This document shows, one piece after another, positions 1 to 64,000 of a stretch of DNA of 64,000 bases. The notes beneath the pieces are model-generated. The model did not search any database, was not told where the DNA came from, and saw only the letters and a list, made by a program, of their open reading frames with translations. Origin of the DNA: Escherichia phage outra. The stretch lies in sequence record MN850645.1. One strand, written 5' to 3'. A program made the translations under genes and the position numbers. The stretch's first letter is position 1, and each line of letters opens with the position of its first letter.

Positions 1-270
1 ATCTTTAAGAGGGAAATGGGTATATTCTAAATGCTCATATTCCTCCAGTCGGTATTCATACTTTCCGTCAGTCTCAACATACGGACGACCATCGAAAAGA
101 TATTTATCACCATCATGGAAAGCAATAATCTCTCCAGTATCATGACTTTCGCACACAATACAGTGCATTGCAAAACTATCTTTTAAACGATATGGACTTG
201 CCAAGTAATCTACACTTTCGTCATTAAGCAAGTTGTTACTTTCAATGTCGAAAGTAAAAGCTCCCATTCT
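1..270 (-). CDS. hypothetical protein, 3' end truncated by window edge
   Basis: ATG at 270 preceded by GGAGGG; ORF runs off the window start. Confidence 0.45.
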
Positions 271-357
271 CCCTCCTTAAAATATTTCTAAAGTCTTAAT
301 TTGTTAATACTGTACCACAAATTAATTGTTTTGTAAAGGGGCTTTCGCCCCTTCTTG

Positions 358-753
358 TTATTTATTGTCAGCACTTAGTTGTACTTTAATAAGGCAATTA
401 GGGACACCATTGGTATTTCTCAAGCCTACACGTTCAATTTTAACAGTGCCTGTCAAACCATTAAAAGTGGAAACAATGTTATTAATGTTTTCATCCTTAC
501 TAGTGATATCAAGAATAACTTTATCACTGACATTTTTCAACATACGATCTACAAGCTCTCCCACAAAACCACTGGTAGTTTGAATGAGAAGGTATAGACA
601 ACCATCCTCAAACCACAAATGTTCACCATAAGCATAACCGTATGGTTCTAATTCTGATCCGTCTTGAAATTTAAACTTAGCAATAGTTTTCGTATAATCA
701 TACGCTAAAGCAGAAGGGCATACCCCATAGAGGATGTTTTCGTTGTCTTTCAT
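358..753 (-). CDS. hypothetical protein
   Basis: ORF-track frame; start moved to internal Met at 753 (GGAG upstream, 11 nt after primase-helicase stop). Confidence 0.45.
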   Translation of the reverse strand: MKDNENILYGVCPSALAYDYTKTIAKFKFQDGSELEPYGYAYGEHLWFEDGCLYLLIQTTSGFVGELVDRMLKNVSDKVILDITSKDENINNIVSTFNGLTGTVKIERVGLRNTNGVPNCLIKVQLSADNK

Positions 754-763
754 ATTTTTCTCC

Positions 764-2536
764 TTAATAAGAACCAGCAGAGATGTTCTCTGGGTTACTT
801 GTGTATTGATCGTAATCGTGAAGTGTAGCTGTTTTAATCTCATAGAAGAAACTACCTGCTGCACCAGTCTCTGAGAACTCACGGTTCTTTAGAATGTAGC
901 AATATGTGCGGTTACGTTCCATAGGATCTTCAGCTTGTTTATCACGCTCCAGCGCAATTGTGATACCAGCACCTTTAGCAAGGAAGCTACTACCCATTGC
1001 ATCATCTTCTACAATATGTTCATTACTATTGTTAGAAGACTTTTTAACGTGTGAAATTACAACAATGGTTATTGCATACTCTTTCATAATGCGTTTCAGC
1101 CACGTCGCAAGTTCCTCTTGTTGTGACACGTCCATACCAGAAAGCAAATCAGAATAAGGGTCGATAACAAGAATGGTTACTCCGAAATAAATAATCATTT
1201 CCAGAACCTTCTCTTTAATCACATCTACGTTAGCTCCACGATCATCACAAACATAGAAACGTGGTGTTCCATCTTCTCGTTCGTAAAAATCACGAATCTT
1301 TTCTTCATTATCTTTTAAAATCTTTTCCTTCTCTTCTTTCGTTTTACGGTGAAGAGGGATATGCAAGAATGAAGACAGTAAGTTACGAGAATACTTCTTA
1401 TACGTTGCCTCCAAAGATAAAATACCAAGAGTATGTTCTGGATGTGCAAGAATAATGTGCTTTGTAATCTCGTTAACCAACAGTGTCTTACCAATACTTG
1501 TTTTTGCAAGTATAACAGTAATTTCTTCTTCTACCAAGCCTCCACCTAACATATTAGAAGCAACACGCATGAATGGAGGAAGGGTGATCATTTTAGCTTC
1601 CAGGCATTCCAAGGCTGCTTCATACAGTACGTTAGAAGCGTAAACACCAGCAGGTGTGTACAATTTAGCTTTGAAAAAGCGATCAATAAAATGATCAATT
1701 TTTCCTTCTACTAGTGCCTGGTTAGGATCTTTAACATCCGTTAGTTCCATCACGTAAACTTTATTACGTGGTAAGATTTTAACACATTTCTCAACTGCTG
1801 CACGTCCAGCTTCATCATTATCCATACATAGAACAATCTTTTTAAATTGATCTAAGAATTTATAACGATGTTGAAGCTGCTTATGCAGAGATGTTTCGCC
1901 ACAAGTACCAGATACTACAGCAGGAACAGGATATTTACCACCCTTGTTATAATCTTTTAGCATCTGTGTTGCAGCCAGCATATCGTGTTCACCACCAACG
2001 ATTAGAATAGTACCGCTGTGGTTACGATATTTAAACTCCCCAAAAAGATCACAATCCTTTCCTGTTTCACCGATAGGATGCGAGAAATCTTTTGGATCGA
2101 TACGTTGTTTATACCCAGCAATATTGTAATCTTTAGTTGTAGGGTATAGTGTTGAAATTACTTCGCCAGTAGCTTCATCGTACATATAACGTACACCGAA
2201 AGGCTTAGAGATATCTTCACGAATACCGCGATAACCTTTTGGATTAGTTCCAGTGCTGGCTTTTAGTTTATCATGTACTTCTGGATTAAACTCACTACCC
2301 AAGATATCCTCCTCTTCAATTTCTTCGCCGTGTGCATTTAACCATTTTTGATCAGGGATAGTAAAGCCACAAGAAAAACAATGTGCGCCTCGATGGTCTT
2401 CATCGGCATCTAAGCCATATACCATCAAATTGTTTTGTGATCGATCACGCCCTCCTTTCATACAACGAGGACACCCAGTATGTCCTTCTTGACTTAGATC
2501 AATGTTATACCCATATTTATTTACAACATAAGACAC
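764..2536 (-). CDS. DNA primase-helicase fusion (zinc-binding primase N-terminus, DnaB-like helicase C-terminus)
   Basis: 590 aa; CPRC...CFSCGF zinc motif, primase-type GGEHD, Walker A AKTSIGKT, Walker B-like VIDPYSDL; GGAGA RBS. Confidence 0.85.
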   Translation of the reverse strand: MSYVVNKYGYNIDLSQEGHTGCPRCMKGGRDRSQNNLMVYGLDADEDHRGAHCFSCGFTIPDQKWLNAHGEEIEEEDILGSEFNPEVHDKLKASTGTNPKGYRGIREDISKPFGVRYMYDEATGEVISTLYPTTKDYNIAGYKQRIDPKDFSHPIGETGKDCDLFGEFKYRNHSGTILIVGGEHDMLAATQMLKDYNKGGKYPVPAVVSGTCGETSLHKQLQHRYKFLDQFKKIVLCMDNDEAGRAAVEKCVKILPRNKVYVMELTDVKDPNQALVEGKIDHFIDRFFKAKLYTPAGVYASNVLYEAALECLEAKMITLPPFMRVASNMLGGGLVEEEITVILAKTSIGKTLLVNEITKHIILAHPEHTLGILSLEATYKKYSRNLLSSFLHIPLHRKTKEEKEKILKDNEEKIRDFYEREDGTPRFYVCDDRGANVDVIKEKVLEMIIYFGVTILVIDPYSDLLSGMDVSQQEELATWLKRIMKEYAITIVVISHVKKSSNNSNEHIVEDDAMGSSFLAKGAGITIALERDKQAEDPMERNRTYCYILKNREFSETGAAGSFFYEIKTATLHDYDQYTSNPENISAGSY

Positions 2537-2548
2537 AGGATTCTCCTA

Positions 2549-2818
2549 CTAAAATGATTCGTTTGTCTCCATAATATATTGCATTTCCAAATCTTCCATA
2601 TGTTTCTTAAATTGGTAAACAATTTCCGATGGGGAAATATCTATATCAAAAAGTTCTTTTGTACCAGAATAAAACCTAATACCATCAACAATAAGACCAC
2701 CATAATAATCCCAATCACTTTCTCGTGAGAAAGGGTTAGGTTCTTCATAATAGTAATCTACTTCAACAATAATAGGTTCTTTATTATCTTGTTTATACTC
2801 AAAATCAAAAGTGTTCAT
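2549..2818 (-). CDS. hypothetical protein
   Basis: 89-aa ORF packed between neighbours. Confidence 0.4.
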   Translation of the reverse strand: MNTFDFEYKQDNKEPIIVEVDYYYEEPNPFSRESDWDYYGGLIVDGIRFYSGTKELFDIDISPSEIVYQFKKHMEDLEMQYIMETNESF

Positions 2819-3762
2819 TATAAATCCTCGATAAGCAGTCTGCGGGTTTCATTTAAATCATCAATATTGTAGTTATCTCTTACATACTTAGCAAGAGCCA
2901 ATCCTTTCTCAATACAAACATCAGGAGATTCGATTAAGTATTCTACAATATCTTTCCACTCTTTAACTGAATCAGCAAAGAAGATTAGATCTTTAAATTC
3001 TTCAGTATAATAGTTCTCTCGTGGCGAACAAACGAGTGGCAAACCTTTAGCACCAGCTTCAAGAATTTTTAAATTACTTTTGGCATTATTAAAATGATTA
3101 TTTACTAATGGAGCTATGGAGATTTGATGACCATCGTATGCTTCCATATAACACTCATAAGGACGAATACCTTCATAAACACAATCTGGTTGAATATCTT
3201 CTTTAATTTGCAACCATTGAGCACTACTTAACTCTTCGTGATCTCTACGAAATCCACATAAAGTTAAATCTTTACCAAAATCAGGAAGAATTGCTAAATC
3301 ATGTTTATGGGTTTCACTTCCCGCCCAAACCAGTGGACTTTTAGAATAACGATCTTTAGTAAGAACAAACTGTCCTTCATCAAAAGGTAGTCCGTTAGGC
3401 ACAATATGTACATTATCATTGTATTGGCTTAATTCAACCTTTAATGCCGGAGTTGTTGTAGTTACAAGATCGCTTCTTTCAAGAAACCATTTTAGGTCAT
3501 CTCGGATTTGATTTTCAAATAGTCCTTCAAGCATATGTCCTTCAGGAATAATTAAAGAATCATCCAGATCCATTACCAATTTAAACCCAAGTTGTTTAAG
3601 AGCCAGGAAACCTGGCTTTCCACGTGTTGGTACACCATTGAACACAAAAATATTATGCTTAGGATTAATGGTCAGTTTGCGTTTATATGGCAAAATGATT
3701 CTATGAAAATCACATACACTATACTTTTCATTTCCGCGTGTGTCAAGAATAATATTAGGCAT
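2818..3762 (-). CDS. glycosyltransferase-like protein (GT-B-like), paralog 1
   Basis: 314 aa; SNLKILEAGAKGLP motif typical of GT1-type donor-binding region; paralogous to 3774..4748; GGAG RBS. Confidence 0.5.
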   Translation of the reverse strand: MPNIILDTRGNEKYSVCDFHRIILPYKRKLTINPKHNIFVFNGVPTRGKPGFLALKQLGFKLVMDLDDSLIIPEGHMLEGLFENQIRDDLKWFLERSDLVTTTTPALKVELSQYNDNVHIVPNGLPFDEGQFVLTKDRYSKSPLVWAGSETHKHDLAILPDFGKDLTLCGFRRDHEELSSAQWLQIKEDIQPDCVYEGIRPYECYMEAYDGHQISIAPLVNNHFNNAKSNLKILEAGAKGLPLVCSPRENYYTEEFKDLIFFADSVKEWKDIVEYLIESPDVCIEKGLALAKYVRDNYNIDDLNETRRLLIEDL

Positions 3763-3773
3763 ATAACTCCTTG

Positions 3774-4748
3774 TTAAAGACTTTCAATAACTTGACGACG
3801 CAGTTCATTGGCATCTGCAAGATTATAATTAAGACGAACGTGTTCTGCAAGCATCATACCACGATCTTCTGTGTATCTAGGGTTCCTCATTAGCTTGACA
3901 ACTTCATAATGCCAAGATGCTTTAGAGTCTGCATAGATAACAGCCTTTGCATCTACCGGATTGAAGTACGGCAGCACAGGAGAACAGATAATAGGAAGAC
4001 CCTTTGCACCTGCTTCCAAAATCTTCAAATTGCTTTTACAGTTGTTGAAGTCATTATCTACCAGGGGAGCAATTGCAATGCTGTGACCGTCATACACAGA
4101 CATATACTCACCTAAATTTTTAATAGCTGGTTTATACTGTGCATTTGGAATTTTACGTTTTATTTTAACCCACTCCGCAGTAGTTAGATACTGACTGTTA
4201 TTTCCAACAGGTGCAGAAGGATACACTTCATACCCTGCAATTGTCAATAGTGTATCATCAAATGTATTAGCTACAAGAGATAAATCAGGCTCGTGGCTTG
4301 CTCCTCCAGCCCAGATAATAGGCGTGTCAGAATTACGGTCTTTTGTCAAAGTAAATTGACCTTCGTCGTAAGGTAGTGCGTTTCTAATTACGACAACATT
4401 ACGATTTAAATGACGAATTTTGTAAGCTAGGTATTCTGTTGTTACAGTAACAACATCTGCTAACTTAACCATCTCTACAATAGTCTTTGAATGATTAGTA
4501 AATACGCCAGCCATATAATGTTCAGGATTAAGTGAATAAAAGTCATCTAAATCAACAATAATCTTAACACCTTGTGCCTTCAGGCGTTTAACCTCGTCTG
4601 CTCCACGAGAATACACTCTATTAAAAACTAAAACGTCTTTCTTAGGTTTAAACGTATTTCCAGCAAATGGCATTACAATACGATGGTAATCACAACCACT
4701 GCCTAACTTATTATCACACTTAAGTACAGGAGTATTAGGATTTACCAT
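3774..4748 (-). CDS. glycosyltransferase-like protein (GT-B-like), paralog 2
   Basis: Shares DGHxIxIAPLVxNxFNNxKSNLKILEAGAKGLP and LTKDR..W motifs with 2818..3762; start set at Met with GGAGG RBS. Confidence 0.5.
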   Translation of the reverse strand: MVNPNTPVLKCDNKLGSGCDYHRIVMPFAGNTFKPKKDVLVFNRVYSRGADEVKRLKAQGVKIIVDLDDFYSLNPEHYMAGVFTNHSKTIVEMVKLADVVTVTTEYLAYKIRHLNRNVVVIRNALPYDEGQFTLTKDRNSDTPIIWAGGASHEPDLSLVANTFDDTLLTIAGYEVYPSAPVGNNSQYLTTAEWVKIKRKIPNAQYKPAIKNLGEYMSVYDGHSIAIAPLVDNDFNNCKSNLKILEAGAKGLPIICSPVLPYFNPVDAKAVIYADSKASWHYEVVKLMRNPRYTEDRGMMLAEHVRLNYNLADANELRRQVIESL

Positions 4749-5421
4749 ATTTTTGAGCCTCCTCATAAGAGATAAAAGTTTTACCATTGCGAAGATCCTC
4801 CAAGGATTGTTTATATTGTTCCCAGTTTACACCAATCCCCTGTTCTTTCTCTTCTTTTGACAGATTCGCAAAAGGTAAAGGATTGTCTCCAAATACATCA
4901 TCAGGATGGATAAACGCCATAATTCGAATAGGACATGGCACGCCTTGAATACCTCGGTTCAAACCTGCCAGTGGAACGCGATGAATCCACTCTGCATCTT
5001 CATATCCATAACCGTGGGTGTATGAGCGGAAATAGCCAGCTTTCTCAATAACTGCACGGGAATACATACCAAACTGGCACATACCTAGTTCCCAAATAAC
5101 CACTTCCCCTTCAATACCTTTTACTTTATCTTTAAAGTATTCAGGCATACCAAAGAAATCCCAACCATTTTCCTTCGCCTGTTTTACAAAATATGTTTCC
5201 CAACCTTGAACAACAGGATAGCAATCATCATCAAAAATAAACCAGTAATCATACCCTTCATCATAAAACTTTTTCATCAGTTCATTACGAGCATATGCAA
5301 CACCTTTTCGCTCCCGATCATACTGTACAACAAAAGTAGCATTAGGATCAGTCACAAGATAATCTTTAAGAGGACGCTTACCTACAGTAATAACACCAAC
5401 ACCAATTTTTGTATTTTCCAA
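4735..5421 (-). CDS. glycosyltransferase-like protein (GT-A-like, DxD motif)
   Basis: 228 aa; WFIFDDDCYPV acidic DxD-type motif; GGAG RBS. Confidence 0.45.
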   Translation of the reverse strand: MENTKIGVGVITVGKRPLKDYLVTDPNATFVVQYDRERKGVAYARNELMKKFYDEGYDYWFIFDDDCYPVVQGWETYFVKQAKENGWDFFGMPEYFKDKVKGIEGEVVIWELGMCQFGMYSRAVIEKAGYFRSYTHGYGYEDAEWIHRVPLAGLNRGIQGVPCPIRIMAFIHPDDVFGDNPLPFANLSKEEKEQGIGVNWEQYKQSLEDLRNGKTFISYEEAQKYGKS

Positions 5422-5430
5422 AATAACTCC

Positions 5431-5994
5431 TTAAATAATTTTATTCATGTCTTGACAATGTAAAAGGTGTGAAATAGCTTTTCTAGGATCATCATTACCT
5501 AAACGGTATGTGTGAAATAAATATAACCCACGTAGTAAACCTAGCCTTTTATTGTTAGCGTGCAATGCTTTAGAGAAAATTATATCAAACTGTATTGATC
5601 TTTCCTCAAAAGGGATTTCATTCCACAGACTCTTACGAAAGAGAAGAAAGAATCCTGCTAAGATAGCATCTGTAGGTACTTCCTCTATTGAGTTTCCCCA
5701 TTCTAGATGTGCTCTTTTTGCAATCTCAATGTGGTGTAGTATATTCGGATCTTCACTTCTTTCATTATTAAATAATTGATATGTTGATCCCAATCTATTA
5801 CAAGATGCACCAAGAACATCAAAATCAGGATTTGAACGGACTATTGATTCCAGCCAAGCAGGTTGTTCTGGAAGAAGAAACATTGTATCAATGTCTCTTA
5901 GGCAAATCCAACTATCTTCTGGTAAGACACTTATTGTGTCATTGATACCTTTTCCAATATCTCCAGAAAGATAGGGAGTTATGTGAAATATCAT
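5431..5994 (-). CDS. hypothetical protein, possible second GT-A-like glycosyltransferase
   Basis: 187 aa; CLRDIDTMF acidic motif; GGAGGG RBS. Confidence 0.35.
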   Translation of the reverse strand: MIFHITPYLSGDIGKGINDTISVLPEDSWICLRDIDTMFLLPEQPAWLESIVRSNPDFDVLGASCNRLGSTYQLFNNERSEDPNILHHIEIAKRAHLEWGNSIEEVPTDAILAGFFLLFRKSLWNEIPFEERSIQFDIIFSKALHANNKRLGLLRGLYLFHTYRLGNDDPRKAISHLLHCQDMNKII

Positions 5995-6051
5995 ACTCCC
6001 TCCGTATTATTACTTTAGCATTTTTAGACTAAAAAGTCTAAATGGTTTTAC

Positions 6052-6246
6052 CTATTGATTACGTTTTGCGAGTTCCATTTGGATAGCTAAACTGTGATCT
6101 CGTGCTTCCATATACTCTTTATACGTTTCATTAAGATGATCACGACAAACATCACGCAGTTTAATCAATTTATCTGTAGGGATACCACTAAGATCATCCC
6201 AAGATTTTACAACTTCGCCAGTATCATTGATCCCAATGGTTTTCAT
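6052..6246 (-). CDS. hypothetical small protein
   Basis: 64-aa ORF in operon context. Confidence 0.35.
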   Translation of the reverse strand: MKTIGINDTGEVVKSWDDLSGIPTDKLIKLRDVCRDHLNETYKEYMEARDHSLAIQMELAKRNQ

Positions 6247-6454
6247 CTACAACCTCCTTAATTGCTACAGCACAGTTTTTGCAGATACACTGCCCTTTAC
6301 CTTTAGAAATCTGGATGTAAGGTTCATTTTCATTTTCGCCCTTACGTGAGTCATATATTACAGAATTGAAGCACACAACGCAAATATTTTTTAAGATTGT
6401 ATACTTATCAACTTTCTTTTTTGTTTTAAAGTTAACTTCAATAACATCAGCCAT
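6224..6454 (-). CDS. small Cys-rich (zinc-ribbon-like) protein
   Basis: CVVCF...CICKNC motif; start at Met overlapping upstream stop (ATGA-type coupling). Confidence 0.4.
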   Translation of the reverse strand: MADVIEVNFKTKKKVDKYTILKNICVVCFNSVIYDSRKGENENEPYIQISKGKGQCICKNCAVAIKEVVDENHWDQ

Positions 6455-6732
6455 CAGTGTAACACTCCCAGTATGTTGCTTTGTGACATAACCATAGAAC
6501 ATTCAACATTATCGTGACTACGTGAAAAACGTTCCCAAACATCTTCATCGACTCGTAAAGCTATACAAGGATAGACGTTATCATTGATCATTTCAATTGA
6601 ATAAACATCCATATTGTCTTCGTCTTCGATGAACATCATTGCAAACTGTTCTAAATGTTTCCTAATGTAATGTACATCCTCTTCTGTAAGACCAATAACA
6701 AGATAACTTGCAACGATAACGCCATCTTTCAT
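6454..6732 (-). CDS. hypothetical protein
   Basis: 92-aa ORF. Confidence 0.4.
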   Translation of the reverse strand: MKDGVIVASYLVIGLTEEDVHYIRKHLEQFAMMFIEDEDNMDVYSIEMINDNVYPCIALRVDEDVWERFSRSHDNVECSMVMSQSNILGVLH

Positions 6733-6742
6733 CTATATCTCC

Positions 6743-7252
6743 TTAGCGATAGAATTGATGTTCTTTGTAGCGGTACACTAGAACCATATCTTTTTCCCAG
6801 TGTGCTCTTATTGTAGATTTTTTAAAGTATAATGCTCCTTTTGTAATATCTAATGCAATTCGTAATTCTGGAAAATGCGTATCGAGATAAAGTAGACGTT
6901 CTGCTATAGTCTTAGCTTCCTTCCACTTATCACGTTCCATAACGTTGAATGTCTTTGTGTAAGAGAATTGTCCTTTTTGAAACAAAACTTCTTTTATAGT
7001 ATCAGGGAAATATGAATCTCTAGCCCTATTCAATACTACATTACCAACAGCAGACATACCTCGCTTTCCTTGATTACGACTTTCTGCATAGATTGCACAA
7101 GCTAATAGATTTTCTTTACTATCACGCTTTGTACACTTGTGAACTACTTTAGCAGTTTTTACGTTTGCAGCTTCGGCTTGCGCCACAACAGGTGTAAATG
7201 TAAAAGCAGTTAAGGATAGTAACGCAATTGCGACAAAGGTTTTTATTGACAA
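6743..7252 (-). CDS. SleB/CwlJ-like cell wall hydrolase with N-terminal signal peptide
   Basis: 169 aa; hydrophobic N-terminus ending AQA; LACAIYAESRNQG...AVGNVVLNRA matches Hydrolase_2 core. Confidence 0.65.
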   Translation of the reverse strand: MSIKTFVAIALLSLTAFTFTPVVAQAEAANVKTAKVVHKCTKRDSKENLLACAIYAESRNQGKRGMSAVGNVVLNRARDSYFPDTIKEVLFQKGQFSYTKTFNVMERDKWKEAKTIAERLLYLDTHFPELRIALDITKGALYFKKSTIRAHWEKDMVLVYRYKEHQFYR

Positions 7253-7344
7253 ACTTGCCTCCTATTTTGTTAAACGAACTTTTATTGTAACACAGAAGAG
7301 GCTGTTTTGCAAGTGGAGGGGGATTATCCCCCTCTTACACCCTG

Positions 7345-7947
7345 TTAGATGTTGTAAACCTTTGTATGAGTTACTACACCATCTTCTACAAAATCAATAC
7401 GTTCTTGATCCGTAACTAGTGCAGACAATACTTTAAATTTAATTGTTACACGTTCAAAAGCTGGTTGACCATCTTTAAGATAATTATGTTCAGTTGTTAC
7501 TGTCTTGTTTACAAAATCAACTTTTGCTTTACCGTTTTCACGCAAGTGGAATGTTTTTCCTGCTTTATACACAATTTCAACATTACCTTCGAGAGTAATT
7601 CCTTCAAAAAGTTCACCCTCTTCTTCATTTTCTTCACTTTTGAACAGACGACGAAACTCTTCCATATCAAGATAAACAACATCTTCAGAATAACTATCAG
7701 TAAGGTATGTCTTACCATCCATTAACCCGAAATATTGCCAGATCGCAGAATAAACATCACTAGTTGATCCAAGGGTTTCTCTGAGTTTAGTTCCACGGAT
7801 TACTTCATAAACTTCAAAATTGAAACCAGACTGCAAAGCATTAAACAGTACATCACTAACTTCTAAAGCATAATCTTCATTGTTGTCAATATCCACAAGA
7901 AAATTACCGCTGCGAATAAGTTTTTGACCTTCTAAAGTAATACCCAT
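7345..7947 (-). CDS. hypothetical protein
   Basis: 200-aa ORF. Confidence 0.45.
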   Translation of the reverse strand: MGITLEGQKLIRSGNFLVDIDNNEDYALEVSDVLFNALQSGFNFEVYEVIRGTKLRETLGSTSDVYSAIWQYFGLMDGKTYLTDSYSEDVVYLDMEEFRRLFKSEENEEEGELFEGITLEGNVEIVYKAGKTFHLRENGKAKVDFVNKTVTTEHNYLKDGQPAFERVTIKFKVLSALVTDQERIDFVEDGVVTHTKVYNI

Positions 7948-7974
7948 TGTTTTCTCCTCTTCTATTTAAAATAT

Positions 7975-7990
7975 GCGCCCCGAAGGGCGC
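7975..7990 (-). terminator. hairpin downstream of terD
   Basis: gcgccccgaagggcgc followed by atatttt on minus strand. Confidence 0.5.
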
Positions 7991-7999
7991 TATGATTTA

Positions 8000-8596
8000 T
8001 TACTCGAACCAATCGTCGCCAGCGCCAAACGCTTTAACTACATCATAAATGTCAAGTCCAGCTTTACCTACACCATATGCTTTCAGTTTCCATTCGCTAT
8101 CTTCCCGCACCAGGGAGGCAACGTGGCAAATGGTATTACCTGCAAGTTCTGGAGCCAAGAAGTCAAAATCCAGCAGTTCAACGTTACGTTCATCATCGAA
8201 GATTTTAAGGAAACCTTCGGTAGCGTGACCAAGGCGTTTCTTACCCGTTTCGTCATCAATAGTGATTACGAATGCAATTTCCTGTGCTTCAGCAGAGATA
8301 TTATCCAGTGTAACATCAATCTGCTCCATTTGTCCTACACCGTCACGAACATCTTCACCTGCAAAAGTAGAACGTTCAGGATCAAATTTCTGTGCGTAGC
8401 ATACCAGGTGGCGAGGAGACAACAGTTCCGGCAGACCAGATGCATTGTGTCGGCAAATCAGAGCACTAACATCCAGATCCAGTTTTTCGTTAGATTTCCA
8501 AGAGAATTCCAGACGAATGCGTTTCAGTGCTGGTGCAATCTTTTTCAGAGAAACTTTTTCGCTAGAACCTTTTTTCAGGGAAATTTTCTGAGTCAT
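8000..8596 (-). CDS. terD: TerD-family protein
   Basis: 198 aa; KISLKKG...VSLKK N-terminus, DLDVSAL, GEDVRDG, EIAFVITI, EWKLKAYG match TerD architecture; AAGGAG RBS. Confidence 0.8.
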   Translation of the reverse strand: MTQKISLKKGSSEKVSLKKIAPALKRIRLEFSWKSNEKLDLDVSALICRHNASGLPELLSPRHLVCYAQKFDPERSTFAGEDVRDGVGQMEQIDVTLDNISAEAQEIAFVITIDDETGKKRLGHATEGFLKIFDDERNVELLDFDFLAPELAGNTICHVASLVREDSEWKLKAYGVGKAGLDIYDVVKAFGAGDDWFE

Positions 8597-8668
8597 AATT
8601 TATTATCTCCTTTGTTGTTAATTTACGTTGTCTATTTTACTAATCTTTTCTACAAAGTCAAGCGTTTT

Positions 8669-9463
8669 TTACGCTTTTGCTCCAAATTTTTTAACCCACT
8701 CGCCAAACTCTTCGGATAGCAGTTTATCGTAAAGTTCTTCGTCAGACAAGGACAAATCTGCAATACCGATAAAATCAACGTTATCGTATTCTTTTGCCAA
8801 GTCTTTCAGGAATTTAAAGTTTGCATTACCTACACCAACCATAAACCAGTAAACAGGAGTGTTGCGGTGTTTGTTCAGCAAACTACGTACTGCTGAAGTA
8901 TCCATGTTCTCCCCGTCAGTTTGGAAGAAAATCATTGCAGGAGTACGATCAACTTGTGCATCAGTATCTACAACCTGTTCTACAACAGTACGTGTAACTT
9001 CTACACGTTCTTTTTTACCAGTTAGTTTAGCAAGGAAACCCTTAGCCGGAACTTCTTCATACTCAACGACTTCGCGTGTAATATTTTTCATAGGTACACT
9101 ACCGAAGTATGTATCATAGATCTCTTGCATTACTGGAGCATAAGCTGTACCACCATTGATGCAAACATTAGACATACAAGAGCCGACATAATCATCATAT
9201 ACATCAGCCGTTGCAGGAGGCAGTTCAAAAGAAGAACTATTGAAAGCCCACATGTCAATCTGTGCATTATCATCAAACTTCATACCAAACGGCAGTAGCT
9301 TACCTACAAAATCACTAACAGTGCCATCACGATACAGCTCACACATACTACCCGAAATATCTAAGGCGCTACCGACACGAAGAACAACATCGTTAATCTT
9401 TTTCTTACGCAGAGATACGGTAAGAGTTTCTTGACGTTTTTTAAGACTGATTTTATTGGACAT
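8669..9463 (-). CDS. vWA-domain protein with TerD-like N-terminal motif (TerY-like)
   Basis: 264 aa; N-terminal KISLKK, DISGSM (DxSxS MIDAS), FFQTDGEN; GGAG RBS. Confidence 0.55.
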   Translation of the reverse strand: MSNKISLKKRQETLTVSLRKKKINDVVLRVGSALDISGSMCELYRDGTVSDFVGKLLPFGMKFDDNAQIDMWAFNSSSFELPPATADVYDDYVGSCMSNVCINGGTAYAPVMQEIYDTYFGSVPMKNITREVVEYEEVPAKGFLAKLTGKKERVEVTRTVVEQVVDTDAQVDRTPAMIFFQTDGENMDTSAVRSLLNKHRNTPVYWFMVGVGNANFKFLKDLAKEYDNVDFIGIADLSLSDEELYDKLLSEEFGEWVKKFGAKA

Positions 9464-9464
9464 A

Positions 9465-9734
9465 TTATTTCTCCTTTCTGAGTGTAATGTTAGTAACTTC
9501 TAAATCCACTTCTACCATTTCTGTATCATACGAAATACAGCTAAGTTGACCTCTTTGCGAACCGTTCAGACACATTGCTTGGTTTGTATTAACTTTAATA
9601 AACACTAAGTTTCTGAACGTATCTAAACCAGAATCTTGATAGGCAACATAATATACAAATGTATCACCTACGTCAAGTTCTCCAAAACATTTAGGTTCAT
9701 CTGATTTGTCGTCTTTGATATTAAATTTAAGCAC
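9465..9734 (-). CDS. hypothetical protein
   Basis: 89-aa ORF. Confidence 0.4.
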   Translation of the reverse strand: MLKFNIKDDKSDEPKCFGELDVGDTFVYYVAYQDSGLDTFRNLVFIKVNTNQAMCLNGSQRGQLSCISYDTEMVEVDLEVTNITLRKEK

Positions 9735-10290
9735 TATCTCCTCCTTTACCTACTTTCCAACCTAAATAGAAAGCCTCTCTAGTGATTTTTTGCAACTCGT
9801 TTAAAGAGATAGTTACAACTAAATCATCTTCAATTTCTAGCTTTGAGTCTTCTTCTGTCTCAATGCAAGTATTATGCACTTTGTGGTAAGGATTGTCAAC
9901 ACGTTTAAATTTATTATTTTCAGTGTTGAAGAAGCAATCTGGATCTTCTTCTCCATCACCCCAACCCTGGTTAGGATCTTCTTCAGATCTTTCTGTTGGG
10001 ATCTCACCTGTAAAGTGCTCTTCTAATACCAGAGCAATCCCATCTCCAAGATCGGAAGAGAACATCAAATTACAAACTTCTTCCCAAGGCATAGACCACT
10101 TAAATCTTTTACGATTGCCATGTTTATCTTCTTCGTTAGAGAAAACACTACCATAGCTATCATAATTCCCATACATCTCTTCGACAACCTTACCACCTTT
10201 CAAAAGAAATAGGTAGCAAGGAGAGCCATCAAAAGAGGTAGAAAGAGCAGCATTACCAGACTCTTTGCACAAGAAACTAAAACACCCCAT
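9727..10290 (-). CDS. hypothetical acidic protein
   Basis: 187-aa ORF; C-terminal ELQKITREAFYLGWK motif also present in 10290..10490. Confidence 0.45.
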   Translation of the reverse strand: MGCFSFLCKESGNAALSTSFDGSPCYLFLLKGGKVVEEMYGNYDSYGSVFSNEEDKHGNRKRFKWSMPWEEVCNLMFSSDLGDGIALVLEEHFTGEIPTERSEEDPNQGWGDGEEDPDCFFNTENNKFKRVDNPYHKVHNTCIETEEDSKLEIEDDLVVTISLNELQKITREAFYLGWKVGKGGDSA

Positions 10291-10490
10291 TATACACCAG
10301 CCTTAAGATCAATTAAAGCCAAAGTTGTTTCAGAGTGTGTTTGCTCGTCTACAGGTGCAGTCATATGATAATACAAAAAATCTTCGGCATCATACCAATC
10401 TGATTCTTGACCTTGTTTCCAACCATCAATGAAAGCATCTTCCATAATGGTTTGCAATTCTTCACGAGTTAAGTGAATATCTTTACTCAT
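10290..10490 (-). CDS. hypothetical protein
   Basis: 66-aa ORF. Confidence 0.4.
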   Translation of the reverse strand: MSKDIHLTREELQTIMEDAFIDGWKQGQESDWYDAEDFLYYHMTAPVDEQTHSETTLALIDLKAGV

Positions 10491-10723
10491 TACACATTCT
10501 CCTCTTTTACCAATTCCATCGTTGAATTGTCAAAACCATCTTTAGAAGAATAGGTATAGACAGAACGTAGTTCTCGCAGGACAGTGAATACATTAGGATC
10601 ATCTAACCAAGCATCCTGGAGGAGAACATAACGATCTTCATTATCATACTGAACAGCAATCATAGAACCAGACAGTTTGTAAATTTTAATATTCATAATA
10701 TATTTCTCCTTAAAGTAGACCAC
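10490..10723 (-). CDS. hypothetical protein
   Basis: 77-aa ORF. Confidence 0.4.
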   Translation of the reverse strand: MVYFKEKYIMNIKIYKLSGSMIAVQYDNEDRYVLLQDAWLDDPNVFTVLRELRSVYTYSSKDGFDNSTMELVKEENV

Positions 10724-11813
10724 GTTTAACAGTTTGAATCATACCATCTTCAAGAGATTGCACTTCTTGAATGTAATCAATACGAGCAGCACGGGCTTCA
10801 GTGTTGATTCGGTTAGTTTCTTCCAACATTTTAACCAAGTTTTCTTGATCACGACGTAATGTTTCAATATCCAATACTTGACGATTAGCAAGTTGTGTAG
10901 CTTCAATTTGGTTTTGTGCAGCCAAATCACTACCCATTGCAATCGCAGCATTAAATTCATTTAGTACATTGTTCTGTGTATCGGCTGCTTTCTTCTGGCG
11001 TAGACTTTCAATATACATAGAAAAGTTTGCAGAGTAAGCAGGGATAACATTATTCACAATATTACGGGCTGATCGCATCAAACTTGCAGATACTTTCTGC
11101 ATACTTTGTACACGTGGCCCCATCTGAACACATAGTAAGCGTAAGGCTTTCAGGTCTGCAATACGAATTTCAAGCAGATCCATAGTATCACGAGTACGTT
11201 GACGCTCTTCTACCTCATTTTCAGGCAGTGTATTAAGGCGAATTTCTTCTTTTTCATAAGTAGCTGTTAGAAGCTCTATATCCCTGTTTAAACTAAGGGC
11301 ATATTTTGCAATAGCCTCTTCTAAACGTTGCAGATATCGTAAAGAATCTTCTTCTTTTTTCAAGTCTGTTTGGAGTGTCTTTACCAAACCTTCAATACGG
11401 TTATTGATGGTGTCAAATTCTCCAAACAAATCTTCTTTCATACCTAAAACTTTCTTAACTAGTTTACCTAAACCTTTAGATTGTTTAATAGAGTTAGGAT
11501 CAAGTTGCTTTGCTTGCTTAATAAGCGCAGTTAAACGTTCACTCATTTCATCTCCCTGAGATGAACGCTGGTGTTTAAGCACTTCAGCATTAAGGTTACG
11601 AAGAGTAAGTCCTGCATCAGCACCAACCTGTTCAATCTCTTCACGAGACATTGGAGGCAGCATTTGTACAGGTCGTGCAACAGCAGGGGCATATACAGGA
11701 CTTGCATCCATAGCAGTTGGAGCAAACAAAGACTTACTTTTTTCTGTTGTTGCCGTGAATACACTCATTTCAGACGGTTTGCTTTTTACGGCACTGATAA
11801 AAGGACTGGACAT
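10710..11813 (-). CDS. TelA-like (toxic anion resistance family) coiled-coil protein
   Basis: 367 aa, size and long coiled-coil profile fit TelA/KlaB; position inside ter-like cluster; GGAGG RBS. Confidence 0.45.
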   Translation of the reverse strand: MSSPFISAVKSKPSEMSVFTATTEKSKSLFAPTAMDASPVYAPAVARPVQMLPPMSREEIEQVGADAGLTLRNLNAEVLKHQRSSQGDEMSERLTALIKQAKQLDPNSIKQSKGLGKLVKKVLGMKEDLFGEFDTINNRIEGLVKTLQTDLKKEEDSLRYLQRLEEAIAKYALSLNRDIELLTATYEKEEIRLNTLPENEVEERQRTRDTMDLLEIRIADLKALRLLCVQMGPRVQSMQKVSASLMRSARNIVNNVIPAYSANFSMYIESLRQKKAADTQNNVLNEFNAAIAMGSDLAAQNQIEATQLANRQVLDIETLRRDQENLVKMLEETNRINTEARAARIDYIQEVQSLEDGMIQTVKRGLL

Positions 11814-11881
11814 TCAATTTCCTCCATATTCTTTAGTAGATGGTGATACTTCTATACCACCATCATAACACAAGTTAAGTA

Positions 11882-12733
11882 TTAAACAAACATATCTAAA
11901 TAATTTGTAGTAATAAATGCTCCATCTGCTTCCAGATTAACATAACCCGTGGTATTAGCAGTTAAGAAATCCAGATCGAAGGACTCTTTAACACCCCGTA
12001 CCTCAACACGAGAGATATCGAATACAGGTAGTGTAACAGCCTCTTCGTGCAATACCGTACCTTTGTAGGTTGCCTTAATGATAAACTTGATATTACCCGT
12101 TCCAGCATCATACAAAACACTTTCAAACCCTTTGAGAGTATATTTATCACCAGAAGTGAAGTGCAAAGTTGCTTTGTTTACAGTACGTTTTTTACGAGGA
12201 GTTCCTTTCACACGTTTATGATCACTACGTTTTTTGTATTTAGGAATGAATACAAACGATACACTCTCAAGAAAGGTATCAACATCAAGGATTTTAATAT
12301 CCTCTGTTGCAGCAAATTTTGAAGTCGTTGCATCAAAATGCTTTTCCCTGCGATCATACATAAAGATATCAAACCGATCTTCTAAATCAAACAAATTATG
12401 TATTTTAATTTCAGAATGCTTGCGCATTGCAGCAACCTTGAACTCTTCAAAACGTGGGTGTTCTACAAGTTCTTCAAGTTTTACACCAAAGACAGTATAT
12501 TGCTTCGAAGTCTTTTCTGGTGTTGGCATTACAGAAGCATAATCACCGATTGCGCTCTTAAAGCAAAATTGTTCTTGACCTGTATTTTTACCAACGAATT
12601 TACAGTATTCGTCATTGTGCATACTTTCCTTGGTAGTACCAACAAACTCAAAACCATCTTTATTCTTCTCAAGAATTTCTTGATTAAAGATCCAACCTTC
12701 CAGGCGATACACTTTACCAACTTCTAGTTTCAT
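11882..12733 (-). CDS. hypothetical protein
   Basis: 283-aa ORF. Confidence 0.45.
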   Translation of the reverse strand: MKLEVGKVYRLEGWIFNQEILEKNKDGFEFVGTTKESMHNDEYCKFVGKNTGQEQFCFKSAIGDYASVMPTPEKTSKQYTVFGVKLEELVEHPRFEEFKVAAMRKHSEIKIHNLFDLEDRFDIFMYDRREKHFDATTSKFAATEDIKILDVDTFLESVSFVFIPKYKKRSDHKRVKGTPRKKRTVNKATLHFTSGDKYTLKGFESVLYDAGTGNIKFIIKATYKGTVLHEEAVTLPVFDISRVEVRGVKESFDLDFLTANTTGYVNLEADGAFITTNYLDMFV

Positions 12734-12768
12734 CTGTTTCTCCTTCTTATTTAATCTGTATTAAATTA

Positions 12769-13374
12769 TTAACGACGACGTGAGCTACTAAAACTACGTT
12801 TCGACGAAGAATAACTTTTCGAAGACTTACTATAAGAGCTAATAGGACTTGAGTAAGACTTACGAGCAGAGTAATCACTATTCACTTTTGTTGTTGATGG
12901 GCGTGAATACGTTTGTACACTTTGCTGCTTAATTGTGTTTTGTTTAGTGGTTGTATATGTATTCCCTTGTTTATCATAAAACCTATGCTTTTGTGTTGTA
13001 TATGCTTTACTATTAGTTGTAGGAGCAGCGTTGTTATTGATAATTGTTGTATTGCTACCGCCATCTCTATAACCACCACCGCCACTATTACCACTCAACA
13101 TATGACCAAGAAGCATACCTGTAGCAAACTCACCTACGCCAGAAGAACCACTGCCGCCTCCTTGCACAACAACTGTTGAAGGTTGTGCAGGTGCTGCTTG
13201 AACAACTTGAGGTGCAGGCTGATTTACATATTGTTCATCTACCATCTGATTTGGTGTTTGTTGGTAACGTTGATTTTGTACATTTTCAGAATCATCACAA
13301 CCTACCAGCAATGCACTACCTAAAACAACTGCAACAATAAAAGATTTAATGTTTTTCATTTGTAACCCTCTCAT
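12769..13374 (-). CDS. lipoprotein with Gly-rich and S/Y/K-rich low-complexity C-terminus
   Basis: Signal peptide plus lipobox LLVGC; GGGSGSSG and SYSSPISSYSKSSKSYSSS tracts. Confidence 0.55.
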   Translation of the reverse strand: MRGLQMKNIKSFIVAVVLGSALLVGCDDSENVQNQRYQQTPNQMVDEQYVNQPAPQVVQAAPAQPSTVVVQGGGSGSSGVGEFATGMLLGHMLSGNSGGGGYRDGGSNTTIINNNAAPTTNSKAYTTQKHRFYDKQGNTYTTTKQNTIKQQSVQTYSRPSTTKVNSDYSARKSYSSPISSYSKSSKSYSSSKRSFSSSRRR

Positions 13375-13567
13375 TTAAAATCTCAACACAATTTTTAAAA
13401 TCCCTAGAGAAACAATACATCTGTTCTCCGTTCCTGTTGATAGTAATTGTATGGTTATCAATATATGTTGTCAAGATAAAAATCAAACAAAACAAACCTA
13501 GAGCAAAACAAATATTTTCAAACAGAATCCAAAGAACACGTAAAACCACCATCAGATCACCTCAATA

Positions 13568-13585
13568 AAGCCCCCGAAGGGGCTT
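13568..13585 (-). terminator. hairpin downstream of terC
   Basis: aagcccccgaaggggctt. Confidence 0.5.
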
Positions 13586-13591
13586 AATGAA

Positions 13592-14569
13592 TTAAGCAAC
13601 AGCCTGGTCTTCTTTTTCAGGGAAGATTAAACTTGCAAGAACACCCAGCCCAAGAGTACCTAACACAATATACATACTGATCGTCGGGTCAATGTGTGCT
13701 GGCAGGAAACTCACTTTTGCGTGCAGAGTTTCTGCAAACGGGTGATACATCAGTTTTACACCCACAAACACCAGGACTACGATAACTGCTTTCTCCAGAT
13801 GAACCAAATACTTCAGTGCAACACTAAGAACAAAGAACAGAGCACGTAAACCTAAGATTGCACAGAGCATCGAAGAGAACACCAGCAGAGGTTCTTGTGT
13901 CACTGCAATTACTGCTGGAACAGAGTCTACTGCAAAGATTACGTCAACCATTTCCATTACAAACACACAAACCAGAGCCGGAGTTGCTACACGAACACCA
14001 TTTTTGATTGTGAAGAACTTCTCACCATCCATCTGATCAGATACAGGGAACAGCTTACGAACAATGCGAGTAGCCCAGTGTTTAGAGTAATCAACTTCTG
14101 CATCATTATCTCCAGCGAATACCATTTTAGCCGCACAGAAAAGGATGACAGCACCGAAGAAGATATTAACATACCAGCCCAAACTCAACAAGTAAGTACC
14201 TACTGCTACAAACACACCTCGGAAGACAATCGCACCTGCAATACCCCAAAGTAGAATCTTGTGCTGCAAGTGTGTGCTTTTAATACCAAAACTTGCGAAT
14301 ACTGCTACAAATACTACTAAGTTATCTACAGAAAGAGATTTCTCCAACACATACCCACTCAAGAACAAGCTCGCAAAATCAGCACCGTGTTGGAAGTATA
14401 CAAAACCATAGTAGGCTAATGATACCCCAATCCAGAAAATTGACCAGCCAATTGCAGATTTAAATGAAATTTCTTTGTTTTCTCTGTGTCCAAAGAAGTC
14501 AATACAAATCGACAAGACTAAAATACCCACTAAAACAACCACATCAATAATTGGGAAACCCAGTTGCAT
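13592..14569 (-). CDS. terC: TerC-family integral membrane protein
   Basis: 325 aa, multiple TM segments, EKSLSVDNL hallmark; GAGGAG RBS. Confidence 0.8.
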   Translation of the reverse strand: MQLGFPIIDVVVLVGILVLSICIDFFGHRENKEISFKSAIGWSIFWIGVSLAYYGFVYFQHGADFASLFLSGYVLEKSLSVDNLVVFVAVFASFGIKSTHLQHKILLWGIAGAIVFRGVFVAVGTYLLSLGWYVNIFFGAVILFCAAKMVFAGDNDAEVDYSKHWATRIVRKLFPVSDQMDGEKFFTIKNGVRVATPALVCVFVMEMVDVIFAVDSVPAVIAVTQEPLLVFSSMLCAILGLRALFFVLSVALKYLVHLEKAVIVVLVFVGVKLMYHPFAETLHAKVSFLPAHIDPTISMYIVLGTLGLGVLASLIFPEKEDQAVA

Positions 14570-14646
14570 TCTTTTCTCCTCTTTAATGCGGAGGACAATC
14601 CTCCGCTCTATGTCTTATACTATAAACTGTTTTTAAAGAAAGTCAA

Positions 14647-14895
14647 CTAGTTCAGTTCTGTAATTTTAAGTTTATCTTCTTTGTTAATGACAGGGAAAGC
14701 TACAGCATCACCTACGTCATCAATAAAGCAAATAGCAAGACCACCTTCCACTTTGCTGATTTGACCATTAAAGGCGTGATACGGGGCAGGAACTTGATCT
14801 CCATCTTCAAGGAGAATAGCCTCGTAAACCTTGCCGATAGTACAATCACGAGTGTTTCTAAATTTTTCAAGCACTTCAACATTTACTTTACGCAT
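14647..14895 (-). CDS. hypothetical protein
   Basis: 82-aa ORF. Confidence 0.4.
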   Translation of the reverse strand: MRKVNVEVLEKFRNTRDCTIGKVYEAILLEDGDQVPAPYHAFNGQISKVEGGLAICFIDDVGDAVAFPVINKEDKLKITELN

Positions 14896-14909
14896 ATAAA
14901 AATCCTCTC

Positions 14910-15116
14910 TTATTTGTTAGATTGAAAGATACCACGAAGTACCGCAAGAATGAACGTCACACAGACTACACTCCAAAACGTTACAGGAACATGATGCCAG
15001 TCTAAGCCGATAATGTCAATCATATAGTTGTATGCTAAAAGCAGTAGCCAACTAGGGATTAACACAATCAAAAACACAACAATAAAACAACCTAATACTG
15101 CTAAAACACCTGCCAT
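14910..15116 (-). CDS. small membrane protein
   Basis: 68 aa, two hydrophobic segments. Confidence 0.4.
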   Translation of the reverse strand: MAGVLAVLGCFIVVFLIVLIPSWLLLLAYNYMIDIIGLDWHHVPVTFWSVVCVTFILAVLRGIFQSNK

Positions 15117-15125
15117 ACTTTCTCC

Positions 15126-15842
15126 TTATTTCAGTTTGTAAACAATTACATTTAAACCTTTGTTTACTAGAGTTTCTTCGATCATAAGTTTTACAATACT
15201 CCAAGAACCTCCAGCCAAACCACAACCAAGCATTGGTAAACCTACAATTTTACCGCCTGAAGATACAACATCGTCTCCCATACTATCTAACGCATTGTAG
15301 ATAGCTTCATAATTCAGGTCACGCTTACCTTCCTCACGACGACTATAACCATATTGTCCATATAAATTATAAATTGTCAAATTGTTTTCTATATATTTGG
15401 TAAACGTACCTAATTTTTTATAATCACCATGTTTAGTGGCACAATCTGCTTTAAACGCACCAGGCCACTTGCTTTTAATTTTTGGTGCAATACCACTACC
15501 CATAGTGCAAAAACAGTTACAGCAGTGTGCTATAGCGTCTATATCGCCTCTCTCGGCTGCTGCTAAAAGATCACCGTATACCTCAATGATACCTGCCGGA
15601 TAACTTGTTACAATTTCATCTTCCCAATACATTTTCTCTACACCACCGATCAGTGCAAAGTTTTGTGTAATGCGATCATCAATATAGTTAAGACCTGAAA
15701 CATACACAGCATATTCATCCTGTGCTGTAATACCTTGTACACGAATTCTTAAGACACCATCTTTATCTGTTGCTACACGCCCAAAATCTTTTTCTGTAAT
15801 ATTGGTGATAGGATCTCCGAAAGTCATTACTTTATTAGACAT
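15126..15842 (-). CDS. macro-domain protein (ADP-ribose binding/processing) with unknown N-terminal extension
   Basis: IAHCCNCFCTMGSGIA and GLPMLGCGLAGG resemble macro-domain glycine-rich loops; start placed at Met just after upstream stop. Confidence 0.55.
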   Translation of the reverse strand: MSNKVMTFGDPITNITEKDFGRVATDKDGVLRIRVQGITAQDEYAVYVSGLNYIDDRITQNFALIGGVEKMYWEDEIVTSYPAGIIEVYGDLLAAAERGDIDAIAHCCNCFCTMGSGIAPKIKSKWPGAFKADCATKHGDYKKLGTFTKYIENNLTIYNLYGQYGYSRREEGKRDLNYEAIYNALDSMGDDVVSSGGKIVGLPMLGCGLAGGSWSIVKLMIEETLVNKGLNVIVYKLK

Positions 15843-16692
15843 AATAATCCCCTTTAACATTAGATTTGTTGATAATGTTGCTTTCAAAAAATTGACGTAG
15901 GAAATCAAAGTTCTCTTTATATTTTTCAATGTTATTGTAGCCTTCTGCAAGGCAACCAAAGAACAGTTGTTCTACATAATACAAAGGAAGCTGTGAAAGT
16001 GCAATTTTAAAATCAACTTCGCTTTGACTCATTAGATACTTAATAGGACGAACCAAACATTTAGCATCAGTTTCTTGTTTAATCATTTTAATAAAAGCTG
16101 CCAGGTTATTGATATAGTTGAAGTTAAGTGCAGCTTCGGTATTGGCTTCTGTACCTTCATACTTTGCAAAGTACAGGAAAAACGTATCGTTTTCAACACC
16201 TTCTTTGTCTAAAATTTCAATAAGTTTTTCTTCGTGCGTTCCTGTAATATTAACATCATCAATGAAAATCAGAGTTTTATTACCCCAGAAATCACGATTG
16301 ATAGAGAAAGTGTCACCATCGATCAAAGCCTTACGATCTTCTTTGCTAAGAAATCCATAATCATTGATATAGCTCACTTTACGATGAACGATATCCCACT
16401 CCACTGCTTTACCTCCTTTGATAGAGATTAGGTAGTTGAGGTGATCTACAAAATGTTCAGATAACACTGTAGCTGCATTTTTCACATAGTTATATGGAGA
16501 TGGAATAACAACAAAACTTTCATTTACCAGTCGTTCTTCATACTTGGAAAAGAAACTTTCAGCCAGAATGCGCCCCATTCTTTTTGCTGCCTGGTTACTA
16601 CCAAACTTTAGCTTGGAATAATCTGCAATGTTAAATTTTGCTTCCTTCAGGTTAGTAAAAGTATTAGCAAAATGTTGAATTTGATTACGCAT
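15835..16692 (-). CDS. phosphoribosyltransferase (PRTase type I)-like protein
   Basis: 285 aa; TLIFIDDVNITGTH resembles the PRPP-binding motif. Confidence 0.5.
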   Translation of the reverse strand: MRNQIQHFANTFTNLKEAKFNIADYSKLKFGSNQAAKRMGRILAESFFSKYEERLVNESFVVIPSPYNYVKNAATVLSEHFVDHLNYLISIKGGKAVEWDIVHRKVSYINDYGFLSKEDRKALIDGDTFSINRDFWGNKTLIFIDDVNITGTHEEKLIEILDKEGVENDTFFLYFAKYEGTEANTEAALNFNYINNLAAFIKMIKQETDAKCLVRPIKYLMSQSEVDFKIALSQLPLYYVEQLFFGCLAEGYNNIEKYKENFDFLRQFFESNIINKSNVKGDYYV

Positions 16693-17341
16693 TAATAAGT
16701 TCCTCTTTTTTAAGTTTAGCCAACAAGTCTTCTGGATTAATAATATGACAGAACTTCATCCCTATGTCAACAGCTTTTCCATCATAGATCAAACTATCTC
16801 CAACGTGTAAGATCTCCTCTGGTGCGAGATCAAACGTTACCATTTCATCAAAAGAGAGTTTAAAAAACCTAGGATCTGGTTTACACAAGCAAAACTCGTC
16901 AGAAAAATGCATAAAGTCGAATGGTAATTTTGTCAAGCCAGAATATACAGCTAAAAAACTACCAGGTACAAAATTAGTATTGCTTTTAATACTCAAAGAA
17001 TAGGTTGAACTTAGCTCTTCCAACTTCTTGCAAAGTTCAGGGTTTAATGTTGGAGGATGTTTTATAAACATTGCTAAACAGTCTCTTTTTAACCCATCTA
17101 CTTTATCAAGATCAATGTTCAAACGAGCAGAAAGTGTTTCCCAAGCATTTCTAGATGTTCCACAAATGCCTTTTTCTGCTTTTAAATCCAGGAGAGTTTT
17201 TACCTCTTTATATACGGTAGCTGCTTCTACCTCAGAACAAGAGGCATACTCGGCAATAACCTTGTTGCGTTCTTCTGCATACAAAGGATTAGCAGTAATA
17301 AGAGTATTCCATACATCAAAAGAAATATGCTTAACAGTCAT
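16685..17341 (-). CDS. HAD-superfamily hydrolase-like protein
   Basis: ISFDVWNTL (motif I-like) and HVGDSLIYDGKAVDIG (motif IV-like); start at Met with GGAGG RBS. Confidence 0.5.
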   Translation of the reverse strand: MTVKHISFDVWNTLITANPLYAEERNKVIAEYASCSEVEAATVYKEVKTLLDLKAEKGICGTSRNAWETLSARLNIDLDKVDGLKRDCLAMFIKHPPTLNPELCKKLEELSSTYSLSIKSNTNFVPGSFLAVYSGLTKLPFDFMHFSDEFCLCKPDPRFFKLSFDEMVTFDLAPEEILHVGDSLIYDGKAVDIGMKFCHIINPEDLLAKLKKEELINA

Positions 17342-17510
17342 TTTTAATCCTCCGTCCAAAAGAATATCATCTGCTTAATTTTATTGATCTCTTGATGTAG
17401 TAACTTTCCAGCATGTGATTGATCTTTAATATTGACAGCAAGAATTTCAAGTTCCGTTAGTTTTTCTTGGATAGCTTTATATTCATCATCTGTAAGCATT
17501 TTCTTCCCCT

Positions 17511-17714
17511 TTAGAATGGTAATCTTTGTATGTCACTTATCCCCACACCAAGAAGTCTAGCAATATCCTTATCTAAAAGCAACTCTTTTTGTTCTAAAAT
17601 GTTAATCAGATCTCCTAATACTTCTTTAATGTCACGATCATTTTTAGCAACGTGACCACCTGCGGTATCAACTTTATCTTTAAAAACAAAATAATGATCC
17701 ATAATACCCTCCAT
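17511..17714 (-). CDS. hypothetical protein
   Basis: 67-aa ORF. Confidence 0.35.
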   Translation of the reverse strand: MEGIMDHYFVFKDKVDTAGGHVAKNDRDIKEVLGDLINILEQKELLLDKDIARLLGVGISDIQRLPF

Positions 17715-17715
17715 A

Positions 17716-17748
17716 CAAATAAAGGAGGCTTTCGCCTCCTTTTATCAC
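17716..17748 (-). terminator. bidirectional-looking hairpin terminator downstream of 17749..18909
   Basis: ggaggctttcgcctcc with T-tracts on both sides. Confidence 0.55.
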
Positions 17749-18909
17749 TTAGTAAGAACGACCACCAAACACATACTCTGTGTAGTTTTTACGTTCTTTG
17801 TTTTTAATAACAACTTCAATGTTGTTACCTTTATCATCGGTGAACATAAAGTGATAACCGTCACCGCCCATTGTACGGATGTGTTTTTCATCATACGTCA
17901 GCAAGATACGGTCTACACCCCAGTAGTAGTCACCTTCTTCGTCTTTATCTTCTACGGTAACGACTCCTTCCATTTCAGGAAGATGCTCTTCTCCTAGCTT
18001 ATGGTCTACAGCTACAACATAACGATTACCGCTAAACAAACCCTGTGCTGTCATACCGTCAATATCGGTATCTGCCGAAACATCTCCTGTACGATCTACA
18101 CCGTTAACTTTCAGAAGTTTAACTTCTTTTGCAGCATAGCGGTGTTCAGTAATACTGATACCCATTAATGCAAGTGCATCAGAGAATTTGTCATTAGGGT
18201 AACGGTTAAGTTCTTCTACTAATGACTGAACAATATCAAAGTTCAAGTCCACGGACAGATTATAAAGCGTTTCAAAATCTGGTAAAAAGGCTTTGTTCTC
18301 CAGATTTTTAGCCAGATAATCATCCATAGTAGCTTTAGGTAGTTTCTTATAGCTAAAGCTGTAGAAAATACGGCTAGGGCGATTACGCAAAAATTCTGAT
18401 ACATAACCATCATTTTTAGTCAATACAAACAGCTTGTCATAGCCACCAACACCATCCAGCAGGGTAAGCAAACCATCCTGTGCATCTTTTTCAGCATACA
18501 GTTTATCAAATTCATCGATCATAATCATCACAGGTTGTGTGATTTTAGACATAAAATTGATAAAGCCTTCACCATTAAAAGCACTACCGATAGAAATAGT
18601 AGGAATACCCATTTCACGAAGAGCAGAAGACAGCATTTTAGCTTGCAAAGTTTTACCGCTACCCTTCGTACCCTCAAGGAGAACACCTGTGTTTTTACCT
18701 TTGCGGCTAAGGAACGTCTTGATAATACGTTCTGATTTATCATCAGTATCACCGTATGTTACTGAAGGGACTTCCATATCGTTTTTAGGATACAGGAAGA
18801 ACTCGCCACTTTGAGTAACACCTACACCAAAAGTTCCTGCTGGAATTTCTTCAATATCTGTACCAGACTTCTGACGCAGGAAGATTTGATTGCCGAATAC
18901 TGTAAACAT
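17749..18909 (-). CDS. AAA+ family ATPase, paralog A
   Basis: 386 aa; Walker A GTKGSGKT, Walker B IMIDEFDKL; paralog of 33477..34604; GGAG RBS. Confidence 0.75.
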   Translation of the reverse strand: MFTVFGNQIFLRQKSGTDIEEIPAGTFGVGVTQSGEFFLYPKNDMEVPSVTYGDTDDKSERIIKTFLSRKGKNTGVLLEGTKGSGKTLQAKMLSSALREMGIPTISIGSAFNGEGFINFMSKITQPVMIMIDEFDKLYAEKDAQDGLLTLLDGVGGYDKLFVLTKNDGYVSEFLRNRPSRIFYSFSYKKLPKATMDDYLAKNLENKAFLPDFETLYNLSVDLNFDIVQSLVEELNRYPNDKFSDALALMGISITEHRYAAKEVKLLKVNGVDRTGDVSADTDIDGMTAQGLFSGNRYVVAVDHKLGEEHLPEMEGVVTVEDKDEEGDYYWGVDRILLTYDEKHIRTMGGDGYHFMFTDDKGNNIEVVIKNKERKNYTEYVFGGRSY

Positions 18910-18929
18910 AGTTTTCTCCTCTATTTAAT

Positions 18930-19400
18930 TTAGTCAGATTCCCAAATGTTGTCTTTCTTAACCCACATTCGTTGATTATCTGAACCTCTATAACGTTTCG
19001 TTGTTGGTTGAGTCATATCATACTTACCATCTATTACTATGTCAACCAGTTTTTTAATTTTCTCTGGAATTTCTTCAAAAAGATATCCTGTATATAAGAC
19101 AATATCTTTTTTGTTTCTAAAACAATCTCTTACCTTCTCAAGAACATACTCTACAGTGTCAATGTTCTCTTTGTCAAGAGGTTCACCACCTAAAACTGTT
19201 AATCCTTTAATGAAAGGTCGAGATAAATCTTTCAAGATAAGATCTAATGTTTCAGTAGTGAACTCTTGTCCGTAGTTATACGACCAGGCTTTCTGGTTAA
19301 AGCAGCCACGGCAACCGTGGCTACAACCGCTCACCCACAAAGAGCATCTTACACCATCACCGTTGAGCATGTCAACAGGTTCATATCCGGCGTAATTCAA
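18930..19400 (-). CDS. nrdG: anaerobic ribonucleotide reductase activating protein (radical SAM)
   Basis: 156 aa; CSHGCRGC radical-SAM cluster motif; overlaps nrdD stop. Confidence 0.85.
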   Translation of the reverse strand: MNYAGYEPVDMLNGDGVRCSLWVSGCSHGCRGCFNQKAWSYNYGQEFTTETLDLILKDLSRPFIKGLTVLGGEPLDKENIDTVEYVLEKVRDCFRNKKDIVLYTGYLFEEIPEKIKKLVDIVIDGKYDMTQPTTKRYRGSDNQRMWVKKDNIWESD

Positions 19401-21196
19401 AAATGTTTCTCCCTTTCTAATACCTCTTGCATTTTACCTTTATTATAAGGGCGAGAGTTAGGGGCAGACAGGTATCCTGACACTCTTCTGATTACAGATA
19501 TAGATTCTTCCTCATGATTGCCACAACTTGGACACTCGAAGCCTTTAGCTGTTGCCTTAAATTCACCATGAAAACCACATTTGAAACACTGATCTACAGG
19601 TTGGTTCACGCCAAAATAAGGAATTTTGTTGTAGGCATAATCTACAAGGGTTTCCAGTGCTTGCAAGTTATTTTTAAGGTTTGGTGTTTCTACATAGCCT
19701 ATGTTCCCACCATTACTGATTTGTGCAAAACCTTCCTCATAATCCCACTTTTGGAACGGGGTAGTGTGCATCCACACAGGTTGATGGAAAGAGTTTGTCA
19801 AGTAGTCACGATCAATAGAACCAGGATAGCGATCATTTAATGCTTTGGCAAATTTATAACACAAGGATTCTGCTGGTGTTCCATACAAACTAAAAGCTAA
19901 ACCAGAACGTTCTTTAAATGTGCCACAGATATCCTTCATATATTGAAGGATGTTTTTACCCATTGCTTTTGGATTGGTGTTACCTGGGTATAAAATCTCC
20001 ATAGCTTCTGCTAAACCTACATAACCGATACTAATAGAGGCATAACCACCTTCGAATAGCTTACCAATCTCTTCATTAGCTTCTAGTCGAGCTAAAGCCC
20101 CTTCCATAAACAATGTAGGGTTTTGAGATGCTTTGGTATGTCTAATACGGTTAACACGTAGCATATGTGCCTTATACGCCATCTCCATATGTTGTTCCAA
20201 CAGTTCAGTAAATAAGATGCCCTTTTCACGGGACTCTGCTGCAATGATAGGTAAGTTTAAAGAAACTACGCCTAAGTTGAAACGACCATCATATTTTTCA
20301 CCTTGCTCTGTTGCATAGTATGACAAGAAGCTACGGCAACCCATGCTTGTGACGCGACCATCTGAAGATCCTGTAACTTCTTTGTTTAAAGGTACAGAGA
20401 TAAAATCAGGATAAATGCGTTCAGCACAACACTCCATTGCCAGTTGCTTCAAATCATAATTTGGATCGCCAGCTTTCATGTTAACACCATCTTCCAAGAA
20501 GAAGATAACTTTAGGAAACACAGGAGTTACCCTATCTTTTCCCAATCCTTGTTTGTGCACCATTAGGTAGTTTTTAGTGATCATTCTACCAAAAGCAGAG
20601 GTATCCAAACCTAAACTAATTGTTATAAAAGGTGACTGACCATTTACACTCATTAGAGTGTTCACCTGGTAGATTAAAGTTTGCATTGCATCATAGACCT
20701 GTTTATCTACCATACGCATAGCAATATCATAATCGCCAACATCGGCATATATTTTATTAAAACTTGCTTTAACGTATTGACTAAGCCCAGTATCAACATG
20801 TGCACAAGTTTGTCCACCATATTGGCTAGAAGCTACTGCTTGAATAATTTGAGTTAGGACAGTAGTCGCTACACCGATAGATTTTGGTTTTTCAATATGT
20901 GCATTACCAATACGGAAACCGTTCTCAAGCATATCTTGGTAATTTACCAGGCAACAATTAGTTAAAGGTGAGAGTAAATAATCTAAATCGTGAATGTGAC
21001 CATACCCACTTTTATGCCATTCTGCCAGATCTTCCGGTAAAATATGGGTCATTGCCATGTGCTTGCTTAGGATACCTGCTAGTAAGTCTCGGTGAGTATT
21101 AACAATCATTGCAGGTTTGTTTGCATTTTCACGAGTAAATTCTTCGGATGTTTGTTCGAGGAATCCGATTACATCCTCATATAGTTTTTGGGTCAT
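19397..21196 (-). CDS. nrdD: anaerobic ribonucleoside-triphosphate reductase
   Basis: About 600 aa; C-terminal CFKCGF...CPSCGN zinc ribbon and glycyl-radical-type RVSGYL; start at Met with GGAGG RBS. Confidence 0.9.
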   Translation of the reverse strand: MTQKLYEDVIGFLEQTSEEFTRENANKPAMIVNTHRDLLAGILSKHMAMTHILPEDLAEWHKSGYGHIHDLDYLLSPLTNCCLVNYQDMLENGFRIGNAHIEKPKSIGVATTVLTQIIQAVASSQYGGQTCAHVDTGLSQYVKASFNKIYADVGDYDIAMRMVDKQVYDAMQTLIYQVNTLMSVNGQSPFITISLGLDTSAFGRMITKNYLMVHKQGLGKDRVTPVFPKVIFFLEDGVNMKAGDPNYDLKQLAMECCAERIYPDFISVPLNKEVTGSSDGRVTSMGCRSFLSYYATEQGEKYDGRFNLGVVSLNLPIIAAESREKGILFTELLEQHMEMAYKAHMLRVNRIRHTKASQNPTLFMEGALARLEANEEIGKLFEGGYASISIGYVGLAEAMEILYPGNTNPKAMGKNILQYMKDICGTFKERSGLAFSLYGTPAESLCYKFAKALNDRYPGSIDRDYLTNSFHQPVWMHTTPFQKWDYEEGFAQISNGGNIGYVETPNLKNNLQALETLVDYAYNKIPYFGVNQPVDQCFKCGFHGEFKATAKGFECPSCGNHEEESISVIRRVSGYLSAPNSRPYNKGKMQEVLEREKHF

Positions 21197-21210
21197 TAAT
21201 CCTCCGTGGA

Positions 21211-21240
21211 AAATAAAAGCCAGCATTAAGCTGGCTTTAG
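21211..21240 (-). terminator. Rho-independent terminator (minus strand) between 21286..22236 and nrdD
   Basis: aaagccagcattaagctggcttt flanked by A/T tract. Confidence 0.6.
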
Positions 21241-21285
21241 GGTGGATCTTTATTTTAAATCTTTTTCGTAAGATTGTCCTTGATC

Positions 21286-22236
21286 TTAGTCAAGGTTTTT
21301 GGTAATACGTGTACAACCATCAGAAGTCAAACCGTCAACTTGAGTTTCCCAAGTGCCATGAATATTTCGGAACAATGTTGTTACACCTTTTGGTTCATTA
21401 ATAATGATTGCCATAACAAGTTTAGGATCGATAACAGACATAATCTTTTCCTCAATACCCTCTGTAATAACATTATTACGCACAATATTAATTACATCTT
21501 CTTGTACAGAAAGGGTACTTACGTTCTTAAGAGTATATACCTGCTGCGTAGTGTAAATGATACGAACATAACTTACAGAACGAGTAGGCACAGGTTTACG
21601 CGGTCGGCGAAAACGTGGTTTTGGTGAAGATTCAGTCTTACTTTCATTTTTTGAATAATACTCCTCAAACAGTTTAGTAAATGTTTTTACATCAACTACA
21701 AACCGATCTTTCCTATATGGAGAATTCTTATGTGCACCATTAATACCACTGTTTTCATCGAAGAAAGTAATGTTTTCTTCAGTTGAATATGTTAGATAAT
21801 GGTCTGCATCTTTCCAATGTGGTTGTGGACAATGCGGATTACAAACGGAAAGCAGATAACTAATATCTTCTTCCGTTGCACTAGTATCCAGGAAACACGT
21901 ATTGTGCACAGTCAGTTGTACTTTTGCAACCATATCCATTTCTTTATCCTCGTTGGCAAGATATTCAGTACGAATAATTTCCAGAAAACCTTCAGGTGTT
22001 ACTTCCATAAATGTGTATTCAGGGTGAAGTTCCATATATTCAAATCCACAACCATCTAATTGCTGTAGGAAGTTAGGATAGAAGAACAAGTCATTAACAC
22101 TATGAATCAGATCATTGATTTCTGCTTCAGATGTGTAACCAAAACTTTTGTGAATTGCTTCATTAAGAATATGCAGGATACCCATCTCTTCTGCTGCTTT
22201 TTTAACTTCCAGTTTATTAGCGTAAAATGCAATCAT
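21286..22236 (-). CDS. hypothetical protein
   Basis: 316-aa ORF followed by hairpin terminator at about 21211-21240. Confidence 0.5.
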   Translation of the reverse strand: MIAFYANKLEVKKAAEEMGILHILNEAIHKSFGYTSEAEINDLIHSVNDLFFYPNFLQQLDGCGFEYMELHPEYTFMEVTPEGFLEIIRTEYLANEDKEMDMVAKVQLTVHNTCFLDTSATEEDISYLLSVCNPHCPQPHWKDADHYLTYSTEENITFFDENSGINGAHKNSPYRKDRFVVDVKTFTKLFEEYYSKNESKTESSPKPRFRRPRKPVPTRSVSYVRIIYTTQQVYTLKNVSTLSVQEDVINIVRNNVITEGIEEKIMSVIDPKLVMAIIINEPKGVTTLFRNIHGTWETQVDGLTSDGCTRITKNLD

Positions 22237-22253
22237 TATGTTCTCCTTCTAAA

Positions 22254-22688
22254 TTAGTTTAAAATTTCTTTGGCAATGGTAGAAGCAAGTTTTCCATCAT
22301 ATTGATTAGGATACTCTGCTTTAAGGTGTTTCATCATATCTGGCATTTTCTTGCCTGTCAAGGCAAATTCTTCAGCAATCGCTCGAAGGTCATCTTCAGA
22401 TAGCATTTCTGGCAAATATTTTTCCAGAGTGGTGATATCACGCATAGCTCGCTCACATTTGCTAATGGAAGCATTAACTTTCTTAAGTGAGTCTAGCTCC
22501 TCTTTAGCGTGTGCAATACCAATCTTAACAATGTTAATCATAATATCATCTTCTGATTTATTTAGATTTGCCTTTTGAGTACGCGCAAGGTCAAACTCAC
22601 CAATAATATTAGTTAACAAAGCAAAAGCACCCTTATCGGTTGTACGTGCTAAGATACGATCTGCTTTCATTTGTGTCACAATAGACAT
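22254..22688 (-). CDS. GatB/YqeY-domain protein
   Basis: 144 aa; YLPEMLSEDDLRAIAEEF...GKKMPDMMKHLKAEY...GKLASTIAKEIL matches the YqeY pattern. Confidence 0.55.
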   Translation of the reverse strand: MSIVTQMKADRILARTTDKGAFALLTNIIGEFDLARTQKANLNKSEDDIMINIVKIGIAHAKEELDSLKKVNASISKCERAMRDITTLEKYLPEMLSEDDLRAIAEEFALTGKKMPDMMKHLKAEYPNQYDGKLASTIAKEILN

Positions 22689-22700
22689 TCTATTCTCCTC

Positions 22701-23273
22701 TTATTTGCTAATGCTTTGAGTCTTGTTTACAACACGGTTTATTGCCAGTGAAGCCCTAGGCTCTGCAATACCTGTTGCATAGATATAAGGATGACCTTTT
22801 GGAGACTCCCTCATACCGAATGAACCTAATTCTAAACCATATTCATCCTCTACGTCAACCCCAATATTAGTGGGTACTAAATATGTTTTAACTCCATAAT
22901 AAGTAGAGAAGAAACAGCGCATAGAGTTAGCATACTCTTCAATTGTAGCATCAGGGTAGAACTCAATCAACTCCAATTTCAAGAAAATATTAAAATGGGT
23001 ATCATCTAAATTTTCTTCTGTGCGGTAACATGGTGTTAGTGCCATATACGGATTACCTACTGCAAATTCAAAACCATCCTTCTCCATTTGCAGGAAAGAT
23101 TGTTCTGCACTAGCTACATAGTATTTACCGTTAGGATGCCCTAATGGGCGATCCTCTTTATTTTCTGGTAGTGTATACGCCAGTATATCAGCATCCACGA
23201 GATATGGAACTTCCAACATTTGTGCAAATCGACCATAGTAATCAATAGCTTGAGCTATTACTGCAACATTCAT
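22701..23273 (-). CDS. hypothetical protein
   Basis: 190-aa ORF; no confident domain. Confidence 0.45.
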   Translation of the reverse strand: MNVAVIAQAIDYYGRFAQMLEVPYLVDADILAYTLPENKEDRPLGHPNGKYYVASAEQSFLQMEKDGFEFAVGNPYMALTPCYRTEENLDDTHFNIFLKLELIEFYPDATIEEYANSMRCFFSTYYGVKTYLVPTNIGVDVEDEYGLELGSFGMRESPKGHPYIYATGIAEPRASLAINRVVNKTQSISK

Positions 23274-23521
23274 GATCGACCTCCATTGCGGAATGCACGT
23301 TTAGTAATGTTTGACATAGTGATCAAATCTTGAAGCGTCATACCAGGAAAATGCTGTTCAAGAACACCTTCAACAGCGCCTACAATATCTGATAACTCAA
23401 TAAGTTGCATCAGCTTGCAATCTTGATCAATAGCATCTTGAAGTTCATAAAGCTCTTCTTGAATCTTAGCAACAGAACCATATTCCTCTTTGCTAATCTC
23501 CTTCAAATGATACCCTGCCAC
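23270..23521 (-). CDS. MazG/HisE-like nucleotide pyrophosphohydrolase-like small protein
   Basis: 83 aa; EELYELQDAI...LIELSDIVGAVEGVLEQH resembles the all-alpha NTP-PPase helix pair. Confidence 0.4.
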   Translation of the reverse strand: MAGYHLKEISKEEYGSVAKIQEELYELQDAIDQDCKLMQLIELSDIVGAVEGVLEQHFPGMTLQDLITMSNITKRAFRNGGRS

Positions 23522-23533
23522 TTTAACCCCCCC

Positions 23534-25270
23534 TTAGTTTACCAGTTTATTTATATCTGGTAAAAGATTTATTTCACCTAAGAAATCACCTTCACCTTCC
23601 TCTAGCCAACTCTCATATGCTTGTGCATGATTATAGTTACCATCAAAAGAATCTGCAACAAATTTTTCTACAGTTTTTCGAGATGTGCCAGCGCCAAATA
23701 CACCAAGTTTAATACCATTGATCGGTAAAGTGGTACTTGTGGGTACTTTCTCTGTTGCAACACGGTTGATATCTATAATCTCCTGTACGGTTGTGTTCCA
23801 TTGTAAGCATTTAACACAACGGGTATGCGCTACATACAGTAGGTTTCGCTCTGCCTCTTCCAGTCCTACCCATTCACCAGTCTTTTTATCATAGTTGGAA
23901 GGAAAATCATTAGCAACAATAACCTGATCCCACTCCAAACCTTTAGACTTGTGTGCTGTAGTCAGTGTGACTTTTGCTGTAGGAGAATTTCTATGCGTTC
24001 TAAGTGTATGTGCTATAGTGTTTGCCTTACCAGAAACTACGATGTTTAACAAGCGTTTAGCATCTGGATCAGCCTCTGCACACTCAACAAATTCATCCCA
24101 GTCTGCGTAAGGTAATACAGTTTCATGTTTTACTTTCTCAATATCTCCTCTCCGAAGAGCATTAACACTATCTACCATAGAGATAAAATCCCTGGTATCT
24201 ACGTTAATAATAATTTCTTCCCCATCTGCAATACGATCCATTGCCTCCATAAGCAAGGTTAAATTCTTGCGAAAGATGATAGTGTAAGGTTTTGTATAGT
24301 CTACAACATCTGATTTGTAGCTACCTACTACAGTATCAAAACCTTTACCAACCAAAGGATGACGCAAAGGTTCTTTATCGCTTAAAATCATATTGGCAAT
24401 GTTTGCCACTTTGGGGCCAAAACGGAAGCAAGCAGTTAATGGAAGCTCTGCCCCATATGTAGAGGTTTCCTTCATCATATTTTGGCTTCCACGGAACTGG
24501 TAGATGCTCTGATATTCGTCACCCACCACTACTACTTGTTTTGCAGATTTAGCATTTCGCAGAATAGACAAGAATGCAGGGTTAACATCCTGGAATTCAT
24601 CACCAAAAATAATATCATAACCAAGATCAGCACCAGATAATTCAAACAATTTTACATAGGTGTCATGCGTCATCAAAGTATCTGTGTTAGGATCGATGCG
24701 CTCTCGCCACAATTGTTTTGCATACTTAACTACTTCTGTAATTAGTTTGTGTTCGTTAATACCTTTTCTTTTAATATCTGCAAGATGTACACTAGGAAAA
24801 TGTTTACGGCTGATAAAAGGATCATCCGAAAATTCAAACTTACCTACGGTTTGCTTGATCATTAAACCGATCATAGCACGAGTTAAAAGTGTTTTCCCTC
24901 GTTTATCAATAAGATTATTAATCTTAAATTTCTTTGCTATCTCACTACCTGTACCTGCAACGTTAACATACTGTCCTTCTGGTCGTGACAGTTTTGCACG
25001 TAAACGATGATCCAGGAATTGATAGCAAATAGAATGCAATGTACGGCATTCTACATTTAGTGGCATCTTACGTCGTGCTTCTTCTGCCATGCTTTTATTG
25101 AAAGCTAAGTAAAGAATGCGATCTTCTGTACTGTTAGCCAGCAAATAAAGTGTTGACGTTTTGCCTGATCCAGATTTAGCTTGGATAGTTAAAAAGCGAT
25201 GGTCTGGAAAAGCCTCCTTAATAGCTGTCTGCTCTTCTGTTGGAGTGAAGCTCAACTCTTTCTTAGCCAT
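23534..25270 (-). CDS. UvrD/Rep-like superfamily 1 DNA helicase
   Basis: Walker A SGSGKTST, VVGDEYQSIYQFRG (SF1 motif III), IFGDEFQD; start at Met overlapping upstream stop. Confidence 0.8.
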   Translation of the reverse strand: MAKKELSFTPTEEQTAIKEAFPDHRFLTIQAKSGSGKTSTLYLLANSTEDRILYLAFNKSMAEEARRKMPLNVECRTLHSICYQFLDHRLRAKLSRPEGQYVNVAGTGSEIAKKFKINNLIDKRGKTLLTRAMIGLMIKQTVGKFEFSDDPFISRKHFPSVHLADIKRKGINEHKLITEVVKYAKQLWRERIDPNTDTLMTHDTYVKLFELSGADLGYDIIFGDEFQDVNPAFLSILRNAKSAKQVVVVGDEYQSIYQFRGSQNMMKETSTYGAELPLTACFRFGPKVANIANMILSDKEPLRHPLVGKGFDTVVGSYKSDVVDYTKPYTIIFRKNLTLLMEAMDRIADGEEIIINVDTRDFISMVDSVNALRRGDIEKVKHETVLPYADWDEFVECAEADPDAKRLLNIVVSGKANTIAHTLRTHRNSPTAKVTLTTAHKSKGLEWDQVIVANDFPSNYDKKTGEWVGLEEAERNLLYVAHTRCVKCLQWNTTVQEIIDINRVATEKVPTSTTLPINGIKLGVFGAGTSRKTVEKFVADSFDGNYNHAQAYESWLEEGEGDFLGEINLLPDINKLVN

Positions 25271-25271
25271 T

Positions 25272-25748
25272 TCAACCTCTCTTAATTTGTTTAACAAGCA
25301 TAGGAACAAAATCTCGTTTTAAAATTTGTTCAATAATGTGATCAGGTAGCTGTTGGAAATTATAATTAAATGCTACTGTCTCACCTTTAGGTGTTTCTAC
25401 CCGCACATATAACATGTTACGAAGTTTATCCACTTGTGCTGTATATTCTAAACCATGTAATTGATGCATTGCAAACATCAAATCATCAGTTTCAGTTTGG
25501 AATCTATCATTTGCTTGCATCAAGGACAAGGTAAAAGGTAGATTTTCCCTAAGAGCCACCTTCTTAGGAACTAGTGAAGGAAAATACTCACCAATAACTT
25601 CCTGTGTAAGCTGGATACACTCTTTTTCAAGTTGGTTTTGTTCCTTGAGTTCACAAACACTTTTTTGTAAAGTGTTAACCTCTTTTTGCAAAGCTGCTAG
25701 TTGAGCACTTAACTTTCTTTTTTGATTACGACCAAAACGTTTAGACAT
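25272..25748 (-). CDS. hypothetical protein
   Basis: 158-aa ORF. Confidence 0.45.
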   Translation of the reverse strand: MSKRFGRNQKRKLSAQLAALQKEVNTLQKSVCELKEQNQLEKECIQLTQEVIGEYFPSLVPKKVALRENLPFTLSLMQANDRFQTETDDLMFAMHQLHGLEYTAQVDKLRNMLYVRVETPKGETVAFNYNFQQLPDHIIEQILKRDFVPMLVKQIKRG

Positions 25749-25757
25749 ATTTCCCCC

Positions 25758-26273
25758 CTAGTAAAACCCTTTAACAATCTGTATTAACTCGGCACAACGG
25801 TTGACCAACTTTTCCTCATACAATACACGTTGTGGCATATGTTGTATAATATACTCCATTTGCTCATGCCATGTCCACTTCTCTTTTTTGTCTGGGATAA
25901 CATCACTAGCACGAGAATTATCTTTTAATGTTTGTATAATCCAATTGCTTGGAAAGTGCTCTCCACCTTTCTTAAATGGTTTATAGTGGCCTAGAGTAAA
26001 TTGAGAATCCCCTGTTAGAGCACCCAATTTATTTAGATGGATAATCAAACTACGAAACACGTAGTATTCATAGATGTTATCCACCGTATAGCAAGCATAA
26101 TATTTCAAGATGCCCTTATCTCGCGGATACTTACCAACATCCAGATTGCACCAGTTAACATTTTCTGGATCATAGTGGTGTTCCTTAAGCCATATTTCTC
26201 TTTCATCAAAGTCTGGATATATTACCGCCCTGCTTACAGAGTCAACAAGTGGAGATTGAGCATCAAAAAACAT
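25758..26273 (-). CDS. hypothetical protein
   Basis: 171-aa ORF. Confidence 0.45.
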   Translation of the reverse strand: MFFDAQSPLVDSVSRAVIYPDFDEREIWLKEHHYDPENVNWCNLDVGKYPRDKGILKYYACYTVDNIYEYYVFRSLIIHLNKLGALTGDSQFTLGHYKPFKKGGEHFPSNWIIQTLKDNSRASDVIPDKKEKWTWHEQMEYIIQHMPQRVLYEEKLVNRCAELIQIVKGFY

Positions 26274-26294
26274 TATATTTTCCTTATTGGTTTG

Positions 26295-26660
26295 TTAAAC
26301 GTTTTCTAAATCTTTTAAGGCATTACCCAACGTTAGAACAATAACATCGTTTGCTGCCTCTTCCCCATTGATATTGGTGAAATTTGGTGTGACAAAAGTA
26401 ACCATATAAAACTCGTCCACCTGGAAGACAGCAATAACACCATCCATCTTAACATCTTGACGAAAGGAAAAACCAATCATCTTCTCTTGCAAAGGCATAT
26501 CCCCTTCCTTCATTACCGCCAGGGAGTTTTCAGGAATGTTATATTTATCTGATCCGATGTAGATGTACGTAATGTTATCTTTATCGTGATGATACAGGGT
26601 TGCTTTTTCCATATCTAAACCTGACAGATCAAATACGTTAATTTCTTGTGTAGTCTTCAT
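26295..26660 (-). CDS. hypothetical protein
   Basis: Start moved to internal Met with GGAGG RBS. Confidence 0.4.
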   Translation of the reverse strand: MKTTQEINVFDLSGLDMEKATLYHHDKDNITYIYIGSDKYNIPENSLAVMKEGDMPLQEKMIGFSFRQDVKMDGVIAVFQVDEFYMVTFVTPNFTNINGEEAANDVIVLTLGNALKDLENV

Positions 26661-27024
26661 AAATATCCTCCCAAATCCAATAATCATCTGTGTAAGTAGG
26701 ATGCCTTTTATCCCACTCTGCTCTAGCCCAAGCAACCGCTGCTACCAACACATCACCATGACAAGGTTGAGGTGCGCAGAAGCAAACTAAGTCTTTCCCT
26801 TCTAATTCTAACAAATCCTCAAGAGTGATTTTACCACAACGAATTTGTTCCCACAACCACTCTTTATATCTTTGTATAGTTGACCCTCGTGGTTCATCAT
26901 CCTTTAACTTAAAAGGATTTGCAAACTTTGAGGCTTTTAACCCCATATGAGGCATAGCTCTGCCAATGTAAACTGCACCTTCAGGTATTACTTTACCTAA
27001 GTGGTAAAAATTTAATACTTTCAT
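26638..27024 (-). CDS. hypothetical protein (DUF4326-like C.C.P..CHGD motif)
   Basis: CFCAPQPCHGDVL motif; start at Met next to upstream stop. Confidence 0.35.
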   Translation of the reverse strand: MKVLNFYHLGKVIPEGAVYIGRAMPHMGLKASKFANPFKLKDDEPRGSTIQRYKEWLWEQIRCGKITLEDLLELEGKDLVCFCAPQPCHGDVLVAAVAWARAEWDKRHPTYTDDYWIWEDIYEDYTRN

Positions 27025-27025
27025 A

Positions 27026-27376
27026 TTAACCCAAACACATCTGTGCAATCAAGCCCTGTATAAATTTATTAGCTTCTTTACTGTCGTAGTCAGTCTCTTC
27101 TGGATATCCATCTTCATCGTACACAACTGTACCTTCAATATACCCTGCCTCAATTAAGGCGCGGATCATATCAAATTGCCAGCATGAGTTACCAAATGGA
27201 CGTTTACCATTAAAACACTCTTCTTCTCTCCATAACGTAGAGAGTAGTTGTCGGAAATATTCCCGTACAGTGACAGTACCAAGATCTGAATCCTCAAACA
27301 TAACATCCAGGGCATCAGGATTGCTTTTCTCTACGTAAGGAATATATTTAACACCATTAATAGTTACATCAAGCAT
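27026..27376 (-). CDS. hypothetical protein
   Basis: 116-aa ORF. Confidence 0.4.
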   Translation of the reverse strand: MLDVTINGVKYIPYVEKSNPDALDVMFEDSDLGTVTVREYFRQLLSTLWREEECFNGKRPFGNSCWQFDMIRALIEAGYIEGTVVYDEDGYPEETDYDSKEANKFIQGLIAQMCLG

Positions 27377-27739
27377 TTATTTCTCCTTATCATCATATTC
27401 TAGGAACATATCTGCACGATATGCTTTACGCTCTTCAAACTTAGCAGGATCTACAACAATAAGCAATACAAGGTTAACATCTAAATACTTTTTAACAAAT
27501 AGAAATAAATCTTTTCCACAGTTAAAACCTACACCAGTATAGGCATCCCCATATTGATCTACTGATTTAATCTTCTTACTAACCGTACATTCTATGCTAT
27601 TCTTTTCTTCTTGGTATAAGGCTTTCCCACCCCAATATGTAAAGAATTTAGTACCGTCAGCACCAAGTTTAAAACCTTCTGTTGCATGTCCAGCAAATGA
27701 AAGTAAACATAACCAAGTAATCATCAGGTACTTTAGCAT
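27377..27739 (-). CDS. secreted protein (signal peptide)
   Basis: MLKYLMITWLCLLSFAGHA hydrophobic leader. Confidence 0.4.
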   Translation of the reverse strand: MLKYLMITWLCLLSFAGHATEGFKLGADGTKFFTYWGGKALYQEEKNSIECTVSKKIKSVDQYGDAYTGVGFNCGKDLFLFVKKYLDVNLVLLIVVDPAKFEERKAYRADMFLEYDDKEK

Positions 27740-27740
27740 T

Positions 27741-28223
27741 TTAACCACCCAATTGCAAATGTTTAGAAAGAACAATATCCCACTGATCACCACAACCATT
27801 ATCTATGCGGAACATAATGTACGTATCATCTTCTTCTACGACATATAATACCTCATAGGAATTACAACAGCCTTCCCAATTTTTAACAGCCTCTGGTGTA
27901 TGATGTGTAAGGATTTCATTACCATCATATGACCAAAACAAAGGGGTAAGGTTTTCGAAGGTCAGTGAAGTAGGGTTTACTTCATCTTTAACTGCTTCCT
28001 CATATTCTTTATGCGTTTGTACTGCTTTAGTTAGTGTACTCATGTCTATCTCCTTTTCTCCTTCTTGACTATGGAGGATAGCGAACTCTCTAAACTCCAC
28101 CTCACGCCATGTTTTCAGGTAGTGCTTTATAATTTGATCAACATCTACCTGTTCAACGTTACTTTTCAAGCAATAGTAGTCATGGTCTTCACCCATTCTA
28201 CCCCATATGCTATACATTGTCAT
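27741..28223 (-). CDS. hypothetical protein
   Basis: 160-aa ORF. Confidence 0.4.
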   Translation of the reverse strand: MTMYSIWGRMGEDHDYYCLKSNVEQVDVDQIIKHYLKTWREVEFREFAILHSQEGEKEIDMSTLTKAVQTHKEYEEAVKDEVNPTSLTFENLTPLFWSYDGNEILTHHTPEAVKNWEGCCNSYEVLYVVEEDDTYIMFRIDNGCGDQWDIVLSKHLQLGG

Positions 28224-28491
28224 CTGATTGATCCTTCACATTGTTCTTGGCATACACAGGAATAACATCATGGTGATCTTTATTACTTTCGTCTGTTAAA
28301 GCCCAAAACAACTTACCTGCCGGATGTTTAAAGATGTAAGCAATAGGTTCCTCTTCCTGTGCTTCTTTGCTACGGATGCCATCCCGCCAGGCAAGCCAAG
28401 TGTAGATCATCATCTCTTGACGTTCTTCTTCATTAGGCCACAGATGGGGTAGAAAGTTTTTATCAAACCATTGCTTAAACTCTTCAGTCAT
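28210..28491 (-). CDS. hypothetical protein
   Basis: 93-aa ORF. Confidence 0.4.
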   Translation of the reverse strand: MTEEFKQWFDKNFLPHLWPNEEERQEMMIYTWLAWRDGIRSKEAQEEEPIAYIFKHPAGKLFWALTDESNKDHHDVIPVYAKNNVKDQSDDNV

Positions 28492-28726
28492 AATCTACTC
28501 CTTAGCGTACAAAGTTAACTTCTGCTTCTTTCAGCTTTGACACTTCTACATAACCACCATGATCATCTTTAATCCATTCTTTTCCTTTTCGGATGATAAC
28601 AGGGTAGGTAGAGTGAGTAAGTTTAGGTACAGATCTTTTTGTTTTAGTGATAGAAATGTTTTGCATAGTAGTCTCCTTAGTAAATTTTACATAGAATCTA
28701 GATTATTTAGTAGGTAGAGTCAATAA

Positions 28727-28993
28727 CTAATTACTGTTAGATCTGTACTCTGTCTTCCATTCACAATGGTAAACTTCAACAGGTTCTAACTTCCAGTGTT
28801 CAGGAACTAGTTCAGGACAATATCTACAAAAGAGAAATAGATAGATAACTAAGACAGGTATTAAATAGTAAAATGGTATACGATCATAACCATACTTACG
28901 AGATAACATGTAGACATATAGATAGGGTATAACAATTAATCCTATAACTATAAGTAAGAAGAGAAGTATAAACCTTAGTGTAGTAACATCCAT
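28727..28993 (-). CDS. small membrane protein
   Basis: 88 aa, two hydrophobic helices. Confidence 0.4.
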   Translation of the reverse strand: MDVTTLRFILLFLLIVIGLIVIPYLYVYMLSRKYGYDRIPFYYLIPVLVIYLFLFCRYCPELVPEHWKLEPVEVYHCEWKTEYRSNSN

Positions 28994-29157
28994 AGTATTC
29001 TCCTATACAGTAATATACTCTGTTCCTGCCCCTCCATGAGTGACAGGAACAATATCTATAGAGAATACTAACTCGCTTCGCTCGTCACCTTTCAGGTTTA
29101 GGGTAGCATGTTTTTCTGAAAAAGTCAATACTCTCCACAAAACTTTACAAAATACTT

Positions 29158-29430
29158 TTACATAGGTACAACAGAGTCTGTTTTGAAGTCGTACATATGA
29201 TTTACACCTGTGATTTTTGACATAGAGATTGCACGTTTAGCACCTGCAATTACCTGGTCTGTCTTCTTAATCTCTTCACGGAACTTACGTACAGTTAAAG
29301 AGAAGAAACGATGATCCATCCATTGACGATTCACACGATCACGCTTGAAGTGACGGAAATCTTCAATCTGCTTATTGCGCAATCGGCGCAGTACATGCAA
29401 TAGTTGATAGTAAGGGTGTTTATTTTTCAT
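29158..29430 (-). CDS. hypothetical basic protein
   Basis: 90-aa ORF. Confidence 0.4.
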   Translation of the reverse strand: MKNKHPYYQLLHVLRRLRNKQIEDFRHFKRDRVNRQWMDHRFFSLTVRKFREEIKKTDQVIAGAKRAISMSKITGVNHMYDFKTDSVVPM

Positions 29431-29433
29431 AAA

Positions 29434-29862
29434 TTATTCTCCAAATCGAAAATCGTCAATATCATCAAACCATACACAATGGCGAGTCCTTTCTTTTTCT
29501 GTTGCAGACATTGTTTCAACAGCTTTAGGACTAAGCACAACAGGAGTGTAACGAATAGGTCGTTCATAATAGTAGCCATACTTTTCTGTATTAGCTGCCT
29601 CAAAGACTTTACGGCGTTCTTCAAGATCTTCTATGGTGAATCCTACCATATAGCCATCATATTTGCTACCCCATCCTTCCTCGCTTTCAACAATCGGGAT
29701 ATAAAAGCCGTTACGCGTCCCTAACGCTGGTTTTTCTTGAGCCTGAAGGCAAGCCTCCCATCCTGCTTTAAAGACGTTATAGAGCGATTTACGCACGTTA
29801 TGAGTGCCGCTTTCGCTTGCTGGATAGAGTTCATTAAATTTATCTTGGATTTGTTGTGTCAT
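29434..29862 (-). CDS. hypothetical protein
   Basis: 142-aa ORF. Confidence 0.45.
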   Translation of the reverse strand: MTQQIQDKFNELYPASESGTHNVRKSLYNVFKAGWEACLQAQEKPALGTRNGFYIPIVESEEGWGSKYDGYMVGFTIEDLEERRKVFEAANTEKYGYYYERPIRYTPVVLSPKAVETMSATEKERTRHCVWFDDIDDFRFGE

Positions 29863-30005
29863 ACTCGCCCCTTAGTGATTATTTGACCAGCTAAACAAAT
29901 AGCTTGTAGTACAATAAAGAAGTAGCCTAATTTTACACTACCCAATACCCAGAATGCAATGTTTGCAAACAAACAAAAAGCAATATTAAGTCTAAAGAAT
30001 AACAT

Positions 30006-30206
30006 TTAATCCCCTTCATATTTAGGTAAAGGCATATATGCCACAATAGGAGGGTAATCAAAGTGAAAATGATGGTTCACCACAATAATCTTACCAGACA
30101 TACTTTTATGCACTTCACAATACCCTTTTTCACCATCTTCCATTACCACCACATACTCACCTAGTGGGATATCGTATGGATCTTCTACTTTTACCCATTC
30201 TGTCAT
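30006..30206 (-). CDS. hypothetical protein
   Basis: 66-aa ORF. Confidence 0.35.
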   Translation of the reverse strand: MTEWVKVEDPYDIPLGEYVVVMEDGEKGYCEVHKSMSGKIIVVNHHFHFDYPPIVAYMPLPKYEGD

Positions 30207-30472
30207 TTTGGAAATACCTCTTGTCCATCTTCATGCATTTGTAGTAAAGTTTCACAGATTTCATACACATCTTGGTATGTTACAACTGAGAGATCAGATT
30301 CTTGATCTTCGACAAGCATAGCACAAAGAGCTTTAATGTCAATACCTTTACAATGTTCCGTAGCTACACGGTACATTTCACCATCCTCCCAAACAATTGG
30401 TTGCGGGAGCAAAACATCTGTACCATCTTCACAAGTTACAATGTAGTCTGCAATATTATCACGAATTTTCAT
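30203..30472 (-). CDS. hypothetical protein
   Basis: 89-aa ORF, overlapping stops/starts with neighbours. Confidence 0.35.
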   Translation of the reverse strand: MKIRDNIADYIVTCEDGTDVLLPQPIVWEDGEMYRVATEHCKGIDIKALCAMLVEDQESDLSVVTYQDVYEICETLLQMHEDGQEVFPK

Positions 30473-30726
30473 TGTACTACCCCCTTAAATCCAGATGTAC
30501 TGCCAGTTTTAACTTTTGCTTTAAGAGGTTCCAACTCTACCATAGGTGTTGCTACTTGTATAGGATTTTCCTCAACCTCATAAATATAATATTCATAATA
30601 AGCATACTTACCAATAGAGTGCAGATACTTAATTGCATGTTCAGGTGAATCTGCTTCAACATACCCCAAATCTTTTGTAGTGCGGCCTTCACAGTCGCCT
30701 TCTGTAGTTACGTGATAAAGTGTCAT
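30469..30726 (-). CDS. hypothetical protein
   Basis: 85-aa ORF. Confidence 0.35.
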   Translation of the reverse strand: MTLYHVTTEGDCEGRTTKDLGYVEADSPEHAIKYLHSIGKYAYYEYYIYEVEENPIQVATPMVELEPLKAKVKTGSTSGFKGVVQ

Positions 30727-31046
30727 AAAACCTCCTTCTTGTTGGCTGCTTCAATCATAGCGTTAAGAGTCTCCATACCACTGTCAACTGCTTGAGCAAT
30801 CTCTTGGAACACCGTTTTCTTAAAGATGTATAAAGATCCTGCCTGTAAGCGTTGCACACAGCATAAGATGGTTTGGTGATCCATAACAAAATCACCATAA
30901 GCACAATCAATTTTCCCTGTGATTGGGTTGTCTCGTGAGCGAGGATCGTATTCTAATGTGATATGCGTTACACCAGGTAAAGTAACAAACTGACAACGGA
31001 TATTGACACGTGGTGCAATTGACACGCTAAACAGACTGTTTGACAT
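30723..31046 (-). CDS. hypothetical protein
   Basis: 107-aa ORF. Confidence 0.35.
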   Translation of the reverse strand: MSNSLFSVSIAPRVNIRCQFVTLPGVTHITLEYDPRSRDNPITGKIDCAYGDFVMDHQTILCCVQRLQAGSLYIFKKTVFQEIAQAVDSGMETLNAMIEAANKKEVL

Positions 31047-31189
31047 TTAAACCTCCTCATAGTAAGGTAAAGCCTTGATCAGTTGTTCTGAAGTGCCATT
31101 TTGCACCCACGTAACACCATTGTCAACAGAAACATACCCTTTTTTGTCAATAAATTTACGCAGACAGCCAGTGAACTTATTTTTGTAGA

Positions 31190-31357
31190 TCATTTCTTCT
31201 TTCCTTTTTGATTACACCCCCCATCACTCCCTTGCCAAACTTCCGATCTGAATTCCATCTCAAACCACTCACCACCGCAAAAACGGTTATGTTCAACACG
31301 TCTATCTTCCTTCATTGCTTCTTTAGCTTCGATAGAAGTTAGTTCGATGTTTTGCAT
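31190..31357 (-). CDS. hypothetical small protein, first gene of the minus-strand block
   Basis: Start at Met with AAAGGAG RBS. Confidence 0.35.
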   Translation of the reverse strand: MQNIELTSIEAKEAMKEDRRVEHNRFCGGEWFEMEFRSEVWQGSDGGCNQKGKKK

Positions 31358-31475
31358 TTGTTTTTCTCCTTTCATTTGGTATGCGCTAATCTTAACAAAA
31401 TAAAAATGTATGTCAATACTTGATTTGAAATTAGTTTCTGGTACTCTGTGGGTATCGTAACAAAAGAGGTTAGAT

Positions 31476-31766
31476 ATGAACATCACACTAGCAACTAAGA
31501 ATATTACAGAAACTTTTGATGGTTTTGGCATTATTATTGCTGTTCATGGGCATAACGAAAAATGGTTAGCCTCTTTTGAAGAGGACAAAGAACGCAATGT
31601 ACGTTTGAATGCACCAATCAAAGTTTTACACCAGGTAGGTGAGAATAAGAAACAATGGAGATCATACAAAGAGTGGAACATTACGAACGAGTTAATACAC
31701 AAACTTGACAAAGTGATAAACATGTTCGACAATGCACCAAGCAGTGCAAAACGTGTTTTACTATAA
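31476..31766 (+). CDS. hypothetical protein, first gene of plus-strand block
   Basis: 96 aa; AGAGG RBS. Confidence 0.45.
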   Translation: MNITLATKNITETFDGFGIIIAVHGHNEKWLASFEEDKERNVRLNAPIKVLHQVGENKKQWRSYKEWNITNELIHKLDKVINMFDNAPSSAKRVLL

Positions 31767-31777
31767 AGGAGAGTGAT

Positions 31778-32131
31778 ATGAAAATTGTACACGATGAAAT
31801 TCAATTTGAAGAGAGTGATCTTCTTGATCTGGATGTGACACTAAGTAAACTGATCTACAACGCACTTTCTGCATATCGTGCAAAAGTGATAGCCACAAAC
31901 AATGTTAAAATTCCTAGCGGGTTACTTCGTCGGATGTACCCACACGCTAAAGGTGACTATCTACCTTATATGGAAGAACGAGCAGCAGAACACTGGTTAG
32001 AAATTCTTGAAAAAATGGAGTCCTCTTTTAAGGATTCAACTCCACCTGAAGAAGTTAATGAAAAACAACGGCAAGAGCGTTTAGAAGGTCGTATTTTGTT
32101 TGCTAAGTATTTCCATAATTTGTGGAGCTAA
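31778..32131 (+). CDS. hypothetical protein
   Basis: 117 aa; GGAGAG RBS. Confidence 0.45.
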   Translation: MKIVHDEIQFEESDLLDLDVTLSKLIYNALSAYRAKVIATNNVKIPSGLLRRMYPHAKGDYLPYMEERAAEHWLEILEKMESSFKDSTPPEEVNEKQRQERLEGRILFAKYFHNLWS

Positions 32132-32229
32132 ACATATCTGGTAAAATCACTTATATGTTCTTAGTATACTTGTGTAAAGAAGTTATCTAACAGGTGTTGA
32201 GTGGACTATTAAATTAGGAGGGCTTTAAT

Positions 32230-32568
32230 ATGTTTAGTAAAGAAATGAGAGAAGTAATTGCCACTTTGGTAGTTGATCATGGTGTTGAAGTTGAGCGTCA
32301 CGTTTGGAACGATGAACCTCCTTTCTTCGATTTGGCATCACGAGCTAAAAGTCATATGCACCTGCTGGAAGACGGTAATGAGTTTGTTCTCCGTATGCGT
32401 TATGATCGAGAGTTTCGAATTCCGCTTGACACTGAACCAGATGGTGTAGTAATGTGGTTGGCAGAACATTTCGCATACGATGCACTACATGGAAGAAGTT
32501 TTGGTAATGAGCGTTGGGATGCCATTTGTCGTAAGCATAATATTGAACCAGAGTACGGAGTTTTATAA
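32230..32568 (+). CDS. hypothetical protein
   Basis: 112 aa; AGGAGGG RBS. Confidence 0.45.
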   Translation: MFSKEMREVIATLVVDHGVEVERHVWNDEPPFFDLASRAKSHMHLLEDGNEFVLRMRYDREFRIPLDTEPDGVVMWLAEHFAYDALHGRSFGNERWDAICRKHNIEPEYGVL

Positions 32569-32819
32569 TGTTAAGTATCAAACCTAAAATGATAACAGCA
32601 GATGAAGCAGACTTTATTTTCAAATGTGGACGTGTATGGAGAGAATTCACAAAAGGGAATGAAGTGGTTGTTGTTGTCGAACACAAGATATCTATCCAGG
32701 ATCTGTTTGGACAATATGTTGATGTTATTAAATTAGGTATTGACAAGGGTTTAGTTGAGGTGTTAACATTAGATCAAGTTGAAGCAGAGCACCTCGATAA
32801 AGTGGTGGTTGAATTTTAA
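32568..32819 (+). CDS. hypothetical protein
   Basis: 83 aa; ATG overlaps upstream stop. Confidence 0.4.
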   Translation: MLSIKPKMITADEADFIFKCGRVWREFTKGNEVVVVVEHKISIQDLFGQYVDVIKLGIDKGLVEVLTLDQVEAEHLDKVVVEF

Positions 32820-32839
32820 AATACAGACGGGAGAAAGGT

Positions 32840-33013
32840 ATGAGTTTCTTTGTTACAGTATTTATGGCTATCTGGATTGTAGTCTCACTCGTTCTTTTCC
32901 TGGTGGGTTGTCTGGAAGAGATTAAGAAAGCGGTTATTTGCGGTTTCTTTGGCTTTATTATCTCTCCTGCCTGGATGTGGTTCTTCATTATGATTGGTTT
33001 CCTTAAAAGGTAA
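32840..33013 (+). CDS. small hydrophobic membrane protein
   Basis: 57 aa hand-translated (MSFFVTVFMAIWIVVSLVLFLVGCLEE...), GGGAGAAAGG RBS. Confidence 0.35.
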   Translation: MSFFVTVFMAIWIVVSLVLFLVGCLEEIKKAVICGFFGFIISPAWMWFFIMIGFLKR

Positions 33014-33027
33014 GTGAGGAATAAAGA

Positions 33028-33465
33028 ATGAGTAAAACAAACGCAATCGCAGATAAAGCAACGGATGTACTTCTGAACATGGTTAACGTCACTATTCAAA
33101 CAATGAGTGATGTTGTAGAGTTTGGAAAACAACAAATTCCAGAAGTAATCCATCAACTATTAGTGTGGAAAGCAGTATCCGCAGGTTTATGGCAACTTTT
33201 TAGTATTTGCTTTATGTTTATTACTTTTATTGCTGTGCGGAACCTCGTAAAAGCAATTAAAGATAAAGAATGCCTGTGGTCACGAGATCGCTATGGTGAA
33301 GTATCTGCTTTACCTATTGTTGGCCTTGTTGTCTGTGCTTTCTTTTTCTTTTTAGGATTTGTTATTTTCTTTTCGAATTTTGATTGGCTAAAAATCATTA
33401 TTGCACCAAAAGTGTATCTGATTGAATTTGCTGCTGATTTAATTCGTTCATCTCAACAAAAATAA
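33028..33465 (+). CDS. membrane protein
   Basis: 145 aa, several hydrophobic helices. Confidence 0.45.
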   Translation: MSKTNAIADKATDVLLNMVNVTIQTMSDVVEFGKQQIPEVIHQLLVWKAVSAGLWQLFSICFMFITFIAVRNLVKAIKDKECLWSRDRYGEVSALPIVGLVVCAFFFFLGFVIFFSNFDWLKIIIAPKVYLIEFAADLIRSSQQK

Positions 33466-33476
33466 AAGGGGTTAAA

Positions 33477-34604
33477 ATGAAATACACGATTTATGGTGAT
33501 ATTGTAAGTGTAAATAAAGATATGGGCGTGGAATCTAACTATCTTCCACCTGGATTCTATACTGTTAGTCGTGATCCCCTTGGCAATTATTTTTTAAGCC
33601 GTGGTAATCTGACAGGTGTACCTGATGTTCTGTATGGTGAAACAGAAAAACGAGCAAATCACGTTATCCGTACATTCCATCGCCGGAGTGCACAAGGTAA
33701 AAATACAGGATTGCTTCTGACAGGAACTAAGGGTAGTGGTAAAACTATGTTAGCCAAACTCATTAGTCGTGACCTTGTAGAAGAAGGTATTCCAACTATT
33801 ATGGTTACTCAAGCCTACAGCGATGCTAATTTCATTGAACTTATTAGCAAGATCACCGACAAAGCAGTGATTATTTTTGACGAGTTTGATAAAGTGTATG
33901 AGAAGAAACAAGATCAAGAAGCACTTCTCACTTTGTTAGATGGTACTGGCAGTGGTAATAAACTGTTTATTCTAACTAAAAACAGTGGCTTTATCTCTGA
34001 ATTCTTTCTAAATCGTCCTAGTCGTGTGTTTTATAATTTTAATTATGATAAAATCTCACTAGAAACTATGATTGACTATTTAGATAAAAACCTGGATAAC
34101 AAAGCACACTTTGATAATTTCCAAAGGCTTTGGGATGTAAGTTTAGAGTTGTCCTTTGATGTGATCCAAGGTATAGTAGAAGAACTTAATTTCTACCCTG
34201 ATTTATCCTTTAAAGAATGCATCTCTATGATGGGCGTTTCTTTGGGTGGTGGTAATAAGTGGGATATCAGCAGCGTTGTTATTAATGGGAAACTTCAGAA
34301 AGTTAGCTGGGTATCTAGTTGGCATAACTTCACACCTGCAATCTTTTTAGGTGGCTCGTGCACACTAGACGTGTACTTGTCATCTCCAAGTGATGCAGAC
34401 TCTAAAGAAGCCCTTGCTAATAGCTCTTACGTGGTTTTTGATGATGAAGGAGATGCTCGAATTCCATTGAATGCGACAAAAATGAAAGCAGATCTTATTA
34501 CAGGCGGTAAAATCGTTGTGTTTAGTGATGATCCAGAAGATTCTTTCCGTATTGTTCTGGAACCAACTATCACCAATGGTGCAACTTTGGCAAGCGTGTT
34601 TTAA
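33477..34604 (+). CDS. AAA+ family ATPase, paralog B
   Basis: 375 aa; Walker A GTKGSGKT, Walker B IIFDEFDKV; LLTLLDG.G...LF.LTKN.G..SEF..NRPSR.FY.F.Y shared with 17749..18909. Confidence 0.75.
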   Translation: MKYTIYGDIVSVNKDMGVESNYLPPGFYTVSRDPLGNYFLSRGNLTGVPDVLYGETEKRANHVIRTFHRRSAQGKNTGLLLTGTKGSGKTMLAKLISRDLVEEGIPTIMVTQAYSDANFIELISKITDKAVIIFDEFDKVYEKKQDQEALLTLLDGTGSGNKLFILTKNSGFISEFFLNRPSRVFYNFNYDKISLETMIDYLDKNLDNKAHFDNFQRLWDVSLELSFDVIQGIVEELNFYPDLSFKECISMMGVSLGGGNKWDISSVVINGKLQKVSWVSSWHNFTPAIFLGGSCTLDVYLSSPSDADSKEALANSSYVVFDDEGDARIPLNATKMKADLITGGKIVVFSDDPEDSFRIVLEPTITNGATLASVF

Positions 34605-34618
34605 GTAAGCCAGCAAAT

Positions 34619-34650
34619 AAAAACCCGCTCCGGCGGGTTTTCTTGTATTG
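34619..34650 (+). terminator. Rho-independent terminator
   Basis: aaacccgctccggcgggttt hairpin followed by a T-tract. Confidence 0.7.
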
Positions 34651-34678
34651 ATGCCAGATTTAATAAGAGGAGTAATAG

Positions 34679-35851
34679 ATGACAGCACCAAAATCATGGG
34701 AACAATATAAAGAAGAATTAACACCCCTTGCTAAAAATCGCAATATTCAAATCCTGGGTTATGTTGGTGAATGGAAAGGGAACAAGACTAAACTTAAGCT
34801 ATCTTGCCCTAAACATGGAGAGTGGAACACCACGAACATTAATGATTTTAAGAAGGGACGTGGTTGTCCTATCTGTTCTGGTAAGAAGCCGTTAACATGG
34901 GAAACAGAATTGCCGATCTTGGAAGAGATAGCACAGAAGAGGGGGTATCAGGTGTTAGGGTACGTGGGAGAATGGAAAGGGAATAAAACAAAACTTGATT
35001 TGTTGTGTCATTGTGGTAATAAATGGGATACTACAAGTATTAACAATTTTAAACGTGGTAGCGGTTGTCCACAATGTAAGAGGGAGAGACAAACAATGTC
35101 CGACGATCAACATATTGCAGATTTCTTTTCTACAGGGGAATTTAAGGAAGGCACTATCTTCACCAATACAGGGAAACGTAACAAGCGTGATGCAGTATGG
35201 ATGGTTGAGTGTCCTGTTTGCTCCCATGATGAATATGTTCAAGCAGGTGTTTGTGATGGTAAATTTTACTCTGCAGGACATAACCTTAAACAAGGGTATA
35301 TTCCGTGTCGTTGTGGGAACTATCAGTATACAGAAGACCAGATCACCTATAGGGTAAAAAAGGAAGTAGAAGGGAAAGGGTATGTCTGGGTAGATTGGAT
35401 TACCAAACCCTCTTCTATAGGTAAGTTTAAATATCTTTGTCTTGTGCATGGTGAGCAGATAGGGAGTGCTCGTAATTTATTAAGCCTCGGTCAAGGTTGT
35501 CCACAGTGTGCTGGTCATAATCAACAGCAATTATATATTAATATTGTTAAAGATAATGATATTATAGTTGCTCTTAAGTTTGGTATATCTAAAGATAGCG
35601 ATAGACGATTAAACGGTCAAAATAGCCGTAATCTGTTTTTTATGGGGCGTATTTGTTTATATGATTTTAGCACAGTGAAACAATGTAGGGCTGCTGAAAG
35701 AGCTATAAAGAAAAAATTAAAAACTGGTATTTTAACGGCAAGAGAGTTGAAAGATGGTTATACAGAAACAGTAAGTGTTTCTGATTTGGAAAATCTTCAA
35801 AAAATTATTACACAATATGGTGGCAAATTAGTATACAGTAAGGAGATGTAA
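34679..35851 (+). CDS. homing-endonuclease-like protein (tandem Zn-ribbon repeats plus C-terminal T5orf172/GIY-YIG-like domain)
   Basis: Two repeats LGYVGEWKGNKTKL...C..G..W.TT.IN.FK.G.GCP.C and a third CPQCAG unit; C-terminal YINIVKDNDIIVALKFGISKDSDRR; GAGGAG RBS. Confidence 0.5.
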   Translation: MTAPKSWEQYKEELTPLAKNRNIQILGYVGEWKGNKTKLKLSCPKHGEWNTTNINDFKKGRGCPICSGKKPLTWETELPILEEIAQKRGYQVLGYVGEWKGNKTKLDLLCHCGNKWDTTSINNFKRGSGCPQCKRERQTMSDDQHIADFFSTGEFKEGTIFTNTGKRNKRDAVWMVECPVCSHDEYVQAGVCDGKFYSAGHNLKQGYIPCRCGNYQYTEDQITYRVKKEVEGKGYVWVDWITKPSSIGKFKYLCLVHGEQIGSARNLLSLGQGCPQCAGHNQQQLYINIVKDNDIIVALKFGISKDSDRRLNGQNSRNLFFMGRICLYDFSTVKQCRAAERAIKKKLKTGILTARELKDGYTETVSVSDLENLQKIITQYGGKLVYSKEM

Positions 35852-36403
35852 ATGCGGATTACTGATAAGTATGTGTTCTTCTTCTCGGCAAAAGATGAAT
35901 TTAGCAACTGGTATCTATCATCTTTTATTGAACCTTTAGCTCCCAAGTATAATAATTCTATTACAAGTTCTGTTGAATTTACTTGTGTGGAACAATATAT
36001 GATGTGGAGAAAAGCATGTTTGTTTTATGATTACAACATTGCATCTTCTATTTTAACCGGAGATCTAAGATATACAGGAGAAAAAGAACAGGCATATTAT
36101 AAGCGACTAGGTAGATTAGTTAAAGATTACGATGAAGCTACTTGGACTTCTTTACGGGAGAAGATTGTCAAGCGTGGTTTGTATCTTAAATACACACAAA
36201 ATGAAGATCTCAAAAATAAACTTATCGCTTACGCAGATAAGGAGTTCGTAGAGGCAAGCCCTTATGATTCTATTTATGGTATCAAAATGGGAATGTGGGA
36301 TCGTGATGTGGAAAATAAGGACTGTTGGAAAGGACAAAATCTTTTAGGAAAATGGCATACAGACCTTGCTGTTTATCTAAAAGCACAATCTGATATTTCC
36401 TGA
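35852..36403 (+). CDS. NADAR (YbiA-like, DUF1768) family protein
   Basis: 183 aa; FFFSAKDEFSNWYLS...FTCVEQYMMWRKA and GQNLLGKWHTDLAVYL fit NADAR conserved blocks; AAGGAG RBS. Confidence 0.55.
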   Translation: MRITDKYVFFFSAKDEFSNWYLSSFIEPLAPKYNNSITSSVEFTCVEQYMMWRKACLFYDYNIASSILTGDLRYTGEKEQAYYKRLGRLVKDYDEATWTSLREKIVKRGLYLKYTQNEDLKNKLIAYADKEFVEASPYDSIYGIKMGMWDRDVENKDCWKGQNLLGKWHTDLAVYLKAQSDIS

Positions 36404-36599
36404 TATTTTGAAAATTTTTATTTTTATAAAAAGGGGTGTGGGTTTCATGTACGGAAATCCACCCTCTGAATAATATATCCAGAGTAAATATTATTCTGTA
36501 CTCTGTTAATAAAGTATTTAATTTGTTTGTTTGACTATGGTATCTGATCTTTAAAAGGCATACTATCTCTTAACTACTACTTATAACAGAACAGTAAAA

Positions 36600-36840
36600 T
36601 CATTTTTATAAAAAGGACAAAATTATTTAAAGTTTTTACAGATTTTTGGGTACAAATTTTGAAAATGAAAAGTTCAAGTTTGGTCAAAATTATTTAAAGT
36701 TTTTGTACGTATTTCTATCCAGATTTTGAAAATGAAAACTTCAATTTTTTAAAAATTCCCCAGTTTATTTAAAGTTTTTTTGCCTTTTTCCGTAGAAAAA
36801 TCAAAAATGAAAAGTTCAATTTCGTGTTTTTATGGGTGTG
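36600..36840. repeat. tandem direct repeats (about 60-70 bp period, 3-4 copies) in a non-coding region
   Basis: Recurring TTTTGAAAATGAAAAGTTCAA and ATTATTTAAAGTTTTT blocks near 36623, 36658-36698, 36724-36777, 36800-36830. Confidence 0.6.
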
Positions 36841-36841
36841 C

Positions 36842-36955
36842 GTATGATAATCATTTTCATTTGTAAATGAGAATCATTATCATTTAAGTATGTAAGTGAT
36901 AATCATTCTCAGTAAGAGAATGAGAATCATTAGCAAATGAGAATTTTCTCATTTA
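36842..36955. promoter_or_regulatory. cluster of AT-rich dyad operator-like sites (AATGA-n3-TCATT, Fur-box-like)
   Basis: gataatcatt, aatgagaatcattatc, gtgataatcattctc, gaatgagaatcattagc and the perfect palindrome aaatgagaattttctcattt. Confidence 0.45.
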
Positions 36956-37595
36956 GAGAATAACGCGCAGGGGCGGTGTTTGTCTCGCGCTCCCGTGTCC
37001 CCTCGCCATACAATAAGAATAGCATAACCAACAACAAAAGCAAGCGATTATTTTTATCTTTACATTTCTTTACAAATTTATTTTAGACGAGCTACCGGCG
37101 ATCAACCTTCCAACCAGTAGTGCCCTGGTATGTTAGCCCCGCCTTTACGCCGTGGGGGTGGCGCTTCCTCTTCTGTATGTAAAACAGTATAAGCCCGATC
37201 CCTGGGCTTGTCAAGATTATTTTTTGTTTTCTTGCCAGGATAGGACACCTAGCCAAAAATACATGTCGCCCCGCGCCCCTGGCGGGATCTTGCTTTCCCC
37301 GCCGCCACTGCAAGCCCATAGATAACCATTTGCGAACGTATCAAAATGATCTATTTCTTCCACCTTATGATCGCCCAGGTTGAGAACGGTTTCAACCTTT
37401 AAGCCCGTTGCGCTTGCTACCTGGTGCACCGTGCCGCCTTGCCAGCCTAATGAGTGCATGAGGTGTAAAGTAGTATTTGTCATGGTATCGCCCTTTCTTT
37501 GATGTGCGCCCTGGTTGGCGCGGTAGAAAGATAATAGCCCCTTTCCTTTATAGATAGCAAGCAAAAAAGAAATGAAAAAAGATTAAAAAAGGGGT

Positions 37596-37624
37596 TGACG
37601 TTCCTCACCTGGTAGCGTATTATT
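37596..37624 (+). promoter_or_regulatory. sigma70-like promoter (TTGACG-17-TATTAT)
   Basis: Read directly; located in a locally GC-richer island. Confidence 0.45.
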
Positions 37625-37854
37625 CATCTTGTCGAGGGGGGCGAGGCACAACGACAATAAACAAAAGGAGGGCGCAATGCAGGACGGGCAAAGGTGAGGA
37701 TCTCCACAATCCACCGTCACAATAACATTACTTATAAAAGGTTGATAACGATGATCAAGAAAGAAAACAGCTTGACGGTTGGAACGATTAACGCTATCAT
37801 TCTAGCCGTTCCATTTTGGATTGTAGTAGCGGTTATTATCTTTTAAAAATATTC

Positions 37855-37912
37855 TTGACAACGTTTTTTAATCTGATAAGATGTATCACATAGGGCGGCA
37901 ATAGTGCCGCTC
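37855..37912 (+). promoter_or_regulatory. early promoter plus stem-loop cassette (TTGACA, TAAGAT, hairpin GGGCGGCAATAGTGCCGCTC)
   Basis: Module directly precedes the RBS and ATG of 37935..38207. Confidence 0.6.
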
Positions 37913-37934
37913 ATAACAGAAGAGAGAAATAATC

Positions 37935-38207
37935 ATGGCATCATATAGCGCATCAATGATCGTAGCTGGCATCACTGGTAAACCTATGCGCGGTGGCGGA
38001 TCTTTCGCTAACATCAATATTGATGGGCGTTTATCCCTGGATGCAGCGATCACCGTGGCACGGGAAACATTTAAAAAAGAATGTAATTTCAATAAACAAG
38101 ATTATCTCGGCTTCGTTATTGAAAAAACCGCGCGCTTTGTGGATTATAAAAGCCCGAAAATGATCGACACTACACTAAAAGCGCAAGATGTAGCGTTTTT
38201 GCTTTAA
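37935..38207 (+). CDS. hypothetical early protein
   Basis: 90 aa; promoter/stem-loop/RBS module upstream. Confidence 0.5.
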   Translation: MASYSASMIVAGITGKPMRGGGSFANINIDGRLSLDAAITVARETFKKECNFNKQDYLGFVIEKTARFVDYKSPKMIDTTLKAQDVAFLL

Positions 38208-38210
38208 GGC

Positions 38211-38271
38211 TTGACACTTAAAAATAATTTTGTAATATATACCACATAAGGCGGGGAAATGGTTTCCCGCC
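38211..38271 (+). promoter_or_regulatory. early promoter plus stem-loop cassette (TTGACA-17-TAATAT, hairpin GGCGGGGAAATGGTTTCCCGCC)
   Basis: Consensus-like spacing; hairpin abuts RBS. Confidence 0.65.
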
Positions 38272-38293
38272 AAATCAAAGAAAGGGTAATGCA

Positions 38294-38656
38294 ATGAGCA
38301 AGCAAATCAATACTATCATGTTAAACCTGGTATCTTTCCGCGACGACGTGAAAAATCTTCCACGTGATGCAGTGGATGCACGGATCGAAAGCTATCGCTC
38401 ACAGATCGCAACGCTACCGCTAAAACGTGATCAACATGCCGCTAATATGATGCTTAATGCTATGCTTAAAAAGATGATTCAATGTGATCTTACCCTGGCT
38501 TATGAATATGCTGGCGATCTCTTTGTAACATATAGCAAGCCCGTACCAGGTATGAGCACAACCGAAGAATTGCATGCCTTAAATCTGCGACAAGATGCAT
38601 GGGATAACATGCGCCGTGTTATGGTATGGGTAGAAAGCGGTAAAATTTACGAATAA
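38294..38656 (+). CDS. hypothetical early protein
   Basis: 120 aa. Confidence 0.5.
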   Translation: MSKQINTIMLNLVSFRDDVKNLPRDAVDARIESYRSQIATLPLKRDQHAANMMLNAMLKKMIQCDLTLAYEYAGDLFVTYSKPVPGMSTTEELHALNLRQDAWDNMRRVMVWVESGKIYE

Positions 38657-38734
38657 AAACGGTTAACATTGCACTAAAACCTGATAAGCTATCTTAAAGC
38701 GGGAACTATTCCCGCTTACATAGGATAAAACTTT

Positions 38735-38884
38735 ATGAAACAATATGTAATGAGTATTCACACCAAAAACGGCGCTACTGTTACAACTCCGGCACGGTTT
38801 GCACTTGTAAACCGTTGCAAGAGACTAAAACGAGAGTTAAAAAATAACCGTGCAACGGGCTGCTTTAAACGCTGGGGAGGATAA
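38735..38884 (+). CDS. hypothetical small basic protein
   Basis: 49 aa hand-translated; preceded by hairpin AAGCGGGAACTATTCCCGCTT. Confidence 0.3.
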   Translation: MKQYVMSIHTKNGATVTTPARFALVNRCKRLKRELKNNRATGCFKRWGG

Positions 38885-38886
38885 TC

Positions 38887-39159
38887 TTGTTTTTTCTAAA
38901 AGTTTTTGATAATGTGATCGCTTTTGAACATGCTACAACGTTCAACCTGGCGAGATACGCTATCAGGTTTAAAGATAATGTTTATCCCCGTGCTGGTGGC
39001 GGTTACACTATCTTTAATCATCGTAACGCTCAATTAACAGATATAACGAATCCAGATCCTGGAGTGTATCGCATAGGCTGGCTACCGTCAAAAGACGCGG
39101 CAAGCATGTTTAAGGTGTGTAAACTACTAACAGAAGAGGCGAACGAACATGGGGCGTGA
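38887..39159 (+). CDS. hypothetical protein (TTG start per ORF track)
   Basis: 90 aa; GGGGAGGA RBS 6 nt upstream. Confidence 0.4.
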   Translation: MFFLKVFDNVIAFEHATTFNLARYAIRFKDNVYPRAGGGYTIFNHRNAQLTDITNPDPGVYRIGWLPSKDAASMFKVCKLLTEEANEHGA

Positions 39160-39703
39160 ATATGTGATCCAGTCATGGGTAAAGCATGACGCTAATGATC
39201 CGCGCATAATACCAGATGACATGATCGATCACATGGTAGGGTACAGCGGGGAGCAGATAGGGAATCGAGCGGCAAAGAGCAACGGGCACACAAAGACGCG
39301 ATCCGTTCGCCCTGGTTGGCTGGCAAATGGTAACGCTGACATTGCAAGCGCCGCAGATCCAAGCGATGACGCTAAAAATAATCCCTTATATAGCATTGAT
39401 CCGGCTTTTAAGGTGTTAGAAGAGTATCCCGCTAAATTAGCCGCACTAGATAAGGCATACGAAGAAAAGCGCATGGCATGGACTGTATACAACACCGCTA
39501 AAATGGTGCTAGATGCAAAATTGATTAAAGCCCAGGAGAAGATCAATAAACTTGTTGCAGTAGCGCAAGAGGAAGACCAGGACGACCAGGAGGAAGAGGA
39601 AGAAATCATGCCTACCCTGGAAGAGGAAGAGATCCAGCCATACATGCCGACGGAAGAGGAAAAAAGACAAGCCCTAAAAAATTATGAAAATTGCATTGTG
39701 TAA
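39149..39703 (+). CDS. hypothetical protein with acidic D/E-rich C-terminus
   Basis: 184 aa. Confidence 0.45.
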   Translation: MGREYVIQSWVKHDANDPRIIPDDMIDHMVGYSGEQIGNRAAKSNGHTKTRSVRPGWLANGNADIASAADPSDDAKNNPLYSIDPAFKVLEEYPAKLAALDKAYEEKRMAWTVYNTAKMVLDAKLIKAQEKINKLVAVAQEEDQDDQEEEEEIMPTLEEEEIQPYMPTEEEKRQALKNYENCIV

Positions 39704-39784
39704 GGCTTGACATATGCAAATAAGCCCCGTAATATGTACCACATAAAGCGGGGCAACGCCCCATAAAGTGAAATAAAAAATCAC

Positions 39785-39812
39785 TTGACACCTGAAATCA
39801 GTAAGCTATAAT
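39785..39812 (+). promoter_or_regulatory. consensus sigma70 promoter (TTGACA-16-TATAAT), second of a tandem pair (first TTGACA near 39707)
   Basis: Read directly. Confidence 0.6.
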
Positions 39813-39849
39813 GCTTATATAGATTGAAACATTACTAAGGAATAAAAGC

Positions 39850-40029
39850 ATGGCTATTATTGCAAAAACTGAGATCGTAGGTTTAGATTCTATCATCCTG
39901 GCATATGAGGAAGCTGTAGAAATGTATGTGGTTTCCTATGGTGATTATATCCGTGAATATAAATCTATTGATCTAGCTTTTGAATGCTATATTCGCCAGG
40001 TCAATAAAGCATATGATGATTATCGTTAA
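39850..40029 (+). CDS. hypothetical small protein
   Basis: 59 aa hand-translated downstream of consensus promoter. Confidence 0.35.
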   Translation: MAIIAKTEIVGLDSIILAYEEAVEMYVVSYGDYIREYKSIDLAFECYIRQVNKAYDDYR

Positions 40030-40124
40030 AAGTTTTAGTCTTGTGCTATTGACAACGAACGATAGTACAAGCATAATAACTTTTATCGGGAATACTCCTA
40101 ACTAATCAAAAGAGATTAAAGACT

Positions 40125-40490
40125 ATGGCTAAAAATATCAATGTTTCTGCTTATGCTACCCTGGCTAACACTGCTAAAATTGAACTATCTAGCATTGAAG
40201 CGGTACATATTAGCGCCCGTCGCTGGTTTCAAAAGTCTTATGGTAACACTTATTTCTCTTTGATGGTTGACGTTGAGATCGGCGGTAAACTGATCGAAGT
40301 CGTTAACGTTCCGTTTCACTATGGCTACGGGGATCATTTTGATACCGTTGCCCTAGAAGAGTTTAGCAAGGTTATCAACCTGGAAGGTAAAGAGTTTTCA
40401 AATTATGCCTACCTTTCCCGTTTTTGCCGTGATAATGGGATCGCTGTATACAGTCATGCAAGCGATGTTAAACGTAAAAAAGATTTATAA
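40125..40490 (+). CDS. hypothetical early protein
   Basis: 121 aa; TTGACA promoter near 40049. Confidence 0.5.
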   Translation: MAKNINVSAYATLANTAKIELSSIEAVHISARRWFQKSYGNTYFSLMVDVEIGGKLIEVVNVPFHYGYGDHFDTVALEEFSKVINLEGKEFSNYAYLSRFCRDNGIAVYSHASDVKRKKDL

Positions 40491-40610
40491 AAAGCATTGA
40501 CAGCACGAATAAAAAGCGTAAAATGTTTCATATCAGGACGGGGAACGAAGTAACACCCCGTTAAGTAGCCCAGGAGTAAGGCACACGAAAAACTCCCCTG
40601 ATAAAATAGT

Positions 40611-40670
40611 TTGACAATGGTTTCTAATAACGTATAATACTTACATCGAGAGCGGGAACACTTCCCGCCT
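40611..40670 (+). promoter_or_regulatory. early promoter plus stem-loop cassette (TTGACA-16-TATAAT, hairpin GAGCGGGAACACTTCCCGCCTC); second TTGACA/TAAAAT promoter with hairpin at about 40497-40562
   Basis: Read directly. Confidence 0.6.
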
Positions 40671-40693
40671 CACTGAAAAAAGAGATTAACATC

Positions 40694-40933
40694 ATGGCTA
40701 AATCTAAAATGTTCTTAGGTCACAAAAACAAAACTCATTGGAATGTAAGCCTTTGGATCAACAACGATGAAGGTTTTTATAATCTTGCGCGTGAATTTAT
40801 CGCAGCTAACACCAATAAGAATGACGCAGCGCGTGATATGATGTTATTTCTTGAAAGTATGGATCAAGATAAAACGCCAGACGGTTACAAGTTCAGTAAA
40901 ACCGCGATCCGTGCCGCTATGGTTGGAATGTAA
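40694..40933 (+). CDS. hypothetical early protein
   Basis: 79 aa. Confidence 0.5.
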   Translation: MAKSKMFLGHKNKTHWNVSLWINNDEGFYNLAREFIAANTNKNDAARDMMLFLESMDQDKTPDGYKFSKTAIRAAMVGM

Positions 40934-41029
40934 AGGAGACATAAAAATGAAACATCGTTCGACCTATCTCACAAAACGTTTTAGCTTAGATCATAAATTG
41001 GGCTATTACGGAAGAAATAGAAAATAATT

Positions 41030-41090
41030 TGACAACGTTTTAAATTAGTGTAAGATATATCACATAGGGCGGGAAATGGTTTCCCGCCAA
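41030..41090 (+). promoter_or_regulatory. early promoter plus stem-loop cassette (hairpin GGGCGGGAAATGGTTTCCCGCC)
   Basis: TTGACA, TAAGAT, hairpin, AAAGAAAGG RBS; near-identical to module at 38211. Confidence 0.65.
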
Positions 41091-41110
41091 ATCAAAGAAA
41101 GGTTATCATT

Positions 41111-41338
41111 ATGGCTATCATTATTGTTCGCGTATCCGGTACGGTTGGAAGCTCCCAGGTAGTAGCAGTTATCACCGAGAAGAAAGGGGATGATCTTCAC
41201 TCTTCCTTGAATAGCTGGGCGGTAGCTAACTTCGGGCAATGGTCGAGCGTTGAGTACATCGAATCCTACCAGGTGCCAACGATTAGCCTAACCGATCTAA
41301 ATGTTGATCGCTTGTTGTGCCTGGATGGATTAAACTAA
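41111..41338 (+). CDS. hypothetical early protein
   Basis: 75 aa. Confidence 0.5.
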   Translation: MAIIIVRVSGTVGSSQVVAVITEKKGDDLHSSLNSWAVANFGQWSSVEYIESYQVPTISLTDLNVDRLLCLDGLN

Positions 41339-41346
41339 AAATAATC

Positions 41347-41405
41347 TTGACAAGATAACTAAAATCAGTAAAATGTAATGCATAGGGCGGCAATAGTGCC
41401 GCTCC
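41347..41405 (+). promoter_or_regulatory. early promoter plus stem-loop cassette (hairpin GGGCGGCAATAGTGCCGCTC)
   Basis: TTGACA, TAAAAT, hairpin. Confidence 0.6.
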
Positions 41406-41425
41406 TAGTGAGAGAGATTATCAAA

Positions 41426-41638
41426 ATGGCTAATATCCGCACACTGTTAAAAAATGCAAAACAAGTTTTATTTTCTGATCACGATCATTTTAATAAAGAT
41501 ATTACAGGCGTGAAGAATATCAAAGAGGTAAAAAGTGTTATGGGTATCTATTGCAATATGAAGCGAGTAGGCACATTTGGTGATAAAGTATTATATCAGG
41601 CAGGTGACTACAATTTTACTTTGACAATTATCAACTAA
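41426..41638 (+). CDS. hypothetical early protein
   Basis: Start at Met after module. Confidence 0.45.
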   Translation: MANIRTLLKNAKQVLFSDHDHFNKDITGVKNIKEVKSVMGIYCNMKRVGTFGDKVLYQAGDYNFTLTIIN

Positions 41639-41649
41639 GGGATCACAAA

Positions 41650-41808
41650 ATGAAAACTTGCCAATGTGGTAAAAAGTCTATCTCTGGTTTAAAACGTGGC
41701 GTTGCTCTTTGTCAATATCACTATAACGCTCAAACGTGGGGTAAGCAGTGGGCGGATCAGGTGGAAGAGGCAAAGAAAGAAAATATAAAAGTAGTTGCAA
41801 AGAAATAA
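41650..41808 (+). CDS. small Cys-containing protein
   Basis: 52 aa hand-translated (MKTCQCGKK...). Confidence 0.3.
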   Translation: MKTCQCGKKSISGLKRGVALCQYHYNAQTWGKQWADQVEEAKKENIKVVAKK

Positions 41809-41879
41809 AAATAGAGTAAACTGTATTCATCAAGGCGGTGGAATAGCTCACCGCCTAACAAAGAGAAGAGGAAAACATC

Positions 41880-42050
41880 ATGATCACTTTCGCTACCCGT
41901 GAAGCCGCTCGCAACGTTGCACGTAAAGTTAATGCCGCCAACCTGGGCGCTACGCTTAAAGCCCCGGTAAAAGATGAATCAGGTAAATGGATCTTTCCTG
42001 GTCTGCGTCACGCTGATAAGCTGGGAACATTAACGTTAAAAAATAAATAA
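41880..42050 (+). CDS. hypothetical small protein
   Basis: 56 aa hand-translated; preceded by hairpin GGCGGTGGAATAGCTCACCGCC. Confidence 0.3.
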   Translation: MITFATREAARNVARKVNAANLGATLKAPVKDESGKWIFPGLRHADKLGTLTLKNK

Positions 42051-42057
42051 TATCCGC

Positions 42058-42117
42058 TTGACAGTAGCATGGTTTATAAGTAAAGTAACAACAACGGCGG
42101 GAAATGGTTTCCCGCCA
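42058..42117 (+). promoter_or_regulatory. early promoter plus stem-loop cassette (hairpin GGCGGGAAATGGTTTCCCGCC)
   Basis: TTGACA plus hairpin abutting RBS. Confidence 0.55.
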
Positions 42118-42136
42118 TCAATAAAGAGATAAGATT

Positions 42137-42496
42137 ATGAAATCAGTAAAAGCAATCAAAACTTACATTGTATCGGCTATTTCTTTTGAAGGTACTACAA
42201 CCGAAAAAGAAAAAATCACCGAACTGATGCGCCGTTTTAATTCTGAATACTGGTATCCCGATAATCAAAAACGTTACAATTATAACGTGATCAAGGCGAT
42301 AGCCTCATGGTTACAAGGTTTACCGTCAGACATTAACATTGCCTTTGATTATAACGAGATTGATCATTTATTAATTGAATGGAAGTACATAAAAGAAACA
42401 AGCAAAGAAACAACCGTTACCCGTGAGCGGGAAAATTATTGGTTATATATTGCAAGCATGATCGTAATCCTGGCAAAACAGCATAACGTGGCGTAA
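42137..42496 (+). CDS. hypothetical early protein
   Basis: 119 aa. Confidence 0.5.
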   Translation: MKSVKAIKTYIVSAISFEGTTTEKEKITELMRRFNSEYWYPDNQKRYNYNVIKAIASWLQGLPSDINIAFDYNEIDHLLIEWKYIKETSKETTVTRERENYWLYIASMIVILAKQHNVA

Positions 42497-42511
42497 TTAA
42501 GAGGAAGAAAC

Positions 42512-42649
42512 ATGAACGCATCACAGCAGATCGAAAAATTCAACCGCAGCAAGGCGCGTAAAGATTGGAACGAAGAGATCACCAAAAAAGGCGACAAGCG
42601 GAACAAAACAAAAAGAGATCGCAGCACAAAAAGATACTGGAACGAATAA
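42512..42649 (+). CDS. small highly basic (K/R-rich) protein
   Basis: 45 aa hand-translated; GAGGAAG RBS; terminator follows. Confidence 0.3.
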   Translation: MNASQQIEKFNRSKARKDWNEEITKKGDKRNKTKRDRSTKRYWNE

Positions 42650-42650
42650 C

Positions 42651-42680
42651 AAAAAAGGGCGCAATAAGCGCCCTTTTAGC
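42651..42680 (+). terminator. Rho-independent terminator
   Basis: aagggcgcaataagcgccctttt. Confidence 0.7.
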
Positions 42681-42768
42681 TTATATAGGGGCTTGTTACC
42701 CATAGGCAATGGTAACGCCAGGGCAAGCCTATAAATCAACGTTAGACGGCTTTACAGGAGCTTTAAAA

Positions 42769-42951
42769 ATGAGATTAGAAGAAATAAGCAAGGCACTAGA
42801 CCAGGAGCAAAGGTTATGCGCCCGATATCGTGATCAATATGGCTTCATAACTAGCGGCGTGATCCTGGGGATGGAAGGCAATAAGATTTTTATTGACACG
42901 TTGAAAAACGTTGTATATAGTGACAATATAATCTCAATAAAACATATATGA
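42769..42951 (+). CDS. hypothetical protein
   Basis: Start at Met with CAGGAG RBS. Confidence 0.4.
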   Translation: MRLEEISKALDQEQRLCARYRDQYGFITSGVILGMEGNKIFIDTLKNVVYSDNIISIKHI

Positions 42952-42959
42952 GGCAAGAA

Positions 42960-43361
42960 ATGAAAAACTTATTGATCGCTGGTTTAATCTCTTTTGGCAT
43001 GGTTGGAACATCTAGCGCGGCGATATCCTCCACAGTAGCAGAATTAAGCGCCGTTGATGCAATGGAAAACGTCATGCTTATTAATAATGCGATCCCCGAT
43101 GAAATCATGGAGGATTCACACATGATCGCTTATGGTGCTGTTACACAACTAACGGCAAAAATAGATAAATCTATTGTTAATGGCTTAAATGAAGATGTAC
43201 CATGTGAAATTATTACCAGTGTGCTGACTACTCAAAATTTTACGCCGTGGTTAAAAAGTATTCAAAAAGTACACAGTACAGCCGCAGATCGTAGCAATGA
43301 AAAACTAGTGTCAGCACTTGCAACGTATACCCTAGCAAAATGCACTGAGATAAAAGATTGA
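42960..43361 (+). CDS. secreted protein (signal peptide)
   Basis: MKNLLIAGLISFGMVGTSSAAIS leader. Confidence 0.45.
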   Translation: MKNLLIAGLISFGMVGTSSAAISSTVAELSAVDAMENVMLINNAIPDEIMEDSHMIAYGAVTQLTAKIDKSIVNGLNEDVPCEIITSVLTTQNFTPWLKSIQKVHSTAADRSNEKLVSALATYTLAKCTEIKD

Positions 43362-43408
43362 CAACATAGAAAGCACGTTATAAGATACACACAACAAAGG
43401 AGAACTAC

Positions 43409-43711
43409 ATGAACGGCATAGCTAAAACGTTTTTTCTTTTTTCTGGTGTAAATGATCCATCAATAAAAGTCGATAGTGTAAAAGAAAAAAATACTATCAC
43501 CGCTAAATTGTTTCAAGATGAAACAAATAACGTGCTAATCATTAATCTTAAAGAAGTAACGAAAGGTTATTATACTATTGCTTACCATGCGATCTATCAT
43601 GCTGGTACTGGTGAGGAAGTGCAAACAAGCAACAACGAAAGCGCGGCGCTACCTGGTGATCTGGTGCTGGGCGTTATCAGTTTAATTGTCAATGATTTTT
43701 TTAAGGAGTAA
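43409..43711 (+). CDS. hypothetical protein
   Basis: 100 aa. Confidence 0.45.
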   Translation: MNGIAKTFFLFSGVNDPSIKVDSVKEKNTITAKLFQDETNNVLIINLKEVTKGYYTIAYHAIYHAGTGEEVQTSNNESAALPGDLVLGVISLIVNDFFKE

Positions 43712-44040
43712 AACCATGCCCTATTTACATTTATTTTTCGGTATCTTATTAACAGGATCTTTTTTCTTCTGTATGCTTGTTTCTATTGTAAACCACGTTT
43801 TAAGACATTAAGGAAACAGCATGAAAATTATTCCCGTACAATATAGCGTAATAAATCCAGCATATGAGGAAGGAAGGAAAACAAGCATGGCTTTATGTTG
43901 TATTGCTACTATAGCCATGTTGTTATACATTGTGTTTTAATAGGTTTTATAGTTGTACGCTTTAAAGGCTTGACAATTTTTTGTTATGCTTTAAACTATA
44001 TCTTGAAAACGGCAAAGGCCGCAAACAAAAGGGTAAAATT

Positions 44041-44364
44041 ATGAAATCTGTGATCGGTGTTTATTTGGATAACTCTGATTTTTTCTATCATCGCGCGCGT
44101 TTACTTGATGCTATTGAAATGATAGAATCAGGCTTTAAAGAGTATCGCCTTGCACATGATGACCTGGAAGCATTACAGGGCAATAGTGTTTTTACATTGC
44201 AAGCGAAAGCACTATGCAAAAGCCGGATCGAGATTGCAAGTAAAAAGATAGAGCGCGGCATGTCCTGGTTGCGCACCGCAGAAATCAACATGGGGCAATG
44301 GTACGGCGAAAACTTAGAAAATAAACATGCTTTTGTCAATGTAGAAAATATTGAAGATTATTGA
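44041..44364 (+). CDS. hypothetical early protein
   Basis: TTGACA near 43970; start at Met after short hairpin. Confidence 0.45.
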   Translation: MKSVIGVYLDNSDFFYHRARLLDAIEMIESGFKEYRLAHDDLEALQGNSVFTLQAKALCKSRIEIASKKIERGMSWLRTAEINMGQWYGENLENKHAFVNVENIEDY

Positions 44365-44427
44365 TTGACAGCACACCGAACGGGGAGTATATTGTATCTC
44401 ATAGAGCGGGGAAATGGTTTCCCCGCC
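44365..44427 (+). promoter_or_regulatory. early promoter plus stem-loop cassette (TTGACA-17-TATATT, hairpin GAGCGGGGAAATGGTTTCCCCGCC)
   Basis: Read directly. Confidence 0.6.
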
Positions 44428-44446
44428 TTAAAAGAAGAGATAAGCT

Positions 44447-44731
44447 ATGAAGATCACAAAAGCACTTTCCAACTATGCAGCACGTCGCGGCTTATGTTTA
44501 ACCGTTGAAAACCTGGGGAAAGAAGATTTTTTGTGCTTTTGGGAGCTTGAGAATGATAATGAGTGGATCTTCTCTTATTCTATCTGCGAAGATCAAAACG
44601 GTTGTTTATTAGCCTGGCGCGGTAATATCTATCTACCGGAAGAAATCAAAGAAGAATTACCAGGCACGATCATGACTGAGAAACAGCTTAAGGAAGTGAT
44701 CAATTTTGTAGGGCAAAACATTAAAAAATAA
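44447..44731 (+). CDS. hypothetical early protein
   Basis: 94 aa. Confidence 0.5.
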   Translation: MKITKALSNYAARRGLCLTVENLGKEDFLCFWELENDNEWIFSYSICEDQNGCLLAWRGNIYLPEEIKEELPGTIMTEKQLKEVINFVGQNIKK

Positions 44732-44732
44732 T

Positions 44733-44790
44733 TTGACACTAGGCAAACAACGTAGTAAAGTTTATCACATAGGGCGGCAATAGTGCCGCT
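44733..44790 (+). promoter_or_regulatory. early promoter plus stem-loop cassette (hairpin GGGCGGCAATAGTGCCGCTC)
   Basis: The stretch from the hairpin to the RBS is almost identical to the module at 37855. Confidence 0.6.
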
Positions 44791-44812
44791 CATAACAGAA
44801 GAGAAACAAATC

Positions 44813-44983
44813 ATGATCCCAACTATGTTTTATGTATCGCGCAAAGGTCACAATATTTTTTGGTCTGAAGATTTAAATGAAGCCATGACGTTTGCCCGTG
44901 ATCGTGTCGCTATCGGTGGCGTTAACATTACCGTAACCGATGAAAATGGCATTGAATACTATAACGGCGACGATGAAGAGTAA
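44813..44983 (+). CDS. hypothetical small protein
   Basis: Start at Met after module. Confidence 0.4.
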   Translation: MIPTMFYVSRKGHNIFWSEDLNEAMTFARDRVAIGGVNITVTDENGIEYYNGDDEE

Positions 44984-45030
44984 TTAATGAGGCGGGGGAA
45001 TATTCCCCGCCGTCAATAAAGAGGTAAATC

Positions 45031-45300
45031 ATGAAAATATCATTGGACGTTGCAATCAAGGCCATCGAATCCGGTTACACCCTGGTAAAAGATGATAAGG
45101 CTAAAATAGTGCATCATGTTAACAAGGAAACAGGCGAAAGCATGATCACATATAAAGCCGCCTACTTTCTCCAATCAGTAGCAGATCCGCGCGTACAACG
45201 CCAGGTTACGGCGGCTATTGCTAAAAAAGTATGTGCTTTACAGGGTACAAGTTTTAACGAGATCGCCCCGTGTTTTGACTGGTCGAGCTTGAAAAAATAG
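45031..45300 (+). CDS. hypothetical protein
   Basis: 89 aa; preceded by hairpin GGCGGGGGAATATTCCCCGCC. Confidence 0.45.
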   Translation: MKISLDVAIKAIESGYTLVKDDKAKIVHHVNKETGESMITYKAAYFLQSVADPRVQRQVTAAIAKKVCALQGTSFNEIAPCFDWSSLKK

Positions 45301-45496
45301 TTTGACAATATGCGGTTATCTGGTAAAGTGTACGACATAGGGCGGGGCAATAAGGCAACGCCCACTAATGAGGGTAAAATCATGTTAGAGAAAATTTTCA
45401 CGGTTGTAGTAGTGGGCCTGGCGTTATCGGTTGGAGTGATTGCAACTATGGCTAACATGATCCTATCTTCCCACGGTATTGGATAAGGTGAATCAA

Positions 45497-45712
45497 ATGA
45501 TCACGAATAAGACAGGTAAAACAGAATTTTTACGCGGCTTGCAAATTGGTAAACCTGAAATATGGCATTGCACTAAATCCGCGCATAATGAGATGAAAGA
45601 CTTTACCGCCACGTTACAACGTGTTAAAATATCTATTACGCAGAAAAAAGCCTTATTAGTAGTAGAAAACGAGATACCGCAAACCATTATTATTGTCGAG
45701 CGTACAGCATGA
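45497..45712 (+). CDS. hypothetical protein
   Basis: Start at first ATG; a 34-aa hydrophobic micro-ORF lies upstream (about 45382-45486) after a TTGACA promoter at 45302. Confidence 0.4.
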   Translation: MITNKTGKTEFLRGLQIGKPEIWHCTKSAHNEMKDFTATLQRVKISITQKKALLVVENEIPQTIIIVERTA

Positions 45713-46095
45713 AAACTGAAATCATTATTGAAATCATCAACGGTTATAAAGAAGCCTTTATTTTTGCTGAATCAGCCAGGGATCATGAAGGTAATTTTGT
45801 AAACGACATGACTGACTATGATTTTTCAGATCAAGCCCATCAGCGGATCATTCATGACGTAGCGGCTTATTGTGATGCCAATGATGCTGCTATCTCTGAG
45901 GCAATGAGCGACGGCGCAACAGCAAACCAGATCGGGAATGACTTACATTTCACCCGTAACGGTCACGGCGTAGGCTTTTGGGATCGCCCTGAAATATACA
46001 CTACTAACACCGCCAACCGCCTAACAAATGCAGCTAAATTAATGCCATCGGTGCATGCTTACATTGGTGAAGATAATTTGATTTATATTGAATAA
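45709..46095 (+). CDS. hypothetical protein
   Basis: 128 aa; ATGA overlap with upstream gene. Confidence 0.45.
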   Translation: MKTEIIIEIINGYKEAFIFAESARDHEGNFVNDMTDYDFSDQAHQRIIHDVAAYCDANDAAISEAMSDGATANQIGNDLHFTRNGHGVGFWDRPEIYTTNTANRLTNAAKLMPSVHAYIGEDNLIYIE

Positions 46096-46101
46096 AAAGT
46101 A

Positions 46102-46160
46102 TTGACACCGATCCCCGATATGTTATTATTTACCACGTAGGCGGGAAATGGTTTCCCGCC
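46102..46160 (+). promoter_or_regulatory. early promoter plus stem-loop cassette (hairpin GGCGGGAAATGGTTTCCCGCC)
   Basis: TTGACA, TATTAT-like -10, hairpin. Confidence 0.6.
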
Positions 46161-46184
46161 AGGTAATCAAAAAAGGTAAATACT

Positions 46185-46574
46185 ATGCGCAACCTGGTTT
46201 CTGTTTCTAACGTTGAAAAATTTCAATCCTTGCAGGGTATCGTTAACAACGTAGCGCCTTTTCTAGTCAATGGCTTGATTGCAAAGATGAAAAATAAACA
46301 TCATGCAGCATGGTCTGCTTACTGCTTTGATAATGATGAAAAAGCGGCTGAAATGATGTTAAATATGCTGTTAGATAGTGTAGAATCATCTTTACCGGAA
46401 AACATCGCAGAAGAGATCACCTATCGTTATAATATGGCGATCACCTATCAGGAGGTTGCGCAATTCAATATGATGGACGATGACGAACAACAGGATCAGG
46501 AAATGTTTTGGGAATATGCAGATCGTCAATCGGCTTTTGATGAAAAGTTAGCGATGTATTATAACGAATATTAA
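46185..46574 (+). CDS. hypothetical acidic protein
   Basis: 129 aa. Confidence 0.5.
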   Translation: MRNLVSVSNVEKFQSLQGIVNNVAPFLVNGLIAKMKNKHHAAWSAYCFDNDEKAAEMMLNMLLDSVESSLPENIAEEITYRYNMAITYQEVAQFNMMDDDEQQDQEMFWEYADRQSAFDEKLAMYYNEY

Positions 46575-46587
46575 TACACGGTAAAAG

Positions 46588-46618
46588 AAAGGGGCGCACT
46601 AAGCGCCCTTTTTTGTAT
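46588..46618 (+). terminator. Rho-independent terminator
   Basis: ggggcgcactaagcgcccctttttt. Confidence 0.7.
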
Positions 46619-46959
46619 TCTTTTTCACGATGGAAGTAACACGTAAAGAATAAACGTAAGAGGTGGCGTAAAACAGCCTAAAACCGATTATAACCGCTTA
46701 AACAAGGTAGTAATGACTAATCACCTTGCCAGGATGAAAAAGCTGTTATAAAGCTATCTAGAGCGTTTAAAGCACATAGGAAATAATTTGCTTTTTATCT
46801 TGCCTTTTATCCTGCTTTTGATTATTATTATGGAACGGGCGGCACCTGGGGACAGGGGAAGATAATCACCGGAAGATCCCGCTATATATTAATAGCTAAT
46901 ACCTATCAAACAACAAAACATCAAAGGAATAAACTATCAAATCTTTACAATCCTACCTA

Positions 46960-47019
46960 TTGACACAGGATCACCCTTATACTAATATGTATCCCGTAGG
47001 GCGGGAAATGGTTTCCCGC
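46960..47019 (+). promoter_or_regulatory. early promoter plus stem-loop cassette (hairpin GGGCGGGAAATGGTTTCCCGC)
   Basis: TTGACA, TATACT/TAATAT, hairpin. Confidence 0.6.
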
Positions 47020-47038
47020 TTGATATAGGAATCATACC

Positions 47039-47272
47039 ATGATCGAACAAATTAAAAGCACTACACCAAATGTTAACGGCAATGTTTCACACTTTATCGG
47101 TGATAATGAAAGGGGCACACCATACGCCGCCGTAACCGTGCAACCTAACGGGGATTATTGGTTTACCGTGTACGGATCATACTCTTTCGGACGCCCGGCA
47201 CATGATAAGATCTTGCAAGCGGTTAAACCTGCGGGGAAGAATATCACAGTAGAAAAATTCTATGAAAAATAA
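47039..47272 (+). CDS. hypothetical protein
   Basis: 77 aa. Confidence 0.5.
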   Translation: MIEQIKSTTPNVNGNVSHFIGDNERGTPYAAVTVQPNGDYWFTVYGSYSFGRPAHDKILQAVKPAGKNITVEKFYEK

Positions 47273-47347
47273 CTTGCTTTATAGCCTCTGTTAATTTATA
47301 GTTATCGTGTAGGGCAAACAATTTTAAACGGTAAACGAGGAATCACC

Positions 47348-47731
47348 ATGAGCAATATCATCAACCTGGCAGCGACTGTAAACGGTAAAGATTTTAACGG
47401 CGCTGTAGATCATGATCCTATGTGGTGCTTATCAGTGTTTAAAGGTGACTTGGTTGAAGTTAGAACAACCGAAGGTTATAGCGACGATTATAAATGCGAG
47501 ATTCATTTACACAACTGGTACACGGGTAAAACTTATGCGCTGAATCATGCGTTTATCGGCAAGGTTGAATATAGGGAAATGATCGACGAAGAAACGGGGC
47601 AAGATTTTAGCGATTATGTTTATATTCGTTCCGAGACATTAGCCGAACGTTTGATCGAGAAAATGAAAGCAAAAAATAAAATTAATTTAGCTCATTGGAT
47701 TGATATAACAAACGATCCTGCTTATCAGTAA
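47348..47731 (+). CDS. hypothetical protein
   Basis: 127 aa; followed by terminator. Confidence 0.5.
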   Translation: MSNIINLAATVNGKDFNGAVDHDPMWCLSVFKGDLVEVRTTEGYSDDYKCEIHLHNWYTGKTYALNHAFIGKVEYREMIDEETGQDFSDYVYIRSETLAERLIEKMKAKNKINLAHWIDITNDPAYQ

Positions 47732-47744
47732 ATAACATTTCAAA

Positions 47745-47773
47745 CAAGGGCGCTTATTGCGCCCTTTCTTTTT
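47745..47773 (+). terminator. Rho-independent terminator
   Basis: aagggcgcttattgcgcccttt plus T-tract. Confidence 0.7.
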
Positions 47774-47977
47774 ACCTAAATAAAGATGATAGCTTTTACC
47801 TATCAAAAACGTTCACCGAAAAAAGTGAATAGATCGCGGTATCGAGCTAATCAGGGAGCAGATGAACAACCATACCATGAAGATCATAAGGCGCTTACAA
47901 CGGCTTTTAGACCGCTTATTTTTAATTTCTTCATGCAACTATCTGGCAAAAACAGCCTTTTTCTTGTCTTTCCTCTT

Positions 47978-48052
47978 AAATGATAATCATTCTTATTTAT
48001 AGCTGATTATTTATGCAATAAACTGCATAATGCAATAATGATAATCATTCTT
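47978..48052. promoter_or_regulatory. two Fur-box-like dyads (AATGATAATCATTCTT), 55 bp apart
   Basis: Read directly. Confidence 0.4.
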
Positions 48053-48906
48053 AACTTATGACCATCTAACCTATAAAATAATAAGCTATCTAACTAAATT
48101 AAAACTAATTATCTCACCTTTATTTATAACTTACTGTTACTATCTCATTGATAACCTTATATTAAACAACAATAACTAATATAAATCATTACTAAGCTAA
48201 ATATAATCTATCTAACCTTTAAAACTATAACTATAATCTATCGAATTGTTGCACAAAGTAACTATTAAATTGTTAGTAACATTGCTAAATAATTAATATC
48301 CTATCTATTTATGATCTAATCTTTACCTTCCTATTTATTACCTAAATAACCATTTCATATAGTAATTATTTCATACAATAACTATAACAAGAAACATAAT
48401 TCGCAAGCGTATCATTAGCAGCCTATGCCGGACACATAGGCGGCTAATAATAACGCAACTACACACCCCACATAATAACCATCACCGATAGTTATTATTT
48501 GTGCTTATGTAGCTTGCAACAATTGCAAGCGCAACAATATACTAAGGTATATTGTATCCCTTACATTGTTGCGGTGCGTTATTATTAGCTAATGTTTAGA
48601 ACATTGGCTATAATATAAGCTGCATATAATAAGCTATTCAATAATAAACATCGTGAATAATGACATTGATGATCATAATGCGCCACCCTCCAGGGGGCGC
48701 TATGTGAACACAAAGAAATCTTTCTTATCAAGAAAATATTATCACTATTGCGCAAAATTATTTACATCTGAATAGATGATTTTTCATACTATTATTGTTA
48801 TTTGTTGAGCATAGTTATAGCCTATTTGTTGAGCCTACTTTCTTAAAAGCGCAATAAATCAGAATTATCTTGATTTTTAGTGCGTTTTATAGTATAGAAA
48901 ATATGC

Positions 48907-48923
48907 AAATGATAATCATTATC
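48907..48923. promoter_or_regulatory. near-perfect Fur-box-like site (AAATGATAATCATTATC) just downstream of a TTGATT-N17-TATAGA promoter-like element
   Basis: 15-nt identity with positions 5-19 of the E. coli Fur consensus GATAATGATAATCATTATC. Confidence 0.45.
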
Positions 48924-49480
48924 AGCTATCTTCCACGGGTAGCACTATTTCACGCCAGATCATTTCATTTGGCAAGGTGTATATAGATGTTTAGACTTGC
49001 CAAGTTATTGATTTACTTAGAATTTATCTATTTTGTTGTGAGTAGTACCTTTCTTGCTTAGAAAATAATCAAAAGTCTTATAAGTCATTGAATGATAATA
49101 CAAATGATAATTATTCTCATTGATATTTGAGGGGGACGGTCGGCAGAAATCGGGGGGTGCTGAAAATCGCGTTAAGCACCTCTCGCAAGCGAGCAGTATT
49201 TTGCGGCAAGTTATTGATATTATTGGCTTTACGCTTATGAAAAGGGGGTGTGTCGAAATAAAGCGGGTATACCGGAAAATTTTTGTGGCATAGATATTTA
49301 TTTGTCTATATTATGTACAAAGGGGTGTGTTAAAAATATTAGGTATATATAGAATAATTGATAGGGAAATCCTATACTAATCCCTCCATTAATGATGTTT
49401 CTATGTTACTGTTCTTGTAATAGATGAAAAGACGCTGTATGATGTGTGGCATGAAACGTAAACTTATAAAGGAGTCTGAT

Positions 49481-49858
49481 ATGTGTGTTCCTCTTAGCAG
49501 TCCACTGCTGTTAGAATTTTATAAAGCATGGATGCAAGATCATTCCTCAATGCATCGTGAGAATGTTGGTTTGTGTATTTGCCTTATGGATTATCTGGCA
49601 ACCACTATGTCAAAGAAAAAACCTACGCGAGAAGATATAGAACATTTCAAGATGGTTCGTAGTAAAACGCTGGAAGAGATGAAATTGCAATTCACGTGTG
49701 CTGGGCTATCCTCCTTCCTGCCCTTTAATGATGATCTTCTGTGTTATGAAGATGAAGGTAAGAAACATTCTTGCCATACTAACCCAGAGAGATTGCAGTG
49801 GGTGAAAGATCGTATTGCCGATTCGTGTTTGGTGTTAGGGGGTGACAATGAAAAGTAA
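49481..49858 (+). CDS. hypothetical protein, paralog family member 1
   Basis: LLLEFYKAW...GLCICLMDYL...QFTCAGL...LPFN...CHTN..RLQWVKDRI; AAAGGAG RBS. Confidence 0.5.
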   Translation: MCVPLSSPLLLEFYKAWMQDHSSMHRENVGLCICLMDYLATTMSKKKPTREDIEHFKMVRSKTLEEMKLQFTCAGLSSFLPFNDDLLCYEDEGKKHSCHTNPERLQWVKDRIADSCLVLGGDNEK

Positions 49859-50216
49859 TATTCCGTTGAGTAGTGCAGCTTTAATACGATTCTATAAAGC
49901 ATGGATTGCCAACCATCCGGCAATGAATCGCACAACGAGTGGCTTGTGTGGTTGTCTGGTAGATTATGTAGATGATTTTGTTGGTGAGGTAACTAGAGAA
50001 GAAGATAAAAGATGGCGTGATCGTTTGTTGGATAGTTTGAAATACGAAATGAGGAAACAATTTACATGTGCAGGACTGGACTACAATCTTCCGTTCAATG
50101 CAGATTGCATGGATTACCTTTCAGAATGTATAGACTTGGCGTGTCATACCAACACGTTACGTCTTCAATGGGTGAAAAACAGAATCGAAGATGCAAATAA
50201 TGCTTGCATTGAATAG
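49848..50216 (+). CDS. hypothetical protein, paralog family member 2
   Basis: Same motif set as 49481..49858; tandem duplicate. Confidence 0.5.
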   Translation: MKSNIPLSSAALIRFYKAWIANHPAMNRTTSGLCGCLVDYVDDFVGEVTREEDKRWRDRLLDSLKYEMRKQFTCAGLDYNLPFNADCMDYLSECIDLACHTNTLRLQWVKNRIEDANNACIE

Positions 50217-50286
50217 AAATGCCTGTACACTGTGTTCCATAAGATATGCAATATCGCGCATAACAAACTACTAATGAGAGGTGTAA

Positions 50287-50745
50287 ATGAAAACTGTATC
50301 TTTGTATCTTGCTAACACGGAGCGTGTACATAATCTTGTAAAAGAATGTGGTGTGAGTGTTCAATTTAACACAGGAAAGCCTTCTGTGGTGATAGGCAGT
50401 GAGATGTGTGTTATTGATTTCATCAATGAATATTTTCGTGGGAAGCCTATTGCTCGTCACTTCATCCGAGAAATGCGAGATGTACAACAGGATTATGAAT
50501 TCTACCCAGAAATTTGTGAACGCTATGAAACTATTCTTAGTTCTGTAGAAGATCCAGATACCAGTGAAACAGGTGCTTCCCACTTACTGTGGATGTTGAA
50601 TGAAATTCAGGATGGGTGTAATGGTATGTCTGAAACCAAACGCCATCGTTGGCTAGGTTATATTCAGGGTGTTATGGTTATGAAAAACCTTATTACAGTG
50701 AATGACGAACGTAATGCTACACGCCCCGTCTTTAATGGAGCATAA
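50287..50745 (+). CDS. hypothetical protein
   Basis: 152 aa. Confidence 0.45.
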   Translation: MKTVSLYLANTERVHNLVKECGVSVQFNTGKPSVVIGSEMCVIDFINEYFRGKPIARHFIREMRDVQQDYEFYPEICERYETILSSVEDPDTSETGASHLLWMLNEIQDGCNGMSETKRHRWLGYIQGVMVMKNLITVNDERNATRPVFNGA

Positions 50746-50746
50746 C

Positions 50747-50962
50747 ATGAAAAGGATTCAGGTGTGTATTGAAAATAATTGTGGTTATCTGGGGTTGACA
50801 CACGTTGCTTTCCCTCTTATATTAGATGCTGATATCGCTTACAGCGGAGTTGCTTATGTGTCATTCAAGACAATGAGCCAAGTACCTGGCTGGAAGTGGG
50901 AAGTAGTTGATGTTGTTGAAGGAGAAGATTATGTTTTCCTTCCACACGAATATACTGTTTAA
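50747..50962 (+). CDS. hypothetical protein
   Basis: Start at ATG next to upstream stop. Confidence 0.4.
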   Translation: MKRIQVCIENNCGYLGLTHVAFPLILDADIAYSGVAYVSFKTMSQVPGWKWEVVDVVEGEDYVFLPHEYTV

Positions 50963-50977
50963 AGAGAGGAAAAGAAG

Positions 50978-51154
50978 ATGGATAAACAAACTACTGTGTA
51001 CTTAGTAACAAAGAATACCCCAGGCTGGAGCCAATGCAGCACTGTCCCTTACAAGATCTGTGCAACATTAGAACTAGCACAACGTGCAGAAGCAGAAGTG
51101 AATGCCATGCAATACAGCTATGGTGAAATCATTCCTTTTACTCTTGAACAATAA
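50978..51154 (+). CDS. hypothetical small protein
   Basis: 58 aa hand-translated; GAGAGGAAAAG RBS. Confidence 0.3.
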   Translation: MDKQTTVYLVTKNTPGWSQCSTVPYKICATLELAQRAEAEVNAMQYSYGEIIPFTLEQ

Positions 51155-51165
51155 GGAGTTGTGTA

Positions 51166-51618
51166 ATGTTTGAAATTGGTAAAGTGTATCGTTTTAAAAA
51201 CCCATCTTATATCCGTAAGTTTGCTAACATGTCTGAGTGCAATAGCAGGATTGCTTCTTTTTTAGGTGATTCCTATTTTCGTGTATTAGATGTGGATGAT
51301 TGGTATGGTGTCACTGCTTTGCAATCCTTAGCAGGAGAACAAGAAATTATCGCTCAAAATGAAGGAGACTTTCTTCAGTGTTACACGTTGCTTGCAAAAA
51401 GTGAGTTTGAGTATTTTGTAGAAGTCTTAGAGGAAGCACCAAAAAGTAAACACGAAGAGAAATACCTGCTTGTAGTGGATGGAGTTCCGATCATGGAAAC
51501 CATCTCCCGTGAGGAAGTTGAAAAAGAGGCGAAACGTTACAAGCTGGATCGTACACAGAGTGTAGTTGAAGTCTATTCTCTTGTTGGTGTTGCAGATATT
51601 AGTGTGAACATCGTATAA
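51166..51618 (+). CDS. hypothetical protein
   Basis: 150 aa. Confidence 0.45.
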   Translation: MFEIGKVYRFKNPSYIRKFANMSECNSRIASFLGDSYFRVLDVDDWYGVTALQSLAGEQEIIAQNEGDFLQCYTLLAKSEFEYFVEVLEEAPKSKHEEKYLLVVDGVPIMETISREEVEKEAKRYKLDRTQSVVEVYSLVGVADISVNIV

Positions 51619-51621
51619 TAT

Positions 51622-51834
51622 ATGTGTAATGACAGATACATTCTTCGTGTATCTGATAAGTCTCCTATGTTTGACTGGCGGGGCTGGTGGCTACTAGCTC
51701 CGATGCAAGGTCTGACAGACGTGGAAAAGGAGGCTTATGTGTATACAAAAGAAGAGATAGAAGATAGTCTTTATTTGACAGATAACATTAAGAATGGTAT
51801 CTTTGAGTGTAAATTGAAAGGAGAGGAAGAATGA
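51622..51834 (+). CDS. hypothetical protein
   Basis: 70 aa. Confidence 0.4.
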   Translation: MCNDRYILRVSDKSPMFDWRGWWLLAPMQGLTDVEKEAYVYTKEEIEDSLYLTDNIKNGIFECKLKGEEE

Positions 51835-52130
51835 CTGTTACAGAAAAACTGCGTTGTATTGCAAAGCAAAGTGGAGAAGGTTTATGGTTTCCTATTGAGG
51901 AAATTATTCAGGACTGTTATGATCAGGCTAAGACTGGCAAATATTCCAAAGCATTTAAACCATCTGTTTTCGGTTTGGATGACTATCCAAAAAATGAACA
52001 AGCAAAGAAACGACAAGTTGATTTGATTGATCTTGCTATGGAAGCACTACGAGAGCATGGACTTAGTAAGGTGTATGCTTTAAACACCAAAGAGGGCTTT
52101 GTAGATTCAGTGATCGTAGACTGGTATTAA
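51831..52130 (+). CDS. hypothetical protein
   Basis: 99 aa; ATGA coupling. Confidence 0.45.
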   Translation: MTVTEKLRCIAKQSGEGLWFPIEEIIQDCYDQAKTGKYSKAFKPSVFGLDDYPKNEQAKKRQVDLIDLAMEALREHGLSKVYALNTKEGFVDSVIVDWY

Positions 52131-52139
52131 GGAGAAGTC

Positions 52140-52508
52140 ATGCAAGAGAATACTAAAGTGTGTAGCATGAAAAGCAGCCCCTATTTGCTACAATTTTATG
52201 CGTGGTGGTTAGAACAAGAAGATACAAACTTTAGCAAAAAGCATTATGGTCTTTGCACGTGTCTTGTAGACTTCTTATACAATATTGCTTGGATAAAAGA
52301 TGTTGAGAATGTAGCAAACCTCCAATCCTCTGTACGAGAGGAAATGAAGGAACAATTTAAGAAAGCGGGTTTGAACCATTTACATCCGTTTAATACGGAT
52401 TTCTCGCACTACTTTACGGAAACAGAGTTAGGCATTGCACACCTTAATAAAGAACGTGTACAATGGGTGATTGATCGTATTCGTGATATGGAGGAATACA
52501 ATGGTTAA
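52140..52508 (+). CDS. hypothetical protein, paralog family member 3
   Basis: YLLQFYAWW...GLCTCLVDFL...QFKKAGL...HPFN...ERVQWVIDRI. Confidence 0.5.
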   Translation: MQENTKVCSMKSSPYLLQFYAWWLEQEDTNFSKKHYGLCTCLVDFLYNIAWIKDVENVANLQSSVREEMKEQFKKAGLNHLHPFNTDFSHYFTETELGIAHLNKERVQWVIDRIRDMEEYNG

Positions 52509-52719
52509 GTTTAAAACTTTCTGTGCAATCACTGTTTGTCTTATTCTTGCATACGTGTTATTCTCTGGTATCGTTCGTTTAGGTGAGTATATGGCAAGAG
52601 AAGCTCGTGAAAGTGCAGCTAAAAAAGAACAGTGTATTGTGTTCAAGCATCAAAGAGATGCTGAAAAGTTTCTCGCACTTGATTGCAATCGTTATGTATC
52701 TTATCAAATGTATGAGTAA
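52501..52719 (+). CDS. small membrane-anchored protein (paralog of 57210..57434)
   Basis: N-terminal TM helix; KEQCIVFKHQRDAEKFL motif shared with 57210..57434. Confidence 0.4.
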   Translation: MVKFKTFCAITVCLILAYVLFSGIVRLGEYMAREARESAAKKEQCIVFKHQRDAEKFLALDCNRYVSYQMYE

Positions 52720-52728
52720 GGAGGGTTT

Positions 52729-52953
52729 ATGGTAAAACGTCTGGAATGGGATGCGTGTACTGCTCACGCTTGTCACTGTGATATTGTTGAAGATCCTAAT
52801 GGAGAAATGGTGTATTATGAAGATTACGAAGCATTGCATAATGCTGTGATCGCTTTACTGGATGATATTAGCTCACGCTATCCAGGACAACAGTTTACGT
52901 GTCCACATATTCAACTGTTAGCCAAACTTACGGAGTATCCAAGTGTTCCATAA
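52729..52953 (+). CDS. hypothetical protein (CDIV.DP.GE motif, paralog of 58086..58358)
   Basis: 74 aa. Confidence 0.4.
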   Translation: MVKRLEWDACTAHACHCDIVEDPNGEMVYYEDYEALHNAVIALLDDISSRYPGQQFTCPHIQLLAKLTEYPSVP

Positions 52954-53131
52954 TATGGGTGTCCCTGAACAACTCCTCTTTATTGTAGGACTAGTAGGCT
53001 TATTGGCGGCTGGCGCTAAAGCCGCTTCTCACACGCATCACATAATGTTAAGATTTCTATTCCTGCTCCCTTCTATCCTCGTGTTATTAGTCATACTGAT
53101 CGATAATATTTTGCACAATTAAGGAGAGGTT

Positions 53132-53716
53132 ATGAGTAAAATTATACCAAGCAGTTATGAATTATTGCAGTTTTATGTCTATTATATAGACTGGGTTACT
53201 AGATCGAATGTTAAAGACAATGCGATGTTTAGTAAAAACATCTGTTTAACAGAAAGTATCTTCCGTTACTGGCACACAGGCAGAAAGTGTACACACAGTG
53301 AAGCTATGCGCATTGTAGGAGAATATCTGGAGCAATTGCAAAAAGCAGAGTTACCTGTCCTTCACCCATTCAACGAATCTAAAGAAGAATTAGAACAAGA
53401 GTGTAGAGAAGGTAAGTGCCATTTGAATGAAAAACGTATCGAATGGGTGAGGCAACGTTTAGCCGATACAGGAAAGCCTCCTAGTGACTCTGACTATACG
53501 TGGTATGATGTAGAGGGTTTAGTTCAAGGTTTTGAGGCTTGTGCTATAGATAATACCAACTTTGCCAAAGTTTTATGCGAGGCTTATGATCTGGCAGATA
53601 AAATCCGAAATCAAGGATGGAAACAAGAGCATAAAGAATCATATGAACGTCTTGACAAGATTTTCAAACAGATCTATTCTAACCACAAAGAGATGTTCCA
53701 AATGGAGGATGTGTAA
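53132..53716 (+). CDS. hypothetical protein, paralog family member 4 (divergent, with C-terminal extension)
   Basis: YELLQFYVYY...LHPFN...CHLNEKRIEWVRQRLAD. Confidence 0.45.
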   Translation: MSKIIPSSYELLQFYVYYIDWVTRSNVKDNAMFSKNICLTESIFRYWHTGRKCTHSEAMRIVGEYLEQLQKAELPVLHPFNESKEELEQECREGKCHLNEKRIEWVRQRLADTGKPPSDSDYTWYDVEGLVQGFEACAIDNTNFAKVLCEAYDLADKIRNQGWKQEHKESYERLDKIFKQIYSNHKEMFQMEDV

Positions 53717-54399
53717 TGAAAGAGATTATGTTTGAAGGTCATCGTTACGAAGTTCCAGACAATGCAAATTTCATGGCTCGTGATATCACTGGAGATGTGT
53801 TCTGGTTTGAAGATGAACCTGTGTTTTCGAACAAACACTGGTTTTCACAACAATCTTCTTCGGAAAATATGACTTTTGGTTATGTAGAACCTAAAGTACG
53901 TTGCAAAGCAGCTTCTTCTTTGGTAAAAATTTCCCAAGATGACCAAGAAAATACTCAAGATGTTGTTAGTGCGCTACTGAAGTACATTGCAGAACTTGAG
54001 AAGAAAATTAAAGAAGCAGAAACTAAGGTGGAAGCACGATCAGCAATCATCGAAGCTATGTCTGAACGTATTTTAGAACTAGAAGATTTGTGTGGAGAGG
54101 CTTATCAAGTGGTTGGTGCACTGGCTTGTGAAGCACAAATGTTTGAAACTTCAGAACAAGTTTCACATATGTTAGATAATTTGAGTGAATGTAAAATGAT
54201 TCATGATGATGTGTTACCATTTTGTTGCAATGTTAACAAAACAGAGCAAACACAAGATTCAGAAACAGTTTATGTTCCGCTAATGTGTGTTCCAGATCAT
54301 CTAAAAGGTGTATTCTCTTGTAAATGGTCGCTGTTGAGCGTTACTAATTGTGGTGAAAACTATTCTGCTAACATTGAATTGCTAAAACACGTTAAATAA
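53716..54399 (+). CDS. hypothetical protein with central coiled coil
   Basis: 227 aa. Confidence 0.45.
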   Translation: MKEIMFEGHRYEVPDNANFMARDITGDVFWFEDEPVFSNKHWFSQQSSSENMTFGYVEPKVRCKAASSLVKISQDDQENTQDVVSALLKYIAELEKKIKEAETKVEARSAIIEAMSERILELEDLCGEAYQVVGALACEAQMFETSEQVSHMLDNLSECKMIHDDVLPFCCNVNKTEQTQDSETVYVPLMCVPDHLKGVFSCKWSLLSVTNCGENYSANIELLKHVK

Positions 54400-54409
54400 G
54401 GAGAGTAAG

Positions 54410-54814
54410 ATGTGGTCTGTTAAAATCAAATATAATGCACAGTATTATGGTGGACAACCTTATGAAGTTGTTATTTGTGACTGTATCTCTAAAGAAGTTG
54501 CACAGCTTTGTGGCACTGGTGTTAGTGAAGCTATGAACAAAATGCATAACTCGACTGTGCGTTACCTGGATCAAGATATTCCAGAAGATGTAAATGATTA
54601 TGGTTACGAAATTATTTACAGTGAAGGTAAGAAGCTCTCTATTGAAGATGCACTTAAAGCACTACCTGCTATGTGCAATCCAACACCAGAAGCAGTTAAA
54701 AAGATTTTACCAGAATCCAACCCCGATGAATATGCTGCTATGGTTGCTTCAGACATGTGGAATCTCTGTCGAGAAACTATGATTAAAAATCTGGTGGAAA
54801 TGGCGCATGAGTAA
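54410..54814 (+). CDS. hypothetical protein
   Basis: 134 aa. Confidence 0.45.
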   Translation: MWSVKIKYNAQYYGGQPYEVVICDCISKEVAQLCGTGVSEAMNKMHNSTVRYLDQDIPEDVNDYGYEIIYSEGKKLSIEDALKALPAMCNPTPEAVKKILPESNPDEYAAMVASDMWNLCRETMIKNLVEMAHE

Positions 54815-55025
54815 AACGCACTTTATACATCCATTTGATCCAAAGAACAAGGCGGTTATACACCGCCGTTGGACTGAAACGCGCATTACAAAATGTCCTG
54901 TGCCAGCAGCAGAGGAATATAACAAAACATATAAAGCAGAATTTGTGGAGTACACCTTTGTGAATAACAAAGGGAAAGAGGTTTATGTTCCAGAATACTG
55001 CCTTTGGATAAAATGGGAGGAATAA
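54807..55025 (+). CDS. hypothetical protein
   Basis: 72 aa. Confidence 0.4.
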   Translation: MSKTHFIHPFDPKNKAVIHRRWTETRITKCPVPAAEEYNKTYKAEFVEYTFVNNKGKEVYVPEYCLWIKWEE

Positions 55026-55193
55026 TGCAAACATTTTTTATCGACAAGTTCAATAAAAATATGAACACGTGGATGGCAACATTCACTATGCAATTTGCAT
55101 CGTTTAAAGAAGCTCAAGAATGGTGCGATCAACACAAGGATTTTGATTTTTACTATCAAATCAATCCGAATCTCTCTCCAGAGGAGAAATAAT

Positions 55194-55538
55194 ATGTTGG
55201 CTGATATTGAAATCCTTATGTACCGACAAGGTATGATCAAAATGTGGCTAGATTCTTTTAGCAACATATACTGCACAGTGCGATCAGCAGAGGAGCGTAA
55301 AACGCTTATTTTATCTGCTATTGTTGATAAACAACGTTTCTTCAAAGAAGTTTTGCAAACAGGCTTCTCCGATGCAGGAGTAGAAATTGCAACTCTTAGT
55401 CTTGGGGTGCTGTCTTACTTGGAATCCGTTGTTTTATATGTCTTCTCTTTAGAAGAACACTTGCAATTTGAAGCATTAAAACTTATCTTAGATGCTGCAA
55501 TTGACATAGAACAAAATCGAATTGATTCTTTTGAATAA
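55194..55538 (+). CDS. hypothetical protein
   Basis: Start at Met with GGAGA RBS. Confidence 0.4.
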   Translation: MLADIEILMYRQGMIKMWLDSFSNIYCTVRSAEERKTLILSAIVDKQRFFKEVLQTGFSDAGVEIATLSLGVLSYLESVVLYVFSLEEHLQFEALKLILDAAIDIEQNRIDSFE

Positions 55539-55554
55539 AAATAAGGAGGAAACT

Positions 55555-56013
55555 ATGCAAGAGGTTAAACATTATCCACATGGTCGTAGTTTTGTAGCTG
55601 TATGGCATGTTCCTGCTCGTAATGAACTATTTTGTGCATCTTTTCATTACAAAGATGGACAATATTTCACCTATGACGAGACAATGGATGATTTTATCCC
55701 AGAGTGCGATCACGGGTATACACCAATGTTCTTTAAACGTATGAAAGCTCGTTTCTTCGTTACAGATGTTGATGGTGAACCTACTTGGCATATCGAAGAA
55801 GATTGGCAAGATTCTGTAGATATTAAAGAAGCCCCAGAATGGGCTACATTACTGGTACACGTCAAAACCCCTACTCTTGACGTTATGGCGTGGGTTAATC
55901 ATGATGATACCCATTACCAATACATAAATGGTAGCACAGAGATTTCTGGTGAGATTATTGGTCGTTGGAAGCCTACGAATCAGGTTGCCATTGTCGGGTA
56001 TAAGACAGTATAA
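55555..56013 (+). CDS. hypothetical protein
   Basis: Start at Met with AAGGAGG RBS. Confidence 0.45.
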   Translation: MQEVKHYPHGRSFVAVWHVPARNELFCASFHYKDGQYFTYDETMDDFIPECDHGYTPMFFKRMKARFFVTDVDGEPTWHIEEDWQDSVDIKEAPEWATLLVHVKTPTLDVMAWVNHDDTHYQYINGSTEISGEIIGRWKPTNQVAIVGYKTV

Positions 56014-56199
56014 TATGAAAAATAGTGTAGACTGGGATGATTTATCCGATTTTGAAAAATGGTTCTTAGGTAGTGGTTGTTATGCAGATGGGGATCTCGA
56101 AAGAGATCCTTCTGGAAATTACACTATGCCATTAACCCAAGGTTTTTATGAGTGCTGGTGCGCAGCACAAAACAACGTACTGAATAAGGAGACAACACA

Positions 56200-56439
56200 A
56201 TGCAATTAAACATCGGACAACCAATTTTTGATGCAGATACTGGTCAATATGCAGTGATTGTTGCTCGTATGAGCGGTGATGACCTTATTGTTTCAGAACT
56301 ACTCGGATCAGATCCGCAACTGCGCGTAGTATGTGACCTATATCTTCGAGACGAAAGTGATCGCATTGCACTGAAAGAAGATGGTATGCTCTACTACACC
56401 TGGACTAGAGATCCTGGGGTAACGGAGGTAGAGGTATAA
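56200..56439 (+). CDS. hypothetical protein
   Basis: 79 aa. Confidence 0.4.
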   Translation: MQLNIGQPIFDADTGQYAVIVARMSGDDLIVSELLGSDPQLRVVCDLYLRDESDRIALKEDGMLYYTWTRDPGVTEVEV

Positions 56440-56738
56440 TGGTAAGGAATAGGGGTTTACATAAAAGAAGACACCTTACTTACTGGCATCGTAAAGTACA
56501 TGAACCTGTATCAAAGAAAGAATGGCAATATCTGCCTTATGGGAAGGAGCGAAGAAAGTATTTGTTAGCTCATTTAAGGGTACATGGTTCTCTTCCTGTT
56601 AACAGTAAGTGGCAATTGCAAACAGCTTATGACGAAGATATGAAATATCTGTTAAAGAGAGGCATTATTTGCCTTGTTAAGATAGGACGATGGAAATCTC
56701 GTCAATCTTATATCGTACTTAAACAGGAGAAACGATGA
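56439..56738 (+). CDS. hypothetical basic protein (possible nucleic-acid binding)
   Basis: 99 aa, R/K/H-rich N-terminus. Confidence 0.4.
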   Translation: MVRNRGLHKRRHLTYWHRKVHEPVSKKEWQYLPYGKERRKYLLAHLRVHGSLPVNSKWQLQTAYDEDMKYLLKRGIICLVKIGRWKSRQSYIVLKQEKR

Positions 56739-56986
56739 ATATCAAAGATGTTGTAGCATACGTAGAAGATGAAGTTAAAAACCATACAAGTTTACTGAAA
56801 GTAATGGTTGTGGTTAAAGATGGTATTGGACAAGTAAACGTACAACATGTCTTATCTGACACTGTATATAATGTGTTTGAATGTAAAGAAACACCTCATG
56901 GAGTACGTGTGGTTTATATTGATAACAATTTCAAAGAATGTGTGAGACATACCTTAGAAAATGAACTAAGGATCACAATCTTATGA
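56735..56986 (+). CDS. hypothetical protein
   Basis: 83 aa. Confidence 0.4.
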   Translation: MNIKDVVAYVEDEVKNHTSLLKVMVVVKDGIGQVNVQHVLSDTVYNVFECKETPHGVRVVYIDNNFKECVRHTLENELRITIL

Positions 56987-57209
56987 GTTATTATGTTGTA
57001 CCTTATGCCAATAAGTGGAGAGTAAGAGAAACTTGTTTTCTATTCTCCTGGTGGGCTACGTTCGGAGATGGTTGTGGAAATGATACAGGAAAGCCTGTAG
57101 AGTACGACACAAAAGAAGAATGTGAACAGTGGATAAAATTAACACAAAGATGTTGACACGATCTTAACTTCTTGTTAGTATCAATGTGTACTAACGATAA
57201 GGAGGGTTT

Positions 57210-57434
57210 ATGAAGTCTGTAAACAAGTTGCAACAATTTTTGTTATCAACAGCAATCTTTTTGCTTTTGTTAATTGGTATTCTGTATGGTGCATCTAACT
57301 TATACAATCTACATAATGATGTAGAACAGAATAAAGAGAAGTGCATCATTCTAAAACACAAGAAACAAGCAGAAGATTTCTTAAAGAATAAGTGTTACAA
57401 CTACATTGATTATGAGGAGACAAACAATGATTAA
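57210..57434 (+). CDS. small membrane-anchored protein (paralog of 52501..52719)
   Basis: TM helix plus KEKCIILKHKKQAEDFL. Confidence 0.4.
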   Translation: MKSVNKLQQFLLSTAIFLLLLIGILYGASNLYNLHNDVEQNKEKCIILKHKKQAEDFLKNKCYNYIDYEETNND

Positions 57435-57669
57435 AGAATTAGGTATGCGAGTATACAGTGAGTGGACTCCAAGCAATGGCCCAGGAGTTGTTGCAGCTAA
57501 ATGTATCAATGGTCGTATTGAGTACCTGGAAGGGTATGAAGATAATGAAGAGTTAGTAGATTATGCTAAATCTTTTATTGAAGATGATACAGACTTTATT
57601 GTATTATATGATACAGGAGAGTTAGAGTATGGATATGATGGAGATGGGGATATCTTTGAACTTCAATAA
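57427..57669 (+). CDS. hypothetical acidic protein
   Basis: Start at Met. Confidence 0.4.
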   Translation: MIKELGMRVYSEWTPSNGPGVVAAKCINGRIEYLEGYEDNEELVDYAKSFIEDDTDFIVLYDTGELEYGYDGDGDIFELQ

Positions 57670-57876
57670 GAGTAGTAAGTAAGGTATAAAGAGTATATAG
57701 TTAGTTATAGAGTTAGTAACATTACATATACTCTTTCCATGTATAACATGGAATATTCTCTACCTCGCTATCGCTCGGTATATAAGATTAGGGTAGCATG
57801 TTTTTTACGAAAAGTAAAACTGTTTATACCGATTGATAGCAGGTTTTTAATAGATTCTATCTATGAGGAGTAGAAA

Positions 57877-58095
57877 GTGTACAAATTATATAAAGGAAAA
57901 GATAAGTTTACGGGTAATACATCTGGTTTCTATGTAACACCACGTGGCGTTGCTGTATTTGACTGGATTCCTGGTACTCCAGATCGTGAAATGATCTCTC
58001 TTGTAAAACTGTCGGAACAAGAGTACACTTACGGTGACATTACAACATTCTATTCTCGTGCAGAAAATCCAAAACTGATTGCGGAGTGGGAATAA
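57877..58095 (+). CDS. hypothetical protein
   Basis: 72 aa; GAGGAG RBS. Confidence 0.45.
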   Translation: MYKLYKGKDKFTGNTSGFYVTPRGVAVFDWIPGTPDREMISLVKLSEQEYTYGDITTFYSRAENPKLIAEWE

Positions 58096-58358
58096 TGGTT
58101 ACACGATATGATTTAGAGGTGTACAGCCAAGGTGCTGCTGGTCAATGTGATATTGTACCAGATCCAGAAGGAGACTATGTTCTTCTTGCTGATTACAATA
58201 AGCTAGAAGAAAGGCTTCGGGCTGTGTATGCTAAAGAGAACAAAACAATCTGTCCTTATTGCAGTGGAATGGGTTGGGTGGTTGCAGATGTTGGACAAAT
58301 GTATGAATGTGTACCTTGTAAAACCACAGGCTTTATTGAAAAGGATACTGACAAATGA
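58086..58358 (+). CDS. hypothetical protein (CDIV.DP.G motif plus C-terminal Cys pairs)
   Basis: CPYCSG...CVPC. Confidence 0.4.
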   Translation: MGIMVTRYDLEVYSQGAAGQCDIVPDPEGDYVLLADYNKLEERLRAVYAKENKTICPYCSGMGWVVADVGQMYECVPCKTTGFIEKDTDK

Positions 58359-58603
58359 CTGTAGCAGATAAAATGAGAGAACTGGCAGAAAACGCAGAAC
58401 TTAACAAAGCAAAAGAGAGTTTACAAAGCATCTACGCGTATATTGAAAGAGCAGCTAAAGATGGAGACAGAGAAGCTGCTATATACACGCTTTATCCAAC
58501 TTTCGTAAAAGTTAGCTTGGATGCTGAAGGTTTTTCAACTTTTATTGATACAGAAACATCTCATTACGATGAAAACTTTACTCGAATAGTTATTCGATGG
58601 TAA
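58355..58603 (+). CDS. hypothetical protein
   Basis: 82 aa. Confidence 0.4.
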   Translation: MTVADKMRELAENAELNKAKESLQSIYAYIERAAKDGDREAAIYTLYPTFVKVSLDAEGFSTFIDTETSHYDENFTRIVIRW

Positions 58604-58708
58604 ATTTCTGATATTTATGCGCCCTGGCTACCTGGGCGTAATAAATTCAGCTTATATTTGATCCGCGCCTTCGGCGCTTAGGCAAAGCCACGCCACATAG
58701 GAGAGTTT

Positions 58709-59119
58709 ATGTTCAAATGGTTAAAAGGGTTTCTAACATCTTTGGCAGAACCTAAGCAAGATGTTATTAAAAGCTCTATCACAGGAAAACCGCTTGTTAT
58801 AGTTACAGGCGGCTTTGGTCATGGGTTTTCTCTTAAACAAACAGATATAGGTTTACAGGGATGCTTGATTAGCTTTAGAATCACTCAATTAGGAGATAAT
58901 AGACAAACAATCTTAGACCTTTTCAATGGGGAATTTGATGATTATTTATCTAAGAGTGGTAAAGAACGTCTGATCGAACATATAAAACACCGCTATGAGC
59001 ATGGTGGTTACTACTTAGATACAAAACGTAATGCACAAGGTGATCTTGACATAGTTCGTATAGCGTGGGATAATGAATTTAAAACTAAACTTGGTAAACT
59101 TCTGGAGGAGTTATGGTAA
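58709..59119 (+). CDS. hypothetical protein
   Basis: 136 aa; AGGAGAG RBS; preceded by GC-rich hairpins at 58620-58690. Confidence 0.45.
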   Translation: MFKWLKGFLTSLAEPKQDVIKSSITGKPLVIVTGGFGHGFSLKQTDIGLQGCLISFRITQLGDNRQTILDLFNGEFDDYLSKSGKERLIEHIKHRYEHGGYYLDTKRNAQGDLDIVRIAWDNEFKTKLGKLLEELW

Positions 59120-59295
59120 ATATTAAAACAGGTGATATTGTACGTCTTGCCAGTGAAGAAATGTTAATGACTGTAATGGTATCTACCTATGATACTTGCG
59201 AAGTGGTATGGTTTGATGTTAATGAACAACTACAGAAAGCTACATTTGATAAACGTATGCTTCGTAAAGTTGAAGAAGTGAAGGAGGAAGAATAA
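59113..59295 (+). CDS. hypothetical protein
   Basis: 60 aa. Confidence 0.35.
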   Translation: MVNIKTGDIVRLASEEMLMTVMVSTYDTCEVVWFDVNEQLQKATFDKRMLRKVEEVKEEE

Positions 59296-59296
59296 T

Positions 59297-59509
59297 ATGA
59301 CAATGTTGCTTCGTATGTTTGTGTTTCTTATGTTCTGGATTATCGTTGGTAACGGTATTGTATTTTTGATTTTTCCTGAAGTAATGACAGGTAATGAAAA
59401 TAAGGCAGTGCCTTACATTATGCTTATCGGTTACGGTATTGGTACACTTGGATTACTGTTTGCTGACTGGTTAGTCAATACCTTGTTCTCTAAGTACAGG
59501 AACAACTAA
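59297..59509 (+). CDS. small membrane protein
   Basis: 70 aa, two TM helices. Confidence 0.4.
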   Translation: MTMLLRMFVFLMFWIIVGNGIVFLIFPEVMTGNENKAVPYIMLIGYGIGTLGLLFADWLVNTLFSKYRNN

Positions 59510-59510
59510 T

Positions 59511-59783
59511 ATGTCGGAAAAATTACCTAATGTTTTCTTTTGTTTTGTAGATTGTGTTACACAAGAAATTATAGTTGACGAAGAAGGTATGTTTACTTAT
59601 TTTGCATCTGAAGAAGAGGCAAAACTATCAGCTATGAAATGTATAAGCCAATTGTCAGTACCTGCTGTCAACAGGTTCGGTATTGCACAGGTGTATAAAA
59701 CAGTAACAGAGTTTACACCAGATCGAAAACTAACTTTTCTTAACGTTCACTTTGTTTGTAAGTTTAGTGAACTACGACATTAA
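59511..59783 (+). CDS. hypothetical protein
   Basis: 90 aa. Confidence 0.4.
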   Translation: MSEKLPNVFFCFVDCVTQEIIVDEEGMFTYFASEEEAKLSAMKCISQLSVPAVNRFGIAQVYKTVTEFTPDRKLTFLNVHFVCKFSELRH

Positions 59784-59796
59784 AGCAGGAGTAAAA

Positions 59797-60396
59797 ATGA
59801 AAGAATATTGGAGTGGTGAGAAGGGCTTACTAAAGCCAGGAATGCTTTTGCGAGTAAAGAACATGTTGATCACACAAGATTACATAATGCCTAATCCTGG
59901 AGCATTAGTAGAATTCCTTACTGCGCGAGATCAACCTGGGGTTGGTGAAATGTGGATTGTAACGTGGATATCTCTCGATAGTAAATTGCGCGTTGCTCCT
60001 ATTGACCCAAAACACCTAGAATCTCCTTACGCCAGTATTGATCCTCGGATCATAGATTTGGCTAGAGTTTATAAGGCTAGGACTGGTGTAGAATTAGATG
60101 TAGAAATTTTAAATCAATGTATTGACTTCTTACCTGAAAAAGTGCATAATGCACAACAAGAAGATAGCAGTTTAGAAGTTATTCTTCTGAATGATGGGAT
60201 GTTCTCTGGTTTGGCATCTGTAGATTTTCCAATAACATTAAGATTGTTACCTGGAGAATACGTACTGGATGAAGATACTATTGCTATATCCTCTAAAATT
60301 TTAGAACTCATTCCAGGTGCAAGGTGTGTTGGTGATACATCTTCCTTGCTGTTTACTCTGAATGAAGAAGCCATTATAGTTAAAAAGGAGAAGTAA
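59797..60396 (+). CDS. hypothetical protein
   Basis: Start at Met with GCAGGAG RBS. Confidence 0.45.
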   Translation: MKEYWSGEKGLLKPGMLLRVKNMLITQDYIMPNPGALVEFLTARDQPGVGEMWIVTWISLDSKLRVAPIDPKHLESPYASIDPRIIDLARVYKARTGVELDVEILNQCIDFLPEKVHNAQQEDSSLEVILLNDGMFSGLASVDFPITLRLLPGEYVLDEDTIAISSKILELIPGARCVGDTSSLLFTLNEEAIIVKKEK

Positions 60397-60552
60397 ATGA
60401 TGACGTTTATTGTTGGTGTTGTTGTTGGTTATTTTGGTCACAAGTACCAAGATGTTATCATCGCTAAAGTTGACGAAGTAATCGAAAAATTTAAACACTA
60501 ATTTTCTAAAAGGCTGTACTATTGTGCAGCCTATCTTTCAAAGGAGAGTAAA

Positions 60553-60726
60553 ATGTTCAAAGATACCAATTATAAATGTGTACATTGTGGTAAATCTTTT
60601 GGTGATCACCAAGCTAAAACATTCAATTGTCCACGAAAAGGGCGAGGTAGCTTTAAAGGTTTTAATCCATCCCACGTTTATTCTCCCAACTACGAGAAAC
60701 CAGAAGAAGAAAAATTTGTAATCTGA
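60553..60726 (+). CDS. small zinc-ribbon-like protein
   Basis: 57 aa hand-translated; CVHCGK...FNCPRKG; AAGGAGAG RBS. Confidence 0.35.
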   Translation: MFKDTNYKCVHCGKSFGDHQAKTFNCPRKGRGSFKGFNPSHVYSPNYEKPEEEKFVI

Positions 60727-60735
60727 GGAGGCAAT

Positions 60736-61023
60736 ATGGAACTAGTGCAAGAAGTTTATGAAAAACTGAAAGAAGAGAATCTTGATTGGCCTGAACATGC
60801 TCTTATTGTCGTCAAAGATACTAATGGTGAAATAAAATTCTCAAGTGTAAGTGAAGATGATGTTGTCTTAAGTCCTACAGGATATTATATGAGAGGTGTT
60901 ACGTGTCTATTCAACACCAAAGTGTATCCTGAAATTAAACTTAGTTACGGTGAACCTGATCATCCAGAAATCGTTACACGTAATGAATATGAAAATTATT
61001 ATTTTGCTCGTGAAAGCAAATAA
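60736..61023 (+). CDS. hypothetical protein
   Basis: 95 aa. Confidence 0.45.
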   Translation: MELVQEVYEKLKEENLDWPEHALIVVKDTNGEIKFSSVSEDDVVLSPTGYYMRGVTCLFNTKVYPEIKLSYGEPDHPEIVTRNEYENYYFARESK

Positions 61024-61031
61024 GGAAAACT

Positions 61032-61355
61032 ATGCAAAAAATAAACACTGGTTCTCGTCCTAAACAGAAGCAAACAAAAGCAAGGGTATCTTATGTTGAC
61101 AACTCTTGTTATAATTTCAAAAATGTTAAAGAAGTTATCATTGATGAAAAAGAAGGTTTGATTCACATTTCATCTGAACGTTTGAAAGGTAGTGTTACTC
61201 TTCGTGAGAATGTATCTATACCTATGAAAGTTGTGGCTACACTCTGTGTTGATAAACCAGATGTTGTTAACTACTATGTGTTCCGTGATAGTTGTATTTC
61301 ATTACATAATAAGATTTTTAAATCTTCGCACGTTAAAACAAAACACATTGTATAA
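61032..61355 (+). CDS. hypothetical protein
   Basis: 107 aa; followed by terminator. Confidence 0.45.
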   Translation: MQKINTGSRPKQKQTKARVSYVDNSCYNFKNVKEVIIDEKEGLIHISSERLKGSVTLRENVSIPMKVVATLCVDKPDVVNYYVFRDSCISLHNKIFKSSHVKTKHIV

Positions 61356-61360
61356 CACAT

Positions 61361-61390
61361 AAACCCGCTTCGGCGGGTTTTCTTGTATGT
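61361..61390 (+). terminator. Rho-independent terminator (near-identical copy of the one at 34619)
   Basis: aaacccgcttcggcgggttttcttgtat. Confidence 0.7.
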
Positions 61391-61440
61391 GTGTTCTTTA
61401 TTTGTTATAAGTATTCTTAGCATAAACAATAGGAGGTATT

Positions 61441-61662
61441 ATGTCTGTAGTTGTAGAAGGTAGTATTGGTTTCTTAGTAGATAACCCTCACCCTTTCGTG
61501 GTTAAGGTTCATATTCAAGAAAAGGTAAGCAACAATACGTGGTTGTGCTTGTTAGATAGTAAGATACACTCTTATACAGAGGTTTATCTTCACACTTGGC
61601 AAATTGGTACGATAACAGCAGAGGATGAATTGATAATTGAATTATATGAACGAGATCTATAG
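61441..61662 (+). CDS. hypothetical protein, last plus-strand gene
   Basis: 73 aa; AGGAGG RBS; terminator 61741-61775. Confidence 0.45.
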   Translation: MSVVVEGSIGFLVDNPHPFVVKVHIQEKVSNNTWLCLLDSKIHSYTEVYLHTWQIGTITAEDELIIELYERDL

Positions 61663-61740
61663 ATGACTTTACTAGAGAGTATCGTAGTGTTAATCATCTT
61701 TATCATTGTTGTCATAGGATATTTTACAGAAGACTAAAAT

Positions 61741-61775
61741 AAAGCCCCTAGAAGCGATTCTAGGGGCTTTTGTTT
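61741..61775 (+). terminator. Rho-independent terminator at convergent strand switch
   Basis: aaagcccctagaagcgattctaggggcttttgtttg. Confidence 0.65.
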
Positions 61776-61837
61776 GCATTAGATAGGGAAACGTATTACT
61801 AAAATAAAAAGTGCGTTAGAATGCGTTACAGGAGGTT

Positions 61838-62095
61838 TTAAGAATGCATAAAATCTTCTTCAGGGCAGGTTGAGAGATAAGAGATGCACGTTGGGACAAC
61901 AACAACATTATCTTTAAGGTTTGCAACCAAGCCTTTTGTAATTCCAGCCACTGCCCCGTTAATATCTGCTTGACGGATACCAAAACCTTGTTGTGCGGAT
62001 AGATAACAAAATCCCTCACCTTTCTGTTGATTATTATTGAAGTAATAAACGTAGTGCATCATAAAATGGTCTTTAACGATTTGTTCTGTGGTCAT
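61838..62095 (-). CDS. hypothetical protein
   Basis: 85 aa; GGAG RBS. Confidence 0.4.
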   Translation of the reverse strand: MTTEQIVKDHFMMHYVYYFNNNQQKGEGFCYLSAQQGFGIRQADINGAVAGITKGLVANLKDNVVVVPTCISYLSTCPEEDFMHS

Positions 62096-62139
62096 AATAT
62101 TCTCCTATAAGAAAAGGGGCTTTCGCCCCCTTGGTCAAG

Positions 62140-62952
62140 TTACTTAGTCAAATGATCTTCTATCATTTTTATGAAAGCAGGATTGCTAAAAGCCTCTGCT
62201 GCCTTTTCTCTATAAACAAAGACTCCTCTATCTTCGTAAAGAAGAGTTTCTTCGTAATTAATTCCTGGGTTAACAACAATCATTTTTGTACCCATATTAA
62301 GTGCAGGAAATAATTCCCAATTAAAATTGATAACTTGGTTTGAACATCCTACTACAACAACCAAATCTTGCATGGTCAGAGTATCAAACAAGTAAGCCAT
62401 ATCTGCATACAAAGGTGCAGCCTCGCCAAAAAATACAACATTAGGCTTCACCCAGTTATAATCATCTATGTTTATACTATTGTAACCAATGTCTACCAGT
62501 GTTTTGTAATCTCCAGGATGCATACGGTAAACTACTTCAGGAAGATACCCGTGCACGTGAATAACAGAATCCCTGTCCACACCTGCTCGCTCTAGTAGAT
62601 CATCAACGTTTGTTGTCAAGTTTACTACTTGGTTAGGATATTCCTTAAACCACTTTGCTATTTGAATATGTGCAGCATTAGGTTGTACATCTTTAAGCTC
62701 AACACGTCTTTTGTTATAAAATTCGTGTGTTTTGGCATACAAATCCATACCGTTCTCGTCTACACCACCGACCACTGGAAGATCTGGAGATGTTCTAACA
62801 CGATAACCTGCTTGGAAAGCTCCAATATCGCAGACCTCTTCTAAATCATATTCTTCCCATAAGGCACGACCACTATCTGTGTCTGTTCGGAATGTTCGAA
62901 TCCCACTGTCTGCACTTAAACCTGCGCCACTAACAAAAATTACTCTTCGCAT
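62140..62952 (-). CDS. Sir2-family (sirtuin-like) NAD-dependent protein
   Basis: 270 aa; VIFVSGAGLSADSGIRTFR (GAG..SG.P.FR), NLTTNVDDLLERAG, IHVHG, KPNVVFFGE, LVVVVGCS; terminator hairpin downstream at about 62112-62132. Confidence 0.75.
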   Translation of the reverse strand: MRRVIFVSGAGLSADSGIRTFRTDTDSGRALWEEYDLEEVCDIGAFQAGYRVRTSPDLPVVGGVDENGMDLYAKTHEFYNKRRVELKDVQPNAAHIQIAKWFKEYPNQVVNLTTNVDDLLERAGVDRDSVIHVHGYLPEVVYRMHPGDYKTLVDIGYNSINIDDYNWVKPNVVFFGEAAPLYADMAYLFDTLTMQDLVVVVGCSNQVINFNWELFPALNMGTKMIVVNPGINYEETLLYEDRGVFVYREKAAEAFSNPAFIKMIEDHLTK

Positions 62953-63509
62953 TCAATATCCTCTTCGTAATCATCATCCCAAGAAGATGCGTCGTAACGC
63001 TCTTCCTCTTCGAAATCCCAATTAATTTCTACTCCAAAATCTAAAAACAATTTAACAATGTTTTCTGTAGAATAGTATTTATCATAAGCGTTAGCTAGTT
63101 CCCAATACTTGTCACTCAATTTTTTATAAATAGGATCATTATAGTCATAATCTACTTTATAACCATAGTCATACATCTCTTGTTCAGCTTTAAGCATAGC
63201 TTCTGGTGTAAGAAGATTAGGGAACGGACGATTTCTTTCTTTTAACTTAGAAGCGATCCAGTTTGCAACATTCGCCACTTCACCATCTCGATTATCACCT
63301 AAACAACTTGCATAATCTCCATCTTGGTAAGTGCCTAAATCCCCACTAACTTCATGTACAATACTTGAATACGATCCACACGTTTCACAATCTGAAAAAG
63401 TGTCTACTGTTGTAATATCAATAGATAAAACTGGTAAAGCCATAGCTTCTTTCACACAAGCCTCCTCATATAATAACATATCATCAAAACCCATATATCC
63501 TCCACACAA
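62940..63509 (-). CDS. hypothetical acidic protein
   Basis: 189 aa with D/E/Y-rich C-terminus. Confidence 0.45.
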   Translation of the reverse strand: MCGGYMGFDDMLLYEEACVKEAMALPVLSIDITTVDTFSDCETCGSYSSIVHEVSGDLGTYQDGDYASCLGDNRDGEVANVANWIASKLKERNRPFPNLLTPEAMLKAEQEMYDYGYKVDYDYNDPIYKKLSDKYWELANAYDKYYSTENIVKLFLDFGVEINWDFEEEERYDASSWDDDYEEDIECEE

Positions 63510-63548
63510 ATAAAGCCCCTGATTGGGGCTTTGGTTAAGTTTTACGGA

Positions 63549-63968
63549 TTATACCAGACTTTTAAGGTACTTGTCAAGGGCTTCTTGATCACCTTGACAA
63601 ACATAGCAACGGAAATCTTGAGCCGAGGGTTCTTTGTCCTCGTCCCAATCCCAATAAACAGTACCTTTATAACGTGAACCTGGGAACTCGAAATATGCTG
63701 TATGAGTGATATGATGTGGGCCACCCCAAAACTGTATAAAAGTAAATTGAGGATATGCTGCTTTAACTGTATTTTCAAACCAAGTTTTACGATCTAATGC
63801 TTCGTTTATAAAATAAGCATGGCGTTCCATTTCATCCCAGTTTTTCCAAACGCATTTTTCATCCAGAGAAAAAACAAAATCTTCACTGTTGAATTCATCT
63901 GTATCTTCCAAAATATCATAATCATGTGCACTAGGTATCCACCATCCAGCTTCTAATAGTGCTTTCAC
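63549..63968 (-). CDS. hypothetical protein
   Basis: 139 aa; terminator hairpin downstream at about 63512-63533. Confidence 0.45.
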   Translation of the reverse strand: MKALLEAGWWIPSAHDYDILEDTDEFNSEDFVFSLDEKCVWKNWDEMERHAYFINEALDRKTWFENTVKAAYPQFTFIQFWGGPHHITHTAYFEFPGSRYKGTVYWDWDEDKEPSAQDFRCYVCQGDQEALDKYLKSLV

Positions 63969-64000
63969 GGGTACAAAACCTTTTTCAGCATATTGATCAA

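What the first reader, a model, noticed from the sequence alone, without database searches (positions are those of the whole stretch)
47950..49420. 1.4-kb ORF-free, AT-rich region with palindromes and hairpins: candidate origin or ncRNA locus
No ORF of 60 aa or more on either strand across about 1.45 kb in an otherwise saturated genome. It contains palindromes (CTTGCAAcaaTTGCAAG near 48520; CGCAACAAT...ATTGTTGCG near 48530-48575), duplicated TATTTGTTGAGC blocks (48792, 48820), a promoter-like TTGATT-N17-TATAGA directly upstream of the Fur-like site at 48907, and a downstream stem TTGGCAAG/CTTGCCAA (about 48975-49010) that could terminate a short transcript of roughly 80 nt.
Basis: seen in the sequence. 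Interest (0 to 1): 0.55.

Follow-up and report, generated by a model that had tools for sequence, protein, structure and literature searches.

The report
Genome-end repeat region of phi92-like phage
This gene-free stretch is where the linear DNA of a phi92-like E. coli phage starts and ends (a 343-bp terminal repeat plus flanking control DNA, already annotated in phage phi92); it also holds an undescribed conserved folded element and binding sites for the host iron regulator Fur, like the one beside the cut site of phage lambda.

Summary

The window is a phi92-like Justusliebigvirus. The 343-bp direct terminal repeat (DTR) annotated in phi92 RefSeq maps to 48832-49174 at 96.8% identity, so the gap is the genome-end / concatemer-junction region.

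Both repeat boundaries fall exactly at GTTN^AGC and are conserved in Phapecoctavirus. Independent records end within 1 nt of them.

Its -10 has no conserved T, its stem does not co-vary, and there is no U-tract. An origin is neither shown nor excluded; there are no DnaA boxes.

Two features appear undescribed:
- A ~186-nt multi-hairpin element (48408-48593) has compensatory changes across genera and a covariance-model hit in rV5.
- Four Fur-box palindromes are present, two inside the DTR. One is a perfect TGATAATCATTATCA, identical to the gel-shift-verified Fur site upstream of nohA. That site is the lambdoid cos region, 6 nt from cosQ.

Core identity: already known. Fur boxes at packaging termini of unrelated coliphages is the interesting lead.

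The parts
47746..47766 (+). Intrinsic terminator of the upstream gene (phi92 gp248 homologue, 47348..47731). It marks the left edge of the non-coding gap.
   Evidence: 8-bp stem, 6 GC pairs, T-run. The stem is conserved with loop changes in Phapecoctavirus.
47770..47949 (.). Conserved non-coding block A (68-85% identity to Phapecoctavirus over 47760-47879, falling to 20-59% by 47949). Role unknown.
   Evidence: A 1-nt indel and the lack of any PHROG hit argue against coding. No conserved secondary structure on either strand.
47981..47995 (.). Fur-box-like 7-1-7 palindrome, site 1 (TGATAATCATTCTTA, 12/14). It is positionally conserved in Phapecoctavirus as TGATAACCATTATCA.
48039..48053 (.). Fur-box-like palindrome, site 2 (TGATAATCATTCTTA, 12/14). 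Specific to Justusliebigvirus.
47950..48404 (.). AT-rich spacer, G-depleted on the + strand (GC 22.6%, G 5.5%), with short degenerate repeats. Positions 48245-48380 are absent from Phapecoctavirus.
   Evidence: Composition is conserved but sequence is not.
48408..48593 (.). Conserved multi-hairpin element. P1: 48421-27/48435-41, loop CCGGACA. P2 (long-range): 48443-57/48575-89. P3: 48459-62/48509-12. P4: 48475-83/48487-95. P5: 48513-19/48523-29. P6: 48530-33/48570-73. The functional strand and the molecule (RNA or ssDNA) are undetermined.
   Evidence: Alignment A3 and RNAalifold. 98.5% of cells are paired, against 20-46% when partners are slid. 8 pairs change on both sides, against 0-1 in the slid controls. 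z = -6.5 to -8.5. Covariance model R1 hits rV5 at 34.7 bits, E about 1e-6, full length.
48596..48831 (.). Pre-repeat region with the duplicated TATTTGTTGAGC blocks (48799-48810, 48823-48834). The second block contains the left cut site.
48832..49174 (.). Direct terminal repeat (single copy here, as in a concatemer or circularised assembly). Left boundary: TATTTGTTG|AGCC. Right boundary: CGCGTTA|AGCA.
   Evidence: 96.8% identical to phi92 DTR-L and DTR-R. The BME3 record (342-bp DTR by PhageTerm) ends at 49173, VEcB at 48831, and Mt1B1_P17 at ...CGCGTT. GTTN^AGC is in exact register at both boundaries.
48870..48898 (+). Promoter-like TTGATT-N17-TATAGA. The -35-like hexamer and the spacing are conserved across genera, but the -10-like hexamer is not a sigma-70 -10.
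   Evidence: It falls below the 9/12 threshold and is not among the hits.
48910..48924 (.). Fur box, site 3: perfect 7-1-7 TGATAATCATTATCA. The extended site 48905-48923 matches 17/19 of the E. coli consensus. It starts 78 nt inside the left boundary.
   Evidence: The 19-mer is identical to the chuA/chuT intergenic site. The core is identical to the nohA/lambda site gel-shifted by Fur.
49105..49119 (.). Fur box, site 4: TGATAATTATTCTCA (13/14). It ends 55 nt before the right boundary. In some Phapecoctavirus the extended site matches 17/19 of the consensus.
49175..49423 (+). Leader between the repeat and the first left-end gene. It holds a cross-genus conserved block at about 49316-49379 (GGGGTGTGTTAAAAATATTAGGTATATATAGAATAATTGATAGGGAAA).
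   Evidence: No strong sigma-70 match.

Best explanation
The ORF-free stretch is the terminal region of a phage whose virion DNA is linear with short exact direct terminal repeats.

In replicating or concatemeric DNA, and in this assembly, the 343-bp repeat (48832-49174) is present once, between the right-end unique DNA (up to 48831) and the left-end unique DNA (from 49175). During packaging the terminase complex cuts at the two repeat boundaries, both of which read GTTN^AGC. The repeat is duplicated so that each virion DNA carries it at both ends.

The surrounding ~1.3 kb is non-coding because it is occupied by cis-acting DNA:
(i) the cut sites;
(ii) a conserved ~186-nt multi-hairpin element about 240 bp outside the repeat on the right-end side, most likely part of the packaging or end-replication signal;
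(iii) an AT-rich, G-poor spacer;
(iv) four Fur-box palindromes, two inside the repeat, that most likely bind host Fur;
(v) a conserved leader in front of the first left-end genes.

Shown: homology to an annotated DTR; boundary conservation; structural covariation; identity of the palindrome to a verified Fur site.

Inferred: the cutting chemistry, the roles of the hairpin element and of Fur, and which end enters the cell first.
For: Identity of the phage and the repeat:
- The window is 94-96% identical to Justusliebigvirus genomes.
- phi92 RefSeq annotates DTR-L at 1-343 and DTR-R at 148270-148612. Both map to 48832-49174 at 96.8%.
- The BME3 paper reports a 342-bp DTR and names PhageTerm as its packaging-analysis tool. 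The BME3 record ends at window 49173.
- The VEcB record ends at 48831. The Phapecoctavirus Mt1B1_P17 record ends at ...CGCGTT, 1 nt from the phi92 end.
- Published statements: all Stephanstirmvirinae end in DTRs. rV5 has an unexplained ORF-free 2.6 kb. In rV5-like LL12 a 459-bp terminal redundancy lies in that non-coding region.

Boundaries:
- Both boundaries are conserved across genera, and GTTN^AGC is in exact register at both.

Synteny:
- A ~1.5-kb ORF-free gap sits at the same place in four Phapecoctavirus-like genomes.

Hairpin element:
- 8 of 46 pairs carry compensatory changes in a structure-blind MAFFT alignment, against 0-1 in the slid controls.
- It is homologous and in the same relative position in rV5 and LL12, ending about 205 nt before the LL12 DTR.

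Fur boxes:
- Enrichment is 12 hits against 0.97 expected.
- They are positionally conserved where the flanks diverge.
- The identical core was gel-shifted by E. coli Fur at nohA.
Against: - There are no sequencing reads or virion-DNA data for this particular phage. The ends are placed by homology only.
- Some related GenBank records may simply have been re-opened to match phi92, so they are not all independent determinations.
- The GTTN^AGC motif is not present at the LL12 (rV5-like) boundaries, so it is not a universal cut signal.
- Nothing here shows what the hairpin element or the palindromes do. A second array of the same palindrome at 36843-36945 is about 12 kb from the end, so the palindromes are not purely a terminus feature.
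- No convincing promoter for the left-end genes was found. The transcriptional part of the model is therefore empty.
Confidence: 0.85

Rival explanations
1. Replication origin. The AT-rich block acts as an unwinding element, and the hairpin element and repeats act as initiator or primase sites. Replication starting here would also help duplicate the terminal repeat.
For: - Low GC and strong strand asymmetry at 47950-48404.
- A highly stable, conserved hairpin cluster.
- rV5 has about 10 GT(A/G)AACAGT iteron-like repeats between its hairpin element and its repeat.
- From my own knowledge, not tested here: T7 has a secondary origin close to its right end that helps packaging of junction plasmids.
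Against: - There are no DnaA boxes in the gap.
- There is no multi-copy iteron family in this window's gap other than the Fur-like palindromes.
- The AT-rich block is not conserved in sequence, and 136 bp of it are missing in Phapecoctavirus.
- GC-skew changes in this window follow gene orientation only; the rV5 authors reached the same conclusion.
- No initiator gene is adjacent.
Confidence: 0.2
2. The 48408-48593 hairpin cluster is a non-coding RNA gene, or a structured 3' UTR of the upstream operon, rather than a DNA signal.
For: - Compensatory base-pair changes are the classic signature of a structured RNA.
- As minus-strand RNA the fold is -83 kcal/mol, z = -8.5.
- Four of the five independent non-Watson-Crick events are G.U on the minus strand.
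- A minus-strand promoter-like site lies just to its right at 48641-48612, matching 9/12.
Against: - No conserved promoter or terminator exists on either strand across genera (manual inspection).
- There is no Rfam match.
- The strand preference is not significant (4 events against 1).
- The element keeps a fixed position relative to the terminal repeat in three genera, including rV5, where the flanking gene order differs. That fits a DNA terminus signal better.
Confidence: 0.25
3. One reading: a Fur-controlled promoter (TTGATT-N17-TATAGA) drives a ~80-nt sRNA that ends at the TTGGCAAG/CTTGCCAA stem.
For: - The TTGATT hexamer, its 17-nt spacing and the Fur box 11-12 nt downstream are all conserved across genera.
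Against: - The -10-like hexamer is TATAGA / TAAGAA / TAATAA, without the essential T at -7.
- The site scores below threshold in both promoter scans.
- RNAalifold finds no consensus structure here on either strand, and the 5' arm of the stem is absent in Phapecoctavirus.
- phi92 itself has TTGACAAG, which breaks a pair.
- No U-tract follows the stem.
Confidence: 0.05
4. The palindromes are operators for a phage-encoded dimeric repressor, or sites for the terminase small subunit, and have nothing to do with host Fur.
For: - The phage consensus tolerates G at position 4 (TGAGAAT), and sites occur in arrays.
- Several small 'putative transcription factor' genes lie downstream.
- The sites are close to the cut sites.
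Against: - The same palindrome, including the same variants (TGATAACCATTATCA, TGATAATTATTCTC-), is conserved in unrelated phage lineages: next to cosQ in lambda, phi80, 21 and an Stx1a phage, and in the T5 iss region.
- The identical core is a verified Fur site, and the 19-mer is identical to the chu locus Fur box.
- Lambda Nu1 binds the unrelated R sites described in the N15 packaging paper.
Confidence: 0.2

Closest known systems
Direct terminal repeats of phage phi92 (RefSeq NC_023693, features PHI92_DTR-L / DTR-R)
   Same: The sequence is homologous (96.8% over 343 bp), with the same flanking genes (gp248 homologue upstream, early small genes downstream) and the same boundaries.
   Different: Nothing essential differs. 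The window's record is simply opened elsewhere, so the repeat appears once and internally. The phi92 annotation says nothing about the hairpin element or the Fur boxes.
T7-type concatemer junction (short exact terminal repeat with flanking pac signals)
   Same: It has a short non-permuted repeat of a few hundred bp, specific cuts at both repeat boundaries, and non-coding flanks with inverted repeats on the right-end side. This comparison rests on my own knowledge of T7 and was not tested here.
   Different: There is no sequence similarity and no phage RNA polymerase promoters or pause site. The virus is a myovirus of about 148 kb. Both cut sites share GTTN^AGC in direct orientation, which a simple staggered-nick model does not predict.
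Lambda cos, left arm (cosQ / 'R4 region')
   Same: A Fur-box palindrome lies just upstream of the termination cut. In lambda it is TGATAATCATTATCA at 48452-48466, 6 nt before cosQ and 36 nt before the end. It is conserved in phi80, 21 and an Stx1a phage while the upstream DNA diverges. Here site 4 ends 55 nt before the right boundary.
   Different: Lambda makes 12-nt cohesive ends, not repeats. Its terminase and R sites are unrelated. No role for this palindrome in lambda packaging turned up in the searched literature.
T5 left-terminal-repeat untranslated 'repeat region 3' / injection stop signal
   Same: It is a large conserved untranslated, repeat- and palindrome-rich region tied to a terminal repeat. 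It holds an array of the same AAATGAGAATCATT(ATCATT) palindromes at 9540-9725 in AY692264. The last copy ends 36 nt before the annotated LTR end / major nick. The region is described as DRD repeats with no assigned function.
   Different: T5 has a ~10-kb repeat, DnaA boxes (none here) and two-step injection. Davison and Wang give the LTR as 10,139 bp, so the array may be next to the 7.9% nick rather than the repeat boundary.
E. coli Fur box (GATAATGATAATCATTATC; 7-1-7 TGATAATnATTATCA)
   Same: Site 3 matches 14/14 of the 7-1-7 motif and 17/19 of the 19-mer. Its core is identical to the gel-shifted nohA site, and its 19-mer is identical to the chuA/chuT site.
   Different: The site is not at a recognisable promoter of an iron gene. 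It lies in a virulent phage's terminal repeat. Binding here is untested.

Membership tests
Short direct terminal repeat (DTR) genome terminus | Sequence homologous to a terminal repeat determined in a close relative | tested here: met
   96.8% identity over all 343 bp of phi92 DTR-L and DTR-R. The end of the BME3 342-bp DTR coincides with it.
Short direct terminal repeat (DTR) genome terminus | Defined, conserved repeat boundaries (cut sites) | tested here: met
   The left boundary ...TGTTG|AGC and the right boundary ...CGCGTT(A)|AGC are conserved in Justusliebigvirus and Phapecoctavirus. GTTN^AGC is in register at both. The Mt1B1_P17 and VEcB records end there.
Short direct terminal repeat (DTR) genome terminus | The repeat is physically present at both ends of virion DNA (doubled read coverage, fixed read starts) | not testable with these tools
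   No reads or virion DNA are available for this phage. Only one copy is in the window, as expected for a collapsed assembly.
Replication origin (DnaA/iteron type) | Clustered DnaA boxes or initiator iterons next to an AT-rich unwinding element | tested here: not met
   An AT-rich block is present, but there is no TTATCCACA-like box in 47770-49423 and no iteron family besides the Fur-like palindromes.
Replication origin (DnaA/iteron type) | Replication initiates here | not testable with these tools
   Needs marker-frequency or 2D-gel data. The GC skew is confounded by transcription direction.
   The -10 lacks T(-7) in all genera. There is no consensus structure, and the stem is absent in Phapecoctavirus. 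No U-tract follows. No Rfam hit.
Structured nucleic-acid element (RNA or ssDNA), 48408-48593 | Base pairs maintained by compensatory substitutions beyond the controls | tested here: met
   98.5% of cells are paired. 8 pairs change on both sides, against 0-1 when partners are slid. The covariation score is 0.137, against 0.049 in shuffles. The rV5 hit is E about 1e-6 with the stems replaced (A4 is model-fitted and contains one antisense row).
Structured nucleic-acid element (RNA or ssDNA), 48408-48593 | Membership in a described RNA family | tested here: not met
   No Rfam 15 match at the gathering threshold or at E<=5.
Fur box (E. coli ferric uptake regulator operator) | Match to the 19-bp consensus / 7-1-7 inverted repeat | tested here: met
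   48905-48923 matches 17/19 and 48910-48924 matches 14/14. The other sites match 12-13/14. The consensus string is confirmed in the literature.
Fur box (E. coli ferric uptake regulator operator) | Fur protein binds the sequence | tested here: inconclusive
   The identical 15-bp core (the nohA -233 site, equal to lambda 48452-48466) shifts with 150 nM Fur and was selected in vivo. The phage fragment itself has not been tested.
Fur box (E. coli ferric uptake regulator operator) | Overlaps a promoter and confers iron-responsive repression | tested here: inconclusive
   Site 3 lies 11 nt after a promoter-like element whose -10 is poor. There are no expression data.

The most novel reading that the evidence does not exclude
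Host Fur is recruited to the DNA-packaging termini of several unrelated E. coli phages.

Fur-box palindromes, with the same sequence variants, are conserved in four settings:
- inside the short terminal repeat of phi92-, phAPEC8- and (more weakly) rV5-like myoviruses, 29-55 nt before the right-end cut;
- 6 nt upstream of cosQ in lambda, phi80, 21 and Stx1a phages;
- next to the 7.9% nick / injection-stop region of T5.

If this is real, Fur-Fe bound just ahead of the cut could act as a roadblock or positioning factor for the translocating terminase. Alternatively it could cap or mark the entering DNA end, or tie packaging or early expression to the host's iron state. The array at 36.8 kb, and arrays on hundreds of replicating genomes, could also titrate Fur and de-repress iron uptake.

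Separately, the conserved 186-nt hairpin cluster would be a new class of terminus-associated structured element shared by Stephanstirmvirinae and Vequintavirinae.
Probability: 0.3. Interest if true: 0.75.

Novelty: already known. Interest (0 to 1): 0.42.

Why it matters
The practical value is correct annotation. In dozens of Justusliebigvirus and Phapecoctavirus records this gap is either empty or filled with spurious small 'hypothetical proteins'. It should instead be marked as the terminal repeat and packaging region. Genomes should be opened at 48832-equivalent positions.

The scientific value lies in two leads.

First, the ~186-nt hairpin element offers a defined, co-varying candidate for the still unknown pac or end-replication signal of rV5/phi92-type therapeutic phages. 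That matters for engineering these phages and for transduction safety.

Second, experimentally validated Fur sites sit beside terminase cut sites in lambda-like, T5-like and phi92-like phages. This apparently unremarked link would connect host iron status, or at least a host DNA-binding protein, to phage genome ends. It is directly testable with fur mutants, gel shifts and cos/DTR point mutants.

Tried and rejected
- Rfam, at gathering threshold and at E<=5, and tRNA/tmRNA scans found nothing meaningful.
- The five longest small ORFs in the gap have no PHROG match. The minus-strand 41-aa hydrophobic ORF (47813..47938) looked partly conserved. However, its N-terminus and stop are not conserved, and a 1-nt indel separates the genera. 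I treat it as non-coding.
- Sigma-70 scans find no site of 10/12 or better anywhere in 47000-50500, although about 25 near-perfect promoters lie in 37.5-47 kb. I could not assign a promoter to the left-end operon.
- There are no DnaA boxes in the gap.
- RNAalifold on 47775-48030 and on the repeat itself gave no supported structure on either strand.
- Pattern scans of IMG/VR and metagenomes for the P1 hairpin returned only 3 and 4 loci, all close relatives. Covariation therefore rests on about 3 clades plus rV5.
- The strand of the hairpin element cannot be decided: 4 G.U events against 1.
- I first took the T5 palindrome array to abut the repeat boundary. AY692264 annotates the LTR end at 9749, but Davison/Wang give 10,139 bp, so I claim only proximity to the major nick / iss.
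- I suspected that 37057-37183 is an sRNA. It folds no better than shuffles (z = -0.85) and has no Rfam hit. It is left unexplained.
- The Schwarzer 2012 and Wieczorek & Feiss 2001 papers are not held in the library.
Full report
**What is there**

Window 47770-49423 lies between two + strand genes. Upstream is the phi92 gp248 homologue (47348..47731), which ends in a clean intrinsic terminator at 47746-47766. Downstream is a gene starting at 49424.

Inside the gap no ORF exceeds 57 aa, apart from a 65-aa ORF at its left edge. None of the small ORFs matches a PHROG family. Carefully annotated relatives leave the gap empty.

GC falls to 0.293 for 48001-49000, against about 0.37 for the window as a whole. 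Block 47950-48404 has 22.6% GC and only 5.5% G on the + strand.

**What phage this is, and what the gap is**

The region is 94-96% identical to about 50 Justusliebigvirus (phi92-like, Stephanstirmvirinae) genomes.

In one annotated relative the upstream gene is labelled phi92 gp248, which is the last phi92 gene. The downstream genes are labelled phi92 gp002 onwards. The phi92 record is therefore opened inside this gap.

phi92 RefSeq annotates 343-bp direct terminal repeats at 1-343 and 148270-148612. Both copies map to window 48832-49174 at 96.8% identity.

Other evidence agrees:
- The BME3 paper reports a 342-bp repeat and names PhageTerm as its packaging-analysis tool. The BME3 record ends at window 49173.
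- The VEcB record ends at 48831.
- The Phapecoctavirus Mt1B1_P17 record ends at ...CGCGTT, one base from the phi92 end.
- A 2025 paper states that Stephanstirmvirinae genomes end in direct terminal repeats.
- The rV5 paper noted an unexplained 2.6-kb ORF-free stretch. In rV5-like LL12, PhageTerm places a 459-bp terminal redundancy in that non-coding region.

The gap is therefore the genome-end / concatemer-junction region of a phage that packages DNA with short direct terminal repeats. It is already recorded for phi92.

**Anatomy from comparison with another genus**

Four Phapecoctavirus-like genomes have a syntenic ~1.5-kb ORF-free gap. Alignments and a conservation profile show islands that are better conserved than the flanking gene.

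*(a) Both repeat boundaries.* They read ...TGTTG|AGC... and ...TCGCGTT(A)|AGCA.... In the window GTTNAGC occurs only three times in 47000-50000. Two occurrences are exactly in register with the two boundaries. The third is 24 nt upstream, in the duplicated TATTTGTTGAGC block. The motif is not found at the LL12 boundaries.

*(b) A block right after the terminator (47770-47949).* It is conserved in sequence but has no supported structure.

*(c) The hairpin element (48408-48593).*

*(d) Two palindromes inside the repeat.*

*(e) A block at about 49316-49379,* ahead of the first gene.

The AT-rich middle (48100-48400) is conserved only in composition. Positions 48245-48380 are absent from Phapecoctavirus.

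**The hairpin element**

- a hairpin with an invariant CCGGACA loop;
- a perfect 15-bp long-range stem (48443-57 / 48575-89);
- three further hairpins enclosed by that stem.

Folding statistics:
- z = -7.7 as DNA.
- z = -6.5 as + strand RNA.
- z = -8.5 as - strand RNA.

I aligned 16 distinct sequences with MAFFT, so the alignment is blind to structure. The results are:
- 98.5% of pair cells are standard pairs, against 20-46% when partners are slid by 1-3 columns.
- 8 of 46 pairs change on both sides, against 0-1 in the slid controls.
- One of these is a within-genus A-U to U-A swap in phage arall.

A covariance model built from this alignment finds a full-length match in rV5 (34.7 bits, rough E about 1e-6). 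The match lies exactly where rV5 has an 18-bp perfect long-range inverted repeat enclosing an AACCATC...GATAGTT hairpin. The stems are largely replaced but remain paired.

In LL12 the element ends about 205 nt before the repeat. Here it ends 242 nt before the repeat. In both cases it lies on the gp248-like side.

I conclude that selection acts on intrastrand pairing. The fixed position relative to the repeat favours a DNA-level terminus signal for packaging or end replication. An RNA is not excluded. The strand is undecided, with four G.U events on the minus strand against one on the plus strand. Rfam has no match.

**The palindromes are Fur boxes**

AATGATAATYATT with up to 1 mismatch occurs 12 times in the window, against 0.97 expected by chance. 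All occurrences fall in this gap or in a second non-coding gap at 36843-36931.

Site 3 (48910-48924) is a perfect 7-1-7 TGATAATCATTATCA. It also matches 17/19 of the E. coli Fur consensus. Two sites lie inside the repeat. One starts 78 nt after the left cut and the other ends 55 nt before the right cut. They are among the best conserved bases there.

A BLAST of site 3 against 5,426 E. coli genomes gave two informative matches:
- An exact 19-mer in the chuA/chuT intergenic region of the haem-uptake chu locus. That this locus is Fur-regulated is from my own knowledge.
- A 24-nt match upstream of nohA in the Qin prophage.

That second site is the lambdoid cos region. Phage lambda carries the same TGATAATCATTATCA at 48452-48466. 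This is 6 nt upstream of cosQ and 36 nt from the right cohesive end.

Chen et al. 2007 list the nohA -233 site as a 22.3-bit Fur site. It was selected in vivo and shifted by 150 nM Fur. The paper never mentions phage, lambda or cos.

Across lambda, phi80, 21 and an Stx1a phage, similarity begins at this palindrome and runs to the end. The upstream DNA is unrelated. The variants seen (TGATAACCATTATCA, TGATAATTATTCTC-) are the same as in the myoviruses.

T5-like phages carry arrays of the motif in the untranslated injection-stop region. In T5 st0 the last copy ends 36 nt before the annotated repeat end / major nick. Davison describes these as repeats of unknown role and does not mention Fur. He also gives a longer LTR, so I claim only proximity to the nick.

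Sharing across unrelated lineages argues for a host factor rather than a phage protein. Fur binding to the identical core is experimentally shown. Binding and function in this phage are inferred. I found no paper linking Fur to cosQ or to phage termini.

**What is not supported**

- The -10 hexamer lacks T(-7) in every genus.
- The stem is not conserved.
- There is no U-tract.

No sigma-70 site of 10/12 or better exists in 47000-50500. By contrast, 37.5-47 kb carries about 25 near-consensus promoters. The promoter of the left-end operon therefore remains unidentified.

There are no DnaA boxes, and the GC skew is uninformative. An origin is neither shown nor excluded.

**Verdict**

The core identity, a terminal repeat and packaging region, is already known for phi92. 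My confidence in it is 0.85.

The co-varying hairpin element and the Fur boxes at packaging termini are, as far as the searched literature shows, undescribed. They are worth a bench test.

Noticed in passing
window 36404-37090: A second ORF-free, AT-rich gap (GC 0.31). It has three ~62-68-bp tandem repeats (about 36590-36830), followed by an array of 5-6 Fur-box-like palindromes (36843-36945). The array lies 12.3 kb (8.3% of a ~148-kb genome) from the right genome end. This recalls the position of the T5 injection-stop region (7.9%).
   Followed up: partly
window 37057-37183: A GC-rich non-coding block 3' of the minus-strand gene 37217-37483 (phrog_19316). It is conserved at 83-84% in over 200 phage records of many genera (Klebsiella, Proteus Mydo, Cronobacter CR8, Pectobacterium, Raoultella). 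It is not unusually structured (z = -0.85) and has no Rfam or tRNA hit. Its function is unexplained.
   Followed up: partly
window 37500-47000 (+ strand): About 25 near-consensus sigma-70 promoters, most with a perfect TTGACA, roughly one per small gene. None lies in 47000-50500, and few lie in the tightly packed operon from 49424. The right-end 12 kb looks like a host-RNA-polymerase 'immediate early' block.
   Followed up: no
L027 (lambda 48452-48466); L029 (phi80), L030 (phage 21), L031 (Stx1a phage), L024 (K-12 Qin prophage, nohA -233): A Fur-box palindrome is conserved immediately upstream of cosQ in divergent lambdoid phages. The K-12 copy is a gel-shift-verified Fur site, but the paper that verified it did not note that it is the cos region.
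   Followed up: partly
L023 (T5 st0 9540-9725), L021 (Gostya9), L022 (EC122): T5-like phages carry arrays of the same AAATGAGAATCATT palindrome in the untranslated injection-stop region. The arrays lie beside DnaA boxes and 36 nt before the annotated LTR end / major nick.
   Followed up: partly
window 49424-49858 and 49842-50216: The first two left-end genes are tandem paralogues. They share FYKAW, GLC-CL-DY, QFTCAGL, LPFN, CHTN and RLQWVK-RI. Their function is unknown.
   Followed up: no
window 47950-48404: There is extreme G depletion on the + strand (5.5% G, 17% C), and the composition is conserved in Phapecoctavirus. If the block is transcribed rightwards it would resemble a Rho-utilisation site that stops read-through before the packaging signals.
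   Followed up: no
L011 (rV5) 2960-3200, read on the minus strand: About 10 copies of GT(A/G)AACAGT lie between the rV5 hairpin element and its predicted terminal repeat. Only two related copies (CGTGAATAATGAC, TGTGAACAC) are present at the equivalent place in this window (48652-48712).
   Followed up: no

What the first reader, a model, noticed from the sequence alone, without database searches (positions are those of the whole stretch)
49481..53716. Four-member paralogous family of about 120-aa proteins inside one operon
ORFs 49481..49858, 49848..50216, 52140..52508 and 53132..53716 share a collinear motif set (LL.FY..W, GLC.CL.D.., QF..AGL, LPFN.D, CH.N..R.QWV.DRI). Two are tandem duplicates. 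Such expansions in phage early or middle regions often mark diversifying inhibitors of host factors or defence systems.
Basis: seen in the sequence. Interest (0 to 1): 0.55.

Follow-up and report, generated by a model that had tools for sequence, protein, structure and literature searches.

The report
Four-copy early phage protein family
A phi92-like E. coli phage carries four old, diverged copies of a small all-helical protein domain, found only in phages and of unknown function, as the first genes behind its genome end, which makes them reasonable but untested candidates for host-takeover or anti-defence proteins.

Summary
ORFs 49481-49858 (A), 49848-50216 (B), 52140-52508 (C) and 53132-53716 (D) are homologous: pairwise BLASTP E is 1e-31 to 1e-5 at 30-47% identity, and no fifth copy exists in the window.

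- **Where they sit.** The window is a Justusliebigvirus (phi92-like) genome. A starts about 650 bp from the physical left end.
- **What the family is.** It is large (773 clusters at 50% identity), found only in phages in every context I examined, and listed as PHROG 2510/6418/27059 with unknown function. It has no Pfam model, no PDB sequence relative and no fold neighbour.
- **Where relatives sit.** They lie in early-gene clusters of N4-like and T7-like phages. Others are fused in tandem, to DUF551, or inside mosaic EaA-type proteins.
- **What I did not confirm.** Orthologues are under purifying selection (dN/dS 0.08-0.32), so there is no sign of diversifying selection. Change comes from cassette gain, loss and recombination instead. 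The Cys/His positions are not conserved together, so a metal site is unlikely.

My best guess is non-enzymatic early binding modules aimed at host or defence proteins. That function is inferred, not shown. The finding is real but modestly novel.

The parts
49481..49858 (+). Paralogue A (125 aa), the first gene after the left genome end. Its tail overlaps the start of B by 11 nt.
   Evidence: ORF and ribosome-binding site. phrog_2510 E 7e-22. Orthologues of at least 90% identity in 33 phage records. dN/dS 0.19.
49848..50216 (+). Paralogue B (122 aa), the tandem partner of A.
   Evidence: 46% identical to A, E 3e-31. phrog_2510 E 9e-24. Orthologues of at least 90% in 60 records, some of them Phapecoctavirus-type phages. 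It is 97.5% identical in DNA to the copy in locus L005 (a Phapecoctavirus-like contig), whose flanks are only about 68-88% identical.
52140..52508 (+). Paralogue C (122 aa), the orthologue of phi92 gp006. It is present in all 16 related loci I examined.
   Evidence: AlphaFold model is all-helical with six helices, pLDDT 85.6, pTM 0.78. dN/dS 0.08.
53132..53716 (+). Paralogue D (194 aa), the orthologue of phi92 gp010. The family domain covers roughly residues 1-113 (53132-53470). A C-terminal extension follows, roughly residues 122-189, predicted as three helices at low confidence.
   Evidence: phrog_27059 E 5e-140 and phrog_2510 E 7e-17. C-D BLASTP E 9e-10. AlphaFold model. The extension also matches separate small-protein families phrog_25020 and phrog_24126. 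dN/dS 0.11.
49395..50165 (.). A+B cassette, a 771-bp segment that is absent from phi92. The same slot holds A+B, a single A/B chimera, B alone, or nothing in related phages.
   Evidence: phi92 1-565 aligns to window 48832-49394, and phi92 566-641 aligns to 50166-50241. Slot occupancy across 16 loci. The chimera has its crossover in the shared RLQWVKDRI motif.
48832..49174 (.). Counterpart of the 343-bp direct terminal repeat annotated in phi92, which marks the physical left end of the genome. It fixes the family as the genes nearest that end.
   Evidence: 97% identity to phi92 from its position 1. The DTR is annotated in the phi92 and UAB_1 records.

Best explanation
The four genes are old, diverged paralogues of one phage-specific domain. 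The domain is about 105 residues long, soluble, mildly acidic and all-helical, and it has no characterised relative.

They are the first genes behind the left terminal repeat of a phi92-like virulent phage. I therefore expect them to be expressed immediately on infection; this is inferred from position only.

I think they most likely act stoichiometrically as binding modules, not as enzymes. On this view a conserved patch docks onto a host or host-defence macromolecule. That patch would include Ser12/13, Gly-Leu-Cys37-39, Glu68, Gln72, Pro-Phe-Asn83-85, Asn103, Arg106 and Trp109 (C numbering). The variable remainder of the surface would give each paralogue its own specificity or partner.

The family's repertoire changes through cassette gain, loss, recombination between copies and exchange between phage genera. 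It does not change through rapid amino-acid substitution.

Shown here: homology, fold prediction, genome position, purifying selection, cassette turnover and domain fusions. Inferred: early expression, a binding rather than catalytic role, and the nature of the target.
For: Homology and family size:
- The four proteins are homologous.
- The family has 773 representative clusters at E<=1e-3.

No link to any known function:
- No Pfam, NCBIfam or PADLOC match.
- A 95-sequence profile finds nothing in PDB sequences at E<=10.

Consistent early-region position in unrelated phage groups:
- 650 bp from the genome end in this window.
- The third ORF from the left end of an N4-species phage, HMM E 4.5e-19.
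- Near the left end of an N4-like Erwinia phage.
- Upstream of the primase gene in a T7-like Rhizobium phage.
- Inside an EaA-type protein of a P22-like phage.

Accessory, turnover-prone behaviour:
- Relatives hold 1 to 13 matching places per genome.
- The A/B slot has four different states among 17 genomes.
- Four relatives carry an A/B recombinant.
- B is a high-identity island shared between genera.

Other support:
- The genes are real and constrained: dN/dS 0.08-0.32.
- Fusion partners are only non-enzymatic modules: tandem copies of the domain, DUF551, and coiled-coil EaA-type N-termini.
- The Cys/His positions are not co-conserved, which argues against catalysis or a metal site.
- pI is 5.4-5.9, which argues against a DNA mimic or a basic DNA binder.
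Against: - There is no experimental or database evidence for any binding partner.
- The number of conserved polar residues (Cys39 94%, Glu68 91%, Gln72 95%, Asn103 93%, Arg106 100%) would also fit a small-ligand pocket or an unusual active site.
- Early expression is inferred from gene position only.
- Purifying selection within each orthologue is not what a rapidly evolving arms-race protein classically shows.
- I could not inspect model coordinates, so the idea that the conserved residues cluster in space is untested.
Confidence: 0.45

Rival explanations
1. The domain is a small enzyme or metal-binding protein that uses the conserved Cys (GLC motif) and the Cys-His pair (CHxN motif).
For: Cys39 sits at the N-terminus of a predicted helix and is 94% conserved. 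His101 is 81% conserved. Asn103 (93%) and Arg106 (100%) lie next to it.
Against: Cys100 is only 59% conserved. His101 is replaced by Tyr, Arg, Ser, Asn, Pro, Leu or Phe in sequences that keep Cys39. The losses are not correlated. Paralogue C lacks Cys100, and D lacks the GLC cysteine in the profile alignment. No fold or sequence similarity to any enzyme was found.
Confidence: 0.1
2. The proteins bind nucleic acid and act as early regulators of phage or host transcription.
Confidence: 0.12
3. The domain is a sponge for a small-molecule immune signal or another small ligand, working like Tad1, Tad2 or Acb2. The invariant aromatic residues and Arg would form the pocket.
For: Tyr20, Phe84 and Arg106 are invariant, and Trp109 is nearly so, together with conserved polar residues in a small protein. 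The genes have an early accessory position. Some relatives are fused to oligomerising coiled-coil modules.
Against: No structural similarity to solved sponge proteins or to anything else in the PDB. As far as I know, sponges are usually single-copy. Most of the invariant aromatic residues follow a helical-face spacing typical of a hydrophobic core.
Confidence: 0.1
4. The proteins serve competition between phages (superinfection exclusion, or exclusion of satellites), not attack on the host.
For: The genes are early, accessory and variable in copy number. The domain also occurs in the early-left accessory region of a temperate phage, a region that is also known to hold exclusion genes (the last point is from my own knowledge).
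Against: The four are acidic, hydrophilic proteins (GRAVY -0.37 to -0.75), unlike many membrane-located exclusion proteins; I ran no transmembrane or signal-peptide prediction. No direct evidence either way.
Confidence: 0.08

Closest known systems
PHROG families phrog_2510, phrog_6418 and phrog_27059 (category 'unknown function'); the phage 'inny' record also tags three of its four copies (A, C, D orthologues) pVOG VOG7392
   Same: Direct profile matches. A, B and C match phrog_2510 best (E 1e-22 to 1e-25), and D is a full-length member of phrog_27059 (E 5e-140). The VOG7392 tags are in the annotation of phage inny.
   Different: These are catalogue clusters with no function, structure or literature behind them. 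Searching papers for their identifiers returned nothing.
EaA / Ea22-type mosaic early proteins of P22-like and lambdoid temperate phages
   Same: The same domain occurs as an internal module of such proteins, between a coiled-coil-like N-terminus and a '...WNACRAAMLNGGKS' C-terminal module. Other records annotate the genes just downstream of D as Eaa-like, Ea22-like and DUF551.
   Different: The window proteins are stand-alone domains in a virulent phage. The SEN22 EaA protein lacks the domain. Fold searches of the PDB, which should include the published lambda Ea22 C-terminal domain NMR structure (PMC10834534, listed), found no match. I did not confirm the Ea22-like and DUF551 labels of the neighbours with Pfam.
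DUF551-containing phage proteins, for example in rV5-like phage Av-05
   Same: One relative (P0157 and its cluster) is named 'DUF551 domain-containing protein' and carries this domain at its C-terminus.
   Different: DUF551 is a different domain, and it too is uncharacterised. The fusion shows association only, not function.
Known small early anti-defence or host-takeover proteins of phages, such as Ocr, ArdA, T4 and T5 pre-early proteins, and Atd1
   Same: Small size, a position next to the genome end, accessory distribution and multiple copies.
   Different: No sequence or fold similarity. The proteins are not strongly acidic like DNA mimics. Atd1, the anti-defence gene reported for this genus, is MazG-like and unrelated. 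Function here is untested.

Membership tests
PHROG 2510/6418/27059 domain family (unknown function) | A significant profile-HMM match over the whole domain | tested here: met
   All four match phrog_2510 with E 7e-17 to 2e-25. D matches phrog_27059 with E 5e-140.
PHROG 2510/6418/27059 domain family (unknown function) | The conserved motif set: SS-x2-L-x2-FY, GLC, E-x3-QF-x2-AGL, PFN, (C)H-x-N-x2-R-x2-WV | tested here: met
   Present in A, B and C. D lacks the GLC glycine-leucine but keeps the rest. Frequencies across 158 diverse domains are.
PHROG 2510/6418/27059 domain family (unknown function) | A shared predicted fold among the paralogues | tested here: met
   C gives six helices at pLDDT 85.6. 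Residues 1-113 of D give helices in the same order at pLDDT 62-89. I could not superpose the two models directly.
Crl (sigma-factor-binding protein, PF07417) | A score above the Pfam gathering threshold, and consistency across the family | tested here: not met
   Only C hits, at 13.6 bits against a cut-off of 27. Only 1 of 95 family members hits. Crl does not appear in the PDB sequence or fold searches.
Structural or catalytic Cys/His metal site | Near-invariant ligand residues that are conserved together | tested here: not met
   Cys39 94%, His101 81%, Cys100 59%, second Cys of GLCxC variable. The substitutions are independent of each other.
DNA-mimic anti-restriction proteins (Ocr/ArdA type) | A very acidic surface that mimics DNA, and a matching fold | tested here: not met
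   Net charge is -3 to -7 and pI is 5.4-5.9. No fold match in the PDB.
HEPN ribonucleases | An R-x(4-6)-H motif in an all-helical domain | tested here: not met
   The conserved residues run in the opposite order, H-x-N-x2-R. No HEPN Pfam hit and no fold hit.
MazG-like Atd1 (the anti-TIR protein reported in Justusliebigvirus) | A MazG pyrophosphatase domain with its paired catalytic motifs | tested here: not met
   No MazG Pfam match. Atd1 is described as MazG-like in bioRxiv 10.1101/2022.06.09.495361.
EaA/Ea22-type mosaic early proteins | A multi-module architecture with an N-terminal coiled-coil region, located in the early-left operon of a temperate phage | tested here: not met
   The window proteins are single-domain, or domain plus a short extension, in a virulent phage. 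Only some relatives have the mosaic architecture.
Curated anti-defence protein families | A match to a known anti-defence profile | not testable with these tools
   No anti-defence profile library was available. PADLOC, which holds defence systems, gave no hit.

The most novel reading that the evidence does not exclude
The domain founds a previously unrecognised, widespread family of phage immediate-early effectors with a new fold. Each paralogue would neutralise a different host immune or housekeeping target. The arrays of 1 to 13 copies would then be multi-specific counter-defence batteries, reshuffled between phages as cassettes.
Probability: 0.2. Interest if true: 0.7.

Novelty: new member of a known kind. 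Interest (0 to 1): 0.4.

Why it matters
The family is large: 773 clusters at 50% identity. It was found only in phages in every context I examined, and it is spread across at least six phage groups (phi92-like, rV5-like, N4-like, T7-like, P22-like and several siphoviruses). It repeatedly sits among the first genes expressed.

Despite this it has no Pfam model, no solved structure and no paper. That makes it a well-defined and cheap target for functional screens.

Natural variants already provide near-isogenic comparisons. phi92 has only C and D, other relatives have A+B, an A/B chimera or B alone, and some related phages show up to 13 matching places.

If the proteins prove to be inhibitors of defence systems or host factors, they would explain part of the accessory early gene content of phages that are candidates for therapy. 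If they do not, the result is still a tidy description of an ordinary uncharacterised family.

Tried and rejected
- **Crl lead.** Paralogue C hit Crl weakly in Pfam and NCBIfam (E 0.03-0.06). I rejected it. Only 1 of 95 family members hits, and Crl appears in none of the PDB sequence or fold searches.
- **Fifth paralogue.** An apparent member at about 55065-55535 appeared with my wider profile. I rejected it. The match is only to the tail of the chimeric database protein P0017, which I had included in the profile.
- **Metal or catalytic site.** Rejected as the main model after counting residue patterns in 158 domains.
- **Atd1.** This anti-defence gene is reported for Justusliebigvirus. It is MazG-like and unrelated.
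- **Plasmid leading-region idea.** The family is essentially absent from plasmids: only 1 of the 6 plasmid records that matched covers the family domain itself.
- **Fusion partners as functional clues.** Ten long relatives gave no Pfam domains and none in NCBIfam. Only unknown-function PHROGs matched.
- **Wider context searches.** These gave little:
  - IMG/VR pattern scans returned three loci.
  - The genome scan returned one locus, matching only the N-terminal module.
  - In E. coli genomes, only the flanking modules of the EaA-type gene matched, not the domain.
  - Two metagenomic contigs showed only small unknown ORFs around the gene.
- **Gifsy-1 / RtcR paper.** It only mentions an eaa homologue in passing and is not relevant.
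- **AFDB fold library.** It was not available.
Full report
**Source of the window.** The region 49000-54500 is 96-98% identical to many Justusliebigvirus genomes, that is, phi92-like phages of the subfamily Stephanstirmvirinae. Examples are ESCO32, EmilieFrey (Bas61) and phi92 itself. All genes of this stretch are annotated there as hypothetical proteins.

**Checking the observation.** The four ORFs exist as described.
- Three have strong AGGAG-type ribosome-binding sites. The fourth, B, starts 11 nt inside the end of A.
- Pairwise BLASTP confirms homology. A-B is 46% identical (E 3e-31), A-C 41% (6e-25), B-C 36% (3e-17) and C-D 30% (9e-10). A-D and B-D match over the C-terminal half (about 1e-6).
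- A profile of the four finds no further copy in any frame of the 64-kb window.
- A later apparent fifth hit came from a chimeric database protein in my wider profile and is not real.
- DNA similarity between the paralogues is almost erased, so the duplications are old.
- AlphaFold predicts a compact six-helix domain for C (pLDDT 85.6, pTM 0.78). It predicts helices in the same order for residues 1-113 of D, followed by a low-confidence three-helix extension.

**Position in the genome.**
- The phi92 record annotates a 343-bp left direct terminal repeat starting at base 1.
- phi92 bases 1-565 align to window 48832-49394, and bases 566-641 align to 50166-50241.
- So the physical left end of the genome lies at about 48832, and A starts about 650 bp from it.
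- phi92 lacks exactly the 771-bp segment that carries A and B.
- Upstream lie a strong terminator (47746-47766) and 1.7 kb with no annotated gene in close relatives. Downstream is a dense co-directional array of small genes.
- Early expression is therefore likely, but I infer it from position alone.

**What the family is.**
- All four proteins match phrog_2510, and D also matches phrog_27059. Both families have unknown function.
- There is no hit in Pfam, NCBIfam or PADLOC.
- An exhaustive profile search finds 773 representative clusters at E<=1e-3. Most are stand-alone proteins of 100-125 residues.
- A 95-sequence profile finds nothing among PDB sequences even at E<=10. The same 95 members give only scattered single chance hits in Pfam.
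- No paper mentions the family identifiers.

**Conservation pattern.** I counted residues across 158 diverse domains, using C numbering.
- Tyr20, Phe84 and Arg106 are invariant.
- Pro83, Trp109, Val110, Phe73, Leu16, Phe19 and Gln72 are at least 95% conserved.
- Cys39, Asn103, Gly37, Leu38 and Glu68 are 91-94% conserved.
- His101 is 81% conserved and Cys100 is 59%.
- The Cys and His positions are replaced independently of each other. A strict metal site or catalytic dyad is therefore unlikely.
- The proteins are mildly acidic, pI 5.4-5.9, with a family median of 5.3. That does not fit a DNA mimic or a basic DNA binder.

**Where relatives sit**.
- An N4-species phage carries a clear member (HMM E 4.5e-19) as the third ORF from its left end.
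- An N4-like Erwinia phage has one near its left end.
- A T7-like Rhizobium phage has a tandem two-domain protein plus another copy, upstream of the primase gene.
- A Skatevirus and an Ounavirinae phage carry one each, inside blocks of small unknown genes.

**Fused forms.**
- Tandem copies of the domain occur (P0021, P0032, P0035).
- A DUF551-domain fusion exists. Its cluster is named 'DUF551 domain-containing protein' in phage Av-05.
- The domain is inserted into mosaic EaA-type proteins. I verified this in the P22-like phage GE_vB_TR, although that record is unverified and the gene is frameshifted there.
- The EaA protein of phage SEN22 lacks the domain.
- Plasmids essentially lack the family.

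**How the family evolves.** I compared 16 related loci with the window.
- C and D are always present.
- The slot behind the terminal repeat holds A+B in six genomes, a single gene in four, B alone in one, and neither in five.
- The single gene in those four is A up to the shared RLQWVKDRI motif, followed by the tail of B. It is a recombinant between the tandem copies.
- B is 97.5% identical in DNA to its copy in a Phapecoctavirus-like contig, whose flanks are about 68-88% identical. This suggests recent cassette exchange.
- tblastn finds 1 to 13 matching places per related genome.
- Pooled Nei-Gojobori dN/dS among orthologues is 0.19 (A), 0.32 (B), 0.08 (C) and 0.11 (D). The eleven neighbouring genes range from 0.03 to 0.37.
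- These are therefore real, constrained genes. There is no gene-wide signal of diversifying selection.

**Interpretation.** I consider these proteins most likely to be immediate-early accessory binding modules that act on host or host-defence macromolecules (confidence 0.45). The reasons are:
- the phage-only distribution in every context I examined;
- the early-region position in several unrelated phage groups;
- variable copy number and cassette turnover;
- fusion only to non-enzymatic modules;
- the lack of a consistent catalytic or metal signature.

The rivals are an unusual enzyme or metal protein, a nucleic-acid-binding regulator, a small-ligand sponge, and a role in competition between phages. 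None is excluded. Each is given with its evidence in the rival list.

**Comparison with what is known.** The family is already catalogued, without function, in PHROGs and pVOGs. It shares a module pool with EaA/Ea22-type early proteins of temperate phages, but these four proteins do not have that architecture. It resembles known early anti-defence proteins only in size, position and accessory behaviour, not in sequence or fold.

**Verdict.** This is a new member of a known kind, namely expanded families of small early accessory proteins. Interest is moderate.

Noticed in passing
window 48905-48923, 48034-48052, 47979-47995, 49103-49119, and an array at about 36840-36950: Sequences close to the E. 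coli Fur-box consensus GATAATGATAATCATTATC (consensus quoted from memory) are enriched. There are 5 matches at 3 or fewer mismatches, against 0.08 expected. The best site has 2 mismatches, lies 74 bp from the physical genome end inside the terminal repeat, and is conserved at the same place in all 15 Justusliebigvirus relatives I checked (a variant of the motif is also present in the Phapecoctavirus-like contig L005). A dense cluster of the same motif sits near 36.9 kb. This could mean iron/Fur control of phage early transcription, or a phage operator that merely resembles a Fur box.
   Followed up: partly
window 48832-49174: The window crosses the physical genome terminus. This stretch corresponds to the 343-bp direct terminal repeat annotated in phi92, so the assembly is permuted or circularised.
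   Followed up: yes
window 53132-53470 joined to 55194-55538 (seen in database protein P0017): A metagenomic relative encodes a 166-aa chimera. It joins the family domain of D to the C-terminal half of the ORF at 55194-55538, which implies a deletion of about 1.9 kb between the two genes.
   Followed up: partly
window 52729-52953: A 74-aa Cys-rich ORF with a weak match to the PHROG for Lar-like restriction-alleviation proteins (E 9e-4). One related record annotates it as a putative HNH endonuclease. It is the most constrained gene of the block, with dN/dS 0.03.
   Followed up: no
window 51166-51618: The N-terminal part of this 150-aa protein matches the PHROG for the goF mRNA metabolism modulator (E 9e-7), along with several unknown-function families.
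   Followed up: no
window 53716-54399 and 54410-54814: The two genes just downstream of D are annotated in phi92 as 'potential Eaa-like' and in JLBYU50 as 'ead/Ea22-like' and 'DUF551 domain-containing'. Pfam did not confirm either label here at E<=0.01.
   Followed up: partly
related records MG065639, MG065645, MG065656, MG065689 and PQ110661: Several 'Campylobacter phage' records, marked UNVERIFIED, are about 97% identical to these E. coli phages, so the host label is doubtful. Phage vB_EcoM_ZYD is filed under Vequintavirus but matches Justusliebigvirus here.
   Followed up: no

What the first reader, a model, noticed from the sequence alone, without database searches (positions are those of the whole stretch)
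62140..62952. Sir2-like (sirtuin) gene in a lytic-phage context
The ORF carries the core sirtuin motifs in the right order (GAGLSADSGIRTFR, TTNVDD, HG, PNVVFFGE, VVVVG). Bacterial Sir2 domains are known as NAD-consuming defence effectors and as partners of macro domains in protein ADP-ribosylation; a phage-encoded copy could modify host or phage proteins, manipulate NAD pools, or serve in superinfection exclusion. It is flanked by its own terminator hairpins and sits at a strand-switch boundary.
Basis: partly seen in the sequence, partly recalled or inferred. Interest (0 to 1): 0.75.

Follow-up and report, generated by a model that had tools for sequence, protein, structure and literature searches.

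The report
Known phage sirtuin, zinc-less CobB-like clade
The ORF is a real, apparently active sirtuin gene, but it belongs to a phage sirtuin family already annotated in about a thousand phage genomes, and what it modifies (proteins or damaged RNA) has never been tested.

Summary
Window 62140..62952 (-) encodes a 270-aa Sir2-family protein (Pfam SIR2 E=2.5e-22; PHROG 2162 full length, E=5e-105). The AlphaFold model (pLDDT 91) is closest to E. coli CobB and SIRT5.

The window is a phi92-like Justusliebigvirus, 99.1% identical to phage Paula. The gene is Phi92_gp038, "putative Sir2-like transferase". Homologues occur in 982 phage records (T5-like, rV5-like, phAPEC8-like, KVP40-like, jumbo), so this is already known.

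Across 173 clade members the catalytic His134, Asn115, Asp117 and the SIRT5/CobB-type Tyr79 are invariant, and Arg82 is kept in 172. The four zinc cysteines are missing, which was already noted for Vibrio phages in 2016, and TQNID has become TTNVDD.

It does not look like a defence NADase (no PADLOC hit, no sensor domain). It is not a SirTM: the catalytic His is kept and the macro gene lies 46 kb away.

In sister lineages the orthologue sits inside RNA-repair cassettes (Rnl1, cREC, kinase, phosphoesterase, HAD_SAK, Nudix). This reproduces a 2022 prediction that it removes RNA 2'-phosphates like Tpt1. In this phage that cassette lies about 31 kb away.

I put the Tpt1-like role at about 0.4 and protein deacylase at about 0.35. 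No experiment on any phage sirtuin was found.

The parts
62140..62952 (-). sir2 CDS (270 aa), orthologue of Phi92_gp038; phage sirtuin clade PHROG 2162
62551..62553 (-). codon of catalytic His134 (HG motif), invariant in 173/173 clade members
62704..62718 (-). codons of Y79-N-K-R82-R83, the class III (SIRT5 Y102/R105, CobB Y92/R95) anion-binding YxxR motif
   Evidence: Y79 aligns with the Y92A position of the 6RXS CobB mutant. Y79 173/173, R82 172/173, R83 173/173.
62449..62547 (-). residues 136-168, the beta module that stands where the zinc ribbon is in canonical sirtuins; it has no Cys ligands
   Evidence: 171/173 clade members have 0-1 Cys here; strands 135-143 and 151-154, pLDDT 94-96.
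62740..62814 (-). residues 47-71, a variable insertion in the helical module, present in about half of the clade
   Evidence: lengths are bimodal, 3-4 aa in 83 sequences and 23-30 aa in 90.
62114..62132 (-). intrinsic terminator directly downstream of the sir2 stop codon
   Evidence: annotated as Paula_terminator_005
62940..63494 (-). gp039-like CDS (184 aa from the ATG at 63494; pI 4.05; conserved C13, C36, C39, C64; acidic tail). Its last 13 nt overlap the sir2 start. Function unknown.
63512..63532 (-). G+C-rich hairpin between gp041 and gp039: either a terminator for upstream transcripts or a 5' stem-loop. The stem is kept through compensatory changes in phAPEC8-like relatives.
63548..63577 (-). 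perfect sigma-70 consensus (TTGACA-18-TG-TATAAT), overlapping the last codons and stop codon of gp041; a candidate promoter for gp039-sir2
   Evidence: only 3 perfect matches in 64 kb against 0.12 expected; conserved in relatives.
63549..64000 (-). 3' part of the gp041-like CDS (phrog_8514), which runs off the window end. Homologues lie next to sir2 in three lineages. Function unknown.
61838..62095 (-). gp037-like CDS (85 aa, phrog_15991), last gene of the minus-strand block
61741..61770 (.). bidirectional terminator (13-bp stem) at the true convergence point of the plus- and minus-strand gene blocks
   Evidence: Paula terminators 006/007; GC-skew sign change

Best explanation
The ORF encodes a stand-alone, catalytically intact sirtuin. 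It belongs to the phage-specific, zinc-less offshoot of the CobB/SIRT5 (class III) branch: PHROG 2162, orthologue of Phi92_gp038.

Shown here: family membership, the predicted fold, invariance of the NAD-binding and catalytic residues, loss of the zinc ligands, and the structure of the transcription unit.

Inferred from sirtuin chemistry: the enzyme binds NAD+, expels nicotinamide and attaches ADP-ribose to an anionic acceptor held by the invariant Y79-x-x-R82-R83 pocket. His134 then activates the ribose 2''-OH for the second step.

Inferred from the gene neighbourhoods of orthologues and from the 2022 prediction of Iyer et al.: the acceptor is most likely a 2'-phosphate on cleaved or re-ligated RNA. 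The enzyme would then work like Tpt1/KptA, with which it shares no ancestry. It would remove the 2'-phosphate as ADP-ribose 1'',2''-cyclic phosphate, providing the NAD-dependent step of the phage's tRNA-repair toolkit (cREC cyclic-phosphate processing, phosphoesterase, Rnl1 ligase, P-loop kinase, MazG).

In this phage that toolkit lies about 31 kb away. sir2 is instead co-transcribed and probably translationally coupled with an acidic protein of unknown function, gp039.
For: Identity and fold:
- Pfam SIR2 E=2.5e-22; PHROG 2162 over the full length, E=5e-105.
- AF2 model pLDDT 91, pTM 0.87.
- Best structural matches are CobB 1S5P/6RX* (TM 0.71/0.83), then Af1 and SIRT5.

Active-site integrity in 173 clade sequences:
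- G9-A10-G11 172/173; S16, F21, R22, N115, D117, H134, G135, E177 and N228 in all 173.
- Y79 173/173, R82 172/173, R83 173/173. Y79 aligns with CobB Y92.

RNA-repair neighbourhoods of orthologues, checked independently here:
- rV5-like: operon Rnl1 (PF09511), cREC (PF20274), Sir2, MazG-like, with a divergently transcribed P-loop kinase and a calcineurin-type phosphoesterase.
- 13 Vequintavirinae-type IMG/VR loci carry some or all of these genes within about 5 kb of sir2, mostly within 3 kb.
- About 30 T5-like loci carry HAD_SAK_2 (PF18143, 'Swiss Army Knife RNA repair') 19-460 bp downstream.
- Jumbo phage JP4: Sir2 next to Nudix.
- A 608-kb megaphage contig: Rnl1 upstream of Sir2. A 279-kb jumbo contig: RlaP and Thg1 within 4 kb.

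The phi92-like genome keeps the whole cassette elsewhere: cREC, then phosphoesterase-Rnl1-kinase, then DNA ligase and a MazG-like gene.

KptA/Tpt1 homologues occur in only 98 phage records, mostly jumbo phages of 250-500 kb plus some 130-kb Clostridioides phages. None of the listed records is a T5-, rV5- or phi92-like phage, so the listed distributions are complementary.

The published prediction is in PMC9503650, section 3.7.3.
Against: - No biochemical or genetic test of any phage sirtuin was found.
- In this window sir2 is not linked to RNA-repair genes. No seed family was found within 8 kb in phi92/phAPEC8-like loci.
- The protein is acidic (pI 4.77, net charge -15; clade median pI 5.05), which is unusual for an RNA-binding enzyme.
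- The closest characterised relatives are all protein deacylases, and the YxxR motif is equally the signature of succinyl- or malonyl-lysine recognition.
- Few T5-like records seem to have an Rnl1 homologue: Salmonella phages give 14 Rnl1 hits against 289 Sir2 hits.
- The same RNA-ligase cassette sits beside NAD-salvage genes (Prs-like and Nampt-like) in Pseudomonas and phi92-like phages. The linkage may therefore reflect a general accessory or NAD island rather than a shared pathway.
- The canonical T4 Pnkp/Rnl1 repair route produces no 2'-phosphate (established knowledge).
Confidence: 0.4

Rival explanations
1. It is an NAD+-dependent protein lysine deacylase that works like CobB/SIRT5. It would prefer acidic acyl groups (succinyl, malonyl) and also remove acetyl groups. 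Its targets would be host or phage proteins, for example reactivation of acetyl-CoA synthetase or reversal of non-enzymatic acylation during infection.
For: - The nearest sequence and structure relatives are bona fide deacylases: CobB, Af1/Af2, SIRT5, Sir2Tm.
- The NCBIfam best hit is 'NAD-dependent protein deacylase'.
- All deacylation residues are intact, including His134, the FGE loop and F21.
- The YxxR motif matches the SIRT5/CobB desuccinylase signature (the PDB titles).
- A beta module still stands where the zinc ribbon is, modelled with pLDDT above 90.
- Skliros et al. 2016 modelled the Vibrio phage homologue, found the acetyl-lysine tunnel conserved and proposed Acs deacetylation.
Against: - The zinc ligands are absent across the clade. 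The zinc module is reported as required for deacetylation by canonical sirtuins (PMC12700824).
- The peptide-binding 'VYPAA' segment is replaced by the clade-specific INFNW, and the Gln of TQNID by Thr.
- Scores lie far below the NCBIfam CobB cut-offs: 106 against 243 bits and 86 against 320.
- The recurrent RNA-repair neighbourhoods in at least five lineages are not explained by this reading.
Confidence: 0.35
2. It is a protein (or DNA) mono-ADP-ribosyltransferase that modifies host or phage macromolecules. The phage macro or NADAR proteins might act as erasers.
For: - Some sirtuins do ADP-ribosylate (SirTM; review text).
- The same window encodes a Macro-domain protein (15129-15860) and a NADAR protein (35852-36400).
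- GenBank names the phi92 orthologue a 'Sir2-like transferase'.
Against: - SirTMs carry Gln in place of the catalytic His, keep the zinc domain and lie next to their macro gene.
- Here His134 is invariant, the zinc ligands are lost, and the macro gene is 46 kb away in a different cluster with PRTase_3 and HAD.
- No macro gene is adjacent to the orthologue in any of the 52 loci examined or in the annotated relatives.
Confidence: 0.08
3. It is an NAD+ hydrolase that lowers or reshapes the host NAD pool, for host takeover or for exclusion of superinfecting phages.
For: - Zinc-less sirtuins such as ThsA, DSR2, SIR2-HerA and FAM118 are NADases.
- The KVP40 homologue was originally described as an NAD hydrolase (quoted).
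Against: - It belongs to Pfam SIR2, not to the defence-type families. PADLOC gives only a 13.8-bit fragment match.
- No defence Sir2 appears among the top 50 structural matches.
- It has no sensor or oligomerisation domain and is a 270-aa stand-alone protein.
- The same phage lineage encodes a Prs-like/Nampt-like pair that resembles the NAD-reconstitution pathway NARP1. A constitutive NADase would work against it.
- A virulent phage needs NAD for its own replication (established knowledge).
Confidence: 0.07

Closest known systems
Phage sirtuin clade (PHROG 2162; Phi92_gp038, the T5-like 'Sir2-like protein', the rV5 and KVP40 Sir2/CobB); the 'distinct clade of viral sirtuins' of Iyer, Burroughs, Anantharaman and Aravind 2022
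   Same: - Full-length match, E=5e-105.
- 99.6% identical to the annotated protein of phage ALITA.
- Same clade signatures: no zinc Cys, T-T-N-V-D-D, G-C-S-N-x-V-I-N-F-N-W, FYNxRR.
   Different: The neighbourhood differs from the three configurations described in 2022. Here sir2 is paired with gp039 and gp041 (both of unknown function) and is separated by about 31 kb from the RNA-repair cassette.
E. coli CobB / human SIRT5 (class III sirtuin deacylases)
   Same: - Best sequence and structure match.
- Rossmann core, catalytic His, Asn and Asp, FGE loop and the YxxR acidic-acyl pocket are all present.
   Different: - 29-33% identity.
- Below the NCBIfam CobB cut-offs.
- No zinc-binding cysteines; Gln of TQNID replaced by Thr; VYPAA replaced by INFNW.
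- A 24-aa insertion in the helical module.
Tpt1/KptA RNA 2'-phosphotransferase
   Same: The proposed analogy is functional only. Both use NAD+, transfer ADP-ribose to an anionic oxygen, and cyclise through the ribose 2''-OH. Both have similar partner genes in phages (2H or cREC, RNA ligase, Nudix). Their distributions among the listed phage records are complementary.
   Different: The fold is unrelated: Tpt1 has an ART fold and this protein has a sirtuin Rossmann fold. No 2'-phosphotransferase activity has been shown for any sirtuin.
Defence-associated Sir2 NADases (ThsA, DSR1/2, SIR2-HerA, SIR2-APAZ; the SIR2_2 type)
   Same: Sirtuin superfamily, no zinc module, consumes NAD+.
   Different: No PADLOC match, no sensor domains, and the fold is closer to the deacylases. 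It is encoded by a virulent phage rather than a host defence island.
SirTM (class M, macro-linked ADP-ribosylating sirtuins)
   Same: A microbial sirtuin with a proposed non-deacylase activity.
   Different: SirTM has Gln in place of the catalytic His, retains the zinc domain and is operonic with a macro gene. None of these holds here.

Membership tests
Sirtuin / Sir2 family (Pfam PF02146) | Profile match above the curated threshold | tested here: met
   80.1 bits against a cut-off of 24, E=2.5e-22
Sirtuin / Sir2 family (Pfam PF02146) | Rossmann-fold large domain plus small domain; structural similarity to solved sirtuins | tested here: met
   AF2 pLDDT 91. Foldseek top 50 are all sirtuins; best is CobB, E=2.6e-17, TM 0.71/0.83.
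Sirtuin / Sir2 family (Pfam PF02146) | NAD-binding and catalytic residues: GAGxS...SGIxxFR, Asn and Asp of the QNID motif, catalytic His of HG, FGE loop, distal Asn | tested here: met
   S16, F21, R22, N115, D117, H134, G135, E177 and N228 are invariant in 173 sequences; G9, A10 and G11 are kept in 172.
Sirtuin / Sir2 family (Pfam PF02146) | Gln of the TQNID motif | tested here: not met
   Thr114 in 171/173. Only two jumbo-phage members keep Gln.
Sirtuin / Sir2 family (Pfam PF02146) | Four-cysteine zinc-binding module (CxxC...CxxC) in the small domain | tested here: not met
   There is no Cys in residues 136-168, and 171/173 clade members have 0-1 Cys there. The beta module itself is still predicted.
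Class III sirtuin deacylases (CobB/SIRT5) | YxxR motif that recognises acidic acyl groups | tested here: met
   Y79/R82 align with CobB Y92/R95. Y79 173/173, R82 172/173.
Class III sirtuin deacylases (CobB/SIRT5) | Score above the NCBIfam CobB/deacylase family cut-offs | tested here: not met
   106 bits against 243 (NF001753); 86 against 320 (NF040867)
Class III sirtuin deacylases (CobB/SIRT5) | NAD-dependent lysine deacylase activity | not testable with these tools
   Needs enzyme assays. No published assay of a phage homologue was found.
Phage sirtuin clade (PHROG 2162; viral sirtuin clade of Iyer et al. 2022) | Full-length match to the phage family profile and the clade-specific motifs | tested here: met
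   E=5e-105 over residues 1-269; motifs shared with T5-like, rV5-like, nt-1 and JP4 homologues
Phage sirtuin clade (PHROG 2162; viral sirtuin clade of Iyer et al. 2022) | Neighbourhood of RNA-end-processing or RNA-repair genes | tested here: not met
   None within 8 kb in this window or in phi92/phAPEC8-like loci. The feature is met in Vequintavirinae, T5-like, jumbo and megaphage orthologues.
Defence-associated Sir2 NADases (ThsA, DSR, SIR2-HerA, SIR2-APAZ) | Match to defence-system profiles, and fusion or operon with a sensor or partner (SLOG, HerA, pAgo and others) | tested here: not met
   PADLOC gives only PDC-S65, 13.8 bits over 37 residues. The protein is a stand-alone 270 aa, and its neighbours have no such domains.
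SirTM (class M ADP-ribosylating sirtuins) | Catalytic His replaced by Gln, with an adjacent macro-domain gene | tested here: not met
   His134 is invariant. The Macro gene is at 15129-15860, 46 kb away. The SirTM features are taken from PMC4518038.
Tpt1/KptA RNA 2'-phosphotransferase | ART-fold KptA/Tpt1 homology | tested here: not met
   The protein has a sirtuin fold. E. coli KptA homologues in phages are a different gene found in other phage groups. Only a functional analogy is proposed.
Tpt1/KptA RNA 2'-phosphotransferase | NAD-dependent removal of an RNA 2'-phosphate, releasing ADP-ribose 1'',2''-cyclic phosphate | not testable with these tools
   Requires a biochemical assay.

The most novel reading that the evidence does not exclude
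The phage sirtuin clade, including this gene, does not act on proteins. It would be a non-homologous replacement of Tpt1/KptA: a sirtuin-fold enzyme that uses NAD+ to strip 2'-phosphates from damaged RNA, or otherwise transfers ADP-ribose to RNA phosphate ends. This would help the phage undo host RNase-based immunity. It would be the first sirtuin shown to act on nucleic acid. The idea was published as a computational prediction in 2022, so the novelty would lie in demonstrating it.
Probability: 0.4. Interest if true: 0.7.

Novelty: already known. Interest (0 to 1): 0.3.

Why it matters
As a sequence finding it adds little. The gene is annotated in about a thousand phage genomes, its loss of zinc ligands was noted in 2016, and its RNA-repair association was published in 2022.

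What still matters is that the biochemical activity of a very widespread phage enzyme has never been measured. It occurs in T5-, rV5-, phi92-, KVP40-like and jumbo phages. Two concrete hypotheses can be separated with simple assays.

If the RNA 2'-phosphate hypothesis is right, sirtuin chemistry would extend to nucleic acids and an NAD-dependent step would be added to phage counter-defence against anticodon nucleases. If the deacylase hypothesis is right, many virulent phages would be shown to rewrite the host acyl-proteome.

The phi92-like arrangement offers a convenient genetic handle: a two-gene gp039-sir2 unit, possibly with its own consensus promoter, detached from the repair cassette.

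Tried and rejected
1. Defence-NADase reading. PADLOC gave no meaningful hit and the structural neighbours are deacylases.
2. SirTM or macro-partner reading. The catalytic His is retained and the macro gene is 46 kb away.
4. gp039's four conserved Cys supplying a zinc module in trans. This is speculative. The T5-, rV5- and KVP40-like clade members lack both the zinc Cys and gp039.
5. gp041 as a 2H phosphoesterase, suggested by the HHITHT string. The His residues are not conserved in homologues, and there are no Pfam or PDB profile hits.
6. Horizontal-transfer signature. GC content of sir2 (0.38-0.41) is within the local range.
7. Literature search for experimental work on phage sirtuins. Five searches found only genomic annotation and predictions.
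8. The word-indexed homologue search for gp039 returned only three proteins, which limits the depth of that model.
Full report
**1. The observation**

The ORF listing gives an ATG-initiated ORF of 270 aa at 62140..62952 on the minus strand. A GAGGA Shine-Dalgarno sequence precedes the ATG, read directly from the sequence.

The family assignment is far beyond chance:
- Pfam SIR2, 80.1 bits against a gathering cut-off of 24.
- PHROG 2162 'Sir2 (NAD-dependent deacetylase)' over residues 1-269, E=5e-105.
- E. coli CobB (1S5P), E=9e-19, followed by SIRT5 and archaeal and Thermotoga sirtuins.

An AlphaFold2 model built on a 41-sequence alignment has mean pLDDT 91 and pTM 0.87. Its 50 best Foldseek matches in the PDB are all sirtuins, led by CobB (TM 0.71/0.83), then Af1 and SIRT5.

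**2. Where the window comes from, and how well known the gene is**

The last 3 kb of the window are 99.1% identical to Escherichia phage Paula and 97-98% identical to dozens of other Justusliebigvirus genomes. These are phi92-like virulent myoviruses of the Stephanstirmvirinae. The gene is the orthologue of Phi92_gp038, annotated 'putative Sir2-like transferase'.

tblastn finds homologues in 982 phage records, 911 of them near full length. They include:
- phi92- and phAPEC8-like phages (65-99% identity);
- T5-like Demerecviridae (52-62%);
- Mydovirus and rV5-like Vequintavirinae (47-57%);
- KVP40-like Vibrio phages (37-40%);
- jumbo phages (30-37%).

Nearly all are already labelled Sir2 or NAD-dependent deacetylase. 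The large protein database holds 1164 clusters at E<=1e-5.

**3. Anatomy of the protein**

I aligned the query with 120 cluster representatives and 52 IMG/VR loci, 173 sequences in all.
- Invariant: the catalytic His134 with Gly135, Asn115 and Asp117, Ser16, Phe21-Arg22, Glu177 of the FGE loop, and Asn228. Gly9-Ala10-Gly11 are kept in 172 of 173.
- Tyr79 is invariant and Arg82 is kept in 172/173.
- The profile-to-PDB alignment places Tyr79 on the Y92A position of the CobB 6RXS mutant. This is the Y-x-x-R motif of class III sirtuins (CobB Y92/R95, SIRT5 Y102/R105), which recognises acidic acyl groups (PDB titles; the motif's role is established knowledge).

The clade departs from canonical sirtuins in four ways:
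- The CobB zinc cysteines align with a Cys-free, variable segment (residues 136-168). 171 of 173 members have 0-1 Cys there. A beta hairpin is still predicted at this place with pLDDT 94-96.
- TQNID has become T-T-N-V-D-D. Thr114 is found in 171/173.
- GTSxxVYPAA has become G-C-S-N-x-V-I-N-F-N-W.
- About half of the clade, including this protein, carries a 23-30 residue insertion at positions 47-71.

The two members that keep Gln also keep 4-6 Cys. I presume these are the two most divergent sequences in the set, L061 and L062, which come from jumbo-phage and megaphage contigs. The loss of zinc ligands is not a new observation. Skliros et al. 2016 reported it for KVP40-like Vibrio phage Sir2/CobB and also listed T5 as carrying the gene (PMC5107563).

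**4. Local genetic structure**

sir2 is the last-but-one gene of a roughly 36-kb minus-strand block of nucleotide-metabolism and accessory genes: thyA, nrdAB, PhoH, dTDP-sugar genes, methylases.

- The upstream gene, gp039 (184 aa, pI 4.05), ends 13 nt inside sir2, so the two are co-transcribed and probably translationally coupled. In Paula a single G-to-T change truncates gp039 by 8 codons.
- A terminator follows the sir2 stop directly (62114-62132).
- One further small gene (61838..62095) precedes the 13-bp-stem bidirectional terminator at 61741-61770. That terminator is the real point where the two strands converge.
- Upstream of gp039 there is a G+C-rich hairpin (63512-63532). Its stem is kept through compensatory changes in phAPEC8-like relatives.
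- Immediately 5' of the hairpin is one of only three perfect sigma-70 consensus matches in the whole 64-kb window, where 0.12 are expected by chance. This match overlaps the last codons and the stop codon of gp041. It recurs as TTGACA-18-TGGTATAGT in relatives.

Whether this promoter fires, and whether the hairpin terminates or stabilises transcripts, cannot be decided here.

**5. The neighbours**

gp039 (phrog_9509), gp041 (phrog_8514) and gp037 (phrog_15991) have no assignable function.
- gp041 homologues lie next to sir2 in two further, more distant contig types (L049, L057). They have no conserved 2H-type His motifs and give no Pfam or PDB profile hits.

**6. Evidence from orthologues elsewhere**

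I re-derived the neighbourhoods independently.
- rV5-like phage JeffSchatz: sir2 lies in an operon of Rnl1-type RNA ligase (PF09511), cREC 'cyclic-phosphate processing receiver domain' (PF20274), Sir2 and a MazG-like pyrophosphohydrolase. A P-loop polynucleotide-kinase-like protein and a calcineurin-type phosphoesterase are transcribed divergently, and a tRNA cluster is nearby.
- 52 IMG/VR loci: 13 Vequintavirinae-type loci have some or all of these genes within about 5 kb of sir2, mostly within 3 kb. About 30 T5-like loci have an HAD_SAK_2 'Swiss Army Knife RNA repair' phosphatase (PF18143) 19-460 bp downstream. The five phi92/phAPEC8-like loci have none of them (25, 33).
- Jumbo phage JP4: a Nudix hydrolase is adjacent.
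- A 608-kb megaphage contig: Rnl1 lies just upstream. A 279-kb jumbo contig: RlaP and Thg1, both RNA-repair families, lie within 4 kb.

This reproduces and slightly extends the analysis of Iyer et al. 2022. They proposed that most viral sirtuins form a distinct clade acting like KptA/Tpt1 to remove RNA 2'-phosphates (PMC9503650).

The phi92-like arrangement is a fourth configuration that they did not list. The same cassette (cREC, then phosphoesterase-Rnl1-kinase, then DNA ligase and a MazG-like gene) is present but lies about 31 kb from sir2 and outside this window.

KptA homologues occur in only 98 phage records. Most are jumbo phages of 250-500 kb, plus some 130-kb Clostridioides phages. 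None of the listed records belongs to the groups that carry the Sir2 clade. This fits a functional replacement but does not prove one.

**7. Weighing the mechanisms**

Family, fold, intact NAD and catalytic site, and loss of zinc ligands are shown. That the enzyme consumes NAD+ and transfers ADP-ribose to an acceptor is inferred from the invariant residues and from sirtuin chemistry.

For the acceptor, two readings are nearly balanced.

- *RNA 2'-phosphate (Tpt1-like), about 0.40.* This reading explains the recurrent RNA-repair contexts. It also gives the YxxR(R) anion pocket and the catalytic His plausible roles: binding the phosphate, and activating the 2''-OH to form the cyclic phosphate product.
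  Several points weaken it:
  - the protein is acidic (pI 4.77; clade median 5.05);
  - the linkage is absent in this phage;
  - few T5-like records appear to carry Rnl1;
  - the same RNA-ligase cassette sits beside Prs-like and Nampt-like NAD genes in Pseudomonas and phi92-like phages. The linkage may therefore reflect a general accessory or NAD island.
- *Protein deacylase, about 0.35.* This reading rests on the closest characterised relatives and on the desuccinylase-type YxxR motif. It is weakened by the lost zinc ligands, since the zinc module is reported as required for canonical deacetylation (PMC12700824). The altered peptide-binding segment and the sub-threshold CobB family scores also count against it.

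Two further readings are unlikely.
- *NADase or NAD-pool manipulation, about 0.07.* There is no PADLOC hit, and the phage lineage appears to rebuild NAD with a NARP1-like pair.
- *SirTM-like protein ADP-ribosylation, about 0.08.*

**8. Novelty and verdict**

No experimental characterisation of any phage sirtuin turned up in five full-text searches. The only expression data found are for a Vibrio phage homologue, whose transcript is high at 20 min after infection.

The finding is a correct identification of a gene family that is already annotated and already discussed. The remaining value is that a very common phage enzyme still lacks a measured activity, and two sharply different hypotheses can be told apart at the bench.

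Noticed in passing
window 15129-17341 (minus strand): A three-gene cluster: a Macro-domain protein (15129-15860, PF01661), a ComF-like PRTase_3 (15838-16692, PF15610, E=1e-41) and a HAD hydrolase (16688-17341). It looks like an ADP-ribose or nucleotide-processing module, 46 kb from sir2.
   Followed up: partly
window 35852-36400 (plus strand): A NADAR (YbiA-like) domain protein, PF08719 E=2e-36. It is a candidate ADP-ribose-removing or anti-defence enzyme. With Sir2 and Macro, it gives this phage a rich NAD/ADP-ribose toolkit.
   Followed up: partly
window 39785-39812 and 40611-40638 (plus strand): The other two perfect sigma-70 consensus promoters in the window (3 found, 0.12 expected by chance). 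They probably head the plus-strand block of small early genes.
   Followed up: no
window 63512-63577 (minus strand): The order is unusual: a perfect consensus promoter followed about 15 nt later by a terminator-like hairpin, then the gp039 start. The promoter hexamers overlap the last codons and stop codon of gp041. It is unclear whether the hairpin terminates, attenuates or stabilises transcripts.
   Followed up: partly
window 33477-34601 (plus) and 18151-18906 (minus): An FtsH-like protease gene, and a second locus encoding a 42%-identical paralogous segment.
   Followed up: no
window 62940-63494 (gp039): gp039 has four Cys conserved with its 52%-identical homologue (C13, C36-x-x-C39, C64) and a very acidic C-terminal tail (pI 4.05). 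It may bind a metal, next to a sirtuin that has lost its own zinc ligands. In phage Paula a point mutation truncates it by 8 codons.
   Followed up: partly
L011:14342-17040 (phage PaulScherrer, outside the window): A Prs-like and Nampt-like gene pair resembling the NAD-reconstitution pathway NARP1. It lies about 3 kb from the RNA-repair cassette and next to the tRNA cluster. In Pseudomonas phage IQPL the same pair directly follows RNA ligase and kinase (L064).
   Followed up: partly
GenBank records MG0656xx ('Campylobacter phage' A150, C12, C14 and others): Records labelled as Campylobacter jejuni phages are 96-99% identical to E. coli rV5-like and phi92-like phage genes. The host labels look doubtful, or the samples were mixed.
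   Followed up: no
L061:7284-12642 (IMG/VR jumbo contig, 279 kb): A more canonical sirtuin is flanked by a nucleoside 2-deoxyribosyltransferase-like gene (PF15891), RlaP (PF10127) and Thg1 (PF04446). I presume it is one of the two sequences in the set that keep Gln and the Cys-rich segment. This is another NAD and RNA-repair island.
   Followed up: partly
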